From the NCBI GenBank assembly GCA_000004985.1, contig GG738861.1: 64,000 nt of DNA. The stretch is one strand, 5' to 3'. Each line of letters opens with the position of its first letter. Positions within the stretch are counted from its first letter, which is position 1. A model generated the notes under the pieces. The model did not search any database. It was not told the origin of the DNA and worked only from the letters and a program-made list of their open reading frames with translations. The DNA is from Naegleria gruberi (Eukaryota). The position numbers and the translations under genes were made by a program. Of the stretch, positions 1-64,000 are shown piece after piece.

Positions 1-395
1 AAAAATGATGTTTTAGTATGTGTAGTTGTCAAGACAGATGGCAGCTCTGTCGATGATTGTGCAATTTCAAAATTATTCAAAATAGTGCAAGGAGCTTCTG
101 TAATATCAGAGGATTCATTGTTTTCGAGTGGAGATGTAAATATTGGAAATGAAAGACGTAAATATATATACTTTGTTCTTGGGGAATTTCTCAACTGAGT
201 AATCTGGACGAAAGTCAAACTAAACTGTGCACAACAAAAGCAATGTTGTGAGTAAGATTGCCACCTCACCAATAAACAATAAAATTCCCAATTTAGAACA
301 AACGTGATTGTGGTTTATTTTCTCAATCCATTGCTCGAATTTGCCATCAGAAATGTCAAATAAAAAAATACAGAAAATACTCTAGTCTGTGTGAA

Positions 396-3300
396 ATGTC
401 ATTTGACAACAGCAGGGAGTCTGTCTTGTCAAAGAAACTTCTATCGGGTGACATTTACCTTTCCATTAAATTGTCGAATCCCTTCCACAACTTGAAAAAT
501 AGAAAATTCCAAGTTTTTATAAATTGCATTGGTTCGGAATTGAATAATGATGATGGCAATAGAATCAGATTAATATATTCCTATTCCTGTTTATGTGAAC
601 CAAGTAGTGAAAGTACGAGTCTTGTTGGAAGCAATGGATATTCGAATGATTTGAATGATAAGTATATTGATCCATTGACAAGAATGGTTACAATTCAAAG
701 TACAATTTCACCCAAAGAAGTGACACAATCCGAGGATGGTAAATCACTTTTTATTAAAGTGGGAAATTATGGAAAGAATCCAGGAAGAACACAAATCAAA
801 TTCTTGGCTCTCGTATTTGAAATCCAGTATCAGAATCAATACTATCAAGCTTACATCACCATTAAAACTCAAAGAGGAAGTGGTGTTGAGCAAAGAGGTT
901 GTACAACCAAAGAATCCTGTTTCATTTCAGATGCTGTTCAAAATGAGGAGGATGAATTCATTCAGGCTTTTTTAAGGTTTAACTCTTTAGGCTCTTCTTT
1001 AAGTAATTGTTCAAGTCCAACCAACAGGAGGAGAACACCAAACAGCAAGCCAAACTTTGGAAGTGTCTTTGCAGAGCAAAAATTTGTAAATTTCATGGAA
1101 GGCACAACAGATTCTCTTGACAGACTTACTCCTGATATTATTGCTGTTGGACAATCTGACAACTATGATGATGAAATTGATTATCAAAATTCACTTACTG
1201 ATTTTTACAATACCATCACATTCACAAAAATCCATTTTGAAAATGGACCAAAACAGGGTGGACAACCAAATACTCTTTATTTATCATTCAAAGACAGCTC
1301 AAAAACTGGATTGTATGAACTGATAAAACACCATTCAATGCAAAGTATCAGTATGTGGTTTGTACCAAAGCATCACCCAGAAGTTCAGGTAGGTCTTCCA
1401 CAAATACTTCACATCAGTGAAATTGGAAATTATGCAGCCCTCCATTTTATTACTTCTCCAGTTCTTACACATTTTGAGGGTGATTTGGATTCTTGTGTTT
1501 TCTTGGTTATTGATAATGAAATAATTGATGGACTAGTTGACTATACATTTGTTGACATTTCAGATAATATTCAATCTACAGATTATTACAATACAGAAGA
1601 GAATCTGAGAGGGGTTCAGTACACTACCCAGCAAGGAGGTAATACCCAAACAACCTCAAACTATTCTCTTAGTAAATACTCCCCAGTCGTTACCATATTG
1701 AACATTGGACAATTTGCAAAACAACAATACCAACAATCTATGGATAAATTTGAGAATTTAGGTCATTTCATTGAAAATTTCCAAATGCAATTCGGTAAAA
1801 TAATTGACGTATTTGGATACAACTTTGCTGGATTCCTCAAATCCAATGGATTTGTGGTAGAAGGTGTCACATTTGAAGAAGTGATTTGTCCTACTAGTTC
1901 CAATGAACAATTAGTAACAATTGAACCAGCTGAGGTCCGAAAAGAAGAAAAGGTATTTGGCGCAGAAGAGGTAACTGATATGATTGTAAAATCTATTCAA
2001 AATAGAATTTCTTTAGAAGATGAGAAGATGATTGAAAACTCTGTGCAAACATTGGCACACAAAAGCAGTGATCTTGATACAAAACAAGCTGAAGAATATA
2101 TTGTCATCAACACTGTTGTTCCAAAACACTTGGAAGCTAATTACAATCCAGGAAAACGTCACGCCAGAAATGACAAAGAGCCATATCTCAATCTCAAATT
2201 TGTTATATACGATGCTAATGCACTTCCTTCCCAAGATGCACAAAACAATATTCCAAAATTGAAAGTGGCTCTTTTCTTTGCCAAGTTTGTTATTTCTTTT
2301 GATGACAAAACTCACTTGATAGTTATTGAAGATCAAGAAAAGAAAGAAAATTTCCTCTATCAAACCTTCTATGATTGTAACATTTACAAAGTTAGAAAGA
2401 ATGAAGAAATTGATAGCTTCCTTTATAGATTGGCTGAATTCAACTGTGCATGGAACTGTTCTCAATTCTATGATGAAAAGAACAGCAATACTGGACATTA
2501 TGTCATTTCAGTTTTGAAATATTTGAAGATTTGGGATCCATCTGCACTTTGGGCTAAATTTGCTATCAATGTATGTGAAGGCAAACCACTTGAAAAACAT
2601 GTGACAATTTATCCAGACTTTTTCCACATGGATTCAAAGCAAAGTATCCCAGCAATGCTCAACGGTACTAAAGCAGCAGAATGTCCAAAATTGAAGGACA
2701 CAATAACAGGATATGTGAAACAATCATCAGATGCTCCATTTAAATATCATTTCAGTGGGTATTCAGACGATCCAGAAGTTGAAGCAAAAGCAGCCAGAAC
2801 TGAATTGGAATTCATGTATGAATTGCTTCGTGAATGTGGTGAAAGTTATTTGAGAATTTTGGAAGATAGTGTTCGTGCTCAAAGATTGTTAAAGAAAATA
2901 ATGCAAACAAATTACGGTCAATCTCTCTCAAGTGACACATGGCAACACTTGAAACAGTTATCTGACAAGCATAATCAAACTTTCCACAAACAAATGTACA
3001 ACTTCCCTAATTTCTTCAATCTCATCAAGCCAACCAAGAATTCTGAAGTCGTGGAAAAGGCAGCCAAAAATGCTTGGAGAACTATGCAGGAATCAACCAA
3101 CATGCAACTGAGTGAACCATCTATCCCAGATGTTCCAGATGTTGTTGAAGGAAAAATCCATTTTACTAATCTTGATTCGCCTTTAAACGACAATCCAAAA
3201 CTACTAACTCTTAACTTATCAGGACCTTTACCACGCTCAGTTCTACCTGAATCTGTAACAATCTCATATGAGCTTGATGAAGACGATAGAGGTAAGGTGC

Positions 3301-3821
3301 TTGTTAGCGATTCTAGAGTTGTTAATGTAAATCAGACAAGTAACAATTTACAAATTAATTTTGAAGTGCCAACTTCAAACACCTGTGATTTCAATTATTT
3401 CAAAATTCAAGCAAGAATGGTGGTTAAGATTAATGGTTTTCCTTTGGATTCTGAAGAAATTATATTTACAATTAGACACGATCCAAGCAAGTATGTTCAA
3501 GTATGCACAGGTTCTAAAGTTGTCAATGCAAATGGACAGACGCTAACGCTGTTCTTGAGATTTTCTGAACCAACTCGGCTCAATGGTGTCATTAATCTTT
3601 ATAGTTCTATGAAGTGCAGCTACATCACTCCCATTCTAGATCGTTTCCAAAAACATTCTGACAGAGAATATAGTTATACATTTCAATTGGAAAACAATTA
3701 TGACATATTCCACATATTTGTTAGGACAGAAGCAGAGGATATTCTAGTTGGAACTATTCATGTAAGTAAGCAACATTTATTGATTACTAAATTATTTCAT
3801 ATTGTAGAATTTGGAATTTAA
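396..3821 (+). CDS. Large hypothetical protein (>=1141 aa), probably continuing into the downstream pseudokinase-like exon
   Basis: A single 3.4 kb open frame in a genome where random frames close quickly. No domain recognised by eye. The frame ends at a GTAAGT (3763), so a further exon is likely. Confidence 0.5.
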   Translation: MSFDNSRESVLSKKLLSGDIYLSIKLSNPFHNLKNRKFQVFINCIGSELNNDDGNRIRLIYSYSCLCEPSSESTSLVGSNGYSNDLNDKYIDPLTRMVTIQSTISPKEVTQSEDGKSLFIKVGNYGKNPGRTQIKFLALVFEIQYQNQYYQAYITIKTQRGSGVEQRGCTTKESCFISDAVQNEEDEFIQAFLRFNSLGSSLSNCSSPTNRRRTPNSKPNFGSVFAEQKFVNFMEGTTDSLDRLTPDIIAVGQSDNYDDEIDYQNSLTDFYNTITFTKIHFENGPKQGGQPNTLYLSFKDSSKTGLYELIKHHSMQSISMWFVPKHHPEVQVGLPQILHISEIGNYAALHFITSPVLTHFEGDLDSCVFLVIDNEIIDGLVDYTFVDISDNIQSTDYYNTEENLRGVQYTTQQGGNTQTTSNYSLSKYSPVVTILNIGQFAKQQYQQSMDKFENLGHFIENFQMQFGKIIDVFGYNFAGFLKSNGFVVEGVTFEEVICPTSSNEQLVTIEPAEVRKEEKVFGAEEVTDMIVKSIQNRISLEDEKMIENSVQTLAHKSSDLDTKQAEEYIVINTVVPKHLEANYNPGKRHARNDKEPYLNLKFVIYDANALPSQDAQNNIPKLKVALFFAKFVISFDDKTHLIVIEDQEKKENFLYQTFYDCNIYKVRKNEEIDSFLYRLAEFNCAWNCSQFYDEKNSNTGHYVISVLKYLKIWDPSALWAKFAINVCEGKPLEKHVTIYPDFFHMDSKQSIPAMLNGTKAAECPKLKDTITGYVKQSSDAPFKYHFSGYSDDPEVEAKAARTELEFMYELLRECGESYLRILEDSVRAQRLLKKIMQTNYGQSLSSDTWQHLKQLSDKHNQTFHKQMYNFPNFFNLIKPTKNSEVVEKAAKNAWRTMQESTNMQLSEPSIPDVPDVVEGKIHFTNLDSPLNDNPKLLTLNLSGPLPRSVLPESVTISYELDEDDRGKVLVSDSRVVNVNQTSNNLQINFEVPTSNTCDFNYFKIQARMVVKINGFPLDSEEIIFTIRHDPSKYVQVCTGSKVVNANGQTLTLFLRFSEPTRLNGVINLYSSMKCSYITPILDRFQKHSDREYSYTFQLENNYDIFHIFVRTEAEDILVGTIHVSKQHLLITKLFHIVEFGI

Positions 3822-3966
3822 ATCCTCTGAATTGGAAGAGTAAATTTATTTTGTAATAAATAATGTAAATATGTAAATAATCATTTTCCCGACAAAATGT
3901 TAATAACTAACAAAAAAATGTCTAACATCTTCTTTCAGTCATTTTGAGACGGGTTCCCATTTCTAT

Positions 3967-4530
3967 TTGAATGCTTTGAAGAAAATATTTAGGAAATTAG
4001 AAAGAAAGCAACTAAAGTTGGAGAATATTTTCTTGAAAATCAATCAGATTATGGATTGGCTAAATGTCAACATTCCTAATTGTGGAACTTTAGGTTTTAT
4101 TGATCCTGCATTGTCAAATGGAAGTACACAATTCAATTATTCCTGTGACATTTACAGTTTTGGTAAAACTGTCATGCAATTCATCTTGGGAAAGAAATTC
4201 AATCCTTCTTATTATGATTCTGATCTTGAGGAAATGATTAAGGAAGCTGGAATTTCAATTAATTTAAGTTCATTGATTCATAGAATGATTGACCCAGATC
4301 TATTGGAAAGAATTCAACTTGAAATGGTTTTGGAAATTGCTAGGGAAAATCTCCAACCTAAAAAACAGTTTCGGCCACAATCAATAGGTGTAATGGTAGA
4401 GAGTCCAAGTGCTAAATCTCAATTTCGTCCAATCAATAAGTTTCGAAACCACCAAGTACAAATTCTGAATTTGGTATTTTTCATTGTGCTTCCCATGTTT
4501 CAAATAATCGTTGTTTGTATTAGAACTTGA
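3967..4530 (+). CDS. C-terminal exon with a degenerate protein-kinase C-lobe (pseudokinase-like)
   Basis: 'KLENIFLKIN' resembles the catalytic loop 'LKPENILL', but HRD is replaced by ERK. 'IMDWL' sits where DFG should be. 'GTLGFIDPA' matches subdomain VIII (GTxxYxAPE) and 'DIYSFGKTVMQFILGKKF' matches subdomain IX. The ORF-track start is a TTG; the true 5' end is probably spliced from the upstream gene, with an acceptor near 3950-3955. Confidence 0.4.
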   Translation: MNALKKIFRKLERKQLKLENIFLKINQIMDWLNVNIPNCGTLGFIDPALSNGSTQFNYSCDIYSFGKTVMQFILGKKFNPSYYDSDLEEMIKEAGISINLSSLIHRMIDPDLLERIQLEMVLEIARENLQPKKQFRPQSIGVMVESPSAKSQFRPINKFRNHQVQILNLVFFIVLPMFQIIVVCIRT

Positions 4531-5107
4531 ATGGACTGTAAATAAACTTTGGTACACTGTAACTTCATCAAGCAATACAAAAATATTGAACCAGTGGTGG
4601 AAATTTCCAATATTCGAAACTTTCGAATAGCACTGTGAAATGGAAAGTCAAATCATCTAGATACCCCCACAAATGAGAATTCAAGCAATCCAGATTACAA
4701 GATTCGTGTATGAATGAGAATACAACAACTTCTGGATTGTTCAATTTAAATGTCGTTGGCTAAGTTGACCAACAAAATGATTTCGTTACAATCTTTCTAC
4801 AGTCCCACAAAGTCACAATCAATCAATACCTTTCCTTACTAGCACGAATCAACAATAACAAACTGGCATAACATGTCTCTATTCAGCAACTCATCTGCCA
4901 AACGTCAATTTTTATGTCGCACTCAAAAATCTTGAAAAATACATACGGCTGTTTTCACTACACAATCCTTCTCGCATTATCCAGTCAATTATCAATAATG
5001 ACAGATCTCTAATTTTTCCAAGACGCACAAAAGTGTCAGCTGCCACATGTTTAATAACATTGAACCACCAACTTCCTATTCTCTTCTCTATCATCATTAA
5101 AAAAAAT

Positions 5108-8100
5108 ATGTCAAACAACACCCAACGAGCACTGACAGGTCTTTTTCTACTCCTGTTAATTGTCAGTTTGGTCACTTGCCAAACCAATTGTCCACAAGAC
5201 GCTCAAGGTTTAACATTATTTTCCAGTATTTCTGGATTTTCAACTGCTAACAGTCAAATTACGATTAGCACAGCTGTCAAGGTTGACAAATCTCCACCTT
5301 ACAAACTTCGTTCCATCACTGTTTTAAATGGAGGTTCACTTATTTTCGATAACGCCAATTTGACTTTGAATGTTGATTTTATTAGAGTCGAGTCTGGAGC
5401 TAGTTGGATTATGGGAAGTGCCACATGTCCAATTACTAATAAGATTGTCTTGACATTTTATGGATCACGTACTACTGAGAATGAAATTGGAACAGATCCA
5501 TTTGATAATGTGAATATGGGATCAAAGGGAATTGGTTTTCTTTCTGGATCTAGAGTTCAAATCTTTGGTCAAGTTGACTCACCAACATTTACTGATCTTG
5601 CTGTTACTGCTGTTAAAGGAAGTAATCAAATCAAGTTGAGTGAAAGTGTTTCATGGAGAGTTGGTGATTCCATTGTTATTGCTACCTCAGATTATGGTGA
5701 AATGTTGGACTATACTAAAATAACTTCTTCATTGATTGGTTGGGCTAGAGGTGTTAAATTCCCAGATCAAAATGAAGAACGTATCATTACTCAAGTTTTG
5801 GATGGTGGTAAGACTATTGTCTTGGATGCTCCACTCAATTATACTCACTACAGTGATGGAGATAAGATTAAGCCAGAAGTTGGTTTATTGTCGAGAAGAA
5901 TTGTTTTCCAAGGAGATAATTCATCTGATGCTTCTCAATTTGGTGGCCATTTTATGGTTCGTTTGGTTACTCAATTCCAAGTTGAAGGTATTGAAATTAG
6001 AAAGTTTGGTCAATATGGTTTGATGGGAAGATATTCATTCCATCTTCACCTTTTGGAAAATACTGCTCAAGGTACTGCTTTGGGTACTCAATACTATATT
6101 AAGGGATGTTCAGTTCATGACTCATTCCAAAGATGTTACGTTGTTCACGATACTAATTATTTCTTGCTTCAAGACAATGTCTGTTTCAATTCTAATGGAC
6201 ATCAATACTTTTTGGAAGATGGTTCAGAGTTAGGTAATGTTTTCAAACATAATTTGGCAATTCGTGCCAAGCCAGTTTATGACTTGACCTATCGTCTGAT
6301 TCCATCTGATAGTGATGTTGCTAATTTTTGGATTACCAACCCAAACAATACATTTATTGACAACCATGCTTGTGGTTCCAAACATGCTTTTTGGTTTACG
6401 TAAGTTATCACAATTTATTCCTCTATTAATGTTTTAAATTTTAGAATGCCAACCTTCCCAACAGGTGCAAGTGCTTCCCTGTATGCTCCAGGTTCTATCA
6501 ATCCAAGAACTGCTCCTCCAAAGCCATTTTCTGGAAATGTAGCTCACGGTTCACAAAATGGTCTTTTTATCGATGACATGGAAAAGCCAGACGGTACAAC
6601 TGAACAAGCTGGTTATTATCCATCCATTGAGGCATTAATTGATAATTTTATTGCTTACAAAAATAGAGGTTATGGTATTTGGGCTCGTTGTGGTAATATT
6701 GTTTTCAAAAACTTGTACTTGACTGATAATATGAGACAAATGAACTCTCCTCCAGGTACTTCATATATTACTGATTCCATCATGATTGCTGAATCTGACA
6801 ATGTTGGTGATTATACTTTGAGACCTTCTGTTGATGTTGGTAATAGAACTAGACCAAATGCTTACTACTCACTTACCACTGTTATTAAGGGTTATGAAAC
6901 TTATGATAACGGCGGTGCTGAATTGTTGAGAAATGTCACTTTCAGAAACTTTGTCACTGACAAGTATAAGAGAGCTGGTTGTTTGTCAGTCCTTGATAAC
7001 TTCTTCAGACTCCATACTAGAAATAGATATTGTGATTTGAAGTTTGAAAATTCTCCTCAAAGAGTTTTCTTGGATACAGTCACTTATGAAAACCACAAGG
7101 GTGCTGCCCTCATGGATATTGATGGTTCCATCACTGGTATTGCTGGTGGTGCTTGGATTGGAGGTATTGACCCAATTCAAAACTGGGAAGGTTGTATCAC
7201 CAGATATGACTGGAATAATGCTTCAGTTTGTCCATTGATGGGTGAATCACTCTTCCAATTGAGAGTTTTGAATTATAACATTTCTGGATCAGTAATTGTT
7301 GATCCATACGGAGTTTCACACGCTGATTACAAGGATAACTCAAAGAAGATTCCAAGATTGTTCCTTACTGATCTCTTGAGAAATATTCAAGGTACTGTTG
7401 CTGGTGTTCAATCCAGTGGAGGAGAATTCTATATGCAAGCTAACGTTCCAGCTCGTGGTTTCTACGCTATCAAGTTCAACTGGGATCTCCCACCTCCAAA
7501 TCCAATGAATTTGCAAATGCAATCATCAGCTGCTGGTGATTGGAGTGTTTTGGCTATTCAATATCCACTCGGTTCTACATTCACAGTTACTTCAAGCGGG
7601 CCAGGAACACTCAATTTGTGTGACTCATTGGAAGATGTCATTAACTTCCCAACCCAATGCTACTATTTCAATACCACAACAGGTCACTTGTACCTCAAGT
7701 TGAAGAATGCCAACTCTAAGAGTAACAAGAAGGAATGGTACGGATTTGTTGACTATGGTAATTGGGGTAACTCTGTTGCTGTCAATATTACTGCCAAATG
7801 TCCAAATGATTATTGTGGTACTTCCACTCCAAGTCTTCCTGCAAATCCAAGAGAAACTTACAGAGTTTACATGAAGGAAGATAGATTCGTCGGTCGTTTG
7901 GAAATGTGTCAACAAGCTGCTGTTTCTGCATTGGCCCCTGGTTCTACTAGTGCTGTTGGTTCAGTCTTTGCATTCTTGAATTACAATGACAGATTATTGG
8001 ACATTGTTCTCCATCACAATTTGAACAATAAGGCAAGTTTGGTTGAAGTTGGTGTTGGTGCTCCTGGTGCAGTTGAAAGATATATCACTTACAGTTATGT

Positions 8101-9136
8101 TCCATCTCCATATTCTCAAAGTAGATTTGGATTACAATTATCTCATGGTGAATGGGTTGACTTGTTGAAGGGAAGAATTTTCATCAAGGTTTCCTCTACT
8201 GAAAATCCAAATGGTCACTTGAGAGCTCAATTGTACTGTAGTGGTAAATGTAATTTGCCACCAGCAGTTTCAACAACTTCTCCATGTACTGTTAAGAACG
8301 CATCTCAAGTTATTACCTTGTACGATGAAGGAGCTACCTTCAAGTCAACTGGATTTACCAATGGTCCTTATGCTAGTACTAGTCCTGATTACTATGTTGC
8401 CAACATTACCTATCCATTCAATCCAATTTGTGGTAATTCTTCTTATTACTTTGGTCTCAAGAAGGGTGGATTCCAACTTTACAGAGGTTCAGTTGTCAAT
8501 GTCGATACCAGTGTTTACAAGTACTTTGAATTTTTCATTAAGGGAACCAATAACTCTGGTGTGATTGAATTGGTCACTAGTTTTGCTTACTACAATACCA
8601 CTTCAAAGACCTATATTAATATCAAGACTGGTATGCCAACCAATGCTACTTATGTTCAACACTACAAGATTGATGATACTCGTATCACCAGAGTTAGATA
8701 TCCACTTGCTGATATTGGATTCCAAGGAGTTCAACCATTCAGTAAATTCGCCTTCTACTTGGGTAACCAGGGACAATACAGAGAAATGATTATTGACAAT
8801 ATTCGTTTCGTTGGTGATCAAGGAACTGAAGAAACATCCAGATTTATCACTTCAAGTGAAATTAAGACCTGGGGATCTGTTTCTACATGTGGTGCATCAG
8901 CTAGTCCAGATGTTGATCCATTGAAGATGTCATCCTTATTCTTTGATGTCACCAATGAAGTGAGATCAGGTCAAGAAACACCTATTGAACCAGGTACTTC
9001 ATCTATTCCTGCACCTTCATCAAGCAATACTGCCATTCCAAGAGCTTCTGCTTTTTCTGGTGCTTCTGCTATTGGAATGAATATGCTCATCATGGTTATT
9101 GTTGCTTTGGTTTCATCCTTCTTCATTGCTTTCTAA
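5108..9136 (+). CDS. Secreted or GPI/TM-anchored G8-domain plus parallel beta-helix protein (CEMIP/TMEM2-like). Two exons: 5108-6399 and 6445-9136
   Basis: N-terminal signal peptide (LFLLLLIVSLVTCQ). G8-like segment (LRSITVLNGGSLIFDN...WIMGSATCPI...VLTFYG...SKGIGFLSGSRVQIFG). A 'GRYSFHLH' motif like GRYPIHFH of CEMIP/TMEM2. Many NxS/T sequons. C-terminal hydrophobic tail (IGMNMLIMVIVALVSSFFIAF). An intron with GTAAGT and TTTTAG boundaries joins the two ORFs in frame. Confidence 0.6.
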
Positions 9137-9302
9137 ATTAATTTTGAATCTCAATAAACAGAAAGTATTTCATCAAACTTATCTGAACCTTTTGCTTATT
9201 ATGTTTTCGTCTTTGATATCAATCTTTCAAGAAGGAGTTAAATATTATTGAAAAAGAAGAAACCTTTAGAATATTGTAAATGAATCTGCTATTTATTCAA
9301 GT

Positions 9303-10905
9303 TTAATGATCCCACCACAAAATTCCTCTAAACTTTTCATTTCTCTTCAAGGCAACACAATTCTTCAAATTTTCGAATAAAGCACCAAAGAAACTCTTAT
9401 CAGTCTCATCTCTATAATAATTTCCAAGTTTTCCCTTAATTGCTTTCGTTGCTTCCTCAGCATGATAGAATGGAATCTTTGAAAAGACATGATGACACAC
9501 ATGTGTATCAGTAATGTGATGCAATTTGGAATCCAAGAATGAACCCATCGAACGATCAATGGTACACAAAGCTCCCTTCAACCAATTCCACTCACCTTCA
9601 TCCAAATGAGGAACGTCATCGTGGACGTGTTGTAAAAAGGTAATTGAGGTCAATAGGAAGAAATTAATACTGAGTGGTAAGACATAGACAGTGACCATCA
9701 CTTGCCATCCATAAATTTGGAATAATTGATAGAGAATGAATAACATGGCAATTACTCCAAAATTAGACAAGTAAATCTTTAAGGTTTCTCTACTATTAAA
9801 GATTGGAGAGGATGGTAAAAAGTGAGAGGTGAATTTGATTGGATACTTTTGTGAAATTTGCTTATAGTCAGAATATTCATTTTCATCATCTTGAGAGTTT
9901 CCATCACTTTCGGTAATAATAGTTGGTTCATAACGAATGCCCTTTGCATAATAGGCCACAACATTTTCCTTAACTGGACCAGAAACATTGAGCACCAAGT
10001 GAAGTGGCCAACCAATAGTTGCCATAACAATCATATCAGTAATGGCAGAAAGAGATGATTCAGATTTTGGTTTCATTTCAACTTGTTTGTCAACTTGAGA
10101 TTTTTGAGCTGGATTATTAGAAGGAATTGGTTGGACATTTTGAGGAACCCAGGTTTGATCTCTTGTCATGTGATTGGTATTTGCATGGTGAATAGCATGT
10201 GATTTCTGAAGAATTTCAAAAAATATTCAAATATTCCAGTAAAAAATTAACAAATTCTCTGGTTGACTAAACTTACTTGCCAAGCAAAATATGGAACCAA
10301 CAAGGCACTTCCGACAATGTAACCGACAATATCACAAACAAGAGGACTATCAGCAAAAGCATAATGTCCACATTCATGCTACAATCATAATAAAATATTC
10401 ACACAAATTGTTCGAAATATTTCACACAATTTCACACGAATTATTCGAAACATAAAGATGAAATCCATAATATATAAACCTAATCGAATAATAATTAACC
10501 TACCTGAAGAACCCACAATCCAGTAAATGTAAAACCTTCAATAAAAACATAACCACAAAACAAGACACCCTGCAACAAGTAATAAATTGGACTCAACACT
10601 ACAATTTGATTCAAATTAGCAAACCACCACGATTCTAACAAATTGGAAAAGTAATAATAGGCAACAGTATAGGCAATTAATTGAACCAAATCTGAAATGA
10701 GATGGAGCATACTGGTCATGACAGGTCTTTGGAAGCAATGTTTTGGGATGGCTTCCTTTAATTCACGAAGAGTGAAGGGAATGGCATCTCCGTGGTAGAG
10801 TGAAGAGAGTTTGTCATACTTTTCAGCTTGTTGAGCGCAAGATTCTGATGTGGCAGCTGACATTTTTTTTCTTTCGAGATCTTTTTGAAAATACGGAAAT
10901 TTCAA
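9303..10905 (-). CDS. FAD2-type (delta-12/omega-6) membrane fatty-acid desaturase. Three exons: 10905-10504, 10378-10277 and 10205-9303
   Basis: All three histidine boxes are present across the exons: 'HECGH' (exon 2), 'HAIHHANTNH' (exon 3 start) and 'HVCHHVF' (exon 3). The N-terminal 'AIPKHCFQR' is FAD2-like. Splice sites read GTAGGT/TTGTAG and GTAAGT/TTCTTCAG, and both joins are in frame. Confidence 0.8.
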
Positions 10906-12743
10906 GCATATCCTAGTGCGATGGATAAAAAGACCGGATTGCTATCCGAACAGTAACTCTGTCATACTGTTTAGGATGCCTTTTTTTTCACAAGTAATTT
11001 TGTAAACTTCTTTACAATATTTAATTCTCCTACTCTTTAAAATTTTTATTGCACAAAAGGACAATCACATGTGATACGAAATTAAATCCTCTACAAACAT
11101 ACAATCCAATCAAATAATCATATCTGATATTCTCATAAATATTTCCACACATTAGAATTTGTAATTCATGCCTCACCGATATGGAGACGTGTCCATTGCC
11201 ACCCATAAACCAGTTCCTTGTGATTTCCTCATTGATTGGGAGTGGATGAAAAAAGAGGTTCCTTACTCTCCGATGATGAAACAGCAACAAATTACCAGCA
11301 ATAAAAATTTGATCATCAATATCTAGGATTCATCATGAGCGCTATAATTACAGCTTCATAATAGAATTATTTAAGCATTAAGGATGAATGGTCTTTTTGC
11401 AAAAAACAAGATCACAGTTCTCCATTACTATTATTTACACAACAAAATCGTGCTAAAATGATATCCAAATTTGTTTATTGAAATGAAAACCTTGCATGCT
11501 GATTATTGGTGCTTGGGCTTGGATGCAATATTGTATCCAACATTAGCAAAAATCTGGTGAGGAGCAAAATTCAATTTTTATTGAGACAATGAACCAGAGC
11601 GATTAGGGTTGGATTTTTCACAACCGAGAAGACAACACCACAAGAGAATGGAAACTGAAACTTTGTGTTCAAGCCATTTATCATGTGATCTGAAATTATT
11701 GTAAGAGAACAAGAAATGAATACACACCTTTCATTTTGGGTGAAATTTTACTGGTGACATGATAGGTGCATGCGACTTGTCTCTCAAGTTATGAATAAAA
11801 ACAGCCGAACAAATTTTATACATTGAATACCGTACCTTTTAAAATACTCAAGTAAAGGACTATATTCCTTATTTCAGAAACTCAACAGAATACATCTACA
11901 GTACAGTGAATTGTAAATAAGTTACAACAGCCATTACAGAAACCCCCTAAATAAGAAACCTAAAACCTCATGTCAATGACTCTAGTAAATAAGTATGCTT
12001 TCATTCCCCACAACAACATGAACCTTGCAATTGTCAATTCAAAGAACAATTGAATGAAAGGTGTTGGAAAATTTGTGCGAAGATTCAACACGTTTTGATG
12101 AAATTGTACAGGACTGCCGAAATGCAAGGAAGGTAATAGCCAAAATAATCAATAACTTGTTGATAGTGTTGTTTATCATCGGGAGATGTTTCCGCCACAA
12201 GTAGGACAATAGATTCACATATTTTTTGTTATCTAATCTCTCTGTGCATTAATTTGCTTACTGCAAACCAAAAATCAACTTTAGATATTCACACAACACA
12301 GCGCTATGGAGAGAATACAAGATCCTTATTGGCTACCGTAGCAATGTACTTGTATTTTTTAGTTTTGGGAAATAAGGCAACAATACTGTTGGTTGGGTGC
12401 GATTCTCTGTGTCGCAGGCAAGTTGATAAAACCGACCTTAACTTGCACGATTATGGCATTTAAGTGCACTTTTGCCAAGAACAACAACAAGAAAAAAAAC
12501 TCTTGCAACGTTCTTATTAGCGTTATCATCAACGACAATTTTGAAAAACACAACACAACACCACCTTGATTATTTGCTTGTTGTAGCTGTGTTGTTTGTT
12601 TATGAGTTGTGAAGAGTTTGTGCAGTTTTTTCAACATTTTGCGATTAAAGGCTTTGTACTCTCATCAAATCTAGAGAACGTTGCGCAACCAACCACGTGT
12701 GTTGTTACATCTTCATCAACAACAACAACAATTAATCATCCTC

Positions 12744-14189
12744 ATGGGACTTTTTAAATTATTATTTGGGAAAAGAGATGGTAGTAGTAGGAGTAGTAGT
12801 AGAAAAAAGAAGGCTTCCTCTTCATCTCTCTCTTCGGATCATGTAATAGATTTATTTCAAACGTTTTCATCAAGCTTTATTCATGATAACATGTTGAAAT
12901 TTTTAACTTTTGATGATGTGATGAATCTATCTCTTGTCAGCACTCAATTCAGAAGTTTGGTACTTCAGTTATATGCGGTTGGTATTCGTATAGATGACGA
13001 GGAAAAGGAAGAAGATGTGAATACTAAAAAACAAAAAAAGAAAAAGATATTCATTGACTATAGATTGTTGAGCGAGCTTCCTTTTGAAAATGTTGTTAAA
13101 GTACAAGTATTTGGAAGACCTGTAAATATACCCAAGATTAATTGGAAATGCGTTAAAAAGTTATACTTTGATGTGCATTACTATCATGAATATTACAAAG
13201 TTTCGGATATTATTAATTCTGCTTTGGAAACAAATAGAGGTACATTGAGTGATGTTTGCATTCATAATACCAAATTTCCAAATGACAAGTTAACAGTATC
13301 ACGTATTATACAAGGAGTTAACCAAGGATTTTGCATTAGAAAATTGGAAACCTCTTTGGAAACAGACTTTTTCGATTTATTGAAAAGGGATGTTGTTATC
13401 AAGTATTTATCTGTAAAGGCAAACTTCTTCTTTGAAGAGGATTTTTTAGAGGGAAATGTAGGATTGTGTAAAGTAGAGAGATTTAAATGTGCCATCACTC
13501 ATGAAAATTTGAAACATTTTAAAAAGTTAATTACATTCCCAGAGTTTCAACCTGAAGTTTTGGAATTATGTATTTCAAATCAAATTTCACATGCATTACC
13601 AGAAATTTTGAAACTTTGTAATAGAGATGTCTTTAAGAGAATTATTCTTTCTGATTTGGATGGATGTTTTGTGTGGCACACATTGTCTACACTTAAAGAA
13701 GAGGATTTACCAAAATGCGAAATTGACATGTCCTTCTGTACACCTAGAGTTGATTCCCTAACAAAATTCAAACAGAATGAAAGAATTCAATCCTTGGCCA
13801 TTGCAGTTCACGAGCAACAAGAAATTGAAAAGCTTGTTTCCACACTGTCAACTGGTTACAAAAAATTAATTCACCTAATGATAACCTGCGAGAATCCCCA
13901 TATTTATAATGATCTAGTTTCATCCATGTCTAAGTCTTTCCATTTAATACACGCCCACCAAATAGTAATGTTCAAACGATTCAACTCTCAAGGTGCCATC
14001 AATTCCAAGAAAGTTTATGAATCTTGTAACAGACTGAGGAAGTTCACCATGTTAAAAATTCAAGAAAAGGTTACAACAAGACGTTGTTCAGCTGACAATC
14101 AAGAAATTAAAATTGTTGAAGACGTTCTTCCTTCTGCTCAATGGAAACATTACAAGAAACCAACCATCAAAATCCTCAATACCAATTAA
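12744..14189 (+). CDS. Hypothetical protein with an F-box-like N-terminal motif and Ser/Lys-rich low-complexity regions
   Basis: A 1.4 kb ORF. 'MLKFLTFDDVMNLSLVSTQFRSLVL' resembles an F-box. The first ATG is at 12744 (MGLFKLL...); the ORF track begins at an upstream non-ATG codon. Confidence 0.45.
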   Translation: MGLFKLLFGKRDGSSRSSSRKKKASSSSLSSDHVIDLFQTFSSSFIHDNMLKFLTFDDVMNLSLVSTQFRSLVLQLYAVGIRIDDEEKEEDVNTKKQKKKKIFIDYRLLSELPFENVVKVQVFGRPVNIPKINWKCVKKLYFDVHYYHEYYKVSDIINSALETNRGTLSDVCIHNTKFPNDKLTVSRIIQGVNQGFCIRKLETSLETDFFDLLKRDVVIKYLSVKANFFFEEDFLEGNVGLCKVERFKCAITHENLKHFKKLITFPEFQPEVLELCISNQISHALPEILKLCNRDVFKRIILSDLDGCFVWHTLSTLKEEDLPKCEIDMSFCTPRVDSLTKFKQNERIQSLAIAVHEQQEIEKLVSTLSTGYKKLIHLMITCENPHIYNDLVSSMSKSFHLIHAHQIVMFKRFNSQGAINSKKVYESCNRLRKFTMLKIQEKVTTRRCSADNQEIKIVEDVLPSAQWKHYKKPTIKILNTN

Positions 14190-14363
14190 TTCCTAACCAG
14201 CCAATTCATTCCACCAATTTTATCCAACCCAATTTTGCTCCAATTTTTCAAAAATATTTATTTTAAATCATTACAAAATAACAAGATGATATTAATAAAT
14301 TGTAAAAGGTATAGACTTGCTAATACCAAAATAATTAATAATAATTAATTTTCAATTTAATAT

Positions 14364-15779
14364 TTAAAATAAAATTACAATAATGGCAAAAAGTGAAACC
14401 AATAATAACTTGAAACTGAAAGTTGTTTGACCATTAGCATCAGATCTTCTTGGAAGAAGTACATCAATATTTTCAAATGAACTTTCAGTTGAAATCTTGA
14501 ATCCATTCATTGAATTAATTGTCGATGATTGTCCAACATTCTTCCAAACTCTGTGTTGACATGTGTAATATCTTTCATAATATCTCTTACAAGATCTGTA
14601 AATACTACTATCCTCATCTACATATTGAGCATACCCCAAGCCAGGAGTTAATGAACTTGCCAATGGAGTTCCAATATACAATCCCTTATTATATAAACAA
14701 CTAATGACATCATAGAGTGGTCCTGCACAACTTGGCAAACATTTTCCCTTATTATTTCCATTACTGGCCTTGCCACCACAGACACAACCACCTGATAGGC
14801 TATTGCAAGAAGTGGAATTGTAACAAGTATCTCCATTATCGAGTGTAACATCTTGACAGGTTTTTGTATCCTTATTACAATAACCTGAATAACATTCAGT
14901 GTTATTTTGACAGGTAGATCCTTTCAATCCTGCTAATAATCTTTTACATTTGTTATTGGAACATGTTACCAATCCTGAATTTGTATTTCCACAATCAGAA
15001 TCTTCTCTACAATAATCACCAAAATCAGCAAATCTTTGACAGATGGCATCATTTGAATCCTTACTCTTTCTACAGGAATAACCAGTTTGACAACTGCTTG
15101 TTTCATTACATTTAGCTTCTAATCTAATCGAATTAATGCAAATTGAGTCTTCTCCACAATAAAAAGAAGCTTGACAAACTCTATATTCCTTAAATGGATT
15201 AAAAACTCGAGTACAATTTTCATCCTTGCTAACCATTGGAGTTTTTAAACAAGAACCCAAAACACAGGAAGCTCCAAATTCACACGAGTAATACAATCCT
15301 TCATTATTATCAACATCTCCACATTTTTCACCAATTTTCTTTGTAAACTTTACCTTATAAGGTTTACATTTGCTATCTTTACAATAAAGACCTCCTTTCT
15401 TAACAGAAGCTTTTGTTGTAACACATTGTTCATGTTGCGAACATGAATCTCCTTCAACTCTATCAGCACTATAACACTTATTGTAAACACATTTCATATA
15501 ACCGAATTTACAATCAGAATCTTTGGAGCAATTTGTGTTCATGATTTTATCATAAACTGTTTGGAATGGTTGGCAACCATTTCCATCGTTAATAAAGGAA
15601 ATTGGACAAGCAACATTTGTGGTACTTTCTTTTTCATCAATGTACAGAGATTGACATGTTTGTTGGAATGTGACAAGTGGCAGGAGAAGAAAGACAGCAC
15701 AGGTGAGACAGATCGTTAGAAGATTTAGCTGTTTGGAAGAGTAATTGTAAGAAACAAGATGATGGTGTGGTTGTTGCAT
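14364..15779 (-). CDS. Cysteine-rich secreted protein with a C-terminal hydrophobic (GPI-signal-like) tail
   Basis: 471 aa with about 60 Cys in repeated CxxxC/CxC patterns. There is an N-terminal hydrophobic segment. It ends '...FKLLLVSLFAIIVILF'. Confidence 0.55.
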   Translation of the reverse strand: MQQPHHHLVSYNYSSKQLNLLTICLTCAVFLLLPLVTFQQTCQSLYIDEKESTTNVACPISFINDGNGCQPFQTVYDKIMNTNCSKDSDCKFGYMKCVYNKCYSADRVEGDSCSQHEQCVTTKASVKKGGLYCKDSKCKPYKVKFTKKIGEKCGDVDNNEGLYYSCEFGASCVLGSCLKTPMVSKDENCTRVFNPFKEYRVCQASFYCGEDSICINSIRLEAKCNETSSCQTGYSCRKSKDSNDAICQRFADFGDYCREDSDCGNTNSGLVTCSNNKCKRLLAGLKGSTCQNNTECYSGYCNKDTKTCQDVTLDNGDTCYNSTSCNSLSGGCVCGGKASNGNNKGKCLPSCAGPLYDVISCLYNKGLYIGTPLASSLTPGLGYAQYVDEDSSIYRSCKRYYERYYTCQHRVWKNVGQSSTINSMNGFKISTESSFENIDVLLPRRSDANGQTTFSFKLLLVSLFAIIVILF

Positions 15780-16390
15780 TTTGTTTATCTTGTAAAAGAT
15801 GAATGTGGACGAAACTTTGATTCTATTGGAACGAATGTCATTGAAATGTCAAGAATGAACTTGATTTTACCATTAAAACATGCGGAAACTGGAGGTTCCA
15901 GTGAGTGTAATTTATGTTACCATTACAACAACAAACTTTCCCTGTCACTTTTCACTTTTTGAATACATTTTTGTTGAACTACAGTTTTACCACAAATTCC
16001 TTACATTCCAATGAATCTTCTTCCTTAGATCTATCCACAAATTATTAAATTTAATATTTCTCACTATCAAAAGAAGTAATTTAGTCAAAAACTCTCCAAA
16101 GTCTTTAAAAGAGCGCCAAATTTTTTTTTCTCTTCATTTGCCGTGGGAGGACCTTTTACGGACATTTTCATCACCCAAAAAAATCACAAAAAAAAATAAT
16201 TAAATTCAATACCTTTGAAAAAACCCTTTTTGATTTTGAAAAGATCATCATCATACGGAATCAACAACAACAAGAAAAAAAATACTACCACCGATACACT
16301 TTGTTTTAAAATAGTATCATCATCATTAGCTTGATTTTTTTATTGTATATGATATAATAATATTTATTAATCTATTTTGTAATTAGAAAA

Positions 16391-18022
16391 ATGTCAATGC
16401 ATCCGAGTCATAGTGGAAATCATTTAAATGTTCCTGCTGGAAATGATGGAATGACCAGAGTTAAATCTATTGAATTTTTACATTTGGGATATGAACAACA
16501 AACTCCTCAATCATTATTTCACAATTTGAGACAACCTGTTCATAAACATGAACCACAAGCGCACTATAATCATTCTGAATGGGTTGCTAGTTTACAACCA
16601 ATTTTTGAGAATTATTTCCATGCTGAATTACATTTAATCAAAGATCAGGAATCACATTTGAAAAATACTGTGAGAAGAATTGTAAAGAAAATTTCTGAAA
16701 AGAATGAAAAGGGAGAATCATTCTTTGTTGTTGATTTGTCACATATTGTGAGACAGATTGAGAGATGGAGAAAGGCAATGACAATCTATCCAAAGGATCA
16801 ACAAAAGATTGAAATTGATGATCGTGGTGTGAGACCTTTCTATGCTGTGAAATGTAATCCAAATGAAAATATTGTAAAGGTTTTGTACATGATGGGATGT
16901 GGATTTGATTGTGCCAGTGAGGCTGAAATTGCACTCGTTTGTGAGACTTGTAAAGAAGTTGATACTTGGTTGGAAAATAATCAACAATTCTATGAAAGTT
17001 TGACAATTGTTAATCCAGATCCTTCATTGGAACAAATTAAGAATAGAAGATTTGTTCCTGGACGTGATATCATATTTGCTCATCCATGTAAACAAATTTC
17101 ACACATGGAATATGCTGCAAAAGTTGGTGTTGAGCTTACTACGCTCGATTCCGTTTGTGAAATTGAAAAGATTGCAGAACATTGGAAGGCTGCCAAGTGT
17201 GTAATCAGAATCAAGACTGATGATTCACATGCAACTGTTGGTTTCTCTGCCAAATTTGGCTGTAGTAAGTTTGGTCAAACTATTCTCCTCGAAAAAGCAA
17301 AAGCTCTTGGTGTTAATATTTATGGAATTTCATTCCACGTTGGAACCAATTGCTCAGATACAAATTCCTATAAGAAGGCCCTTCAAGATGCTGCAGAGCT
17401 TGCAAAACTTGCAATCAAATATGGATACAAGCTCTCTTTGATTGATATTGGAGGAGGTTTCATGGGTAGAATTAATGATGAAAATCCAATGGAAACTGTA
17501 GCCTCTCAAATCGTTCCTGAAATTCAAAAACTCTTCTTGAGAGATGAATCAACCAATGCAGACGATTCAATCATTGATCCAAAGACTATCAAATTAATTG
17601 CAGAGCCAGGTCGTTACATTGTCAGTGCTTCACATACCCTTGTCTGCAATGTTCACACTGTTAAGGATATGAGATTGGAGAATGAGCAATTGAAGAAGGA
17701 AGGCATTCCAACACCTGACGATTTTATCTATTACCTCAATGATGGAATTTATGGCTCTTTTAATAATATTGTCTTTGACTATGTCCACTTAGTTGTAAAT
17801 ATGATCATGTCCAAGTCAACCAAACATGAAAAGAAGTATGCATCTACCTTGTTCGGGCCTACATGTGATTCATTAGACTGTTTGAGTAGAGGATATCCAT
17901 TACCTGAGCTACATGCAGGAGATTATTTGTTTTTCAATAATTTTGGAGCTTACACAACTGCAGCTGCCTCAGATTTCAATGGTATGAGAACCAAAAGAAT
18001 GTTTTACATTTGGAGAAACTAA
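16391..18022 (+). CDS. odc: Ornithine decarboxylase (PLP-dependent, fold type III)
   Basis: 'PFYAVKCNPN' contains the PLP-binding Lys. 'IDIGGGF' is the glycine loop. 'GAEPGRY' and 'FGPTCDSLD' (substrate Cys) are present. About 100 aa of N-terminal extension is low-complexity. Confidence 0.9.
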   Translation: MSMHPSHSGNHLNVPAGNDGMTRVKSIEFLHLGYEQQTPQSLFHNLRQPVHKHEPQAHYNHSEWVASLQPIFENYFHAELHLIKDQESHLKNTVRRIVKKISEKNEKGESFFVVDLSHIVRQIERWRKAMTIYPKDQQKIEIDDRGVRPFYAVKCNPNENIVKVLYMMGCGFDCASEAEIALVCETCKEVDTWLENNQQFYESLTIVNPDPSLEQIKNRRFVPGRDIIFAHPCKQISHMEYAAKVGVELTTLDSVCEIEKIAEHWKAAKCVIRIKTDDSHATVGFSAKFGCSKFGQTILLEKAKALGVNIYGISFHVGTNCSDTNSYKKALQDAAELAKLAIKYGYKLSLIDIGGGFMGRINDENPMETVASQIVPEIQKLFLRDESTNADDSIIDPKTIKLIAEPGRYIVSASHTLVCNVHTVKDMRLENEQLKKEGIPTPDDFIYYLNDGIYGSFNNIVFDYVHLVVNMIMSKSTKHEKKYASTLFGPTCDSLDCLSRGYPLPELHAGDYLFFNNFGAYTTAAASDFNGMRTKRMFYIWRN

Positions 18023-18092
18023 ATCTATAGATCCATAAAATTATGGATCACCTATTAAAGTCTTTATTCCAAGCAATTGCCCACACAAATTA

Positions 18093-20219
18093 TTAATTAT
18101 TGAAATTCCTAGCGATTCTTGGCATAAAATTTTTCATTGTGTTTGCTAAAAACTGAGCTGATGGTAAATCTCTCTTTCTCTGATCATCTGCAGAGGTTGT
18201 TGCAGTTGAAGAGCTTTCATGACTTGATGTTGGAAGAGAGGATGCTTGATCATTTGTTGAGGAAGAAATGGAGTCTAAGGGAGGACCACAATTTGGTGGT
18301 GAAATGTTGACAACGAGAGCTTCAATTGCATTCATAATAGGTCCATAAACTTTGGTTGTTCTTCCATATTTTGAGGAAAAGTGTTTTAGTCCTCTCATAT
18401 CTCTATCCAAGGAATTGAGAATATTTGTTTTAATCAGAGGTACATTTGAAATTTCATTATCAAAAAATAATTCGAAATGTACTTGGGCTGCCAGAGCAAA
18501 TGCAAATATAAAACTTGATAACATGCCTGGGAAATAGGGATTATCAACAATTTCACTAATTTCATCCGCATATTTGAGCATTTCCAATTTCACAAATCGT
18601 TTGTCCTTTGGATTCTTTGCGAGGACCACTCTTAATGCTTCAAGTCTGTGTAAAGCAACATTGAGTTTGTCCATCATTAGACCTATTTGTACATATTCTG
18701 GAACATGTGATCTTCCTTTGTGGCTCTTCTTCATTAAAATGTGTAAATCATCCAATACAGACATTTGCTGCGCAAAAGTAAATTCATTAAGGTCCGCATC
18801 AAGTATTTCAACAAAATTCTGTGGTAATTCATTTCCTGTTGCTATTTTGTAAGACACTGCAACTAGATTGCTATATTTTTGGCCCTTATTCCAATCCAAT
18901 CTATTGTCATAGAAAAATATACTCGTAACTCCTCTCTTCTTATCTAAATTATTTACAATAAAATGTTCGCTATTTCCAAAACATGGCAAACCTCGAGCAA
19001 TTTGTCGTGCTCTTCTTTTAAAATACTGGTCAACCAGTGTTAAATAATTACTCGAAAGTTCATCCTCTCCCTCTCCAGCTAAAAAGAATGAAATATAATT
19101 ACATGTGCAGGCAACAGCAAATGATTCCAAATCATCATAAATTTTCCCTAAATACTTTTTACACTCGTTAAATGCTTCAATGGCTTTGTCTCTTCTGCCC
19201 ATGCTGCAGAGTTTTGAAATTTCAATACTTTGTAATGGCTTAACAACTTACTATTGGTCACACAGAGCCTGAATTGAGTAAAAAAGTGAAAGACTATATT
19301 CATTATCATCTAATTCTTCCGTTCCATTTCGAAAAAACAAATCCTCCATTCTCGTTTGTTGCATAGTTGACATTCCCATTGACAACTTTCTATAATAAAT
19401 ATCTACAGTTTGTTTTTTTACAGAATTCTTTACAAAAGTATGAGCCCATTGTGTTTGTGGTTCCATATTTTGATTCCAAATCATTAAATATTTCAAATTA
19501 TCCTCAATTTTATCTGAATGATGATCTTTATCCTTCTTATTCTTTCTAATATATTGTTTGTTCTTTCCTGGTGTATATTTACATTCCCGTCCATAGGTCA
19601 CACATTCTGTGCATTTCGGTTGTTTTTTATCACATTTCCTGTGCAGTTTTCTGCAACCAACACAACTCAGTGTTGGTTTAAATTCGCCATCATGATTCGT
19701 TCGACTTTGACTAGAATTAGATATTGATAATGGTACCACAGCAGTAGCAGTAGTACTACTATTCGTTTCATTATTACTATTTTCGTCCAACATTGTCATT
19801 GATCCAACAATATTACTATTATGACTAACAAGTAAAACTCTTTCCGAAGGCAAGGCTTCAACACTTTCTAGCCTATTTTCCTTTGATTTTTCCATATTCA
19901 TCATCATCACACCATCACCAGAGCATGTTGATATTAATTGATGATCACAACTAGTACTACCTACTACTCCATCATGATATTGCCGTTGCTGTTGATATGA
20001 ATGTTGTTGTTGTTGATGAAATTTGTTATTCGGGTGTGGTGTTGATGCTCTGTTGAGGTCTTTGGGCATTTTTCTTGAGATTTGAACCACAGCACAAGCG
20101 GTGTTTGAAAGGAGATTGAGAATTTGCTGAAACATTGTAATGTTTATTAACATTGAACAAGTTGATTGATTGGATAGGTTCTTGGATAAGAGGTTAATAA
20201 GGCAATTGCCTCTTTTCAT
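18093..20219 (-). CDS. Zn(II)2Cys6 (fungal-type) binuclear-cluster transcription factor. Two exons: ~20130-19252 and 19203-18093
   Basis: 'CVGCRKLHRKCDKKQPKCTECVTYGRECKY' fits CX2CX6CX5-6CX2CX6-8C. A 48-nt GTAAGT...CTGCAG intron joins in frame to a downstream region resembling the fungal transcription-factor middle-homology domain. The true start is uncertain; the ORF-track ATG overlaps the stop of the neighbouring gene. Confidence 0.6.
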
Positions 20220-21709
20220 TCCTCCTCAATTGATTCTATGATTCTTAACTTATTCGCAGTGGTTTCAACATTGGCAAACGGAAGATCAACCTCCAAATTG
20301 GCTGGAAAATTGGTATTCTTCTTAATGAGGTGGATTCCACTCACTGAAATCTTGGTTCTATAAATGTCTAAATAGGTGAGCTTGGTGAGAGTTGTAGAAT
20401 TGGCAAAGTCCTGCGCTGTATCATCGTCAAGAGTTGAATTTCTACTAATTCTCAAATCGTTCAAGTTTTGATAGGTATCAGATTCTGTAATGATTTTTGC
20501 TGAACTCGTCTTGATACGTGTATTGTCTAAATCTAAGGATTCCACACTGCTTAAATCACACTTTTGGAATAGGGTCGATCCATAGTAGGAAATAGTGTTA
20601 TCTGCAATGGAAAATGTGTGAAGATTCTTTAACCATTTACATTGTATCATGGCATCATATCCTTCACTTGTCCCACCCATCTTATTCTTGGAAATATTAA
20701 GGCTTCTCAACTTAGAAAGGTGAGAACTTTCGAATATAGCTTTAGCTCCTTCGTCCATTATTTCATTGAAACCAATGTTTAGTTCTGTGAGATGCGATAA
20801 ATCTTCACAATTGGCAATGTATTTTGCTCCTTCAGTACCAATACTATTTCTACACAATCCAAGTGTTCTAAGATTCTTGAGTTTACCACTTTCACACAAA
20901 TCCTTAATACCACTTGTTTCAATGCCACACCAATACATTTCTAAAAAAGTTAAATTGTTGAGATAGGGACTATTGGCTAAACATGTAGCTCCTGTTGAGA
21001 GCAAGTGTGTTTGTGCAAGATCCAATGTTACCAAATTTGACATATTTTCACTGCTGGCAATTATTTCTAAACCTTCACTTTCAATAAACGTCTCTGCAAG
21101 CTTTAAACATTTCAATTTAGGACAATTATCGACAATCACTCTAATTGTGTCCTTAGAGAGAATATTTCTACTCAAGACTAAAGTTTCCAAGTTTGGAACA
21201 TTTTTAAAACCATTCACTGTACTGTCACTCTTCAAGCTATTGTAATACAGATTCAGATACTTGAGATGAGATACATTAGGAGTTGACAAAAATGCGTCCA
21301 ATCCACTGTTATTAATACTAGATTTCCCAATTGTTAAATATTGTAATCTAGTCAACTTGCTTTCACCAATGAGTGAAATTTCATCCTTCAAACTAGTTCT
21401 CTTTTCAATGTGCAAACTAGTAAAACAATTTGCAAAACTACTATTCAACCTCTTTTTCAGAGTGACAGGACCACATGAAGACCAGCTATTTGTATTCAAA
21501 ACCAAGTTTAAATTACCACACACAATCAACCATTGCTTTGAAACGAGAATACATCGACGTAAAATTTGAGCATTTGGTAAATAGGAGAGAATGATTGTGA
21601 TCATCTCATCCGGAAGATAGAATGGTTCGTTGCCTGATGACAACAAGTCGGTGTTGGCTTTGGTTTTCTTTTCATTTTTTTGATCTCCGAAGGTTTGTTT
21701 TCTTTTCAT
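20216..21709 (-). CDS. F-box / RNI-type leucine-rich-repeat protein
   Basis: F-box 'LPDEMITIILSYLPNAQILRRCILVSKQW' followed by about 14 repeats of the type 'L..L.L..N.IG.EGAK.I'. The ORF-track start is GTG; the first ATG is at 21709 (MKRKQ...). Confidence 0.65.
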   Translation of the reverse strand: MKRKQTFGDQKNEKKTKANTDLLSSGNEPFYLPDEMITIILSYLPNAQILRRCILVSKQWLIVCGNLNLVLNTNSWSSCGPVTLKKRLNSSFANCFTSLHIEKRTSLKDEISLIGESKLTRLQYLTIGKSSINNSGLDAFLSTPNVSHLKYLNLYYNSLKSDSTVNGFKNVPNLETLVLSRNILSKDTIRVIVDNCPKLKCLKLAETFIESEGLEIIASSENMSNLVTLDLAQTHLLSTGATCLANSPYLNNLTFLEMYWCGIETSGIKDLCESGKLKNLRTLGLCRNSIGTEGAKYIANCEDLSHLTELNIGFNEIMDEGAKAIFESSHLSKLRSLNISKNKMGGTSEGYDAMIQCKWLKNLHTFSIADNTISYYGSTLFQKCDLSSVESLDLDNTRIKTSSAKIITESDTYQNLNDLRISRNSTLDDDTAQDFANSTTLTKLTYLDIYRTKISVSGIHLIKKNTNFPANLEVDLPFANVETTANKLRIIESIEEE

Positions 21710-22150
21710 TTTTTTAGATGGTGTTGATTCATTTTTTCTAATTTTTATTAGAAGTTTAAAATTTATTGCAAATATTAAATATTTGACTGATACATTGCAA
21801 GAATGAAAAGTGATAATTTTGCCGATGAATTGGTGGAAAATTCTTTCATCAACCGTAAGAATTCTAAGGCACGGCACTAGCACTCACACAAGGAGCAACT
21901 TAAGCTAATAATTGTTGTGTTCGATTTTAGAATACAAGTGCTTGACTTGCACATTTCCAATGTTTTCGTTCTGGCATGGTATTTGTGGTGCTACTACTGT
22001 GAGGAAAGAATCAATTTTTTGGATGTAAATTGTATTTTAAACGCAAATGAATTAAGAATGTTCTTCAAGGGTTGGACACAATTTGTACTACTAAAACTTT
22101 ATAATGATTGGACCAATTATTGCGAAATATGGATCTCAAATATGTTACAA

Positions 22151-23005
22151 CTATGTTATTTCTTTTGTTTTAAAGGTCTGCTCAATTTGATTCAATTCAC
22201 TTCTGATATTATTTGAGTTTGTAAATTGAACTCCAAAATCATCTCTATTGAAATAGCTCTGAGTAACTTGAAAAATACAAGTCATGGGAGGTTTGAAACT
22301 TTCCTTGAAATCCTTCATTGAAAATTGCATTGATTCCAACTCCAATTCATACTTGACAGATAACAGTACTATCGAATAGGTTGAGATTTCATATTGAACT
22401 AAAAAATGTGAAATATCTGATTGAAGAATGTCTTCATTGAGGCGATTGGTTGCAATTCTTTTTGGAATTAGTAAATGATGAATTTTCTTTGTGTTTTCCT
22501 GTAGTAAATTTTCATTAGAAATGAATAGCAAATTAAGATTATACTCTTTGGATTTCTTATTTAGGAAATTAAGGAAACTTTCTGGAAGAGATTCTTGGTT
22601 TCCAATAATTCTAGTGACTAGTACTAGTTTATCAGTATCTTTTACAAATTCTGATTTTCTGATATCCAAATTAGCATTTTCCACTTTCAAATTATCTTCA
22701 GTAGTTGTAGATTGTGTTGCAATTACAGAGCTTTCACAATTATTCACAAAATTATTATTCGAATCGGAATTTACAATATTAAAATAATGATATGGGAGAT
22801 ATAGAGCAATTACTCCAATCAAGATGATAAATAAATTCGGTACTATTGCTGATAAATTGATTTTTGAGTTATTGTTTCGTCTAAAATGTTTCTTCCGAAC
22901 ATATAAAATCATCTCCCTCCTTTCCAATAAATCATCTGAATCTTCTGAATCTTCTGAAACGTGATGACTCACTTGCTGCTTCCTCAAAGTCCCATACGCA
23001 CGCAT
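22151..23005 (-). CDS. Hypothetical membrane protein
   Basis: An 855-nt ORF starting at ATG. One clear TM helix (LFIILIGVIALYLPYHYF). No recognisable domain. Confidence 0.4.
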   Translation of the reverse strand: MRAYGTLRKQQVSHHVSEDSEDSDDLLERREMILYVRKKHFRRNNNSKINLSAIVPNLFIILIGVIALYLPYHYFNIVNSDSNNNFVNNCESSVIATQSTTTEDNLKVENANLDIRKSEFVKDTDKLVLVTRIIGNQESLPESFLNFLNKKSKEYNLNLLFISNENLLQENTKKIHHLLIPKRIATNRLNEDILQSDISHFLVQYEISTYSIVLLSVKYELELESMQFSMKDFKESFKPPMTCIFQVTQSYFNRDDFGVQFTNSNNIRSELNQIEQTFKTKEIT

Positions 23006-23065
23006 AGATGTAAAGTATTTTTTTTTAAATTTAATTTTAAATCAAAATTTAATTTAATTTGAAAT

Positions 23066-24751
23066 TTATTTTACTTTTTTGTTTTTTTTCAAATCAGAAA
23101 CAATTGATTTGATATGTTCTTTCAAATCAAATTCCAATGTTTGGAAACTCTTGATTCCTGTATCATAACTAATCTCAGCAACATATGATGAAAGTGGAAA
23201 CTTCCTAATATAGTCTCTTAATAAGAAAGCAAGTGGATTGGCTGGAATACTTTCAACGTTATGAACGAATAGAAACAATGTAGGTTGTGGAACTGGTAAT
23301 TTCCTTTCAAATTCTTTCCAATCAACAAACGAAATGTCTTCCTCCAATCTTCTAATTCCAACATTTTTCATTACAATATTCATGTCATACTTTTCTCCCA
23401 TATTGCTAGTAAATTGAACATTTGGAATAATATCTCCTAAAAATTCCAATAACTCTTCTTGATTGTCATGATTGTGTCCTTGTCCGAAAATGGAAATTTT
23501 GGCATTGATTACAAAATCAAGTTTTGAATCTCTTTGAGGTTTGGCATCTGCTAAGATATTTCCCTGCTGAGAATTAGTACCAGATTGGCTACATTGGCAT
23601 TTTCTTATCAATGGAGCAACAGGTTTTTCCACATATCTAATGGTGCTTTCTGAAGGAATCACTCTGAATAACACAATTGCTATTAAGGCAACAAGAATAC
23701 AAAAGAACCACATTATTCTATTGGTAAATTTGGAAAAATTATCCTTGGATTCTTGTAATTGTTTCCTGATTTCTGCAATGGCTTTGAGATTTTCATCAAT
23801 GTTATTGAACTTTTCTTTTGAGTTCTCAACAAGAGTCTTAACACTTTCTATTTCGGTTGATAAAGATTCTGAACTATTATTCAATGCTTGTTGTGATTCT
23901 AATGCTTTAGTCTCGATATCATTAGAAATCTTTAGAATCTGTTTCTCCAAGTTCAATGCTGAATTCTCAATCTTGTCAGAAATTTCTCTTTTAACCTCAT
24001 TTGCAATCAATTCTTGATTATCTTTAAATTCTTTCGATTGTCTAACCAACTTGTCTTGTAATTGATCTTCTAACTTGGAAACATGCTGTAAAATAACATC
24101 TTCAGAAGCTTGAATCTTTCCCGTAAACTTGTTTGATAGAGAGCTCTCTATATTTTCAATTTCCTTCTTCAAATTATTTTCTACATCTTTCACATTTGTA
24201 GAAATTTGAATTTGTTCTTGTTCAATTTTCTGTTTCAACCCATCAAATGCCACACTGACATGCTCCATGACAGCATGTTCTGATTTTTCCATCTTTTCAT
24301 CAACTCTTCTCTCCAGTTTTTCCTTTTCATGTTGCAGTTCATCAAATGATGGATATTGATCTTCCAATTGGTCAACTTGGTCTTTAAGAGATTCAATCTG
24401 TTCTGAGCGAGCAATGCACAGTTCAACTTTCGAATTCAGTTTTTGATAATTTTCCTCCAACAAGGTTGAAGAAGGAGATTGGTTAGTTTCCTCTTCAACG
24501 TTGTTAGATGAACTTGATTCAACTGGTTTAGTTTCGGTTTCTTCTTCAGAATACTCTACTCTTTCGAATGAATCTTCTTTGATTGGTGAGTCTGCAGATT
24601 GTGAATCTTGATTGGAATTAGCTTGCACCATTTTTTTTATAGTTTCTAAACGTGATTTACCCACTTGCATAATGACATGTTGTTTTGGCAGATGACAAAT
24701 TGATTGATCATCACGTTTGAGTTCATGTAAAATTGGAGCTTGATTAAACAT
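23066..24751 (-). CDS. Coiled-coil protein with a single TM helix and a C-terminal globular domain
   Basis: Long heptad-like E/K/Q-rich segment, then 'IMWFFCILVALIAIVLF', then about 200 aa of non-repetitive sequence. The ORF-track start is GTG; ATG is at 24751 (MFNQAP...). Confidence 0.5.
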   Translation of the reverse strand: MFNQAPILHELKRDDQSICHLPKQHVIMQVGKSRLETIKKMVQANSNQDSQSADSPIKEDSFERVEYSEEETETKPVESSSSNNVEEETNQSPSSTLLEENYQKLNSKVELCIARSEQIESLKDQVDQLEDQYPSFDELQHEKEKLERRVDEKMEKSEHAVMEHVSVAFDGLKQKIEQEQIQISTNVKDVENNLKKEIENIESSLSNKFTGKIQASEDVILQHVSKLEDQLQDKLVRQSKEFKDNQELIANEVKREISDKIENSALNLEKQILKISNDIETKALESQQALNNSSESLSTEIESVKTLVENSKEKFNNIDENLKAIAEIRKQLQESKDNFSKFTNRIMWFFCILVALIAIVLFRVIPSESTIRYVEKPVAPLIRKCQCSQSGTNSQQGNILADAKPQRDSKLDFVINAKISIFGQGHNHDNQEELLEFLGDIIPNVQFTSNMGEKYDMNIVMKNVGIRRLEEDISFVDWKEFERKLPVPQPTLFLFVHNVESIPANPLAFLLRDYIRKFPLSSYVAEISYDTGIKSFQTLEFDLKEHIKSIVSDLKKNKKVK

Positions 24752-24776
24752 CACGTTTACCACACACTTTAAAAAA

Positions 24777-26312
24777 ATGGAACCTAAACATCTTGGACAT
24801 ATTGCCTTCTTGTTTATTTTCAGTGGTTTGCTTGTATGGCTTGTATTTTATTCGAAACTATTAGCCAGAGTGCCAGACGACCTTTCCTGTTTGAAAATAC
24901 ACGACTATCACATCAAGAGAGAAAAGTACTTATTGTCATCTCCATTAAAAGTTGGATTTAAACTTCATTCATCAGGTTGCATCACAGAATATACGCACAG
25001 CAATTGTCTTGTCATTCTTTCACAAACTAAACATTCGAATGGAACTAGTTCAGATTATTATTTGAAATCTCAACAAGGAATTACAATTACAAAGAAATCA
25101 ATTCAAAATAATGAATTCCAAATAGAAATTACTCCAGTTCATCATGACCATTCAAATGTCGATAAATTACCAAAACAATTGAACTTGGATTTGACATGTA
25201 ATTCCAAAAATATTGAAAGTGTAACTATTCCTCTATCCACACAAATATTTTCCGAGCAAGTATTCAAAGCATATAGAAAGAATAATCCAGAACTCAATCA
25301 TGTTAACATTCTAATTGCTGGAAATGTTGGATCTGGTAAAAGTACTCTTGTCAACTCGTTCTATACTTGTGTGACAGATCGTGTCAAGTTTACAGTTCCT
25401 GCTCTAGTCAATAACAATCACACCACAATTGAACTAAACAAATTGAGATTGAATGTGATGGATTATTCAACAGATAGTTCAATTACTTCGAATATTACCA
25501 TTCTGGACACTGTCGGCATTACAAAATATAATTACAATTCGAAAGAGGCAATTGAATTGATTTTATCAGGTGAAAATCCGAATATTTACCTTGAAGGAAA
25601 TATTAAGAGATCAGAAATTGATATCAAGCTTCTTGAGGAAAGACTGCGAGAGTTGGCAATTGTATTCGAATTGAAAACTATGAGTACTGAAGAGGAATAT
25701 TTGTTAAATCTCTTTTTTGCACACAATACGCCAGAACATCAACAAAAGTTACAGAACTATGTCAAGAATAATGATTGGAATTCGTATATTGAAAAGAGAA
25801 AGAAAGAAATTAAATTTAAAAAGGATAATTTGGATAAGTTGGCTGATTTGGAGCTTGAATATAATACCAAAGATGCAATTGTTAAACAAAATAAGGTTTT
25901 ACTAAATACAGAAAAGGAAAAATTTGAAAAAGGACTTGCCAACAAGAAGATGGACAATAAGATTAACAATAAGGTTCATGCTATTGTCCTGCTCGTTTCT
26001 CAACCATCAATAGATTCAGATCATTTACTTCAGGATAGTATTAAGAATTTCATTAAGGAAATTTCCATTCATGGAATTTATCCCATTATTGGTGTGACTC
26101 ATCTCTCAACCAATAATGAAAGTATAGTTATTGAAACTGTTAAGAAATCTTTAGGATTTGATGCCAACAATATATTCCTTGTACCATTCAATACCAATAA
26201 GGAGAAGAATTTTGAAGTTGACAAGAAAATACTATCTCTCTTACTTGAAGCAATCACAAGAGGCAACGATTTTAAAGAACAACGAAGAAGTCAAGTTAAA
26301 GATGAATTGTAA
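24777..26312 (+). CDS. Membrane-anchored P-loop GTPase, AIG1/GIMAP-like, with a coiled-coil insert
   Basis: N-terminal TM helix (IAFLFIFSGLLVWLVF). Walker A 'GNVGSGKST'. G3 'ILDTVGI'. After an insert of about 150 aa rich in coiled coil, 'HAIVLLVSQPS...IIGVTHLS' resembles the AIG1 conserved box. Transcribed divergently from the 23066-24751 gene with a 25-bp gap. Confidence 0.45.
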   Translation: MEPKHLGHIAFLFIFSGLLVWLVFYSKLLARVPDDLSCLKIHDYHIKREKYLLSSPLKVGFKLHSSGCITEYTHSNCLVILSQTKHSNGTSSDYYLKSQQGITITKKSIQNNEFQIEITPVHHDHSNVDKLPKQLNLDLTCNSKNIESVTIPLSTQIFSEQVFKAYRKNNPELNHVNILIAGNVGSGKSTLVNSFYTCVTDRVKFTVPALVNNNHTTIELNKLRLNVMDYSTDSSITSNITILDTVGITKYNYNSKEAIELILSGENPNIYLEGNIKRSEIDIKLLEERLRELAIVFELKTMSTEEEYLLNLFFAHNTPEHQQKLQNYVKNNDWNSYIEKRKKEIKFKKDNLDKLADLELEYNTKDAIVKQNKVLLNTEKEKFEKGLANKKMDNKINNKVHAIVLLVSQPSIDSDHLLQDSIKNFIKEISIHGIYPIIGVTHLSTNNESIVIETVKKSLGFDANNIFLVPFNTNKEKNFEVDKKILSLLLEAITRGNDFKEQRRSQVKDEL

Positions 26313-26344
26313 TCAAAAGAATTTACAGTTTACAATTAAAAAAA

Positions 26345-26974
26345 ATGCAAGAATTTGATCAAACACAATTTTTCATCATTTCATCAAAAACTAAATTAAT
26401 TTCCTTGAAAAATTCAATTAACCTCGGAGAGAGCATTAAAATTGAAAATGTAAATTGTTTGGAGTTTTGTAATTGCCTCTCCGTTCATTCCGATGATCAT
26501 CAAATTGATGAGAAAAATTCAATCGTAAAATGTTGGAATTTATTTAATAATAATTTACAAATGGAAATCTTACTGGCTAACAAATCGTTATGGTGTTGCA
26601 ACTATGTGATTGGATTGAATGAGAATTTTATTAGAATTGACAAACAACTCACCCAAGTGAGTAGTGATGAGAGGGAGGAGGAATCCTTGCTTGTTAATTC
26701 AACCCGTATTGAATCTGGCCACTCAATACTGTGTCAAGATGGATTGGAGTATGCAGAGTGTGCTGGTGAACTAAGATTGAAGTATTTGGGGAAGGAATCA
26801 AATCATGCTTTATTTGAAATTGTATCAATTAATTTACAGAGCTCTTTCTTTGCATTTCCTGATGAGAGATTTCTAAAAGCATGGGAACGATTCAATATTG
26901 ATGGAAAGAGACTATACAAGACTAATTATTGGGAAATGAAAGGAAGAGCAGAGAAACATAAATATTTGAAATGA
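26345..26974 (+). CDS. Hypothetical protein
   Basis: A 630-nt ATG-initiated ORF with ordinary composition. No homology recognised. Confidence 0.35.
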   Translation: MQEFDQTQFFIISSKTKLISLKNSINLGESIKIENVNCLEFCNCLSVHSDDHQIDEKNSIVKCWNLFNNNLQMEILLANKSLWCCNYVIGLNENFIRIDKQLTQVSSDEREEESLLVNSTRIESGHSILCQDGLEYAECAGELRLKYLGKESNHALFEIVSINLQSSFFAFPDERFLKAWERFNIDGKRLYKTNYWEMKGRAEKHKYLK

Positions 26975-26975
26975 A

Positions 26976-28232
26976 TTATTGTGGACTACCTTCAACAAAT
27001 TTGTGATTCTTCCAATCACTGACCATATTATGAATGACACTCAAAATTTGCATCTTGTAATCGTTGGATGAATCTTCAATTTCCATTTTAGAGAATTTAT
27101 CACTATTGAGAACACATGGCTTCCAAATTCCATCAACACCACTTCTTACAGCGTAAATACCTTCTCCACACTTGTCTGCAAATCTACATCCATTACAATA
27201 ATCAGTCATTAATCTTCCTCTGCCAATATTCTTGATTTCAACTTTGTGATCTGAGGCATCATTGGTTTTGTAAATATTGACACGACCTCCAAAACCTTCA
27301 CGAGTTCCACAAACTTGTACACCATTATTTTCCATCAAATCTTCCAACCACTTTGGATTTGTCCATGATTTTTCTTCATCTGGATTACAATATTGAGATT
27401 TATCCAAATTAGATCTAATAAGGGAAATTACTTTCAAATCAATCTTATTAGGAAGAGCAAATTTCAAAACATTTTCAAATTCATCCTTATTGTAATCTCC
27501 CAAACTATAATTAATTTGAACTCTATAGCCATGCTCTTTCAATAGGACCATATTTTTCATTACTTGTTCAGCACCTGCATTAATTCCAAGATATTTCTTG
27601 AAATCAGATTCTCTAGTTGTGTGCAATGAGGCATAAATTGCATCAACTTGTGGAACTTTAGGCGCTCTCAACAATCTCTCAGCAAGAAGCACATTTGAAT
27701 TGAGAACAACTATTTCCAAAACAGTTCATGATAATTACATTTTCACACAAAACAATTTGTACATACCTCTAGTATTCTTCTTATCAATTGATTTTAACAC
27801 ATCAACAATATCCTTTCTCACCAATGGTTCTCCTCCTGTAATATTCAATTGAGTACCACCAAGATCACAAAAATCATTCATCATTCTAACCAATTCTCCA
27901 ACCGGAAATGGTTCCTTTCCTTGTTTTTTAATTGGTGTTTTATCACCCAATGAACGTGGATTTTCCATTCCTTCATTATGACAGAAAAAACAGTTCATAT
28001 TACAAGTATTCACAACAGCCACTCTAAACTTGGCATTCAACTTGTTGTAAATTTCAAAGGAATCCAAATATTCTTGTGGATATTTACCAACATGTTTATT
28101 ATTGGTACTATTAGTGGAATATGACATTGTATTATTGAATTGATGAGATAGAACAGCTGATGTAGCTGAGGAGGATGCCGATCTATGCAAAGATGCAGCT
28201 GCTGATGCGAAATTACAAATAGCTCTCTTCAT
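26976..28232 (-). CDS. Radical-SAM enzyme, MoaA-like, with an N-terminal presequence. Two exons: 28232-27767 and 27709-26976
   Basis: 'CNMNCFFC' is the CX3CX2C 4Fe-4S/SAM motif. 'ITGGEPLVRKDIVDVL' follows (MoaA 'TGGEPLLRKD'). The N-terminus 'MKRAICNFASAAASLHRSASS' looks like a mitochondrial targeting sequence. A C-terminal Cys cluster 'CNGCRFADKCGEG' is present. A 57-nt GTATGT...AATAG intron joins in frame (VVLNSNVLLAERLL...). Confidence 0.65.
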
Positions 28233-28484
28233 TGTTGTGAATATTTTTTTTGGTTGATGTTGAAATGCTTTCTAGCTCAAACTTTTATTTGGTAGTTGTT
28301 GCGAAGTTCTGTGATCATACAAGTAGGTCATTTTGTAAACAAAATAATTTTGATTGAGGCCTTGCTTGAGCAATGCAGAGTTGAAGTGTGAACATTTATT
28401 AATTTGTCGTAGTATTGTAATAGTTTAATAGTTTAATAGTATTAAATTGTACATATTTATTACAATTTAAATATTCAAAAAAAA

Positions 28485-28925
28485 ATGGGAAGAACCAAGC
28501 AAAGAGCCCGCAAAAACATGGGAAAAGGATGGTCCCAGAAACTCAAAGAGAAGGAACTAGCTGCTAAGGGTGGTGGCGGTGCAAGTAATAATAATACAAC
28601 TGAAGAAGAAGTTCAACCATCATCATCGGAACAACAATTAAATAATAATAATATTAATAATAATAATACATCATCAACACCTCAACAACATGATGTTGAT
28701 AATAAGAAGAAGAGAAAGGGAACAGAAAACAAGAAACAAAATAAGCAGAAGAAGAAAAAGATGGACGCCAAAAAGCAAGATCTTAAAAAGGAAAATAAAG
28801 CAGCTGATGAGAAGAAGGAAGTAAAGGAAGTAAAGGAAGATGGAGAACAGGTTGAAATTAAAACAACAAGTACAGATGGAAAAACTAAGGATGAAGAAAA
28901 ACAAGAACCTGAAAGTACAGAGTAA
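28485..28925 (+). CDS. Lys/Glu-rich low-complexity basic protein (nucleolar-type)
   Basis: 146 aa with a poly-N/K/E bias and KKKRK-type basic clusters. Weak evidence for a real gene. Confidence 0.4.
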   Translation: MGRTKQRARKNMGKGWSQKLKEKELAAKGGGGASNNNTTEEEVQPSSSEQQLNNNNINNNNTSSTPQQHDVDNKKKRKGTENKKQNKQKKKKMDAKKQDLKKENKAADEKKEVKEVKEDGEQVEIKTTSTDGKTKDEEKQEPESTE

Positions 28926-29085
28926 ATATTAAAGAAAGAATTATCATCGGAATTTGAATTTGATATTTTGAATGTTGGAATTTAATCTTCAAGTTTTAAA
29001 CACATCATGAGTTATTTACAATGAACTAGATATTAATAAGATATCTGAGGAAAAGAGAATGTTAACTATGTGAAATTGGAAATAT

Positions 29086-31453
29086 TTAATCATCTTTTTT
29101 ACAACATTTGATTTTTTGTGTAATTTCATGATATTTCAACAGAATCCATTGAATAATTCTCTCTCCTTGATATTTAATACTAAAACATAGAGAATCTGGA
29201 CATGATTGCCAAATGACCAAAGCACCAATGAAATAGAAAACAAAGGCAAAACTCAAAATCATGGAAATGTAAAAATTATCCAACTCTCTCACATATCCCT
29301 TCAATGAAATTGACTTTTCAAACATGTTATTATAGTGAGCAATTTCATGAACATAGAGCAATTCATTGAGATATCTCAAAAATGATAAATAAGGTAAAAA
29401 TGGAAATGGTAATGGCATTCCAGAAAGTTCTGGAAGTGAAGGAGTCAAACCAGCAAACATGTAATTAATAAAAATAAATACTACACAAGTAATTTGTGCA
29501 ACACTTTCACTTAATAGAGTTGAAATGATATATCCAATTGGAAATGTTGTAAACATTGCTAAAAATGTAAATGAAAAATAGAATCCAAATGTTTCTCTTG
29601 GTTTTACAATGAAATAAAAAGCCAATGTAAAGAATAAAGCATCAAGTACAATGTAAATCAATGAATAGATGCATTTGGTAAAATAATATACCATGGTGTT
29701 AATTCCACTTTCAATTTCCCTTTTTCGGAAATTAACTTTCTCAGCACCAAATATTTTCAATGAACTCATAATTGATGTCAAGCTCATGGCCAAAACAAGA
29801 GTTCCAGTAAATCCTGTAATACTATCAACATTTGGTTGTCCACAAATTTCTTTCATTTGAGATGGACATGAATCGTATATGGATTTAGAACTTTGTCCTT
29901 GGAAAACTAAATTTCCAGAAAATAAAGCAGCAATAATGAAACCACCAATAGCATTTAAAATTAAATCACCCAATAAGGTAGTCAATTGGTGAATAGTTTG
30001 TAAGAAACATCTCAATAAACATGCAACAGCTTGAACATAGAATGGCACATGACGTATTACAATATTGCTATTACTGTTTCCAATATTAGTAGTAAAGCTA
30101 TTACTAGAATTAGCAGCAATATCACTGGTAGCTAAAAGTTCTTGTTGTGATTGACTGCCATTAGTTATTGCCATCACATTCGAAAGTGAACAAATAAAAT
30201 TATACTTATTATTCGACATACCATCCACTAAAAATAGAAAATTAAATTCCAAATAGGAAATTTCCATAAATGTAAAATTAAAAAATAATTTTGTTTAATT
30301 CTTACCTCTTTCCCATGACTGCAGTAAATGATTTTGCAGGAATAAAACCTGAAACATTTTTCAATAATGTTCTTTTTGGTCCACTCACTTTAAGATTTTT
30401 AAAAACAATATTAACACCTGAAGGTTTTTCAGACTTTCCAAAATAGGTAACTATGGAAAGCCAAGAAAATAAAAATTCCTGATAATTCACTGGATCAAAA
30501 TTAGAAATTGATTCATGAATATAAAAACAAGCCACACAACATATAATAATCTGCACCACTGTAATCCAAAATATTTTTAACATGTCATTTAAAATTGAAG
30601 TTTGAGAATCGTCGACAAGTAAGTGAAATAGTCCACTAATATTCTTGACAGATTCAAAATTTGATGTTTTAATTCTAATGGCAATAGTATAAGTTTGATT
30701 AAATATTTGACTAGTATTAGTACTAGTTGTTGTGAGGGTAGTGTTTGTAATAGTTAATGTTCCATTATTGGTAGTATTATTTCCATTTTTGGTATTATTT
30801 AAAATAATTGTTTGATTATATTGAGTAATAATTGTTTGATTATTTCTAAAATCATTACTAGTCAACCGCCATTGTTTTGTAAAAAATCCTGAATAAGTTT
30901 TTTCCACATTTGTAACATCTGGTGTATAATAATCCAAACTTCCATTTATAGATTGATTATATTGCTGAAATAATGAATAATCCTTGAAAAATATTAAATT
31001 AGTTTCCACATTCATTGCATATAAAAATAGCAATACATTTGAATCACTTGGTTTCGTCTTGTTTATCACAGTTTCTAATACATTCGTCTTGTTTCTATCC
31101 AATGGATTAATTCTCACTTGTTTAAACCAAAAATTTCTAGTAGAATTATTGGTAATATCAGAAAAGGAAACACTTTCGATATTTCTAGAAAATTCCCTAA
31201 CTTTTTCCATTGAAACATTAATAATAATTAGAGAGGCAATTAAATTAAATGTGAAAAAGAAAAGAACGAGAATTGTGAGAAACCAAAATGATTTCACAAT
31301 TGTTAGAAACCAGTATGAATTATTCGAAACTACTTTCTGGAAGAGAACTTTTCTATTTTGAAAAATGGCATTGATGATGGCTAGCAGTGGTGCAATCAGT
31401 GCACATGTGAAGAAAATAACGAGGGAGATGGAGGTTAGTGCATCCCACAACAT
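29086..31453 (-). CDS. ABCG-type paralog that lacks the nucleotide-binding-domain core (N-terminal TM/loop module plus ABC2-type TMD only)
   Basis: Exon 1 (31453-30306) encodes TM, a glycosylated loop, TM, then 'VSGFIPAKSFTAVMGKR', which stops just inside Walker A. A 79-nt GTAAG...TTTTTAG intron (30305-30228) leads directly into the six-TM ABC2 domain (30227-29086), which is paralogous to the neighbour's TMD ('AEKVNFRKREIESGINTMVYYF' versus 'REKLNFDRESQSGLNSLVYFIV'). No Q-loop, LSGGQ or Walker B anywhere. With these splice sites the join is out of phase by 1 nt. Confidence 0.55.
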
Positions 31454-31924
31454 GTTGTTTCGAATAGAGAGTGAAGAGTGCGTTTTTTTTAATGATGATA
31501 TGTATTAAAATTAATTGGTGCAATGTTTAGTTGACACCTTCTTGTTGTTAACTGTTGATACTATCACGTTTTAAATTGGTGCACAAACAGATTCTTATTC
31601 GAATGTCAATATCAAAAAGGCCAGTTTCTAATAAAAATATGAAGAAATTATTGAACCGTTCAATGTTATTTTGTATACTAGTTCTAAATGTATCAAGAAA
31701 TCAAAATGTGAAAAGGCATGTCAATTTAAAGATGCAACACTTCAGGTAAAAACGTGATCACAATAATATCACGTTTTGATTTCCAACAACAACAGTAACT
31801 GCATCATCAATATTGAACACAAAGACCAACAAGAAGAAGGTGTCAACCTAACTTTCAAAATGTTATTCTAAACAATATTCGAACATGTCACTATTAGTGT
31901 TCATATCAATATTATAAAAAAAAA

Positions 31925-34848
31925 ATGACATATTACTATCAATCAAATTCCAAGCGGTGTGGTACCATCCTAGCCGTTCTCTTTGTCCTCTCCATTTATG
32001 CCATGTTTGCCATTGCCACCATTGTTTTCATTCTCGTTCAATGTATTTCTATTGGAAACTCTGCTCAACAATTTAACTTTAACATTACCGAGTCAATGTT
32101 TCAATCAGCCCTAACATGTGAAGAAAAATGGTTTCTCATCAAGGAAACTCAACAACCAATCAGAACTTGTTACATTCAGAGAACTTATCAAGTCAATTCG
32201 TCCCTCCTGATTGGTGATGAACATTTGGTGAGTGTTTTTTACTCGAGTGCAGTACCATTTGATTTGTATTATTTCAAGGGAGTGGTGGCATTTTCATTGT
32301 TTAATGCTAGTGGAGTTATTGATCCATTTTCTGTGAATTATTTTCTATCGACAAGAGTGAGATCTGGTTTTAAACAATTGGATTTGTCATTGAAGGATGA
32401 TTTGGAGATTCCTGTACCGTTTTTAATACCTGGAATGGATTTGCCATCGACAGAGGGTCTTCAATTTGCTGTTCGATTGTATACTTTTAATGATAATAGT
32501 ACTACTAATTATGGAAAATTTAAAAATAATTTACCTTCCAAAAATAGTAGTTTGGATACCATTACAGAATTGGAATTAAAAGACAGATATGTGCCATTAT
32601 CTGAAATTACATTCCCTCTCTCCATTTCCCTTTCATACTATATAGAAACAAGCTCAATGGAGAAGAGTATTTACATTCTCGTCTCCATTCTCTGTCTCTT
32701 CCTATTATTCCTCTTCACATTAACTTGCATGACAAGATTTAAACGATTGGTTTCTTCCAGTGGTGAATTAATTGATTTTCTACCAATTACCTTACAGAGA
32801 GTATTCAGAATTTATAGTAATAGAACAAATGATTTTGATTTTTGGATTCAATTTAATGATTTGTCATTTAAGAGTTTTGAGACAGCTGAAGATTCACTCT
32901 CTTTGAAAACTATATTACATCCTGTGAGTGGAGTTATTCCTCCTGGAAGTTTTGTTGCCATTATGGGTGAAAGTGGAAGGTTTGTAAATTATTTTTTTAA
33001 CACTTTACAAAATATTATTCATATTATTTATTGAAATATTAATATAGTGGTAAAACAACATTTATTAATTGTCTAACCAAACGTATAACAGGTGGTATTT
33101 CCAAAGGTACTGTTTCCATATCAGGATTTAAGGTAGATTCTGAATCAATGAAGAGACTTTTTGCAGTTGTTCCACAATCAGATATTATCCATCCATTCAT
33201 GACACCAAAACAATCTTTTTTGGTTAGTTCCATGATTAAAAATGTTGGTGCAAGTCATTCCAAGATTGTCGAAACTGTTTTGGAAGTTTTACAATTGGAA
33301 CAACATGCAAATACTTTGAATGAGAAATTGAGTGGTGGTCAAAAGAAGAGAGTTAACATTGGTTTGGAATTGGTTACCATTCCTAAAATTCTCATTTTGG
33401 TAAGTAATTTATTTTTGTAATATTTTTACAATAATATTTAATAATATTTAAATATTGCATTTAATATGAAATATTGAAAACAATTTAAATAGGATGAACC
33501 TACTACTGGTCTAGATGTTACCACAGCCAATGAATTATGTCGCTCACTAAGAGATTTTGCCACTTACAAGCAAAACAAAACTGTCATGGCTGTCATCCAT
33601 CAACCTTCCTTAACTGCCTTTAATTGTTTCACACATTTAATGCTATTCAAAGAAGGCAAATTATTAAGATTCGACTCGCTTGACAGAATCAAACATGAAA
33701 TTGCCAGCAACCATCAATACTATATTAGTCCCGACAATATCTCCGCCGACCAAGTCATGCAATATATTTATTCGAAACATGAAAAGAATCACTTTGTCCT
33801 TTCTCAATATTCAAGTCCACATGCTGCCAAAATCTATCCTCAATCAGTTTCTACCTTCCTCGTCCAATCCCTTGCAATCATGTACAGAACTTTCATTCAA
33901 ATGAGAATTGATTGGTTCTATTTCATTGTTGACATTCTTTTGAATGCAGTTGCAGGTTTATTAATTGGAATTCTATTTGTGAATAATAGAAATCATTTAT
34001 ATGTTGGATCACCTAATAAGGATATTGCTTTAAATTGTCCAGTTGAAAAGATGTTACAATGCTCATCACCACAAATGGATCATATTTCATCAGTGACTAG
34101 TTTACTAGTTTTGGGAATTAGTTTAACATCTTCAATGAGTGCTTTGAGAGTTTTTGGAAGAGAAAAGTTGAATTTTGATAGAGAATCTCAATCTGGTTTG
34201 AATTCACTTGTTTATTTTATTGTAAAGGATGTGTTGGCATTCTCTCAGATGGTTTTGGTTTCTTTATCTTTTACTAGTTTGTTTTATTTGATGGTATTGC
34301 CAAATATGGATTTTGGATTTTATTTTGGAATATTACTATGTTTATCAATTATTAGTTTTCCAATTGGATATAGTATTTCAATAATATTAAGAGATGAATT
34401 AACACAAATTACAACAGCAGTTGTTATATTCCTGTTTTATATGTTTTCAGGAGCTTCTGTTAGTTTACCATCACTCAGTGATATGAGTCAACCATTTCCT
34501 TTATTACCATATATATCCTATATTAGATATATTAGGGAAATTTTATTTGTTTATGAACTAAATACCAATGCAAATGATTATTACATTAATAAGAGTTTAA
34601 ATCAATTGGGTTATTCATGGAATAACAAATGGTTTTTATTTATCATTTGTTCTGTATTTGCAATTGGTTTGAGATGTATTGCTTATTTACTTTTATGGCA
34701 ATCGAGACCTCAATCATTTACAAAGAGAATTTCAAATCTTTGTACTTCATTGTGGAAGGTTATGAAACAACCATTCGATTTGGTCATTTCAAAAGTTAAG
34801 GAATTAATTAAGAAAATGTTAAAAAAAATGTGTTGCTGTTTTAAATAA
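31925..34848 (+). CDS. ABCG-family half transporter with an extra N-terminal TM/glycosylated-loop module. Three exons: 31925-32979, 33048-33399 and 33493-34848
   Basis: Walker A 'GESGSGKTT' is split by intron 1. Signature 'LSGGQKKRV'. Walker B 'ILILDEPTTGLD' is split by intron 2. H-loop 'MAVIHQPS'. An ABC2-type six-TM domain follows. The N-terminal ~350 aa has TM, an N-glycosylation-rich loop and a second TM. Confidence 0.8.
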
Positions 34849-34979
34849 ATTTTAAATTATTTTAATTCAATTCATTTTAAATAAATTAATAATACTTCTA
34901 TTTTGTTTTAATAATATTAAATAATAAAATTAACAAAATTAATGCAAAAGTATTTAAAATAATTGAAATTTTATTTTTA

Positions 34980-36011
34980 TTAATAATTTGATCTTTTAAT
35001 TCTATAAATAAAAAAGCAACAACATCCACAAACAACACAACAACACAAAAATGGAATGAAATACACAAAAATAATCAATGAATTCACAGCACCACTTCCA
35101 CCATCCAAAATTATAGAATTTGATATTGTAGTAGCAATTGAAAATTTGTAAGTTTCGAATGGATAATGATCTCTTTCATTATTTTCACCTCTAACGACAA
35201 CTCTAAAAGGTTCAAAGAAGGAAATATCACTACTTCCTAAATTAGTAGCAGCTCTAGTAGTACTCAAGGTTTGATTTTTACCTCTATTCACAACCGCAAT
35301 ATATTTTCTCGATCCTAAATTAAGTGAAACTTTAGTATCATTCAATCTATTATTATAAATGGTATTGTCACTGTAATTTGGACTTGGGAATTCCTGAGAA
35401 TAAAATTCAAATCCAAAATCCAAACCTCTCTCAATGATAATTGATTGATCTGATGATGATAATGATGAAATTATTGATGAAGATGGAATAATTTGATAGA
35501 ATGCCCAACTGCCAACTGTCAAAATAGTAGATGTGATTGATTTTCCTGAATTAATACTTATTAAATAATCTGATGGAAAAGTATATCCTGTAATACCATA
35601 AGAATAGTAAGTATTTCTTTGAGCTGCAACTGCGATATATAACGTCTGATAAGTAAGTGATGAATTTCTACTTGTATAAGTATTTGAGAAATAACAAGTT
35701 CTGCATTCATATCTATCATCATAACTTGTTTGTGTTGGTACGGAATTTAATTTGAAATAAACTGTCAAACTATCAGAACTGCCAACATCTACTTTGACAA
35801 GAGCATTTTTTGGAATAATCAAATAGTAAAGATCATAATATCCATATTTAGGTGATGAATAGCTTTGAAAAACTGCAGATTCAAGTTGTTTTTGATTACG
35901 AAGTGTTTGTCCATTACATGTGGAAAGGAAAGTAAAGCAACAGAACAGTAGAAGTAGAAGTGTTAACAGTGCCTTCTTTGATTTTAACATTTTTTTTTCG
36001 TGATATGACAT
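34980..36011 (-). CDS. Type-I membrane/secreted glycoprotein with a poly-Cys juxtamembrane tail
   Basis: Signal peptide (LLTLLLLLFCCFTFLSTCNG). S/T/N-rich ectodomain. C-terminal 'IIFVYFIPFLCCCVVCGCCCFFIYRIK' is a TM helix plus a Cys cluster (palmitoylation-like). Confidence 0.45.
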   Translation of the reverse strand: MSYHEKKMLKSKKALLTLLLLLFCCFTFLSTCNGQTLRNQKQLESAVFQSYSSPKYGYYDLYYLIIPKNALVKVDVGSSDSLTVYFKLNSVPTQTSYDDRYECRTCYFSNTYTSRNSSLTYQTLYIAVAAQRNTYYSYGITGYTFPSDYLISINSGKSITSTILTVGSWAFYQIIPSSSIISSLSSSDQSIIIERGLDFGFEFYSQEFPSPNYSDNTIYNNRLNDTKVSLNLGSRKYIAVVNRGKNQTLSTTRAATNLGSSDISFFEPFRVVVRGENNERDHYPFETYKFSIATTISNSIILDGGSGAVNSLIIFVYFIPFLCCCVVCGCCCFFIYRIKRSNY

Positions 36012-36574
36012 TTGAATTATCTATTTGAAATAGTATTGTCCATTCAAGAGTTGGCACATTCCGAAACGTGATTGAACTGTAGTGTGTTATTTTTCTGAAT
36101 TGCACCAATTACAAAATTTACATCACGTTTTTTTCATCATTTACCCTTAGAAATTTATTATTTAGTTTAGCACTGATCCGGTCAACAACAAGATTATGAT
36201 GGTAAGGGCAATGTATTGAAGAGTGAATAGTGGATATTTATCTCTATTGAATATCATGCTTCCATCATTTAACGTAATTTTTTTTGGCAACATTTAAGGA
36301 TGAACCTAATGGTGATGATTCTCTCTGCATCAGCACCATCATCATCATAAGGCTGTAAAAGAAAAACATTTTCTTGTTCTTAATAGAGATCATGAGCACA
36401 GAGATTATGAACATCTATTATTATTGCATCTACTCGTTTTTAACGGCCACTTTGATATAATATGAACAAGAGAAATTATAAGAAAAAAAGCCTTGATATT
36501 AATCATCGTTATATTCTGTTTGGTTTGATTTGATTATTAATCAACTAACATTAAGAATCATCATCTTCATCATA

Positions 36575-38334
36575 ATGAGTTATAATAGAACAACCAATAA
36601 TAATACTAACAACAATGAGGATAAATCCATCCGAGTTGGAAATAGACTCAATGCAAAGGTGGGTAAAATAGCATCAATGTACAATGCTCTTGATAATGAC
36701 TCTCACGCTACTATTAAGAGAAGAAATCCAATTAGTGGAACCACATCATCCAATGTAACAACCAAAGTTGTTTCAAGCACTGTGCAGACGAGAACAGTGG
36801 CTAAGAAACCAACCCCAACCACACATCATTCTACTGTAAATTCAATGAAACCCTCTGCAGTTACGAATACAAACAAATCGAGAAATGTTGGTGCAGTTTC
36901 AAAACCTGTGGTAAAGACAACAACAAAAACAAGTACTGTGACAAGTAATATTGATAAGAGAGATGCCAATGATAGGAAAGCTGTTGAAAGGAAGGAGGTG
37001 AATGATAAGAAAGCAGAAGTAACAGTTGTCAATAATCATCAGAATAAGTATTTTGATAACTTTAAACCACAACCATTTCAATGTGATGCTTCAAGAATTA
37101 GAAAATATGAACCTAATTATTCTGAAATAGATAAGAGAGCTAGGAATACACCTAAATCTGAGGAAGCTTCTATTGAGAGACTTGCTCAATATTTAACTTC
37201 TCCCTACAATACTGTGGAAGAAAAAGCTAGGTCACTTTACATTTGGATTACATATAATATTGACTATGATGTAGATGGTCTGTATTCTGGAAATGCACAT
37301 TATACTGCAGACACATCCTTTAAGAGTAGAAGAGCTGTGTGCAGTGGATATTCTGATATTTTGAAAAAGATGTGTGACTGCTGTAAAATGGAGTGTGTTA
37401 CAATATCAGGTTGTGCAAAAGGAGCTGGTTATGTGATTGGTGCGCCAGTAGCTTCAAATCATGCATGGTCTGCCATCAAAACTGAAGATGGTCAATATAG
37501 ATTGATCGAGTCAACTTGGGGATCAGGCTATCTTGCACCAAACAGTAGCTCAAAATGGGGATCAGCCTTTGAAAGAAGATTTGTGGATAGGTACTTCTTT
37601 ATGAGTCCATATGAATTCATTGCAGAGCATTTTCCAGACGATTCCAAGTGGCAACTCTTACCAAAAACTGTAACCAAGGAAGAATATGAAAAGAGAGTTG
37701 CTATTAAAGGCAACGGGTTCAGCAATGGATTGAGTTGTGTTTCCCATCCCTATGGGCTTTATACTTTAACTGATTCAAATGTTTGTGAAATTGTGATGAA
37801 AGTTTTTCCAGGAACTGAATCCTTGATCAATCTCTGTGAGGAAAAGAATGGAACAGCTCTCTGGGATGCTGTCAATGTCACATATTCTGACAATAAGGAC
37901 ACAATTACAGCAAAGATTTGTTTCCCAAAAAAGAATGTAAAATATTCTGTCAGAGTGTTTGTTGGAGAAAAGGGAAGTAAATTAGAATGGGTTTGGAGCA
38001 AATGTTCACGGTGAGTCCATCAGCTAAGGTTGATGATAGAGGTTTTCCAACGATGTATTCAGACTTTGGTTCCCTTAATCTTTCCTTGGTCACTCCTAAT
38101 TTTGGTAAATTATCTAAAAACTCAACATACACTCTAGAAATTGCAACCAAAGGAATGCCTATTGATTTAATGATAACAGGAACTAACTCTGGCACTACAA
38201 TGCACAGTCATAAGGGAGGAGGTAATTGTAAATGTTCATTCACAACCGGTGTTGACCCTAACGTTACTGTTTTTGGAAAAACTGATCCAAACACAAGAAA
38301 TTACAAAGGATTACTTGTTTATAAAGTTGGTTAA
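36575..38334 (+). CDS. Transglutaminase-like (kyphoscoliosis-peptidase-type) cysteine-protease-fold protein. The reading frame shifts near 37990-38010
   Basis: TGc catalytic motifs: 'RRAVCSGYSDIL' (Cys), 'NHAWSAIK' (His) and a downstream Asp. A poly-N/T/S/K low-complexity N-terminus. The ORF 37987-38334 continues the protein in another frame and overlaps the first by 28 nt. Confidence 0.55.
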
Positions 38335-39473
38335 TTCTTGAAATCAATTTCCTTACATATCCAATTCAATTTTTTGTTTAAATCTTCATCCATTGTTGAA
38401 TAATCGTTCACATCTCTGAAATAAAAGTACACCTTCTTCTCAAAAGCATCAACTATTACAATGGATTGACTTTTAGACTTCCAGTTTGTAAATCTGGACT
38501 TGTAGTGTACAAACACTTCGTTAATAGTGCTTCTATCATAAAGATGAATATCAATCTTCCTTTCAAGACTATACTTCTCAGTAAGGTCTGTACATGTTCT
38601 ATATTTTTGAACTAGTTCGACTAATTCCTCGCTAAAATTATGGAGTGTCATATATTCATCCGTGAATAAATGAGCATCTTCTATTGAAATGAAGTTATTC
38701 TCATATTTGTTAATATTCCTTATATTTAAAAGACTGCTTAAGGTTTCCACAACCTGATCAGGAGTTTTATCATCTGTTACCATTTCTTTGCATATTTGGT
38801 TTGTTCCCTCTTTAAGGCTTTTTACTTTTTGCCACAGATTATCATTTAAAAATGAATTTGAAATACAATGAGTCGAATTTTTGTCTAAACTTTGAATGAT
38901 CAGTTTGTCTTGCAACTTTTCAGGCCATTGAGACAATGGTTTTCCCATTTCATTTCTAGCGAAAATTCTATTTGTAAAATAAATCAAGTCCTTATTCATG
39001 TCAAACAAATTTCCACAAATAATTATAAAACCCTTTGTTTTTAGCCAATCCTTCTCGCATTCATTAATATGATCCATCAAATCATTATGCTTTAGTAAAT
39101 CGATTAGGAGTTTGCTCCTAATTATTTTAGCTGGTTTTTTAGTTTCAGTAACACATTCCTCAGTTGCTACTAATTGATTATTTACATCCTTATTATACAA
39201 TTCTAGTGTTGGTTTGTTCGTTGAGTAATCATCATCCACGTTAGTTAGAATAGCCATATTTCCATTATCAATATTTATCCCCATCCAAGTATTTCCATAC
39301 ACCAAATCAGTAATACAGCAAATGCAATCATCAATTAATGAAAATGAAGAGGAAGTCGGTCTATCATATTCTTCATCTCGATTCGCCAACATAATGAACG
39401 GATATCTTGCAGATGAAGTTGCTGCATCACAACAATTTGAACCAGTGGTAGTATGAAGAGCAACAATACACAT
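38331..39473 (-). CDS. TANGO2 / NRDE-family protein with a C-terminal extension
   Basis: Starts 'MCIVALHTTTGS...YPFIMLANRDEEYDRPT', matching the TANGO2 N-terminus 'MCI...NRDE'. The ORF-track start is TTG; ATG is at 39473. Confidence 0.6.
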   Translation of the reverse strand: MCIVALHTTTGSNCCDAATSSARYPFIMLANRDEEYDRPTSSSFSLIDDCICCITDLVYGNTWMGINIDNGNMAILTNVDDDYSTNKPTLELYNKDVNNQLVATEECVTETKKPAKIIRSKLLIDLLKHNDLMDHINECEKDWLKTKGFIIICGNLFDMNKDLIYFTNRIFARNEMGKPLSQWPEKLQDKLIIQSLDKNSTHCISNSFLNDNLWQKVKSLKEGTNQICKEMVTDDKTPDQVVETLSSLLNIRNINKYENNFISIEDAHLFTDEYMTLHNFSEELVELVQKYRTCTDLTEKYSLERKIDIHLYDRSTINEVFVHYKSRFTNWKSKSQSIVIVDAFEKKVYFYFRDVNDYSTMDEDLNKKLNWICKEIDFKN

Positions 39474-40065
39474 TTTTTTCAATTTTGATTTTGCAATCCC
39501 GAGTTCATCACATGTTCATTGTTCTTTAAATAATATAAAGCAGAACAAGGTTCATCATGATTCTTTACAATTTGTATTCTTTGGCAAATCTTAAGAAGAT
39601 TATTTTATATTTATCAACACTTAATACATTAAAGAAGTTACAACATCTGTTGTTCCTAGTTGAATTCCTTAACTTTTGTTTGGAAAATATTAAGGATGTA
39701 ATAGTTGTTCGTTGAAGATGAACATGTTCATCATCACTCTCATCTTAATATTTTCCAAATTATAAGTATCAGTTGCCTCGATTCCATAAGAGATATAGTA
39801 AGATTTTTTCTCATCAAAAGTTCGCAAAGAATCTGTGTACATTTTGCTCTCGATTGCAACCAACACTGGTTCCTAATCGAGACTTTTTTGGATACCTGTA
39901 AGACTTTTTAGTGTAGAGGTGTAATGGGTCCTTTGAAAATAAACTGTAAAATTGAGGCAAGCCTTAACGAACTCTCTTCTACAATAGAGCGCCAAGTCTC
40001 TCCTAATAACAAACCACAAAAAAAGATACTAAGGCTGAAGGGAATATATTGAAAATTTTTATCAT

Positions 40066-42091
40066 CATGCCTTCTAATATTAATAATCGTGGTCATAGTG
40101 AAGATGATAGTGATGAGAGGTTGATAAATTCAAGCCTTTCATTGGCTAAACCATCTAATAGAGCAGGTATTCAAACTGATGAGGATTTTGATGTTACAAG
40201 TCTTCATGAAACACAGGAAGCCATCAAAAAGAAATTGTTATTAGCAAAAATGGACTCACAGTATATGGACGACGATGATGATGTTGATAGTGAAGTAAAG
40301 TTTGAAAAGTTATCAACCAAGGGAAGAAGAAACCCAACAAAACTTGCAGAAATGAATTCCGCCTCAAATATGAGTCAAACTTCGTCATTCCAAAGAGGTG
40401 AAAAAAGAAGAGGTATTAGTAGAAGATTTGCCTCAACAATGAACTCTCGTAAAGGTCTAGATACTGGTAGTCAAATGGATACATCAAGCAATTATAGTGA
40501 TGATAACTCTGATACCCAAAGTCAACTTACCTCCGACAGTGGTGCCGATAGATCAACCTTAGATGATGAAGTTGCCTTCACTCATCAAGACGACTTTGTA
40601 CAGTTAAATAATTTGATCTCACAATTTAATATGTGTGGATTCCCAGTTTTAATCTTTGATAATTATGCAACAATAGAATATTTGAATCGAGAAGCAGAAG
40701 ACCTCTTTGGTGTATTCTCCTTCTCTGTTTTGGGAGAACACGTAAGTGAGCTGTTCCTTGAAGATTCAGTTTGTGAAGTACAACAAGTCATTGAAGATTT
40801 TACAGGAAAACCAATCTTCAACAATTCTGATGGTGCATCTGTTACATCAATCAGTAAGGAAGTTGGAGCTGAAGAATTAAAAAAGAGAAAGGATACACTA
40901 ATGAAAATCAGAATATTGAAAGGAAAAGCAACAATACTTAAAACATTTTTCTCTGTTAAAACAAGATTCATTACGATTCAAAAATTGGGAGTTGAACATT
41001 TTGTAGCATATATGGAAGTGATACAAGACAGTATTGAAGAAAAGAAAGAAATGGCTTTGAGAAAGGTTTACGAAGCCATCACAGATTTGTCAGTCATTCC
41101 AATTATTTCAATTTCTCAACAAGGTATTATTCAAACATTCAATACTGCATGCACTGCAACATTTGGATACTTGAAGAAAGATGTTCTAGGTAAAAATGTG
41201 AAAATGTTATGCAATGAAAAGGATAGACAAAAACATGATTACTATCTTCAAAGATATTTGAAAACAGGAGAGAAGAGAGTAGTAGATAAGACAAGATTTT
41301 TGAAAGCTAAAACAAAGAAGGCTAAATCAATCAAGATTGAATTAAGAGTTTCCGAAATTATTGATGTAGGAAGTAGTTCTTCATCATTTGTTGGTTTTAT
41401 CAGAGATGTGAAGAACATGGTAACTAAGGAAGAACAATTGACAAGACTTGCAGACAAGATTTTCCCTAAGAATGTTGCTCAACGTATCAGTATGGGTCAA
41501 CAAGTTATTGATATTTTCGAAATGTGTAGTGTGTTGTTCTGTGACATTGTGGGTTTCACAAAGATGTCGAATGGTAAAAGACCAGAAGAAGTTGTCTCAA
41601 TTCTCCATGAAATTTTTGGTAGCTTTGATGATGTCTGTACAGCTTTCCAATTAGAAAAGATCAAGACAATTGGTGATTGTTACTTTTTAGCTAGTGGTGT
41701 TCCAAAATTCGTTCCTGAACATGCTGATAATATTGTAAAGGGAGGTTTAGCCATGATTCGTGTGATTCAACAATTTTGTAAAAAAGAAACCACTGTAGAC
41801 CTAAAAGTAAGAATTGGTATTCACAGTAGTTGTGATATTATTGCTGGTGTTGTCGGTAAGACTAAACAAACCTATGACTTGTTCGGTAAAGGCATAGAGG
41901 TTGCAGAAATTGTCGAATCAACAGGTAAAACCAATCAAGTGCAAATTAGTAACTCTACCTATCAATTACTGCAATCGGAGAAGCTTAAGAGTTTGTTTAG
42001 TGTTCATTATGAAGAAAAGGAAGAATTGCTTCTTGAAAAGGTTGGCAAAGTTGTTATTCCAGAAAGAACGTGGATTACCGATTTGCAATAA
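40066..42091 (+). CDS. PAS-PAS-(class III nucleotidyl cyclase homology domain) protein with a C1-like single cyclase domain
   Basis: The C-terminus carries CHD motifs: 'LFCDIVGFTKM' (metal Asp 1), 'KIKTIGDCYFLASGVP' (metal Asp 2) and 'RIGIHSSCDIIAGVVG'. Where the canonical 'TVNTASRMES' lies it reads 'GIEVAEIVES', so Asn and Arg are absent. Two upstream PAS-like blocks are present: 'FPVLIFDNYATIEYLNREAEDLFGV' and 'IPIISISQQGIIQTFNTACTATFGYLKKDVLGKNVKMLC'. Confidence 0.7.
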
Positions 42092-42215
42092 ATTTAATTT
42101 CATCATCTAGATATTATTGAATTTGAACTATTTGAAAGATTTTTCCGAATATCATCACAATAAATTTTTTAATTTAAATATTATTATTTTCGGTTTAACT
42201 TAGCACCAAAACGAT

Positions 42216-42512
42216 TTATTGTTGAGCAACTTGTTCAGTCTTTTCCTTTTCTTGGAATTGTCTGACGTAGATCTTTCTGGCATTGAATTCAGATTCGTTG
42301 AACATGGTGATAGCCTTAGCAGCAGCTTCAGCAGTATCGAATTCAACAAAACCAATACCCTTGGATCTCTTAGTTTGAGCATCAGTGAAGATTCTAGCGT
42401 AGGTAACGTTACCAGCAGCAGAGAAGTGTTCCTTCAAAGCAGACCAGTTGGTTCTGTATGGCAAGTTAGAAACAAAAACCTTGGTGTCAGATGGTGCTTG
42501 GGTGGTGGACAT
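42216..42512 (-). CDS. Small single-RRM RNA-binding protein
   Basis: RNP2 'KVFVSNL' and RNP1 'KGIGFVEF', about 98 aa from the ATG at 42512. The ORF-track start is TTG. Confidence 0.65.
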   Translation of the reverse strand: MSTTQAPSDTKVFVSNLPYRTNWSALKEHFSAAGNVTYARIFTDAQTKRSKGIGFVEFDTAEAAAKAITMFNESEFNARKIYVRQFQEKEKTEQVAQQ

Positions 42513-43980
42513 TATGTTTGATGTATTTTTTTTCAACAAAAAGAGATTCAAAATATTCTTTTACACTCGCGAGTCAACGCAAGCAAACTTGCCGTGTTTG
42601 ACTCAGAGCTTAACGGTGTCGTGTTCAACTCTCTCGTTTGATTGGTTGGAGATTAAACAGGGCGTTTGTTACTCATCTGATGGTGTACAAGCTCTCTTTG
42701 AAGAACAACGGTTGCTATTACAGCAACATTGTTTATTTGGATATCTACACAGCATGGGAGAGAGAGGTGAGCGAATAGAATATTAAAATAATGTGCATCA
42801 CTGATATTGAATCATGAAATTGAATTTTAAAATTGATAATCAATTATTAAATGTATTTTAAATTTTCCAAGTGGTTCATCATGTCCAATAATTTTATACA
42901 TTTCGACAATTTTAAAGGAAATTATCCAAAAGAACCTTAAGCTAAAGAAGATATCAATAACAAATAATTAAAAATCAAATAGATACTCTCGATTGAATAT
43001 TTGAAAAATTCAGTAGATAGTAATGGCGGTTTTGATTAGATAAGACAATTTCCATCATTATTTGCCCATCCCGAAAGAGTACAAATTCAATCTTATCCTC
43101 TCCATTCGGGACGCACCAGTCGATCAAATAGGCGCAATTATTGTCTTTGTCCACTCTCTTCTATCAATACAACTTCTTTGGAAGAAAACAAGTGAAAAAA
43201 AACAATCTATTTGCAATGTCTTATCTGAGAAGGAATATTAACAAGTCTCTTATTCCGATATTGATTGCCGGAAGCTATTATGCTAATTCATTAAGAACTC
43301 AATCAACATCTTCTTTTAATAAGAAGGAATTGGAATCAATTTCTTCCAACAATACTCAATCAACAAACAATATACAATCATCATCCTTCGCACCAACAAT
43401 TCGGCCTTCTAATATACAATCCCTATCAGTGGAAAATCTACGTGAATCCATTCATAATGTTCTCACAACCATTCTTCATACCTTCATGAAGGTGCATTAA
43501 ATTTTAGTCTCGCGCATCACACACTTGTAAATAAACACTTCAGAATGTAAATAAACACACACAGAATATTATACCCAACAACAATAATATTGCATCAGAT
43601 AAATATTAGTATTGAATGAGTCAAGCCACAGGATTGATTACAATTTCTATTGAAACTTCATCCTTGCCTTTTCCGAGGACCATCAAGGAGTGCTTAAATT
43701 TCGATTGACCTTCAAGTCCTTATCCATTTCCCTCCCAACAATACATCAACAACCATCACAAGTTACTTCCCTGAAGTTGCAAATGATCCATAAATTACAA
43801 AGAGGAGGATCTTCCATCATGCATCACAACTTAAAAATCTCAACAAAAAAAAAAACTCTAGATATCAAAAGCCTTTTGTGCAAAAATCATTTAAAATTTT
43901 TAAACAAGTTCAAAAGAATCAATTTTTAAACGTTACCCAGACAAAAATACAAAGAAGAAATTACACAACTGCCGATCAAA

Positions 43981-46657
43981 ATGAGTGACACCATCAATAA
44001 TGATACTTCAATTACTGTTGAATCTGACTCTCTCCATCACCAGGATCAGGATGTAAAGAATGATCAGCAAACCAATGCAATTTCGTCATCGGTTAGTACA
44101 ACTGATGAAACCTTGGTACAAATGGCAGAATCATCACTTTCGTCAAGTGTGAGTGGTGACGTGTCTCACTTGGATGTTACTCTTGATTTTGTTCCTCATC
44201 AGGCAACTTCAATCAATGAAGTTATTCCAGAATCTGTAATTAATGTTGAAAGTCAATCTAGTGATGATAATCAAGTTAAAGAATATTTTGTAAAGAAAGA
44301 ACCAACTGTATTTATTAATGAAAGAGATGTTTTAAAAGAATATAACATTCCTCACAAGCCATACAGCTATCAGTCATTGGTCACAAGAAACATCAAACAA
44401 ATTGTGCCTAATCAAACTGTCGTTGTTGGAAATGCAAACGAAACTGGAGAAGGAATTGAACCTTCACCAATTAGAAGAAGAGCCGATTTTAAAGATGGAC
44501 TCGTTTCTGGTTGTACATTTAATGACAAGACTCCAACAACTTGTTATGAATCTTTTAAATTTGCTGCTGAGAAATTCCCAAATCGTCCTTGCTTGGGTAG
44601 AATTGATACAATTGCAAGCAGTTCCACTCCAAATGCACCTCCACAATTGGGTGTTAAATTTGAAACTTATTCACAAGTTCAAGAAAAGGTTCTCAATGTT
44701 GGTTCTGCACTTGTAAATACTGGTCTTAAACCACATTATCACGTTGCAATTTATTCAAAGAATAGACCTGAATGGCAAGTTGTTTCTGAAGCTTGTCATA
44801 CTCAATCACTTGTTACAATTGCCTTGTATGATACATTGGGAGAAGAATCATCTGTATATATTATGAATCATGGTGAAGTTGTCACTTTATTTGTTAGTGG
44901 TGATGATGTATTTTCAAAGAATGTTATGAAATGGGTTAATCAATGTGAATATTTGAAACATGTTGTCTTGTTTGATAATTTAGAAAATGCTAAATATGCA
45001 GAACAAGTTCAAACATGGAAGGAAGAATTCAAAAACAAGACCAAAGACTCTGTCAAATTATATACATTCAGTGAATTCTCTGCATTAGGTGCTGGTGATA
45101 AGAGAGTTAATCCAACTCCACCAAGAGCTATTGATATTTCATCTATTATGTATACTAGGTAAGTTCATTATTAACAATATTCAAAGATTAATATTTCAAT
45201 AGTGGTACAACTGGTATGCCAAAAGGAGTAATTTTGACTCACTTGAATATTGTTTCGACAATTTCAGGTGTAATTGGTAATTTGATTCACATTTCAGAGC
45301 AAGATAGAGTTATTTCATATTTACCACTTGCTCACATCTTGGAAAGAGTTGCTGAAATGGCTTTCATTCAAGTTGGTGGTAGTATTGGGTAAGTTTCAGT
45401 TCTTTCAATGTTAATTTACAAAAAATAACAAAGTTATTGGAGAGGTGATGTTAGAAAACTTAAGGATGATATTGCAATTGTTCAACCAACTTTGTTCCCT
45501 GCAGTTCCAAGAGTTTTGGATCGTCTCTATGATGGTATCAGAGATCAAATCAAACAAAAGAAAAAGTTTGCCCAAATGATTTTCCAAAAAGCTTACAATT
45601 CCAAGCTGAAGGCCATTGAAACTAATGGTATTGAAGTTAAGAACCCAATTCTTGATATGTTGGTTTTCAACAAATTGAAAGCTGCTGTTGGTGGTAAATT
45701 GAAGGGTATCTTATCCGGAGGTGCACCTTTAAGAAAAGAAGTACAGCAATTCATTTCAGTTGCTTTCGGATGCCCAGTTGTTCAAGGTTATGGTTTAACT
45801 GAAACGTAAGTATTATTGAAATTGTGTAACAATTATTGAAACTTTTCATAGATGTGCCGGTTCTACAATTCAATTGCCATATGACTTCTCAACTGGTCAT
45901 GGTGGCTGCTTATTGCCTTGCTTGGAAGTCAAATTGGTTGACGTTCCAGACATGAATTATTCCAATAAGTCCAATAACAGTGGTGAAGTTTGTATCAGAG
46001 GTCCAAATATTTCACTTGGCTATTATAAGGAAGAAGAAAAGACTCGTGAAGTTTATGATACAGATGGTTGGTTCCATACTGGTGATATTGGAAGGTTAGT
46101 ATTTAATTTAGTATTATAACTGATTCATTATTTTCAATAGATGGTTACCATCTGGTCAATTAGCAATTGTTGATAGAAAGAAGAACATGTTTAAATTGGC
46201 TCAAGGTGAATATGTTGCTGCTGAAAATGTTGAAGGTAAATTGAGTGAAGCCAATTATGTTTCTCGTTTGTGGGTTTATGGTGATAGTTACAAGACATTC
46301 CTTGTCGGTTTTGTTGCTGTTAATGGATTGAAATTATTGGATTGGGCTTTACAAAATCAAAAGTTAGCAAACGTCACTGCCATTTCTCAACTTTCAGAAT
46401 CTCAACAATTGGAACATTTGGAAAAATTATGTGCTGATGAATCAGTAAATAAGATGATTCTCAAAGAATTGGAAAGAGTTGGAAAGGAAAAGAAATTATT
46501 AGGGTTTGAAATGGTTAAGGCCATCAAATTGCTTCCAAGAGATTTTGAATTCTATCCTGGATGTACAACACCAAAATTGAGTCTTGTTAGAAACAAGCTT
46601 AGAGATTTGTTCCAAAAGGACATTGACGAAATGTATGAAAAGACTGATGTTAAATAA
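43981..46657 (+). CDS. Long-chain fatty-acid-CoA ligase (acyl-CoA synthetase). Five exons: 43981-45158, 45203-45388, 45434-45805, 45852-46094 and 46141-46657
   Basis: The AMP-binding motif '[12 protein letters not shown]' is reconstituted across intron 1. Also present are 'QGYGLTET', 'WFHTGDIGR' (split by intron 4) and '[15 protein letters not shown]'. All four introns are GTAAGT or GTTAGT ... AG and keep the frame. The N-terminal extension is about 130 aa and Ser-rich. Confidence 0.85.
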
Positions 46658-46671
46658 ATTATTTATTCTTA

Positions 46672-48392
46672 TTAAGTGAAAACTATGGCATGTGCCATCT
46701 TTGTTAATAGTTCTACTCCTGCATTTGTGAGATTATTATTCATAATGCTTAGTCTAGTCAACTGTTTCATATTACTGATGTGTTTTGCTCCTTCGTAACC
46801 AATATTACACTTGTAGGCAATTAGAGTAGTCAACTGCGTCATACCACTTACATATTGGGCGCCTTCATCTCCAATATTATTGCAACTAATATTGAGGTCG
46901 CTCAACTCTGGAATTTGGCAAATTAATTTCACTCCCTCACTTGTAATACCAGTGTTTAACAGGTCAAGTTGTTTCAAATTCTTCATGGATGAAATAATAG
47001 ATGCACCTTCGTCCTCAATTTGGTTTTCATTAAGTGAAAGATTAGTTAATTGCTTCATGCATGACAAAATTTTGGCCCCTTCTGCTGTGAGTTGAATATC
47101 GCAAATAGATAGGTCTGTTAGGTGGCACAATTCAGTGATGTATCTTATTCCTTGATCTCCAAGTCTATTATACATAACTTCAAGTGTTGTTAATTTGTTT
47201 AATTGAGCAATAGCTGTCAAATTGGTAATCCTATTAGCGCTGATTTTTAGAGTGGTCAGGTTCTCAAGGTTAGATAACGAATCGACACCTTCGTCACCTA
47301 TGCTATTAGAATTCAAATTAAGTTCAGTCAATTGGTTTAATTGTCCTATGTAACTGGTTCCTTCCCATCCTAAAGAATTATTAATAAGTACCAGGGAAGT
47401 TAATTGCTTCATTTCTCCTATTGTCTTTGCTCCTATTGGGTCAATTCCACATCTATAGGCATGAATGGATTTGATTTGCTTTAGTTCACTAAAATATTGA
47501 ACTCCTTCGCTTCCAATTGAGTTTCCATCAATATCAAGAAATTTCAAATTGGATAATTTTGAAATGAACTTGCAACCTTGTTCATTCAATGAAGAATCTT
47601 TGCAAGAAAGATGAGTTAATTTTGTAAGTTTGGTTATTGAATTAATTCCTTCATAACTAAGTTTTTCGCTATCCACCTTAAGTGACGTTAATTCTGACAA
47701 TTGACTTATGGATTCCATTCCATCATTAGTTAATCCTGTTCCAGAAATGCTTAAACTAGTTAATTTTTTCATATTTCCAATACATTTAGCTCCTTCATCT
47801 CCAATCTTATTCCAATTAACATTTAATTCGGTCAATTGATCCAATTCACTTATTCCATTAATAGTATTTTTATCAAGTCTGCAGCAAGCAACCTCAAGAC
47901 TAGTCAATTGTCTCATTCCATAAATAATTTTCAAAGACTCTTCTGAAATCCAATTCCAACCAGTGTACAGTCTTTTTAAATTTTGCATTTTCATCAAAAC
48001 TTTAAATAATTTCACATCAACAAGCTCTGTATCACTTTTGTTAAATTCAATACTTTCAATATTTTGTAAAAATTCACTTCTTGTTAAATATTTAATATTT
48101 TCGGTTGTAATTTCTTTAGAAAATTTGAAGGAAAGTTTCGAATGTGATTTAATGACTTTTAAAAATTGATATGAAATTAAACTACAAGTTGTGATGATAA
48201 ACGAAGGCTCCAAATAATTAACAATTTCCAAACAAATTTCATTAGGAAATAAATTGTTTCGATTAATTCTACTTTCCACTATTTTCGAATATTCAACAAG
48301 GTCATAACAAATGAAACTACTTACTCTTTCCGAAATCAAGCATCTTGTTGTTATTAGAAAAGAAGGAGGTGATCAAACCTTTGATTTTTTGC
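46672..48392 (-). CDS. F-box / RNI-type LRR protein, paralog of 20216-21709. A short 5' exon probably lies near 48392-48312
   Basis: F-box-like 'EICLEIVNYLEPSFIITTCSLISYQFLKVIK' followed by about 16 repeats of 'L..L.L..N.IGDEGA..I'. The main ORF has no ATG near its 5' end. An upstream ORF (ATG at 48392) can be joined through a GTAAGT...AAAATAG intron in frame (...MLDFGK|MESRINRNNLFPNEICLEIV). Confidence 0.6.
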
Positions 48393-49186
48393 ATTTTTTT
48401 GATTTTAAAATTCCTGTTCAAACCTAAACAAACTAACCACACACTAAATATTGATCTCAGATCATCTGAGTCAATTTTCCATTCGTAAGCATCCAATAAA
48501 GAAGCATCTTCAATCACAACATCTTCAAAATGGAAATCGTTTCTTTCCCCTCTGTAATCATTATCCAAAGAAGAGCATGTATGGAATTTCAGAATATGAA
48601 TTCCATCTCATTGAAAACTGTAGGTATTTTACATACTATGCAAACATTTTAAGGTGAATGGATCTACAAATGCCACTTTGTTTCTGAGAAAGAACGAAAC
48701 AACTAGATTTTGCACTAACTGTGAGTCTTCCTTCAGAAATCCAATTTCATGCTTCTCAAGGTCATTGCATTCAACTGGCATGGATAAGGTATGGTTTTCG
48801 GATTAATAAAAAGACTACAGCACCACAGGTTCCCAAGTTGTCTCCAACCTCAGTACTGATGTGGCTCGACGATGCTTAACTTCTCAAATCGGACGGGATG
48901 AGGTGCATTCATCGTGATATGGCCGTAGCCATCAATCGTCTTAAACTGTGTCTTTTCAATTAAACATCACTTCAATAAGGTCAAGTGTTCACAAGCAGCG
49001 AGTCTTGTTAAGACACATTAAGTAAATATTGCCAATTAATGAGTTAAAGAATTTTGGATAGGATTTCTTTAAAAACCACTGAAATTTCCAATTAATTAAA
49101 GTCCGTTCCATTCTCCAAAAATGTCTCAAAAGAACATTTCAGTTGAATCCATATGAATCCATCCACAAGAAGACGCAACACAAAAA

Positions 49187-50404
49187 AATGGAATCATCAC
49201 TTCTTCATCTATTATTGATGATATCCATAACCATTACAATTTTGCATAGTGCTCATAGTAAAGGTTTGTAATTTTAAAAATCATCATCATGCCTTAAACT
49301 ACCTTACCTTCCCATTATAGTTATGGCCTTACCTACATGTTTTGGTAAATTAAGCTCCGATACAGCTAATGTTTGCAGTGGAAGAGGTACATGCACTGGG
49401 CCAGATATATGTCGATGTGATGAGCCATCATTATTCGGAGGTTCAGAGTGTGAAATTGCATTATGTGGAGGATTACTACCAACAGATCCAAATGTTTGTA
49501 GTGGAAGAGGTGTATGTAGTGTTGTGTCAGGTTCTTTTGCAACATGTTCATGTGTTGATGATTCCAATTTCTCCCCATCAAATTCATATGTTGGAATGTT
49601 TTGTGAAATTCCAACATGTCTTGATTATGATCTTGTGGATTACTTTCATGATAAGTCAAATATTTGTAGTCTGAGAGGAAAATGTGTTGGTTTGAATACT
49701 TGCAATTGTGATAGAAATTCAACATTGCCTTTGGAGGATTTTCGTGTGAAAAGTCTGGATTTTCCTGTTTTGGAACACATGCAGAAAATTCACAATCTTG
49801 TTCAGGAAATGGAATTTGTATTGATGCAGATGTATGTCAATGTGATAAGAATCATGTTGGATTTGACTGTTCCATACCAAAATGTTTCAATATTTCTGCA
49901 ACAGATTCGAATGTTTGCACTTCAAAGGGAAAGTGTACGAATGTTGATACATGTCAATGTAATAGTGGATATGTTGGAAATTCATGTGAATATTATCAAT
50001 TATCTTCATCAGAAACAACCAACGTAACAATTTTGGTTAAGAGGTTGAATTTTACTTGTTTTGGAATTGAAAAGACAAGCGCTCTAGTTTGTTCTGGAAA
50101 AGGAAGCTGTGAACATTCAAATGTTTGGACATGTTTAGACGGATATTTTGGAGAAAACTGTGAACAGACATCTTGTTTTGGAATTCCAGCAAATAATTCT
50201 CAAACTTGCAATTCAAGAGGAATTTGTAAAGATTACAATCAATGTGAATGTTTAATTATTTCAAATAATACTCTATTGAATGGTAGTGATTGTTCACAAT
50301 TGTATTGTCAGGGATCTGATAATCAATTTCATCTTTCCTCAACTCCAGAATCTTGTTCTGGAAATGGAAAATGTACCATGAATGGATGTAAATGTCATGG
50401 TTGA
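49187..50404 (+). CDS. Secreted EGF-like (tenascin-type) cysteine-repeat protein. Exon 1 is 49187-49262; the frame is interrupted near 49735
   Basis: Signal peptide 'MESSLLHLLLMISITITILHSAHS', a 56-nt intron, then repeated 'CSGRG.C....C.C...[FY].G..CE' units. At 'ttgcctttggagg' the repeat continues only in the +2 frame (FGGFSCEKSGFSCFG...CSGNGICIDADVCQCD...). The rest of the window's stretch to 50404 is open in that frame. Confidence 0.55.
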
Positions 50405-50548
50405 CTATGAAATTGGAACAGATAACAAATTAATTGATATTTCTAAAGAGTTTGAATGGGTTTATGAAAGTATTGAAATCTTTCCTCAATTGGTTGCTGT
50501 AGTAGACAATATCTTGCTCAGTGACTCAATATTTTTAAGGAATTTGAA

Positions 50549-50612
50549 TACCGTGTAGTCCAATGGCTAGGATACCTGGCTTTCACCCACGGGTTCAATT
50601 CCCGCATGGGAG
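50549..50612 (+). tRNA. tRNA-Glu(UUC)-like element, apparently truncated (possible pseudogene)
   Basis: A-box-like 'TAGTCCAATGG', anticodon arm 'CCTGG-CTTTCAC-CCACG' with UUC at positions 34-36, and a B-box/T-arm 'GGGTTCAATTCCCG'. Acceptor ends TACCGTG/CATGGGA pair 6 of 7. About 8 nt are missing between the anticodon stem and T-arm compared with a 72-nt cloverleaf. It is a local GC-rich island. Confidence 0.35.
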
Positions 50613-51284
50613 GATCTTTTCGACTTTAATACTTGTTGATACACCACCTCCGTTGGTTTCAGAAAGGAGCTCCAATGCAGGCACAATGCTAATTTTGCAA
50701 CATTTATTCAAAGTGGGATGCTCAAGCTTCTTAAAAAATAAATATTTCTACTCAGAAATGGTGTCTTGTTTTTGAGATAGAAGAGTTTACAATTAGTTTA
50801 CAATAAGTTTACAACCATAGAATATTTCTTTAGACATTATGAAAAATAACAGAATTTTATCAATAGTTTAAATTTCACTATTTCATAAAAGTTAAACATT
50901 TTTCAGTCATTAAATTTTCATCAATTTCACTCACAGAGCAATGAATCGTTGCACTCAATCCATTCAATTTTTCCTTAACAGTTTTGACTGTTGAGGTTGA
51001 CTGTTCTGGTTCCTTCTCTGATGCCACTGTTTTCGTTGAGTTTCGAAATGCCAACTCGAGTGTTTTTTGGAGGGAGATTGGTGGTCAATTCATCCAATGA
51101 GGAGAGTTTAGTTAATTCTTGATCGATTTGAATGGATGCATTTTCAAGACTAGGAGCGTTTTATCCTTGTTGGCTCCCTTTCCCATTCTCATTTCTTCAT
51201 AAGATTTGCTAATTTCGGCGCAAGCAGATGATAACATAAGGAAAGTCATTTCGGATTTATTGCTCTTCTATTTCAGATCAAATA

Positions 51285-52225
51285 ATGACTGGACTGTGGG
51301 TACTTGCTTCATGTCAAATTCATTCAACCATTTCTGATGACGACTTGATGCTGTCAAATCACTCGCTCAGCAAATTCACAACATTCCAGATGCCTTCATA
51401 ATTGTTTTGACAGGTGCTGGATTGTCAACTTCATGTGGCATTCCAGATTTTAGAACTCCAGGTAAAGGACTCTTTGTAAATGGCTCACTCGGTAAGTTTC
51501 AAGTCAAAGATCCAACATCAATATTCGAAATTGGTTATTTCAAAGAAAATCCAATTCCATTTTTTGAGAGAATGAAGAATTTCATTGCCACCGATTACAA
51601 ACCATCGAAAACTCATTTCTTTATCAAGCTATTGCAAGATAAGGACAAGTTAATGAGATTGTACAAGCAAAATATTGATGGATTGGAGAGAAAAAGTGGA
51701 GTTTCAGATGACTTGTTGGTGCATTGTCATGGAAAATTGTACACCTCTCATGGCATGCATTGTAAAAAACAATTTACTTTACAATATTTAAGAGATGAAA
51801 TTACAAGTAAAGGTGAGAAGTTCAAATTCCCAAATGCAATGTTTGTGGAAATATTGTAAAACCTTATGTAGTTCTGTACGGAGAGTTGATTTACCAGACA
51901 AATTTGGAGAATGTGTTTTTCAAGATTTGAAAAAACACAAAAATTGTAAACTATTCATTGTGATTGGAACCATTTTACAAGTTTATCCAGTTGCCCTCCT
52001 TCCAGAATACGTACCTCATGGAACGATGAGAGTTTTAATCAATAGAGATCGATGTGGAGGATTTTACAATATTCAATCAGCCATTAGAGAATGTGATGTG
52101 AAGAATAATCATTTGGATTTATATTTATATATTTATATTTGGGAGGAGCTGATCAACCATTGATGGATGTGTGGAATTGTTAGTGAGAGAATTGGGATGG
52201 GAAGATGAATTGATGGAAAATTCCA
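51285..52225 (+). CDS. SIRT2-like NAD-dependent deacetylase (sirtuin) whose reading frame is interrupted at least 3-4 times
   Basis: Collinear with SIRT2 across four frames: 'IIVLTGAGLSTSCGIPDFR', 'IFEIGYFKENPIPFFERMK', 'LYKQNIDGLERKSG', 'DLLVHCHGKLYTSH', then 'PKCNVCGNIVKPYVVLYGE', then 'LPDKFGECV...KLFIVIGT.LQVYPVALLP...MRVLINRD', then 'IDGCVELLVRELGWEDEL'. Each switch is at a short homopolymer (ttg/atg, cccaaa, gagttga). Confidence 0.6.
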
Positions 52226-52398
52226 CTTTGGTGGGCATGAATAATTTGTAAAACCAAAAATCAAATCATTCCTCATAGGATTTCTCTGATTTAGAACTCT
52301 CTTTAAGCTTAATAAACTTGATAAGATGGTTTATCTCAATATAAAAACTATTACACATCCAATAATACTCACAAATTGTTGTTTATATATATACATAA

Positions 52399-53682
52399 TT
52401 AATTTTGGAGAGTGCGTGCACCACAAACCATTGTTAAGATCTCCTTCTCTGGTTTTACTTGTTCAGCTACCATATCCCACTTTTTTGCAGCATAGCGTAA
52501 TTGATTAACAGGTTTACTGACCTCATGACGCTCAAACTCTGTTTGAAAGTAAGTTTTCCACTTTAACTTTTGCAAATAAGCTATTTTTGCAGGTGCATTT
52601 TGACTATGGAGATCAATAACCTCAAACAATCGATTGGCAATGTCAACAAAATCTGGTGAATGTCCTTCGACTGTTACAATGGCATGCAATAGGAGGGTAC
52701 GAGCATATTCACTAACTGCCTGCAACAAAGTGACTGAATTATATTCAGTGAATTCTGCAGTAGCTTCCTTAAAAGCACTTGCAAGGGCATCATAATAAGC
52801 GCCTGTAAACACCTCTGATAAGAAGGGGCCCTCTTCCTCACCCTGAGAAATTTTGTAATCATTATCAGCCTTACGGAGATAACCAGGCATTCCCAATGAA
52901 ATACCAAATTCCTCAGCCAAGTTAGAAGCAAAGTTGTTTGCTGAAGCATGAAGGTTACCCAATGTTAAATTAATTAAAGCTCTAGCCATGGCATCATCAG
53001 CAAATACGAAACTTAAGGCAGAAATATCACCAAATGCTTGATGAAGACTACCAGTTTGCACATTTCTAGAATCATTGAATTCTGGACGCAAATGATCCAG
53101 TACATAATGTCCAGTTTCATGAGCAACAATGTCAGATGATTGACATGTGTAAATTGTATCTCCTTTGTCATCAGTGAAATAACCAAACTTTAGTTCAATA
53201 CTACCATTACCACGAGAATAATAAGAATTCTTTTCGTCTTCCAAACCATATGGACTGATTTGGAGAGTACCACTTGGCATCTTATTCCAGTATTCAGCTG
53301 CCTTACTCAACTTTTTATCATCAGGGAATGTTTTTCTCAATGCATTGACAGTGTCTCGCCACATATTTGCAGTCAACTTGGCAGCTGTGAAAGTATGTAA
53401 CATATCAAATCCTGGAGTACGTGGAATTAACTTGTCAATCTGAGACATTTTAATCTTTCCACCAACAATACTCATCTCAGCATCTTGAGGACCATCTTTA
53501 AAGACTTGGGGGACGTAACATTTCTCTATCATTTCGAGGAGAGGTTGGTTTCGTGTAACGCTAATATCCTGAGGGTAAAATCTCAAAACAGTGCCCTCCT
53601 CCTCAGAGGTAGCTGAAGCAGTAGCATTGATGGGTTTGTTTGTACGTTGTTCTGGCAGATTTTTTTGGATTTGAGATGACAT
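52399..53682 (-). CDS. Putative zinc metallopeptidase (HExxH) of unrecognised family
   Basis: 'IVAHETGHYVLDHL' is an HEXXH motif in a 427-aa ORF. ATG is at 53682 (MSSQIQ...); the ORF-track start is TTG. Confidence 0.45.
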   Translation of the reverse strand: MSSQIQKNLPEQRTNKPINATASATSEEEGTVLRFYPQDISVTRNQPLLEMIEKCYVPQVFKDGPQDAEMSIVGGKIKMSQIDKLIPRTPGFDMLHTFTAAKLTANMWRDTVNALRKTFPDDKKLSKAAEYWNKMPSGTLQISPYGLEDEKNSYYSRGNGSIELKFGYFTDDKGDTIYTCQSSDIVAHETGHYVLDHLRPEFNDSRNVQTGSLHQAFGDISALSFVFADDAMARALINLTLGNLHASANNFASNLAEEFGISLGMPGYLRKADNDYKISQGEEEGPFLSEVFTGAYYDALASAFKEATAEFTEYNSVTLLQAVSEYARTLLLHAIVTVEGHSPDFVDIANRLFEVIDLHSQNAPAKIAYLQKLKWKTYFQTEFERHEVSKPVNQLRYAAKKWDMVAEQVKPEKEILTMVCGARTLQN

Positions 53683-54296
53683 TTTCAACTTTTTTTATAT
53701 GAAAAACTTTGAATGTTTTGAGTATTTATTGTTGAATTATATGAAATATTGGACGAATTTGGAATGATTCCATTTTAGTAATACCAAGTTAGGTTAGTGC
53801 TGAATTTTTACTTTTTCCTTTGCAGATTTTTAAATTGGAAAATAGTAGAAGATATTTCGAAATACAAATTATCCATAGCTCTTATTAGATGGATATTTAT
53901 TGTTACAAAGTGTCCATAGCTCTGTTCAAAATTTTTGATTGGAATATTGCAGTTGTTTGCAAACAACTCAACGCTCACATGAAATATCAAACAGTCTTTA
54001 TCAGCACTTCATCATATATTTCTAATGTTTGCAGTAATTGAACTATTGGTGGTTGGAATTTTGTTAAATCTGTGAAATATTAGCACAATCATCTAATGAA
54101 TAGGAAGTTAAGTTGGTGACAAAAGTTGATAAAAACATTAAATCGCTCCTCATGGAGTGAAACTTCTCATTTTCGTGACTTGTAAAAACGTGTTCCATAT
54201 CAAACTTTCATATTATTGTAAACTCTCAATGTTTTCGAACCTGTTGTCTCATTGTTTTTACTATAAATAAATAACATTATATTTTATTTTTTTCAT

Positions 54297-55295
54297 TTGA
54301 AAAATCAGTCTGACTTTGGCAAGTTTGAACCAATTCAAAAATCAGCAGAGTTTTTACCTGCCACTTTTCTAGTCCAGGCTGGACTTGTGACTATTCGACA
54401 CGATAACCAAATGATAATGTTGGATATACCAAACGACGAAATTATGTTAGCATTTTGTGAAAGATTAATCTCGAAATCTCTACCAAAAAGTTTATTATTT
54501 CAACATGCAGAAAGATGTACCACTCACATTAATAACAATGACCCACGAGCAACTTTCAAGTTTTTTAGCATGTATTCCCTTTTCGTCAATGGACACTATT
54601 GCTAAATATGAGGTTTATTATCACACATGCATTTTTATGTTAATGTCTTTGATGGACTTTGATGTGACTTGTCAAGATTGGACAAACACTGGAATAATAG
54701 ACCTTGTTGTGATTGAAGAAACATTTATTTGGATAATTGAACTCAAGGTAGACAAATATGTAGGTTCTTGATTGAACCGATGATTCAAAAGCAAAAGCAG
54801 TATTTTGAAAAATATAAGAATTTCAATAGACAGATCGAATATATGGACATTATTATTAACAAAAGAACTTTTGAATGTGAAACCTTACCACAAAATGAAA
54901 ATATATCATTGTGCAAAGATCGTGAAGGAATTGTCGCTCCATCACCATCAAAACAAGTCATAATCAAACCAACTCTAAAAAGAGCTCAAGGAATTCTAAC
55001 CATTGGAAATGTTTCATTAGATAAAGGTAATCCAAAGAGTTGAACTATGGAACAAATCCGAATGGTATTATTGGACAATGGGTTGAATGAAGAAGATATA
55101 CTAAACAACTTGAAAGGATTTGTTTTGGAAATTATTGTCGATGCATTGATTAATTTTAACGGTGACATGCAAGCTAAAATCAAACATGTTTGTAGTATAT
55201 TATCTGAGATGCAATATTCTTTTGTTATTGCACAGTCTCTTGTTAGGTGGTCCTTTAACAACTTGGTTGAGTATAAATGCTCAAAGAAAATCTAA
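54297..55295 (+). CDS. Hypothetical gene fragmented into four consecutive ORFs in different frames
   Basis: ORFs 54297-54605, 54505-54771, 54768-55043 and 55047-55295 abut or overlap, and all have coding-like composition. This may be a frameshifted or unrecognised-intron gene of about 330 aa. No homology recognised. Confidence 0.25.
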
Positions 55296-55624
55296 GGAAA
55301 GATCATATATGAAGTGAGTTTGAGGAATTTTAATCTTAAAATCCCTTAACAAATTGTGATGAACTCCACGATCAGTCTGCTTTTTTTGCTGTATTGACTT
55401 TGAAAAAAATACTTTACGGAACAAGGCTTTGTTGTTGATGATGGAACATCAAGAATTGTTTGCGATATTCGATCAGAAAAAACCGCAGCTATCATTATCA
55501 TCGTAATGGAGGTAAAACCTGAAGAAGGTTGGTATTTTCTCATAATAACAATAATAATTAATGAAATGAATTGCTAATTAATAGAGAATATTATATTTTC
55601 GGATGATGTTTGTTTTGAAATTAT

Positions 55625-55966
55625 TTGCATGATTCGTGGTTTATTTTGAATAATTGTTCTTTAATTTCAAAACAATGGTTTAATGTGATCAAGGAACGTT
55701 CAAAACTTGTTATTCAATTTAAAAAACAATTTACAGAAAATAGAATTGAATTGTTAATGAAAAGTCAATTCATGAATAGTATTGTAAATATTAAGTTTTC
55801 TAATAGGTTGCTTAACTCTCCAGATAAAGTTAAATTCATAAGTGAAATGAAACAATTAACATCACTTAATATTGCTAACAATCAAATTGGTGTAGAAGGA
55901 TCCAAATTCATACATGAAATGAAACAATTAACATCACTTTATATTGGTGCTATTAGCGTAGAATAA
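55625..55966 (+). pseudogene. Truncated fragment of the F-box/RNI-LRR family (F-box-like region plus two LRRs)
   Basis: 'NNCSLISKQWFNVIKERSKL' plus 'NQIGVEGSKFIHEMKQLTSL' repeated twice. Same repeat consensus as the 555-aa paralogs, but only 113 aa and then a stop. Confidence 0.4.
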
Positions 55967-56195
55967 AACGTGAAACTTTATTAATGTCTCGTATCAATAA
56001 CAGCCTGAGACCAAATCTTTAGACTAACTAAGATTCTTGGTTTTGATTCGTTGTCTTATCACTAAATAGGATGCTCCGATAGTGCTTTAATATAGTCTTT
56101 TCATCTTTACAATAATTTTAAAGTTCAAATTTCTCCCAAAAAACCTTCCAAGTCTGGATATTACGACTGTTCAATCTTTTAATATCTTTAAAAAA

Positions 56196-57192
56196 ATGTC
56201 ATCACTTTCTGATGTTTACCACTCACCCGATATTCTCTCTCATGTCTTCTCCTTTTTACCACTGCCCAGTATTGCCATTATGGAGAGATCTAGCAAATAT
56301 TTTGCAGAAATGTTGAGAGCAGATTATTTTGATAAGACAATTTACAATGACACTATTTGTAAACTATTTAAAATTGATGCAAGGTTTATGAGAGAGGAAA
56401 TGCCATTGCACAATTTTAATCAGTTTTTAAGAGGAGAGAATTGTAGAGAATTATTGAAAGAGTTTTATCAAGCACCATTCATAGGTGGTTATCAATATGT
56501 TGACTTTGCAAGTATGGATTCCTATTCGGATAAGGGAGGTGTCATTGATTTTAGTTTGTATAGTCCTTGTAAATTATTGAAGTGTGTTAAAACATTGTAG
56601 ATTTGATTTGGATGACTATCTTAGGAGAAAACTGCATAAATTTGTGTTAATTGCTGCAGTTTCTAGGTGGGATTTGGATGAGAAATCGAAATTTCAAATT
56701 GGAATACCAGATAGAGAGTTGGCATTCAATTTCGATGAAAGGGATTATTCAGCTGATTCGTTTCCAGTCACTCAATACTCAATGGGAAAGGGTTTAGTAA
56801 TGATGTTCAATGATTTTAAAGAGATTGAATCCACTCATTCCATTGCCATTTCAGCATCAGGAATAGAAGATAGTGTTGCTTTCTATTCTGAAATATTAAG
56901 AAATGCTAAACCAAATGAAATGTGGTCTGACATCTTTGCTAAATGTTCAAATCCACCCTATGGGTTGAGAATTAATACAACTGAGGACATTGCAAACCTA
57001 ATCACTGAATATTACAATGATCATGATGGAAGTTGTGAAAATTATTGTTGGGATGAGTATTTATTAGAAGGAAATAGCTCATGGTCATTATATTGGCTTT
57101 CTGGTGCAGAGTGGTGGGGATGCTATTCACTCACTTCGTACGATTTCACAAAGGAGAGATTTGTCGTGGCCACTGCTTCCACTACTGATTAA
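56196..57192 (+). CDS. F-box-domain protein, otherwise uncharacterised. The frame switches near 56590
   Basis: The N-terminal 'ILSHVFSFLPLPSIAIMERSSKYFAEML' is a good F-box. Two ORFs (56196-56600 and 56584-57192) overlap by 17 nt in different frames. Confidence 0.4.
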
Positions 57193-57339
57193 AACTTTTC
57201 AAAAAGCAAGTAAATTTGATTAAGACCATTCATTATTGAAACACTTGGAAAACCAAATCACATTAAAAGATTGAGATACGAGTGATATTGAGAATTATTG
57301 GTGGTTTTTATTACACATCATCAAAAGAATTAACTGATC

Positions 57340-58948
57340 TTAAACCAAATTGTGAGTTGGCAAATTTGTTGCACTAACAGTACATGGTGTAGTATCTGGA
57401 GTGACGTAGGTATTAGTAGTGAATTTCAATGGAGTCAAAGAGACACCACCAATAGTACTATCAAAGGTCAATTCAACCATAGCAGCAGTCCATCCACTTG
57501 TTGGATTATTAATTAAAACTTGCCATTCGAGTGATTTAGTTTCAATTAAGGTTTGATTTTGCCAAACATTGGATCCAATGGTGGTAGTTCTGAAATCGTG
57601 TGCAGTTGGATTGGTGGCGTACCAAACTTTAACACTGGATGGCTTAATTCCATTACTAACTGAAACATAAATGACAACACCTGCATTCACATATTCATGA
57701 GAGAAACTGTACTTTGGAAGAATTTGATTATTCAATCTGGAAGTGTAGAATGTTCCAAGAACAGCAAGAACATCAGTGTTGAGCATGTAGTGACCAGTGT
57801 TTGGAAGGAAACGAACATACTTTTCACCCTTAATCTTTGAATAGGAAAGTGCATTAAGATCTCTATACATTAAGGTGAGATTAAATTATGAAATTATGAA
57901 AGAAAACTTACGGAGCAAAGAATTCATCACCCATAGAAAGTATTTGATACTTTGGAATAGTTTGCAATCTAACATAATTAGCTGGATCAACAATATCTGT
58001 CAAACTGTCAAAAACATCATTGAAAAGATAATCAATGACACCTGCAGAAACATAATCATGGAAAGCAAGAGGCCAAGCACATAAATTATTATAAGTTCTC
58101 AAAATGAAATCTCTTGTTCCAAATACAGGAATAACCATTGGAGCAATTGCAGAAACTCTTGAATCAACTGCAGCCAACAACAAGGTGGTCCATCTGATAT
58201 TCAATAGGAGGAGATTAGTTAATATATTATTCGAATGGTTAATAATGAAAGTGATGAAAAAGAACTTACCCTCTCTTTGAAGCACCACTAACAAAGAATG
58301 TTTCAACATTATGATTAACTTGTTTCTTAACAAAAGCAACAACAGCATCCATTGCCATCTTACTTCCCTTAACTTGAGGTAATTGAGTAACATACAATAA
58401 ATTAGATGGATCACTTGTATTACTCATGAAACGATTCCAACCGAATCCAATAATAGCATCTTCAGTTCTACTAGTATGAGTAGAATCAGAAGCATAGGTA
58501 ATTGGTTGATTTGGTACAATATATACAATAGCAGTAATACTCTTTGTGGTAACTGCAAGATTATAAGTGAAGGAAGGAACATAAATTGGTGAAGCTGATG
58601 AATCAGTTGCTCCAGGAACATCAGCATTGGTATTACCATTTGTGATAAAGAAGAAACTTTCATGATTATTCTTATTCAATTCATTTGGAATTGTAATTTC
58701 CAAATAATGGAACCAGGTGTGAGCTGAGCCAACCTCTGATTCAGGCAACCAAGTGAGAGAGGTAACATTCAATGTGTAGATGGTAGCACCAGTGATGGTT
58801 CTACTACTGATTAATTTGTAGGCATAAACACTTTCTGGTAAATTAACATAGTTTCCCAAAGATTGTTTGAAATTGACTGAAGTTGAGTGGACGAAACTGC
58901 ACAAACAGACCATGAGAATGGCCATAATCACAATATTTAACTTGTTCA
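57340..58948 (-). CDS. Secreted alpha/beta-hydrolase-like protein, PhoPQ-activated-pathogenicity-related (PqaA) family-like. Three exons: 58948-58270, 58203-57912 and 57862-57340
   Basis: Signal peptide (MNKLNIVIMAILMVCLCSFVHS). 'FFVSGASKRGWTTLLLAAVD' is reconstituted across intron 1 (GTAAGT...ATATCAG). 'LSMGDEFFAP|DLNALSY' lies across intron 2 (GTAAGT...TGTATAG). The family assignment is from memory of the PqaA family, not from a search. Confidence 0.45.
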
Positions 58949-59913
58949 TTGTTAAATAGTATTGTTTTGTTTTTTTAAAGTTTAATACATAGTGTTTGCT
59001 CCAGCACAATGTTTTTATTGTGTTGGAGCATTTATTTAATTATGGCATTTGATTGACAGTTTTGGTTTATTATGCGCTTAATTTTCCTTCATGTGTTGTG
59101 TGTTTACAACTTTTCGCAACTATTGCATTAACACTTTAATAATAATAGAGTAATAGATCTATTTATGGAAAGTTTCAATAGTTTTCAGAACTCGTAAAAC
59201 AAGCTTTAAGGTATAATAACAATGCTTTTGCTGACAATCAATATTATGTTTTTGGCTAAGATGATACACTAAAGGAATTCTTCTGTTTAGAGCAATGCGT
59301 AATCATTAGTTAATAGTTAAGACGAAATATTTCCAATAACTGCGTCTCGTCAAGCAGAGTCTGTGCATGGTATGCAAAACTGTAGTGGTATCTTTTGTAA
59401 TATACCTTAATCATGAATACATTAATGGCAGACGATCTTAACCTTAATAATTTCTATTCAAAAAACAATTTACCTATGAGTAATTCCTTATTACAATTTG
59501 AACTGTTTAAGAAATTCAATGCAATAAACAACAGCTTCAAATTCATCTTGTTTTCCTCTTTCCAATATCTAAAAGATCATTTAGTTAACTTTCCTCACCT
59601 TCCTCCTACAGAGGAGCAAGGGAGAAACGAATATTGAAATCTCTTCCTCTTCATTGAATACTCTCAACACATTGCCCTCCAGTAAAATTTGTGAAATCAA
59701 AAGACCCTGGAAAATTCTCAAAGGATAAAAAATTAAGCAACAAGTTGAATTGGATTATGTGAATGTTTAGCAAAGAGTACCATTTAGGAAATAGTATTAC
59801 TTTGCAAATACCACCCATTATAATAATCATCATCTCTGTTCTAATGATTATAATGGGTGGTCACTAACACAATTTTCAAATGATTAGTGACAAATCAACA
59901 CAATTAAAAAAAA

Positions 59914-61682
59914 ATGAGAGTCCACCAACACAAATGTTCAGTTTGTCTTGAAGATGACGATGAAGAATTGGCACTCTATTCCTGTGTTCAATGTAATGTC
60001 AAATTATGTGATTTCCACAAGAAGAAACACTCAAAAAAATATTCCACTCATGAAATTAGTCCACTTTCAGATCAAATTTGTCCTCAACACAATTTAGCCA
60101 TAAATATTTATTGTAGAACTTGTGAGAGTTTGGTTTGTCCAACGTGTGGTTTTACAAAGGAACATAAAGGACATGATTGTGCTCTGATAGATGATGCAAG
60201 TGAAGAGGAACGAATCTTATTGCCGAAACTAGTGGATGAACTAACTTTGAAAATTGAAGAATGGCATAAGGAGAAGGGTAGTTCACAAGATGAAGATTTA
60301 AAAACAGAGTTGAGTGTTATTGAAAAGAAGAAAATGGATTTGAAAGAACAAGTTTGTCATGAAATTGAAAAGATGAAACAAAAATTGGAATTGAGAAAGG
60401 AAGAATTGAATAGGGAAATTGATACAAAATGTAATGAAAAGAGTTCTATTGTGAATAATCTGATTTCCTTCAAGGAAAAGACTCTAGATTTGGAACGAAC
60501 TTTTAAGGAAATTGACAATATGTCAAATTTTGAAATGATGTTTGCCAAGGTTGTTAAATACAATCAAGTTAAGAAGGATTTCAAATTGGCAACTGAAAAG
60601 GAACTATTCACTCACTTATCAGATCTTCATAACATTGATCTCATTAACTTTTACACAATTGTCAGTCAGGTAATTACCGTCGTTGAGAAAATGGGAAAGA
60701 TTAAAGCAGAATCCATTCAAAAGAAAGATTTAAAAGTGGAATTCACCAATCTAGGAGCAGAAGGAAGAACTGGTCCCACACAGATTGGGAATTTTTACAA
60801 TAACAATCTTCACATGAAAGATAAGGTCACTCTCATTAACAGTGGAATTCAACAGTGGACAGTTCCATTCACTGGAAAGTATAAAATCATTGCTGCAGGT
60901 GCATGTGGTGGATCAAATCCTTCCAATGGAAAGAGAGGAGGTTACGGAGCTATCATTTCAGGTGATTTCACTTTGGAAAGGAATACAATTTTACAAATAC
61001 TTGTTGGTCAGCAGGGAAGTTCTGCTATTGGTGGAAGTGGTGGTGGTGGTGCAGGTGGTGGTGGTGGAACATTTATTTGCTCAATTGGTAATAATAGCAG
61101 CAAGAAAATTGAGAATTCTTCTCCAATCTTGTTAATTGCAGCAGCTGGAGGAAATGGTGCTAGTTGGAGTAGTTGGAAAACGAATGGACCTGGTGGTAGA
61201 TTACCAAAAGCTCAAGATGCTTCACTCTCAATTGGAAAAGCTGGTAGAGGAAGTGGTGGTGCTGGATGGATTAATGATGGAGAAATGGATAAAACTTCCA
61301 CTAATGGATTTGGTGTCAGTTTCTGTAGAGGTGGTCAAGGTGGTAGTTATAATGGTTCTTATGGAGCCAATGGTGGATTTGGTGGTGGAGGTGGTAAGTT
61401 ACTTCAATTCCACATTTATTTACAAATATTTTACAATTATTTTACAATTATGAATATATTCATATTATTATGATTTTAATTTCAAATTAATTTAAATAAG
61501 CTTCTGTACATGAAGGTGGAGGTGGTGGAGGTTATATTGGTGGATCATGTGTTCCTGAGAATAAGTATGATATACCATTTCCTGATTATGGAGCTATTTC
61601 ATTTAATGGAGGAATTAATCAAGATGGAAAGGAAGATGCTAATAGTACACATGGATATGTAACTATTCAATTACTTCAATAA
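59914..61682 (+). CDS. B-box zinc-finger / coiled-coil (TRIM-like) protein fused to an ALK-type glycine-rich domain. Two exons: 59914-61393 and 61501-61682
   Basis: Two B-box-like Cys/His clusters ('CSVCLEDDDEELALYSCVQCNVKLCDFHKKKH' and 'CPQHNLAINIYCRTCESLVCPTCGFTKEHKGHDC'). About 200 aa of coiled coil. The C-terminus is 'GACGGSNPSNGKRGGYGAIISGD...GGSGGGGAGGGGGTF...AAAGGNGAS...GGAGWINDGE...GGQGGSYNGSYGANGGFGGGGG|A SVHEGGGGGGYIGGSCVP'. A 107-nt GTAAGT...AATAAG intron closes in frame. Confidence 0.6.
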
Positions 61683-61846
61683 TAAAATGATTTACAATAT
61701 TATTATCCACCATTCAGATTTTCTATAAAGTTAATGTGGTTTCAAGAGAATTGTCAATACTGATTGTCTTGTTGTATCTCAATGTTGGGAGAATCTATTT
61801 TCCAAACTAAACTTTAAACTTATTCGAAATGTCATATTAAAAAAAA

Positions 61847-63799
61847 ATGGTCTCAAAAATAGGTATGGATTCAAGAAACTTTCCAACTTTTCTAACACAA
61901 TGAATCTGTCATCATCATTCACAATATATATTTACATATAATATTACTAACAATACTAATAATATTATAATACTTGATAATATTTACAAAAACAATATTA
62001 TAGGACAATATCAATTATATCAAACACTTGGTAAAGGAAACTTTTCCAAAGTTAAATATGGACAAGATATGAATGATGGAACAACGTGGGCTATTAAAAT
62101 CATTGATCGTAAAATGATTCAACAGGAAAATTTGGAATCTCAACTGAGACGTGAAATTGCCATTATGAAATTATTATCACATCGACATGTTATTAGATTA
62201 CGTGAAGTTTTACAATCACCTAGTAATATTTATATTGTTTTAGAATTGGTTACTGGTGGTGAATTGTTTGATCGTAGGTTTTTTTAACAATGTATTTCAT
62301 CATCATTATCATTTTAATTATTTATTTAATTATTATTATTATTTTGTATGATGATCATTTTCATTCCGATGATGATCATCATCATGAATATTTTATTTAT
62401 TGATGTGATGAAAATATTAAACAAATGATAACTATCGGATATGATTTACTAATTAAATTAATAATAATTAATAATAATTAATCATAATAATAATTATGAA
62501 TACATATGATAATAATATATAATAGGTATTGTAAAGGCTAAAAGATTTGATGAATGTCAATGTAGAAAATATTTCCATCAACTCATTTCAGGAATTCACT
62601 ATTGTCATGAACAAGGTGTATCACATAGAGATTTAAAACCTGAAAATTTATTATTGGATGATAAGGATGTTTTGAAAATTAGTGATTTTGGTTTGAGTGC
62701 TTTATGTGTTGGAGCAGGTGATTCAAAAAAGATGTTAACTACTACATGTGGTACTCCAAATTATGTTGCACGTATGTAATATTTATTATTTTAATAATTA
62801 ATTATTGAGATTTACAATAATATTTAATATAATATTTTCATTTACAAACATATTTCAATTGTCGTAACAAAAAAACAGCTGAAGTATTAATGGAAAAAGG
62901 GTATGATGGTAAAAAAGCTGATATTTGGTCATGTGGTGTAATATTATATGTCATGTTGTCTGGTCACTTTCCTTTTTCAGCTGATTCCATACAAGGTAAG
63001 CAGTTTTGAATTCAAAACATTAATCTATTTATTTTTCTTAAAAGAATTATTTAAAAAGATTAAGAATGGAGAATATAATCCATTTCCTGAATATTTTTCA
63101 TCGGATGCTAAAGATTTAATTAGAAGAATGTTGGTAGTTAATCCAGATTTTAGAATTTCAACAGAGAGTGTACTGAAACATCCGTGGTTTACTCAGGAGG
63201 AAGAATACAATTTATCATCATCATCATCACCAACATCAAGTTTAATTTCTACTGAAGGTTTAATTTCTGAAAATTTAACACAGGAACAAATTGATAGTTC
63301 AGTTAAGGAGTGTGCCAATGAATCTGTTCTATCATCTGAACCAAATTTGGTAGAAAAGAAAGTACTATTGAATGCATTTGATTTGGCTAGTATAATGATG
63401 AGTGGTATTGTTAATCCACTCGTTCAAAGAGTTACCACTAATCAAGTAACTATTAGACGTGAAACTAGATTTATTGCAGGAGGAGATAAGCATTCAGTTT
63501 TGGAAAAAATCAAATCAACTCTATCAGATGTTTTACAAGTTAAAGTTTCAACGACACACTTAGGTGATTCTAAACTTTCACAACAAAATAGTGATCATAA
63601 TTTTGCAGATTTGAAATGTTTTGCTACTATTCAACAAGTTGGATTAACTTTTAGTGTTAAAATTGAAGCTACTCAAGGCGGTTTTTGTCTGGTGGAATTT
63701 AGAAGAGGAAAAGGAAGCATTATTGATTATAATAACTTGTACAGACAAATTTTGAATGCTCTCCCTGATTTGGTAATGTCACAATCATCAGAACAATAA
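61847..63799 (+). CDS. CIPK-like (SnRK3-type) Ser/Thr protein kinase with a NAF/FISL motif. Five exons: 61847-61862, 62004-62273, 62526-62771, 62879-62995 and 63045-63799
   Basis: '[12 protein letters not shown]...WAIKII', '[12 protein letters not shown]', 'ISDFGLSA' and 'GTPNYVAPEVL' (split by intron 3) are present. After the kinase domain come '[14 protein letters not shown]' (NAF-like) and '[27 protein letters not shown]', which resembles the CIPK C-terminal 'VVEVRK..GD..E[FY].KFY'. Confidence 0.75.
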
Positions 63800-64000
63800 T
63801 TATTCCAAATCAGCTCCATGTAATTCCAATAATTTTACTAGTGCTGAATTTCCCTTCTTTACTGCCCAAAACATTGCTGTCTAAATTGTTATTTTGTAAA
63901 CTATACCAAATTATAAATACTTACTTGCTATTTTTGAAATATTAGAAATTAAAATATACTCATTCTACTTACACCATTCTTATTCTTCATATTCGGATCC

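Follow-up and report, generated by a model that had tools for sequence, protein, structure and literature searches.

To our knowledge, every known class III cyclase domain (CHD) that lacks the transition-state Asn/Arg motif NxxxR, such as adenylate cyclase (AC) C1 or sGC alpha, operates within a catalytic heterodimer. Among heme-based sensors, the globin-coupled, O2-sensing cyclase HemAC-Lm from Leishmania, an adenylate cyclase, reportedly combines enzymatic activity with a canonical catalytic domain. The closest precedent for the protein analyzed here is chytrid NeoR, a sensor-cyclase subunit without NxxxR. NeoR has T455 and K459 at the motif positions, is inactive alone and becomes active only with canonical RGC partners (PMC12264004). 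It donates the metal-binding Asp to RGC1/2, and the heterodimer has a single active site, the degenerate site being allosteric; NeoR-cat is inactive, and restoring Asn and Arg gave no rescue (PMC12264004).

A related subunit may be encoded by NAEGRDRAFT_66293 of Naegleria gruberi, which lies in the window analyzed here, a 64-kb stretch of genomic DNA. The gene (XP_002678578.1; UniProt D2VBQ0) is annotated as 'predicted protein [Naegleria gruberi]', and our translation matches the annotated protein with 100% identity over 100% of its length. It is a complete, single-exon CDS at 40067–42091 on the plus strand, as are all features described below, with the ATG at 40067, the stop codon at 42089–42091 and 674 encoded amino acids. 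The initial annotation gave a 675-aa ORF at 40066–42091. The ORF is real, but a start at 40066 is ruled out by the 89 stop codons in the resulting translation, and the count of 675 included the stop. Both flanking genes, one for TANGO2 (38331–39482) and the other for an RRM protein (42216–42551), are on the opposite strand, and orthologs of NAEGRDRAFT_66293 share its start and C-terminal end. Opposite-strand neighbors, the identical annotated model and the matching ortholog termini therefore rule out missing exons or a fragment of a longer two-CHD gene, an outcome that the initial annotation had named as fatal to its proposal. Its comparison with dictyostelid cyclases (ACA, ACR/ACB, ACG, sGC and GCA) turned out to be misplaced, as the host belongs to Heterolobosea and the relatives are heterolobosean.

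The protein consists of an N-terminal region, a divergent PAS-A, PAS-B, a putative transducer helix and one CHD. The Ser/Asp-rich N-terminal region (aa 1–171; 40067–40579) is probably disordered (pLDDT ~30) and retains 14–43% identity within the family; a basic/Ser motif, RGISRR, is nevertheless conserved in the family alignment consensus. PAS-A (aa 172–320; 40580–41026) was delineated from Pfam half-matches, model secondary structure and Foldseek. The Pfam matches (PAS_4, 29.5 bits; PAS_8, 22.7 bits) are just over the cut-offs and cover only the N-terminal half of the domain (aa ~187–239). PAS-A also contains an inserted variable loop or helix and an invariant CGFP motif. AlphaFold2 modeling of the full protein from a 10-sequence alignment gave a pLDDT of 52 and a pTM of 0.33; the model, too poor at the residue level, served only for the order of secondary structure elements and for cautious Foldseek searches. 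In this low-confidence model, PAS-A has the order beta-beta-helices-beta-beta-beta, and the PAS-A/PAS-B tandem matches the tandem PAS domains of FixL (8js5). The PAS-A profile had no meaningful match among PDB sequences, and we therefore propose no cofactor for this domain. Of the two PAS domains initially annotated, PAS-B is matched by Pfam PAS (PF00989, aa 335–448, E = 3.9e-17); the evidence for PAS-A is weaker.

PAS-B (aa 335–448; 41069–41410) closely resembles the heme-binding PAS domains of bacterial oxygen sensors. The phmmer searches matched it to RmFixL (1d06, E = 3.5e-19), BjFixL (E = 2.5e-15) and DosP (E = 1e-7). In a residue-by-residue alignment to FixL, the heme-pocket motif KHDYYLQRYLKTGEKRVVDKTRF (41231–41299) places H390 at the proximal His (RmFixL H194, BjFixL H200), in an HDxY context of the F-alpha helix. 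R396 and R410 take the positions of the propionate-binding Arg (Bj R206) and of the distal Arg that binds O2 (Bj R220), respectively. H390, D391 and R396 are invariant in the family (10/10); R410 is present in nine of ten members, and the tenth has a gene-model gap at this position. The small-molecule, redox or light input suggested earlier can be narrowed accordingly to a FixL-type heme PAS in which the proximal His and both key Arg residues are conserved. We infer that PAS-B is a heme-binding domain of this type, with heme b and a gas ligand as its predicted cofactor and signal.

PAS-B is followed by a linker resembling a cyclase-transducer helix (aa 452–483; 41420–41515; VTKEEQLTRLADKIFPKNVAQRISMGQQVIDI), with 62–94% identity within the family. 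By eye and in BLASTP and MAFFT alignments, the segment 'LADKIFPKNVAQRI' aligns with 'LLLNILPxxIAxRLK', which precedes bacterial and heterolobosean/protist CHDs; PF07701 gave no match. The CHD itself (aa 484–642; 41516–41992) is matched by Pfam Guanylate_cyc (PF00211, 151.7 bits, E = 2.1e-44), and the comparison with PDB sequences returned 68 matches, mostly CHDs and heme-PAS chains. The Pfam match ends at model position 158 of 183, compared with 180 of 183 in the canonical paralog NAEGRDRAFT_45237. The place of the canonical 'KGKG...TY' strand is occupied by a C-terminal tail (aa 643–674; 41993–42088) that is specific to the family, judging from its alignment, and ends in IPERTWITDLQ; K658 within it is kept in 11 of 13 members.

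As the initial annotation stated, there is one CHD with both metal-binding Asp motifs, SVLFCDIVGFT (D493) and KTIGDCY (K533, D537), and the string at the Asn/Arg position is YDLFGKGIEVAEIVESTG (41873–41926), in which both residues are absent. The searches and scoring proposed there bore this out: PF00211 and PF00989 both matched, and the catalytic positions, compared with AC C1/C2 and canonical CHDs, showed the metal Asp kept and Asn/Arg lost. Five of the seven scored catalytic-site residues are retained, namely the metal Asp residues D493 and D537, the phosphate-binding R582 and the adenine-specifying K533 and D604. The alpha4 segment of canonical relatives reads YD(L/V)(W/F)GDxVNxASRMESxG, with both Asn and Arg present in 21/21 sequences aligned with MAFFT. 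In NAEGRDRAFT_66293 these two positions correspond to E611 and I615, and canonical D608, S614 and S618 are replaced as well. The assignment is the same in two independent approaches, HMMER alignments to AC9 C1/C2 and the MAFFT alignment to the 21 canonical CHDs, both of which are ungapped here and anchored by Y603-D604...G607 and E617...G620. The initial annotation had anticipated that a different register might recover the motif. However, residues 603–620 contain neither Asn nor Arg, and therefore no register restores it. Comparison of the family with canonical sequences also revealed, within the alpha4 segment, no basic residue peculiar to the degenerate clade that could compensate. The only clade-typical basic residues are K558 and K658, whose placement relative to the active site would need a structure.

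Which half of a heterodimeric cyclase does this domain resemble? Sequence matches to solved structures favor C1/alpha over C2/beta by 30–45 bits: 107 for AC9 C1 against 64 for C2, 84 for AC5 C1 against 55 for AC2 C2, and 96 for sGC alpha1 against 62 for beta1. Foldseek with the low-confidence model gave a TMt of 0.62–0.70 to isolated CHDs, the top match being sGC alpha1. The label 'C1-like' therefore holds insofar as the best structure matches are C1/alpha halves; in keeping K533 and D604, the domain departs from a plain copy of C1. From its sequence, it looks like a homodimer-type CHD in which the loss is confined to the alpha4 'GDxVNxASRMES' motif.

NAEGRDRAFT_66293 does not stand alone but belongs to an expanded and conserved family. 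Asn and Arg are absent in all 13 Naegleria/Willaertia members, which are monophyletic with 100% bootstrap support and nest among canonical heterolobosean heme-PAS-CHDs. N. gruberi has at least five paralogs of this NxxxR-less family, and these subunits derive from one ancestral loss of the motif. Across the 13 sequences K533, D537 and D604 are invariant. D493 is present in 11, the exceptions being one Glu and one gene-model gap, and R582 in all but one or two. Clade-specific changes concentrate in the alpha4 motif (D608, N611, S614, R615 and S618), and the Asn position varies between E, A, T, L and S. Identity within the family is 48–82% for the CHD compared with 14–43% for the N-terminus, and the linker and PAS-B are also far better kept than the N-terminus. 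This pattern, with the CHD among the best-preserved regions, suggests that a functional domain is under purifying selection.

If the protein needs a partner, a plausible candidate judged by sequence is NAEGRDRAFT_45237 (P0305), an N. gruberi PAS-PAS-CHD paralog with all six of six canonical residues and with orthologs in N. lovaniensis and N. fowleri. The partner search proposed earlier thus produced a canonical candidate in the genome and none in the window, where tblastn with the CHD found no partner CHD and Pfam scans of 30 other ORFs found no cNMP-signaling gene. The homolog search with the CHD alone was of no help in finding Naegleria partners; nearly all of its matches were bacterial proteins of the REC-CHD and PAS-CHD types, which we used as canonical comparators. 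Two features count against the pairing. The linker of NAEGRDRAFT_45237 is 5 residues shorter than that of NAEGRDRAFT_66293, or 3 when counted between the end of PAS-B and the CHD, and this difference could shift the register of a hetero-coiled-coil. In addition, with all six residues in its sequence, NAEGRDRAFT_45237 would itself need no partner. N. gruberi has ~80–100 cyclases (PMC9928731), and the true partner, if any, may be another of these proteins.

The initial suggestion that the protein needs a partner or plays a non-catalytic role is reasonable, with NeoR/RGC as its direct experimental precedent (PMC12264004). The reading we favor, with confidence a little short of even, is a heterodimeric adenylate cyclase in which NAEGRDRAFT_66293 serves as the C1-like subunit and as the heme/O2 sensor; here we infer the heterodimer step. 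PAS-B would, by homology, bind heme b via H390, and R410 together with R396 would register its redox state or its ligand, O2 and possibly CO or NO. From PAS-B the signal would travel along the helical transducer to the one class III CHD, which retains two metal Asp residues, the phosphate-binding Arg and the adenine-type Lys/Asp pair, but not NxxxR. In a homodimer, transition-state stabilization would be missing from the two symmetric sites and activity would be poor or absent, as mutagenesis of other class III cyclases suggests. NAEGRDRAFT_66293 would heterodimerize with an NxxxR-bearing cyclase, as AC C1, sGC alpha or chytrid NeoR do, NAEGRDRAFT_45237 being the best candidate. The competent site would then combine metals from NAEGRDRAFT_66293 with the partner's Lys, Asp, Asn and Arg, while the second site would be degenerate, still nucleotide-binding and probably allosteric. 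The result would be cAMP synthesis under heme-ligand (oxygen) control. On the other hand, K533 and D604, superfluous for metal donation, are kept in 13/13 members, which argues that the protein's own Lys/Asp face matters, in either an allosteric or a catalytic capacity.

PAS and linker modules usually promote parallel homodimers. This counts against a heterodimer and favors a homodimeric pseudo-cyclase, a possibility that we regard as unlikely but deserving of weight. Here, the protein would pair with itself or a paralog and hold ATP-Mg at two crippled sites with little or no cAMP made, and the CHD would serve as a nucleotide-binding or protein-interaction output of the heme-PAS signal, for instance one that sequesters other proteins or controls them allosterically. 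Binding without turnover fits the conservation of metal, phosphate and base residues next to a remodeled Asn/Arg face, a defect common to at least five paralogs, and the conserved family tail IPExTWITxL is a possible interaction surface. However, NAEGRDRAFT_66293 has no other output domain, its family retains metal ligands almost throughout, although regulatory pseudo-enzymes often lose them, and the NxxxR-less CHDs known so far (AC C1, sGC alpha and NeoR) all belong to catalytic heterodimers. We consider somewhat less probable still an active homodimeric adenylate cyclase that works without the canonical pair, either slowly or with a substitute residue (K558, K600, K658, or E611 via an extra metal), and is switched by the heme-ligand state. 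In other class III cyclases, mutation of Asn or Arg leaves ~1–3% of the activity; here, the five retained residues include a Lys/Asp pair relevant only to the protein's own substrate-binding face, and the family is expanded and conserved, as expected of working enzymes. Yet the invariance of Asn and Arg in the 21 canonical relatives speaks against this, as does the lack of a clade-specific basic residue in alpha4 to stand in for Arg; E611 is not a conserved replacement, because the Asn position varies within the family. Moreover, NeoR-cat, with the same defect, is inactive even after the pair is restored (PMC12264004). We give virtually no credence to a decaying or mis-annotated gene, whether a pseudogene, a two-CHD fragment or an alignment artefact concealing Asn/Arg; its sole support is the absent motif itself. 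This reading is already refuted by the intact 674-codon ORF, exactly equal to the annotated model, by the opposite-strand genes on both sides, by orthologs in N. fowleri, N. lovaniensis and Willaertia with 74–82% CHD identity, and by the ungapped alignment of residues 603–620, which lack both Asn and Arg.

The favored heterodimer could be part of something broader. Speculatively, and with distinctly less confidence than in the heterodimer itself, a combinatorial O2-sensing cAMP system may operate in heterolobosean amoebae, among them the pathogen N. fowleri. In such a system, each of a set of interchangeable NxxxR-less FixL-type heme-PAS subunits, at least five of them in N. gruberi, would join a canonical catalytic subunit. 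If true, it would be the first case of heme-PAS control over a class III cyclase, and Discoba would have independently evolved a soluble counterpart to the design of NeoR/RGC and sGC alpha/beta. Naegleria is reported in its genome paper to move from oxic to hypoxic sediments and back and to be able to change over to an anaerobic metabolism; we know of no described oxygen sensor in Naegleria. A FixL-type heme PAS coupled to cAMP signaling would be a concrete, clonable candidate for such a sensor, and the NxxxR-less heme-PAS-CHD family is also conserved in brain-eating N. fowleri. In the literature covered, we found nothing on the accession numbers of NAEGRDRAFT_66293 and nothing tying Naegleria cyclases to heme or FixL. 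The family also represents a natural experiment, in which the transition-state motif alone disappeared from a homodimer-type CHD that was nevertheless kept and duplicated across the Naegleria–Willaertia divergence. It supports the view that degenerate class III half-sites repeatedly become regulatory subunits, as in AC C1, sGC alpha and NeoR. Should NAEGRDRAFT_66293 instead be active as a homodimer, the more surprising outcome, NxxxR would be dispensable in some contexts. The protein might also provide a gas- or redox-switchable module for synthetic control of cAMP.

How does NAEGRDRAFT_66293 compare with the known systems? Like NeoR, it is a single-CHD sensor without NxxxR (T/K in NeoR, E/I here) that keeps the metal Asp and base-discriminating residues and is accompanied by canonical paralogs sharing its architecture. 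However, NeoR is a membrane rhodopsin with guanine-type base residues (E/C), whereas NAEGRDRAFT_66293 has a soluble heme-PAS tandem and adenine-type residues (K/D). The NeoR and RGC genes are clustered, whereas the candidate partner gene is unlinked to NAEGRDRAFT_66293 within the window, and heterodimerization, demonstrated for NeoR/RGC, is here predicted from sequence. AC C1 (AC9, AC8 and AC5) and sGC alpha1 provide the best solved-structure matches, with sGC alpha1 also favored by Foldseek, and they share the retained metal Asp and phosphate Arg and the lost transition-state Arg. AC C1 nevertheless shows the reverse pattern, with Asn kept and the base-specifying Lys lost (Ser in AC9 C1), whereas NAEGRDRAFT_66293 has lost Asn and kept Lys/Asp; moreover, C1 is joined to its C2 partner in one chain. 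The sGC subunits have the same PAS-helix-CHD order, but their heme resides in the H-NOX domain of the beta subunit and not in a PAS domain.

On the sensor side, PAS-B is homologous to the heme PAS domains of FixL and DosP, with which it shares the HDxYLxRY...R motif comprising the proximal His, propionate Arg and distal O2 Arg. The tandem order of BjFixL, a non-heme PAS-A followed by a heme PAS-B, is the same as well. In contrast to the histidine kinase or c-di-GMP phosphodiesterase output of those proteins, the output domain here is a class III CHD, the host is a eukaryote, and heme binding is predicted by homology. HemAC-Lm, also from a discoban protist, couples a heme-based O2 sensor with a class III cyclase, but its sensor is a globin rather than a PAS domain. 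The nearest phylogenetic neighbors, the canonical heme-PAS-CHDs NAEGRDRAFT_45237, N. lovaniensis C9374_010461, Percolomonas A0A7S1KT32 and diatom multi-PAS cyclases, are uncharacterized as well. They have the same PAS-linker-CHD layout but, unlike NAEGRDRAFT_66293, carry 6/6 catalytic residues and the C-terminal KGxG strand.

The unbroken ORF at window positions 40049–42091 (+) has its first ATG at 40067 and encodes a product of 674 residues, 100% identical over its full length to the 'predicted protein [Naegleria gruberi]' NAEGRDRAFT_66293 (XP_002678578.1, UniProt D2VBQ0) of this member of the Heterolobosea (Discoba), which is not a dictyostelid. The initial annotation had the gene start at 40066 and gave it 675 residues; the end at 42091 was correct, but the start was one nucleotide off (translation from 40066 meets 89 stops) and the length included the stop codon. 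The flanking genes, a TANGO2 homolog (38331–39482) and one for a small RRM protein (42216–42551), both lie on the opposite (−) strand, and the orthologs in N. fowleri, N. lovaniensis and Willaertia magna have the same start and end points. NAEGRDRAFT_66293 is a whole stand-alone single-exon gene, and we reject its being a piece of a two-domain cyclase, one of the cases that had been named as fatal to the initial reading. No second sequence resembling a class III cyclase homology domain (CHD) was found elsewhere in the window, and the neighbors of NAEGRDRAFT_66293 there are unrelated housekeeping genes.

The window (G+C about 33%) also holds several features worth recording. Two adjoining ORFs at 5033–9136 (+), with G8 and CEMIP beta-helix/CEMIP-X domains, probably represent exons of a single large protein, either secreted or exposed at the surface. 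At 19251–20219 (−), an ORF of this heterolobosean genome encodes a DNA-binding domain of the 'fungal' Zn(2)-Cys(6) binuclear cluster type (PF00172, E = 1.1e-8). ABC-2-type transporter membrane-domain ORFs at 29086–30267 (−) and 33586–34848 (+), about 3 kb apart, are perhaps portions of ABCG-like genes paralogous to each other. Finally, the ORF at 58266–59009 (−) has a match to PF10142 (E = 5.6e-38), the bacterial 'PhoPQ-activated pathogenicity-related protein' family; it adjoins one that joins a B-box zinc finger to an ALK/LTK-type glycine-rich domain (59914–61473, +).

In NAEGRDRAFT_66293, Pfam places the CHD at residues 484–642 (E = 2.1e-44) and the second PAS domain, PAS-B, at residues 335–448 (E = 3.9e-17). 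The first, PAS-A, is less well supported: the PAS_4/PAS_8 matches cover its first half only (residues ~187–239) and are weak yet above threshold, its profile had no match among PDB sequences, and no cofactor signature was recognizable in it. AlphaFold2 produced a low-quality model (pLDDT 52) in which PAS-A shows a PAS-like order of secondary structure. In Foldseek, the PAS-A/PAS-B tandem of this model aligned to 8js5, a structure of the FixL PAS tandem, and its PAS–helix–CHD part to sGC alpha1; we count both matches as supportive only. PAS-B is connected to the CHD by a 32-residue helical linker, VTKEEQLTRLADKIFPKNVAQRISMGQQVIDI, similar to the 'LLLNILPxxIAxRLK' segment upstream of related bacterial and protist CHDs. 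An invariant CGFP motif (C190–P193; window 40634–40645) lies on the first PAS-A strand. The N-terminal ~170 residues are of low complexity and little conserved; amid this probably disordered region most family members share a basic/Ser motif, RGISRR(F/L)xS (residues ~113–125; window 40400–40440), possibly a site of phosphorylation or docking.

Catalytic residues were assigned with HMMER against AC9 and with a MAFFT alignment of the domain to 21 canonical CHDs and both AC9 halves (C1 and C2), and the two agree. The metal Asp residues are D493 (FCDIVGFT) and D537 (GDCY), the phosphate Arg is R582, and the adenine-specifying Lys and Asp are K533 and D604. The positions of the transition-state Asn and Arg (the NxxxR motif on alpha4) are occupied by E611 and I615 in YDLFGKGIEVAEIVESTG. 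No gaps interrupt the alignment of this segment between its conserved anchors, and it has neither Asn nor Arg; an alternative register restoring the pair, the other case named as fatal to the initial reading, is therefore rejected. The absence of both residues is thus a solid observation at the sequence level, and the initial description of a single CHD with both metal Asp residues but no Asn/Arg was borne out. Bit scores consistently place the CHD closer to C1/alpha-type than to C2/beta-type halves (AC9 C1 107 vs C2 64; AC5 C1 84 vs AC2 C2 55; sGC alpha1 96 vs beta1 62). The label 'C1-like' holds as a score preference but not as a true C1 copy: AC9 C1 has Ser in place of K533 and keeps the Asn that NAEGRDRAFT_66293 has lost.

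A homolog search together with a profile search of 1.84 billion representatives yielded 13 full-length relatives: orthologs (N. fowleri, N. lovaniensis, W. magna and an environmental sequence) and paralogs, among them four further N. gruberi proteins (NAEGRDRAFT_82217, _50144, _72607 and _48447). Asn and Arg are both absent in 13/13 (E/A/T/L/S and I/L/M/S at the respective positions), while K533, D537 and D604 are retained in all; D493 is replaced by Glu in one member and falls in a gene-model gap in another (11 kept), and R582 is replaced by Lys in one (12 kept). Column-by-column comparison with canonical relatives showed that clade-specific losses cluster in the alpha4 motif GDxVNxASRMES (D608, N611, S614, R615, S618) and that the C-terminal KGKG strand is swapped for a family-specific tail. 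A neighbor-joining tree built from 191 columns of linker and CHD, with 100 bootstraps, recovers the 13 as one clade with 100% support and gives the orthogroup of NAEGRDRAFT_66293 100% as well; the family nests, at 65% support, among heme-PAS-CHD proteins with the full catalytic set from Naegleria, Percolomonas and metagenomes. Family-wide identity is 48–82% in the CHD, 62–94% in the linker, 49–83% in PAS-B and 14–43% in the N-terminus. The sequences indicate a single ancestral loss of NxxxR, after which the family was kept and duplicated under purifying selection; the NxxxR-less CHD is the selected state. An unrelated environmental eukaryote-like pair (P0221/P0244) has lost NxxxR independently (FDLWGDAVEFASEMESTG; LDVWGEAAIFANELESSG). 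Near-neighbor paralogs on one N. gruberi scaffold, NAEGRDRAFT_82220 (P0011) and NAEGRDRAFT_82217 (P0008), differ in architecture: the usual PAS-A/PAS-B/CHD is present in one, whereas in the other a GH5 cellulase-like domain (PF00150) plus a hydrophobic C-terminal segment takes the place of the CHD after the same N-terminus and PAS tandem, through either a fusion in the gene model or a genuine domain swap.

Among oxygen sensors, the heme domains of RmFixL (E = 3.5e-19), BjFixL (2.5e-15) and DosP (1e-7) match PAS-B, whose heme pocket, KHDYYLQRYLKTGEKRVVDKTR, aligns residue for residue with that of RmFixL. H390 corresponds to the proximal His (Rm H194/Bj H200), R396 to the propionate Arg (Bj R206) and R410 to the distal Arg (Bj R220), which forms a hydrogen bond to bound O2. 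H390, D391 and R396 are invariant in the family, as is R410 in all sequences covering that position. The input initially proposed as small-molecule, redox or light is therefore narrowed to putative heme-based gas or redox sensing, most simply of O2. The strongest family-profile matches were giant proteins of 1,700–5,500 residues (P0143–P0181) with ~13 tandem FixL-like PAS-B copies each; a Bodo saltans fragment (P0012) has five, each with an HDxYL heme motif. Such long putative heme-PAS arrays look unusual and apparently undescribed. The diatom Conticribra weissflogii and relatives (P0194/P0235) have heme-PAS-CHD fusions with up to seven FixL-like PAS repeats and a canonical CHD.

The active sites of class III cyclases each span the dimer interface, one chain contributing the metal Asp pair and the other the base-recognizing pair and the transition-state Asn/Arg (PMC12264004). 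A NAEGRDRAFT_66293 homodimer should thus have two ATP/metal-binding sites and be crippled, because both lack Asn/Arg. Our favored, still tentative, reading is that the protein is a heme-PAS 'alpha/C1-like' subunit that would pair with an NxxxR-bearing cyclase, placing cAMP synthesis under oxygen or redox control, with the invariant K533 and D604 serving a degenerate nucleotide-binding site. Retained metal- and base-binding residues would also suit a homodimeric pseudo-cyclase that only binds nucleotide, which we consider rather unlikely. An unconventional but active homodimer is more doubtful still: the Asn and Arg expected of a self-sufficient homodimeric cyclase are both missing from NAEGRDRAFT_66293. 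An artefact or pseudogene is scarcely credible, as gene decay is ruled out by an ancestral loss that was kept and duplicated with purifying selection acting on it.

For the favored heterodimer, a plausible Asn/Arg donor is NAEGRDRAFT_45237 (P0305, 938 residues), an N. gruberi PAS-PAS-CHD paralog with 6/6 catalytic residues (FCDIVGFT, KTMGDNY, YDVFGDNVNLASRMESSG), a full-length Pfam CHD match and orthologs in N. lovaniensis and N. fowleri. Across PAS-B, linker and CHD it shares 35% identity with NAEGRDRAFT_66293. The BLASTP alignment gives it a linker shorter by five residues, and, judged by its residues, it should be active on its own as well. One pangenome paper counts at least 81 Naegleria cyclases (PMC9928731).

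The literature searched contains no mention of NAEGRDRAFT_66293, its paralogs or any Naegleria heme-PAS-coupled class III cyclase. The family offers a candidate oxygen sensor in Naegleria, N. fowleri included, with testable biology. Degenerate CHD half-sites are already a familiar theme, to which it would add another independent origin of a degenerate regulatory subunit, the key mechanistic step being inferred. A close analogue is chytrid NeoR, a sensor protein with one CHD in which T/K stand at the NxxxR positions; inactive alone, it gives the metal Asp residues to canonical RGC1/RGC2, forming one active site per heterodimer (PMC12264004). The degenerate NeoR/RGC site is allosteric, activity rising up to ninefold once nucleotide binding there is abolished (PMC12264004). 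By sequence, NAEGRDRAFT_66293 belongs to the CHD superfamily and the FixL-type PAS cluster; by analogy, it would work most like NeoR, sGC alpha and AC C1. It differs from each of the three: it has a putative heme-PAS sensor rather than rhodopsin or H-NOX, is soluble, keeps the base-recognizing pair and has lost the Asn besides the Arg.

Follow-up and report, generated by a model that had tools for sequence, protein, structure and literature searches.

A RING-less B-box and coiled-coil protein of Naegleria gruberi with an ALK/LTK-type glycine-rich domain

The locus and its gene model

The window considered here is a stretch of 64,000 nucleotides from contig GG738861.1 of Naegleria gruberi, and positions 59914-61682 (plus strand) within it constitute a single two-exon gene with a product of 553 aa. 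The features of the gene are as follows.

59914-61393, plus strand: exon 1, 1480 nt, holding codons 1-493 and the first base of codon 494
59935-60051, plus strand: B-box1-type zinc finger (aa 8-46), from consensus, pLDDT, Foldseek and phmmer
60079-60180, plus strand: B-box2-type zinc finger (aa 56-89), from PF00643, consensus, ligand conservation and Foldseek
60187-60726, plus strand: predicted helical coiled-coil region (aa ~92-271), from AF2, Foldseek, phmmer and composition
60727-61393, plus strand: exon-1 part of the ALK/LTK-type glycine-rich domain (GRD; aa ~272-493), with TNF-like strands and poly-glycine segments
61394-61500, plus strand: intron, 107 nt, GTAAGT...AAG, phase 1, 14% GC
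61501-61682, plus strand: exon 2, aa 494-553 and a TAA stop at 61680-61682

Exon 1 is one unbroken ORF that covers the two B-boxes, the helical region and the larger part of the glycine-rich domain. Because this ORF runs from the ATG at 59914 to 61393 and spans both parts, the B-box/GRD fusion can be read straight from the DNA, independently of the intron. The possibility that the glycine-rich exon belongs to a separate gene was rejected on the same grounds, since a single uninterrupted frame takes in the B-boxes together with 220 GRD residues. An in-frame stop lies three codons 5′ of the ATG, stops occur throughout all three frames over the 900 nt upstream, and homologues begin at the equivalent position (MR...C..C). 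Glycine codons are a mixture of GGT (39) and GGA (32) and form no microsatellite.

The intron has GT..AG ends, contains in-frame stops and is far poorer in GC than the exons, which have 35-36%. Exon 2 encodes the last poly-glycine segment (GGGGGGYIGG) and the closing β-strands of the glycine-rich domain. Joining at 61500 rebuilds the motif GGFGGGG-x3-HE-GGGGGGYIGG, which is present in every close homologue, and for this reason the acceptor at 61500 is preferred over the in-frame alternatives at 61515, 61521 and 61530. An earlier note on this DNA had held that the glycine-rich pattern is kept in frame across a 107-nt intron; the intron is exactly that long, and the splice restores the family motif. 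The gene is real, intact and spliced, with the order B-box1, B-box2, coiled coil and ALK/LTK-type GRD.

No N. gruberi protein for the locus occurs among those reachable by sequence searches and exact look-ups, the latter made with five gene models (553, 548, 546, 543 and 519 aa). Elsewhere in the window, one ORF matches N. gruberi ornithine decarboxylase from end to end with 100% identity, in agreement with N. gruberi as the source. Nearby lie a PhoPQ-related gene and one for a Ser/Thr kinase, which provide no link to defence genes. There is no second copy of the GRD elsewhere within the 64-kb window, and in a comparison of synteny with the Willaertia and N. lovaniensis loci only the gene itself is common to both.

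B-boxes without a RING

The N-terminal end of the protein is made up of two Cys/His fingers that had been recognised as B-box-like from the letters alone, and this reading is upheld by consensus, profile and predicted fold. Residues 8-46 fit the B-box1 consensus exactly (C-x2-C-x12-C-x2-C-x4-C-x2-H-x3-H-x6-H). The corresponding model has a pLDDT of 87-95 and is matched by Foldseek to B-box1 of TRIM28 (6o5k; TM 0.80, rmsd 1.3 Å), with further matches to PML B1 and to the tandem B-boxes of MID1; phmmer likewise aligns aa 8-92 with MID1 (2jun). Residues 56-89 fit the B-box2 consensus and score 35.9 bits against the Pfam profile zf-B_box (PF00643), as had been proposed as a check, where the cut-off is 24.1. 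In the predicted model this finger superposes on B-box2 of TRIM5α (5k3q) with TM 0.83-0.87 and rmsd 0.6-0.7 Å, and its ligands vary little or not at all among 25 homologues. All 15 zinc ligands of the two fingers are retained.

The absence of a RING from this otherwise TRIM-like architecture, which the earlier note had also claimed, is borne out. No RING pattern was found in the protein, and no upstream exon is possible within 900 nt, where all frames are closed; a hidden RING exon was thus rejected, considering also the stop three codons before the ATG. The homologues of N. lovaniensis and Willaertia magna likewise start at B-box1. Since a RING is absent, the protein itself would lack RING-type E3 ligase activity.

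The helical middle region

Between the B-boxes and the GRD, the AF2 model predicts a long helix (aa 92-198, with a break at 122-125) followed by shorter helices at 205-229, 235-239 and 246-258. The pLDDT is 81-97 over most of aa ~92-271, and the N-terminal half as a whole has a mean of 90. The best Foldseek matches of this half are the B-box/coiled-coil structures of TRIM72, TRIM5α and KAP1, while phmmer aligns aa 54-213 with TRIM72 and TRIM3. The composition of the middle region (39% charged residues, 1% glycine) is consistent with such a fold. The long coiled coil described earlier thus stands as a predicted TRIM-like helical fold; its heptad periodicity is only modest (z = 2.3, reached by 8 of 500 shuffles), and the assignment as a coiled coil rests mainly on structure prediction and on homology to the coiled coils of TRIM proteins.

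The glycine-rich domain

The GRD of ALK and LTK is a TNF-like β-sandwich that carries a bundle of poly-glycine helices. From the letters alone, the C-terminal part of the Naegleria protein had been likened to this module rather than to low complexity, and profile, sequence and structure searches agree in supporting that view. The Pfam profile PF12810 (ALK_LTK_GRD), suggested earlier as a check, matches aa 320-552 over profile positions 7-243 of 243 with 50.8 bits (gathering score 24.5; E 3e-13), and phmmer aligns the protein with human ALK at E 1.4e-18. Structure prediction, also proposed as a check, gives an AlphaFold model of aa 271-553 with pLDDT >90. In Foldseek this model matches crystal and cryo-EM structures of ALK/LTK (7n00, 7nx3, 7lrz, 7nx1) at E 1e-18 to 1e-20, with 27-33% identity and target-normalised TM scores of 0.6-0.77.

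Plain low complexity was rejected as an explanation for these matches, for which composition does not account. On its own, the segment of the domain poorest in glycine (aa 277-372) aligns with human ALK (i-Evalue 9e-12, bias 0.3), and the glycine codons are mixed. Non-glycine residues of the GRD core are invariant in all five aligned proteins, i.e., those of N. gruberi, N. lovaniensis (P0161) and W. magna (P0001) and two from amphioxus. Residues ~272-553 are therefore a true ALK/LTK glycine-rich domain. Its extent had been put at about 230 aa from position 60830, an estimate that named the right domain and missed the TNF-like strands ahead of the poly-glycine runs; with these strands included, the domain covers about 280 aa from nucleotide ~60727.

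Relatives and spread of the fusion

The search for relatives had been directed at amoebozoan genomes, a placement that does not hold: the source, N. gruberi, belongs to the Heterolobosea, and its nearest homologues come from Naegleria and Willaertia. The RING-less fusion occurs, intact and at the same length, in N. lovaniensis and W. magna, and the N. fowleri counterpart is a decayed remnant, so that one lineage at least can do without the gene. A version with a RING (RING, B-box, coiled coil, GRD) is found in more than 25 amphioxus proteins and in one protein (P0222) on an environmental contig. It was fair to call the domain combination non-standard, but it recurs in other taxa; the fusion is rare, not unique. 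No description of the architecture was found in the literature on the B-box and GRD combination, PF12810, Naegleria TRIM proteins or amphioxus TRIM proteins.

Between N. gruberi and N. lovaniensis, identity is 50% in the GRD and 34% in the N-terminal half, the zinc ligands and the core of the GRD being the most conserved; between Naegleria species it is 44% overall, compared with 58% for ornithine decarboxylase. The N-terminal module has close paralogues in N. lovaniensis (P0185) and N. fowleri (P0303), at about 31% identity over aa 1-265, in which a SPRY domain forms the C-terminal end. Considering that these paralogues carry SPRY where the N. gruberi protein carries its GRD, the GRD holds the slot of the classical TRIM substrate-binding domain. 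The nearest GRDs, at 44-49% identity, are borne by BTB-BACK proteins of Willaertia and N. fowleri, and more distant ones by UBA-Kelch-BTB scaffolds. Most of the GRD proteins found in the searches are extracellular, among them bacterial proteins with cadherin-like, Ig-like or T9SS sorting domains and cnidarian proteins with EGF. The automatic names of several relatives are misleading: the N. lovaniensis protein is called a "receptor protein-tyrosine kinase" and has no kinase domain, and amphioxus members are listed as "keratin type I cytoskeletal 9-like". Other database names in the amphioxus family are "TRIM56-like" and "TRIM71-like".

Neighbour-joining trees were made for the GRD and, separately, for the N-terminal module, at 25-30% identity and with weak resolution. 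In these, the N. gruberi and N. lovaniensis proteins pair in 94 of 100 bootstraps and, for the N-terminal module, are joined by the Willaertia protein in none of 100; the Willaertia GRD clusters instead with the BTB-GRDs of Willaertia. The trees do not show the Naegleria and Willaertia fusions to be orthologous and, as sequence comparisons at this identity, are too weak to tell one fusion event from several. The GRDs of amphioxus group with other animal GRDs, away from the heterolobosean ones, and therefore the fusion in amphioxus is probably independent.

Comparison with known systems

The Naegleria domain belongs to the same family as the GRD of ALK and LTK (PF12810; PDB 7LRZ, 7N00, 7NWZ, 7NX0, 7NX1) by profile, by about 30% identity and by predicted fold, and it has in common with it the motifs FTxLGxxGxxGPT, GIQxWxVP, ILVGQxG, GGGGGTF and GGFGGGG...GGGGGGYxGG. 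Unlike the receptors, it is predicted to be intracellular, where it is mounted on B-boxes and a coiled coil and lacks a signal peptide, an EGF module, a membrane helix and a kinase. Indeed, Pfam gave no kinase or EGF match in the protein, the GRD forms its C-terminal end, and no signal peptide or membrane segment was detected (maximum 19-residue Kyte-Doolittle hydropathy 1.09). With all of these absent, the protein is not an ALK/LTK-type receptor. Moreover, to our knowledge ALKAL cytokines, the ligands of ALK, are known only from vertebrates, so that any ligand of the Naegleria protein must differ from that of ALK.

With the TRIM (RBCC) family the protein has in common the order and spacing of B-box1, B-box2, coiled coil and C-terminal recognition domain, and the likeness extends to TRIM72, TRIM5α, KAP1 and MID1 by sequence and predicted fold. 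It differs from that family in having no RING, in its C-terminal GRD and in its host, a heterolobosean protist instead of an animal. RING-less TRIM proteins include TRIM14, TRIM16, TRIM29 and TRIM44, and as far as we know the usual TRIM classification has no GRD in its list of domain types. The amphioxus family (P0040, C3YJX9_BRAFL) presents the same tripartite scaffold and GRD, collinear over the full length at 24-31% identity; in contrast to the Naegleria protein, its members, a large set of paralogues, possess a RING.

Two further comparisons concern the GRD on other supports. The BTB-BACK-GRD proteins (P0002 and P0003 of Willaertia, P0005 of N. fowleri), which carry the closest GRDs, are likewise intracellular and built on a scaffold of the ubiquitin-system type, with BTB-BACK in place of the B-boxes and coiled coil. 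BTB-BACK is the architecture of Cullin-3 substrate adaptors, where Kelch or MATH occupies the place taken here by the GRD. The GRD fold is also shared by many virion and tail proteins of phages. The Pam3 tail fibre gp24 consists of an α-helical shaft, a TNF-like domain and a glycine-rich domain, and phage tail fibres bind host receptors (PMC9608196). In gp24 (PDB 7YPX) and the Bxb1 tail tip (9D93), a TNF-like and poly-glycine fold follows a helical shaft and serves in target recognition, as might be the case in Naegleria; however, these are trimeric virion proteins without B-boxes, and their Foldseek matches reach only E 4e-4 and 4e-3.

Proposed function and alternatives

We propose that the protein is a cytoplasmic adaptor, scaffold or sensor that self-associates through its coiled coil and uses its GRD as a recognition module, an explanation that, taken whole, has in our judgement somewhat better than an even chance of being correct. 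By analogy with TRIM structures, and from models of the monomer, the long coiled coil would most likely form an antiparallel dimer, to which the B-boxes could add higher-order contacts. The GRD, in the position of the SPRY or NHL domain of TRIM proteins, would recognise a protein or surface ligand. Lacking a RING, the protein might act as an adaptor, scaffold or sensor, conceivably recruiting ubiquitin machinery in trans, as is thought to occur with RING-less TRIM relatives. A cytoplasmic or nuclear location is argued by the two zinc-binding B-boxes and the lack of a signal peptide or membrane segment.

The recognition role is likewise argued by analogy. ALK and LTK bind their cytokines, and both these and the phage GRDs that have been studied bind targets; SPRY and GRD are swapped on one scaffold, and BTB-BACK and RING-TRIM versions exist. 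Together, the B-box/coiled-coil/SPRY and BTB-BACK-GRD sister architectures suggest that the GRD may be a swappable target-recognition module on scaffolds of the ubiquitin-system type.

A more specific reading makes the protein a cytoplasmic innate-immune sensor that would act as TRIM5α does on capsids. A lattice of coiled coils and B-boxes would display GRDs against invaders with a repetitive surface, whether giant viruses or bacteria (ingested or living within the cell), and trigger restriction or degradation. Fast turnover of the family, with its decayed copy in N. fowleri, would fit this role, as would the low overall identity between Naegleria species (below that of ornithine decarboxylase), the apparent shifting of the GRD between scaffolds within lineages, the large lineage-specific expansion of RING-B-box-GRD genes in amphioxus and the use of the same fold by phages as a receptor-binding tip (PMC9608196). 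All of this is circumstantial, however: the neighbouring genes and the lack of synteny with the homologous loci lend it nothing, the trees are weakly resolved neighbour-joining ones, and we regard the reading as unlikely. It could alternatively be imagined that the protein is a fibre-like homo-oligomer with a parallel coiled-coil shaft and its GRDs at one tip, as in Pam3 gp24, serving as a structural or adhesive element. Such a fibre would share the domain order of the Pam3 fibre (PMC9608196) and is hinted at by the Foldseek matches to Pam3 and Bxb1, but those matches are far weaker than that to ALK (1e-20). Moreover, two B-boxes precede the helical region. Sequence and predicted fold alike mark this region as a homologue of the B-box2/coiled-coil units of TRIM proteins, and it is split into several helices as TRIM coiled coils are, making a fibre quite improbable.

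That the gene is dying or non-functional, or is an artefact of gene prediction with recognisable domains, might be suspected from the clearly decayed N. fowleri counterpart and from the failure of searches and exact look-ups to find an N. gruberi protein for the locus. Against this stand a frame intact over 553 codons, a canonical low-GC intron, retention of every zinc ligand and of all GRD core motifs, models of both halves at high confidence and intact homologues of equal length in N. lovaniensis and W. magna, so that we consider it very improbable. A secreted or surface ligand-binding protein is scarcely credible, even though most GRD proteins in the searches are extracellular, given an N-terminus of zinc-finger B-boxes and no signal peptide or membrane segment. 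The variants in which the glycine-rich part is a separate gene or plain low complexity fare no better, with the B-boxes and 220 GRD residues in a single ORF and with Pfam, PDB and fold matches far above chance and not driven by composition; the sequence largely refutes a secreted protein.

Returning to the adaptor, scaffold or sensor that we favour, a broader conjecture may be added, for which we would give rather low odds. Intracellular GRDs of the ALK type might form an unrecognised class of recognition modules on scaffolds of the ubiquitin system (B-box/coiled coil, RING-TRIM and BTB-BACK). Heteroloboseans and, separately, amphioxus would have taken them up more than once to sense invaders in the cytoplasm, by means of the fold with which phages bind their hosts. 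In that case the Naegleria protein would be the counterpart, in a protist, of restriction factors of the TRIM5 type.

Significance

The locus presents an annotation problem in that it has no counterpart among the reachable N. gruberi proteins and its relatives are misnamed. Structural work on the ALK/LTK GRD has dealt with it mainly as the part of two human receptors that binds cytokines outside the cell; structures of phage tail fibres have revealed a related fold. The predicted intracellular occurrence of the GRD in a free-living protist, where it is joined to TRIM-like and BTB-type scaffolds, points to a wider use of the fold, and the Naegleria protein would allow the fold to be studied in a simple setting away from receptors. 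Finally, the TRIM logic of a scaffold combined with an exchangeable recognition domain appears to extend to heteroloboseans, with a C-terminal type that lies outside the usual TRIM classes.

Gene Structure and Genomic Setting

The B-box/coiled-coil protein with the ALK/LTK-type glycine-rich domain (GRD) is encoded by one gene at 59914-61682 of the plus strand, whose spliced product is 553 aa in length. An in-frame stop lies three codons 5′ of the ATG, the preceding 900 nt are closed in every frame, and alignment places the start residue at the same point in the N. lovaniensis and Willaertia homologues. The gene and its neighbors are arranged as follows:

57340-59009, minus: upstream neighbor, PhoPQ-activated pathogenicity-related (PF10142) gene, three exons, hydrophobic N-terminus
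59914-61393, plus: single ORF from the ATG
61394-61500, plus: 107-nt intron (GTAAGT...AAG), phase 1, in-frame stops inside
61501-61682, plus: exon 2, terminating in TAA
Downstream neighbor: multi-exon Ser/Thr kinase gene

The PhoPQ-related and B-box/GRD genes are divergently transcribed across an intergenic region of ~0.9 kb, and the strand antisense to the latter carries just short ORFs of 44-68 aa. The GC content of the intron is 14% vs 35-36% for the exons. Alternative in-frame acceptors occur at 61515, 61521, and 61530, but the acceptor at 61500 alone restores the motif GGFGGGG-x3-HE-GGGGGGYIGG, present in all close homologues. The intron falls at aa 493/494, and intron positions vary among homologues. 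In Willaertia (locus L001, 8001-9742), three introns are annotated, one of them five codons 3′ of the N. gruberi position (HEG|GGGGG), and the N. lovaniensis gene (locus L002, 6001-7726) has a single intron at ~aa 383-389. No matching N. gruberi protein was found in a word-indexed search, an exhaustive representative search, or exact look-ups of five gene models.

The window as a whole has a GC content of 32.9% and contains these other features:

16391-18022, plus: ORF for ornithine decarboxylase, with full-length 100% identity to the N. gruberi protein
20216-21883, minus: leucine-rich-repeat ORF
40049-42091, plus: ORF with PAS domains, then an adenylate/guanylate cyclase catalytic domain
46672-48339, minus: leucine-rich-repeat ORF
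49323-50377, plus: EGF-repeat ORF
55625-55966, plus: ORF with leucine-rich-like repeats, judged by eye only
396-3821, 6446-9136, 12681-14189, and 24777-26312, plus, and 23066-24763, minus: five long ORFs (500-1141 aa), none matching a Pfam family at E <= 1e-5

The ornithine decarboxylase ORF identifies the genome as that of N. gruberi, with which the GC content and the PAS-cyclase gene agree; the same search recovered a further, divergent paralogue of the enzyme from N. gruberi (45% identity). The EGF-repeat ORF resembles a gene with EGF/teneurin-like repeats that lies at an end of L002, a likeness that probably reflects repeat similarity rather than synteny.

Domain Architecture

Profile, fold, and motifs all assign the C-terminal domain to the PF12810 (ALK_LTK_GRD) family. 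The Pfam search gave 50.8 bits against a curated cut-off of 24.5 (E 3e-13), with the whole profile covered, and the top sequence matches among solved structures were all human ALK glycine-rich-domain chains (E ~1e-18), followed by LTK, C. elegans SCD-2, and then TRIM3, TRIM72, MID1, and KAP1. In a full-length AlphaFold model built on a 34-sequence alignment, pLDDT exceeded 90 across aa 271-553, and the modeled GRD matched crystal and cryo-EM structures of ALK and LTK, with E values between 1e-18 and 1e-20, TM 0.6-0.77, and 27-33% identity. Simple low complexity had been doubted from the outset, and rightly so: the human ALK alignment falls in two stretches, aa 277-372 and aa 376-521, the first of which is poor in glycine with negligible composition bias, and glycine is specified by both GGT and GGA, unlike in a microsatellite.

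The N-terminal half is TRIM-like. By pattern matching, aa 8-46 form a textbook B-box1 and aa 56-89 form a B-box2, with no RING found, and PF00643 (zf-B_box) scored 35.9 bits against a curated cut-off of 24.1. A model of aa 1-275, made with 24 B-box/coiled-coil homologues, had a mean pLDDT of 90 and comprised a long helix at 92-198 and more helices at 205-258. Among PDB entries, it best matched the B-box/coiled-coil structures of TRIM72, TRIM5alpha, and KAP1. The modeled B-box2 superposed on TRIM5alpha at 0.6-0.7 A, and B-box1 on TRIM28 B-box1 at 1.3 A; heptad periodicity of the helical region was modest (z = 2.3). Neither a signal peptide nor a membrane segment was found in the protein sequence.

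Thus, the Pfam, structural, and zinc-finger evidence confirms what the earlier note had observed, a RING-less TRIM architecture joined to an ALK/LTK-type domain, and supports its interpretation. Its placing of the host among the amoebozoans was mistaken, as Naegleria is a heterolobosean (Discoba).

Relatives and Spread of the Fusion

The same architecture occurs in N. lovaniensis XP_044556082.1 (P0161; 546 aa, both same Pfam domains), with 44% identity over the whole protein and 50% over the GRD, and in Willaertia magna P0001 (516 aa, 40% identity). In N. fowleri, only a remnant survives, at a site syntenic with N. lovaniensis:

L003 5573-6841 (VFQX01000009.1): remnant, flanked by a GMC oxidoreductase gene upstream and Sec24 downstream

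Both of its B-boxes are hit by stops and frameshifts, the ILVGQ...GGGGG segment is deleted, and the GRD stops after GPGGRG, a truncated end also seen in an independent assembly. The remnant is annotated as FDP41_011267, a 257-aa hypothetical protein.

Each half also appears in other combinations. The N-terminal half is ~31% identical to Naegleria B-box1/B-box2/coiled-coil proteins ending in SPRY (P0185, P0303), and this module is matched by animal B-box/NHL proteins as well. The GRD is 44-49% identical to those of BTB-BACK-GRD proteins in Willaertia and N. fowleri, and UBA-Kelch-BTB-GRD proteins are a further scaffold carrying it. More than 25 complete RING-B-box-coiled-coil-GRD proteins were found in four Branchiostoma species and hybrids. 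These amphioxus sequences (P0040, P0121-P0151) form a large lineage-specific family, seen in B. belcheri, B. floridae, B. lanceolatum, and hybrids, for which searches of the available literature turned up no description. One more complete example comes from an environmental metagenome:

L004 2951-4858 (ENA ERZ19032580, scaffold_5072): P0222, RING-B-box1-B-box2-coiled-coil-GRD

The P0222 GRD is 45% identical to that of Naegleria. Its contig has 25% GC, small ORFs, and apparently no introns, and a 1715-aa neighbor had no Pfam match; it may derive from a protist or from a giant virus. Beyond these groups, the GRD is frequent among bacterial surface proteins, EGF-containing proteins of cnidarians, phage tail or virion proteins, and some giant-virus proteins, and in phage Pam3 it makes up the tip with which the tail fiber binds its receptor (PMC9608196).

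In the GRD tree, amphioxus domains clustered with other animal GRDs, and the heterolobosean domains clustered together, joined by P0222 and the Kelch-BTB-GRD proteins. In the N-terminal module tree, N. gruberi and N. lovaniensis paired in 94/100 bootstraps, with the Willaertia module outside the pair. These trees are weak but would fit a history in which scaffolds repeatedly exchanged the GRD.

Possible Function and Alternatives

The protein has been shown to combine two B-boxes and a TRIM-type helical region with a complete GRD and to lack a RING, and is predicted to be intracellular. By analogy with the antiparallel dimers of TRIM proteins, it may self-associate through its coiled coil. The GRD would be the target-binding module, because it occupies the same slot as SPRY in the Naegleria paralogues and as Kelch or MATH in BTB-BACK adaptors, and because the fold binds in every studied case. 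Since the RING is missing, the protein would serve as an adaptor, scaffold, or sensor instead of a RING-type ligase.

Four other explanations could be considered, the most plausible being a more specific role as an immune sensor. Next would come a parallel oligomer resembling a phage fiber. Decay of the gene, a fate seen in N. fowleri, is less plausible than either. Least plausible are a function outside the cell and a gene of its own for the glycine-rich part; both possibilities are largely ruled out by the N. gruberi sequence itself.

Classification and Naming

An ALK/LTK receptor is excluded because signal peptide, EGF module, membrane helix, and kinase are all missing. Likewise, the protein is TRIM-like, but the lack of a RING speaks against classing it with the TRIM proteins proper. 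Literature searches found no paper describing a B-box/coiled-coil/GRD or BTB/GRD protein, and database entries for the homologues are hypothetical or misnamed only. In UniRef/UniProt, "receptor protein-tyrosine kinase" is applied to kinase-less GRD proteins, including N. lovaniensis P0161, amphioxus C3YJX9, and many phage proteins, and amphioxus RING-B-box-GRD proteins bear the name "keratin, type I cytoskeletal 9-like". Such names look automatic, prompted either by the GRD itself or by a high glycine content. The fusion would become more interesting should the GRD turn out to serve generally in recognition inside cells, or in immune sensing.
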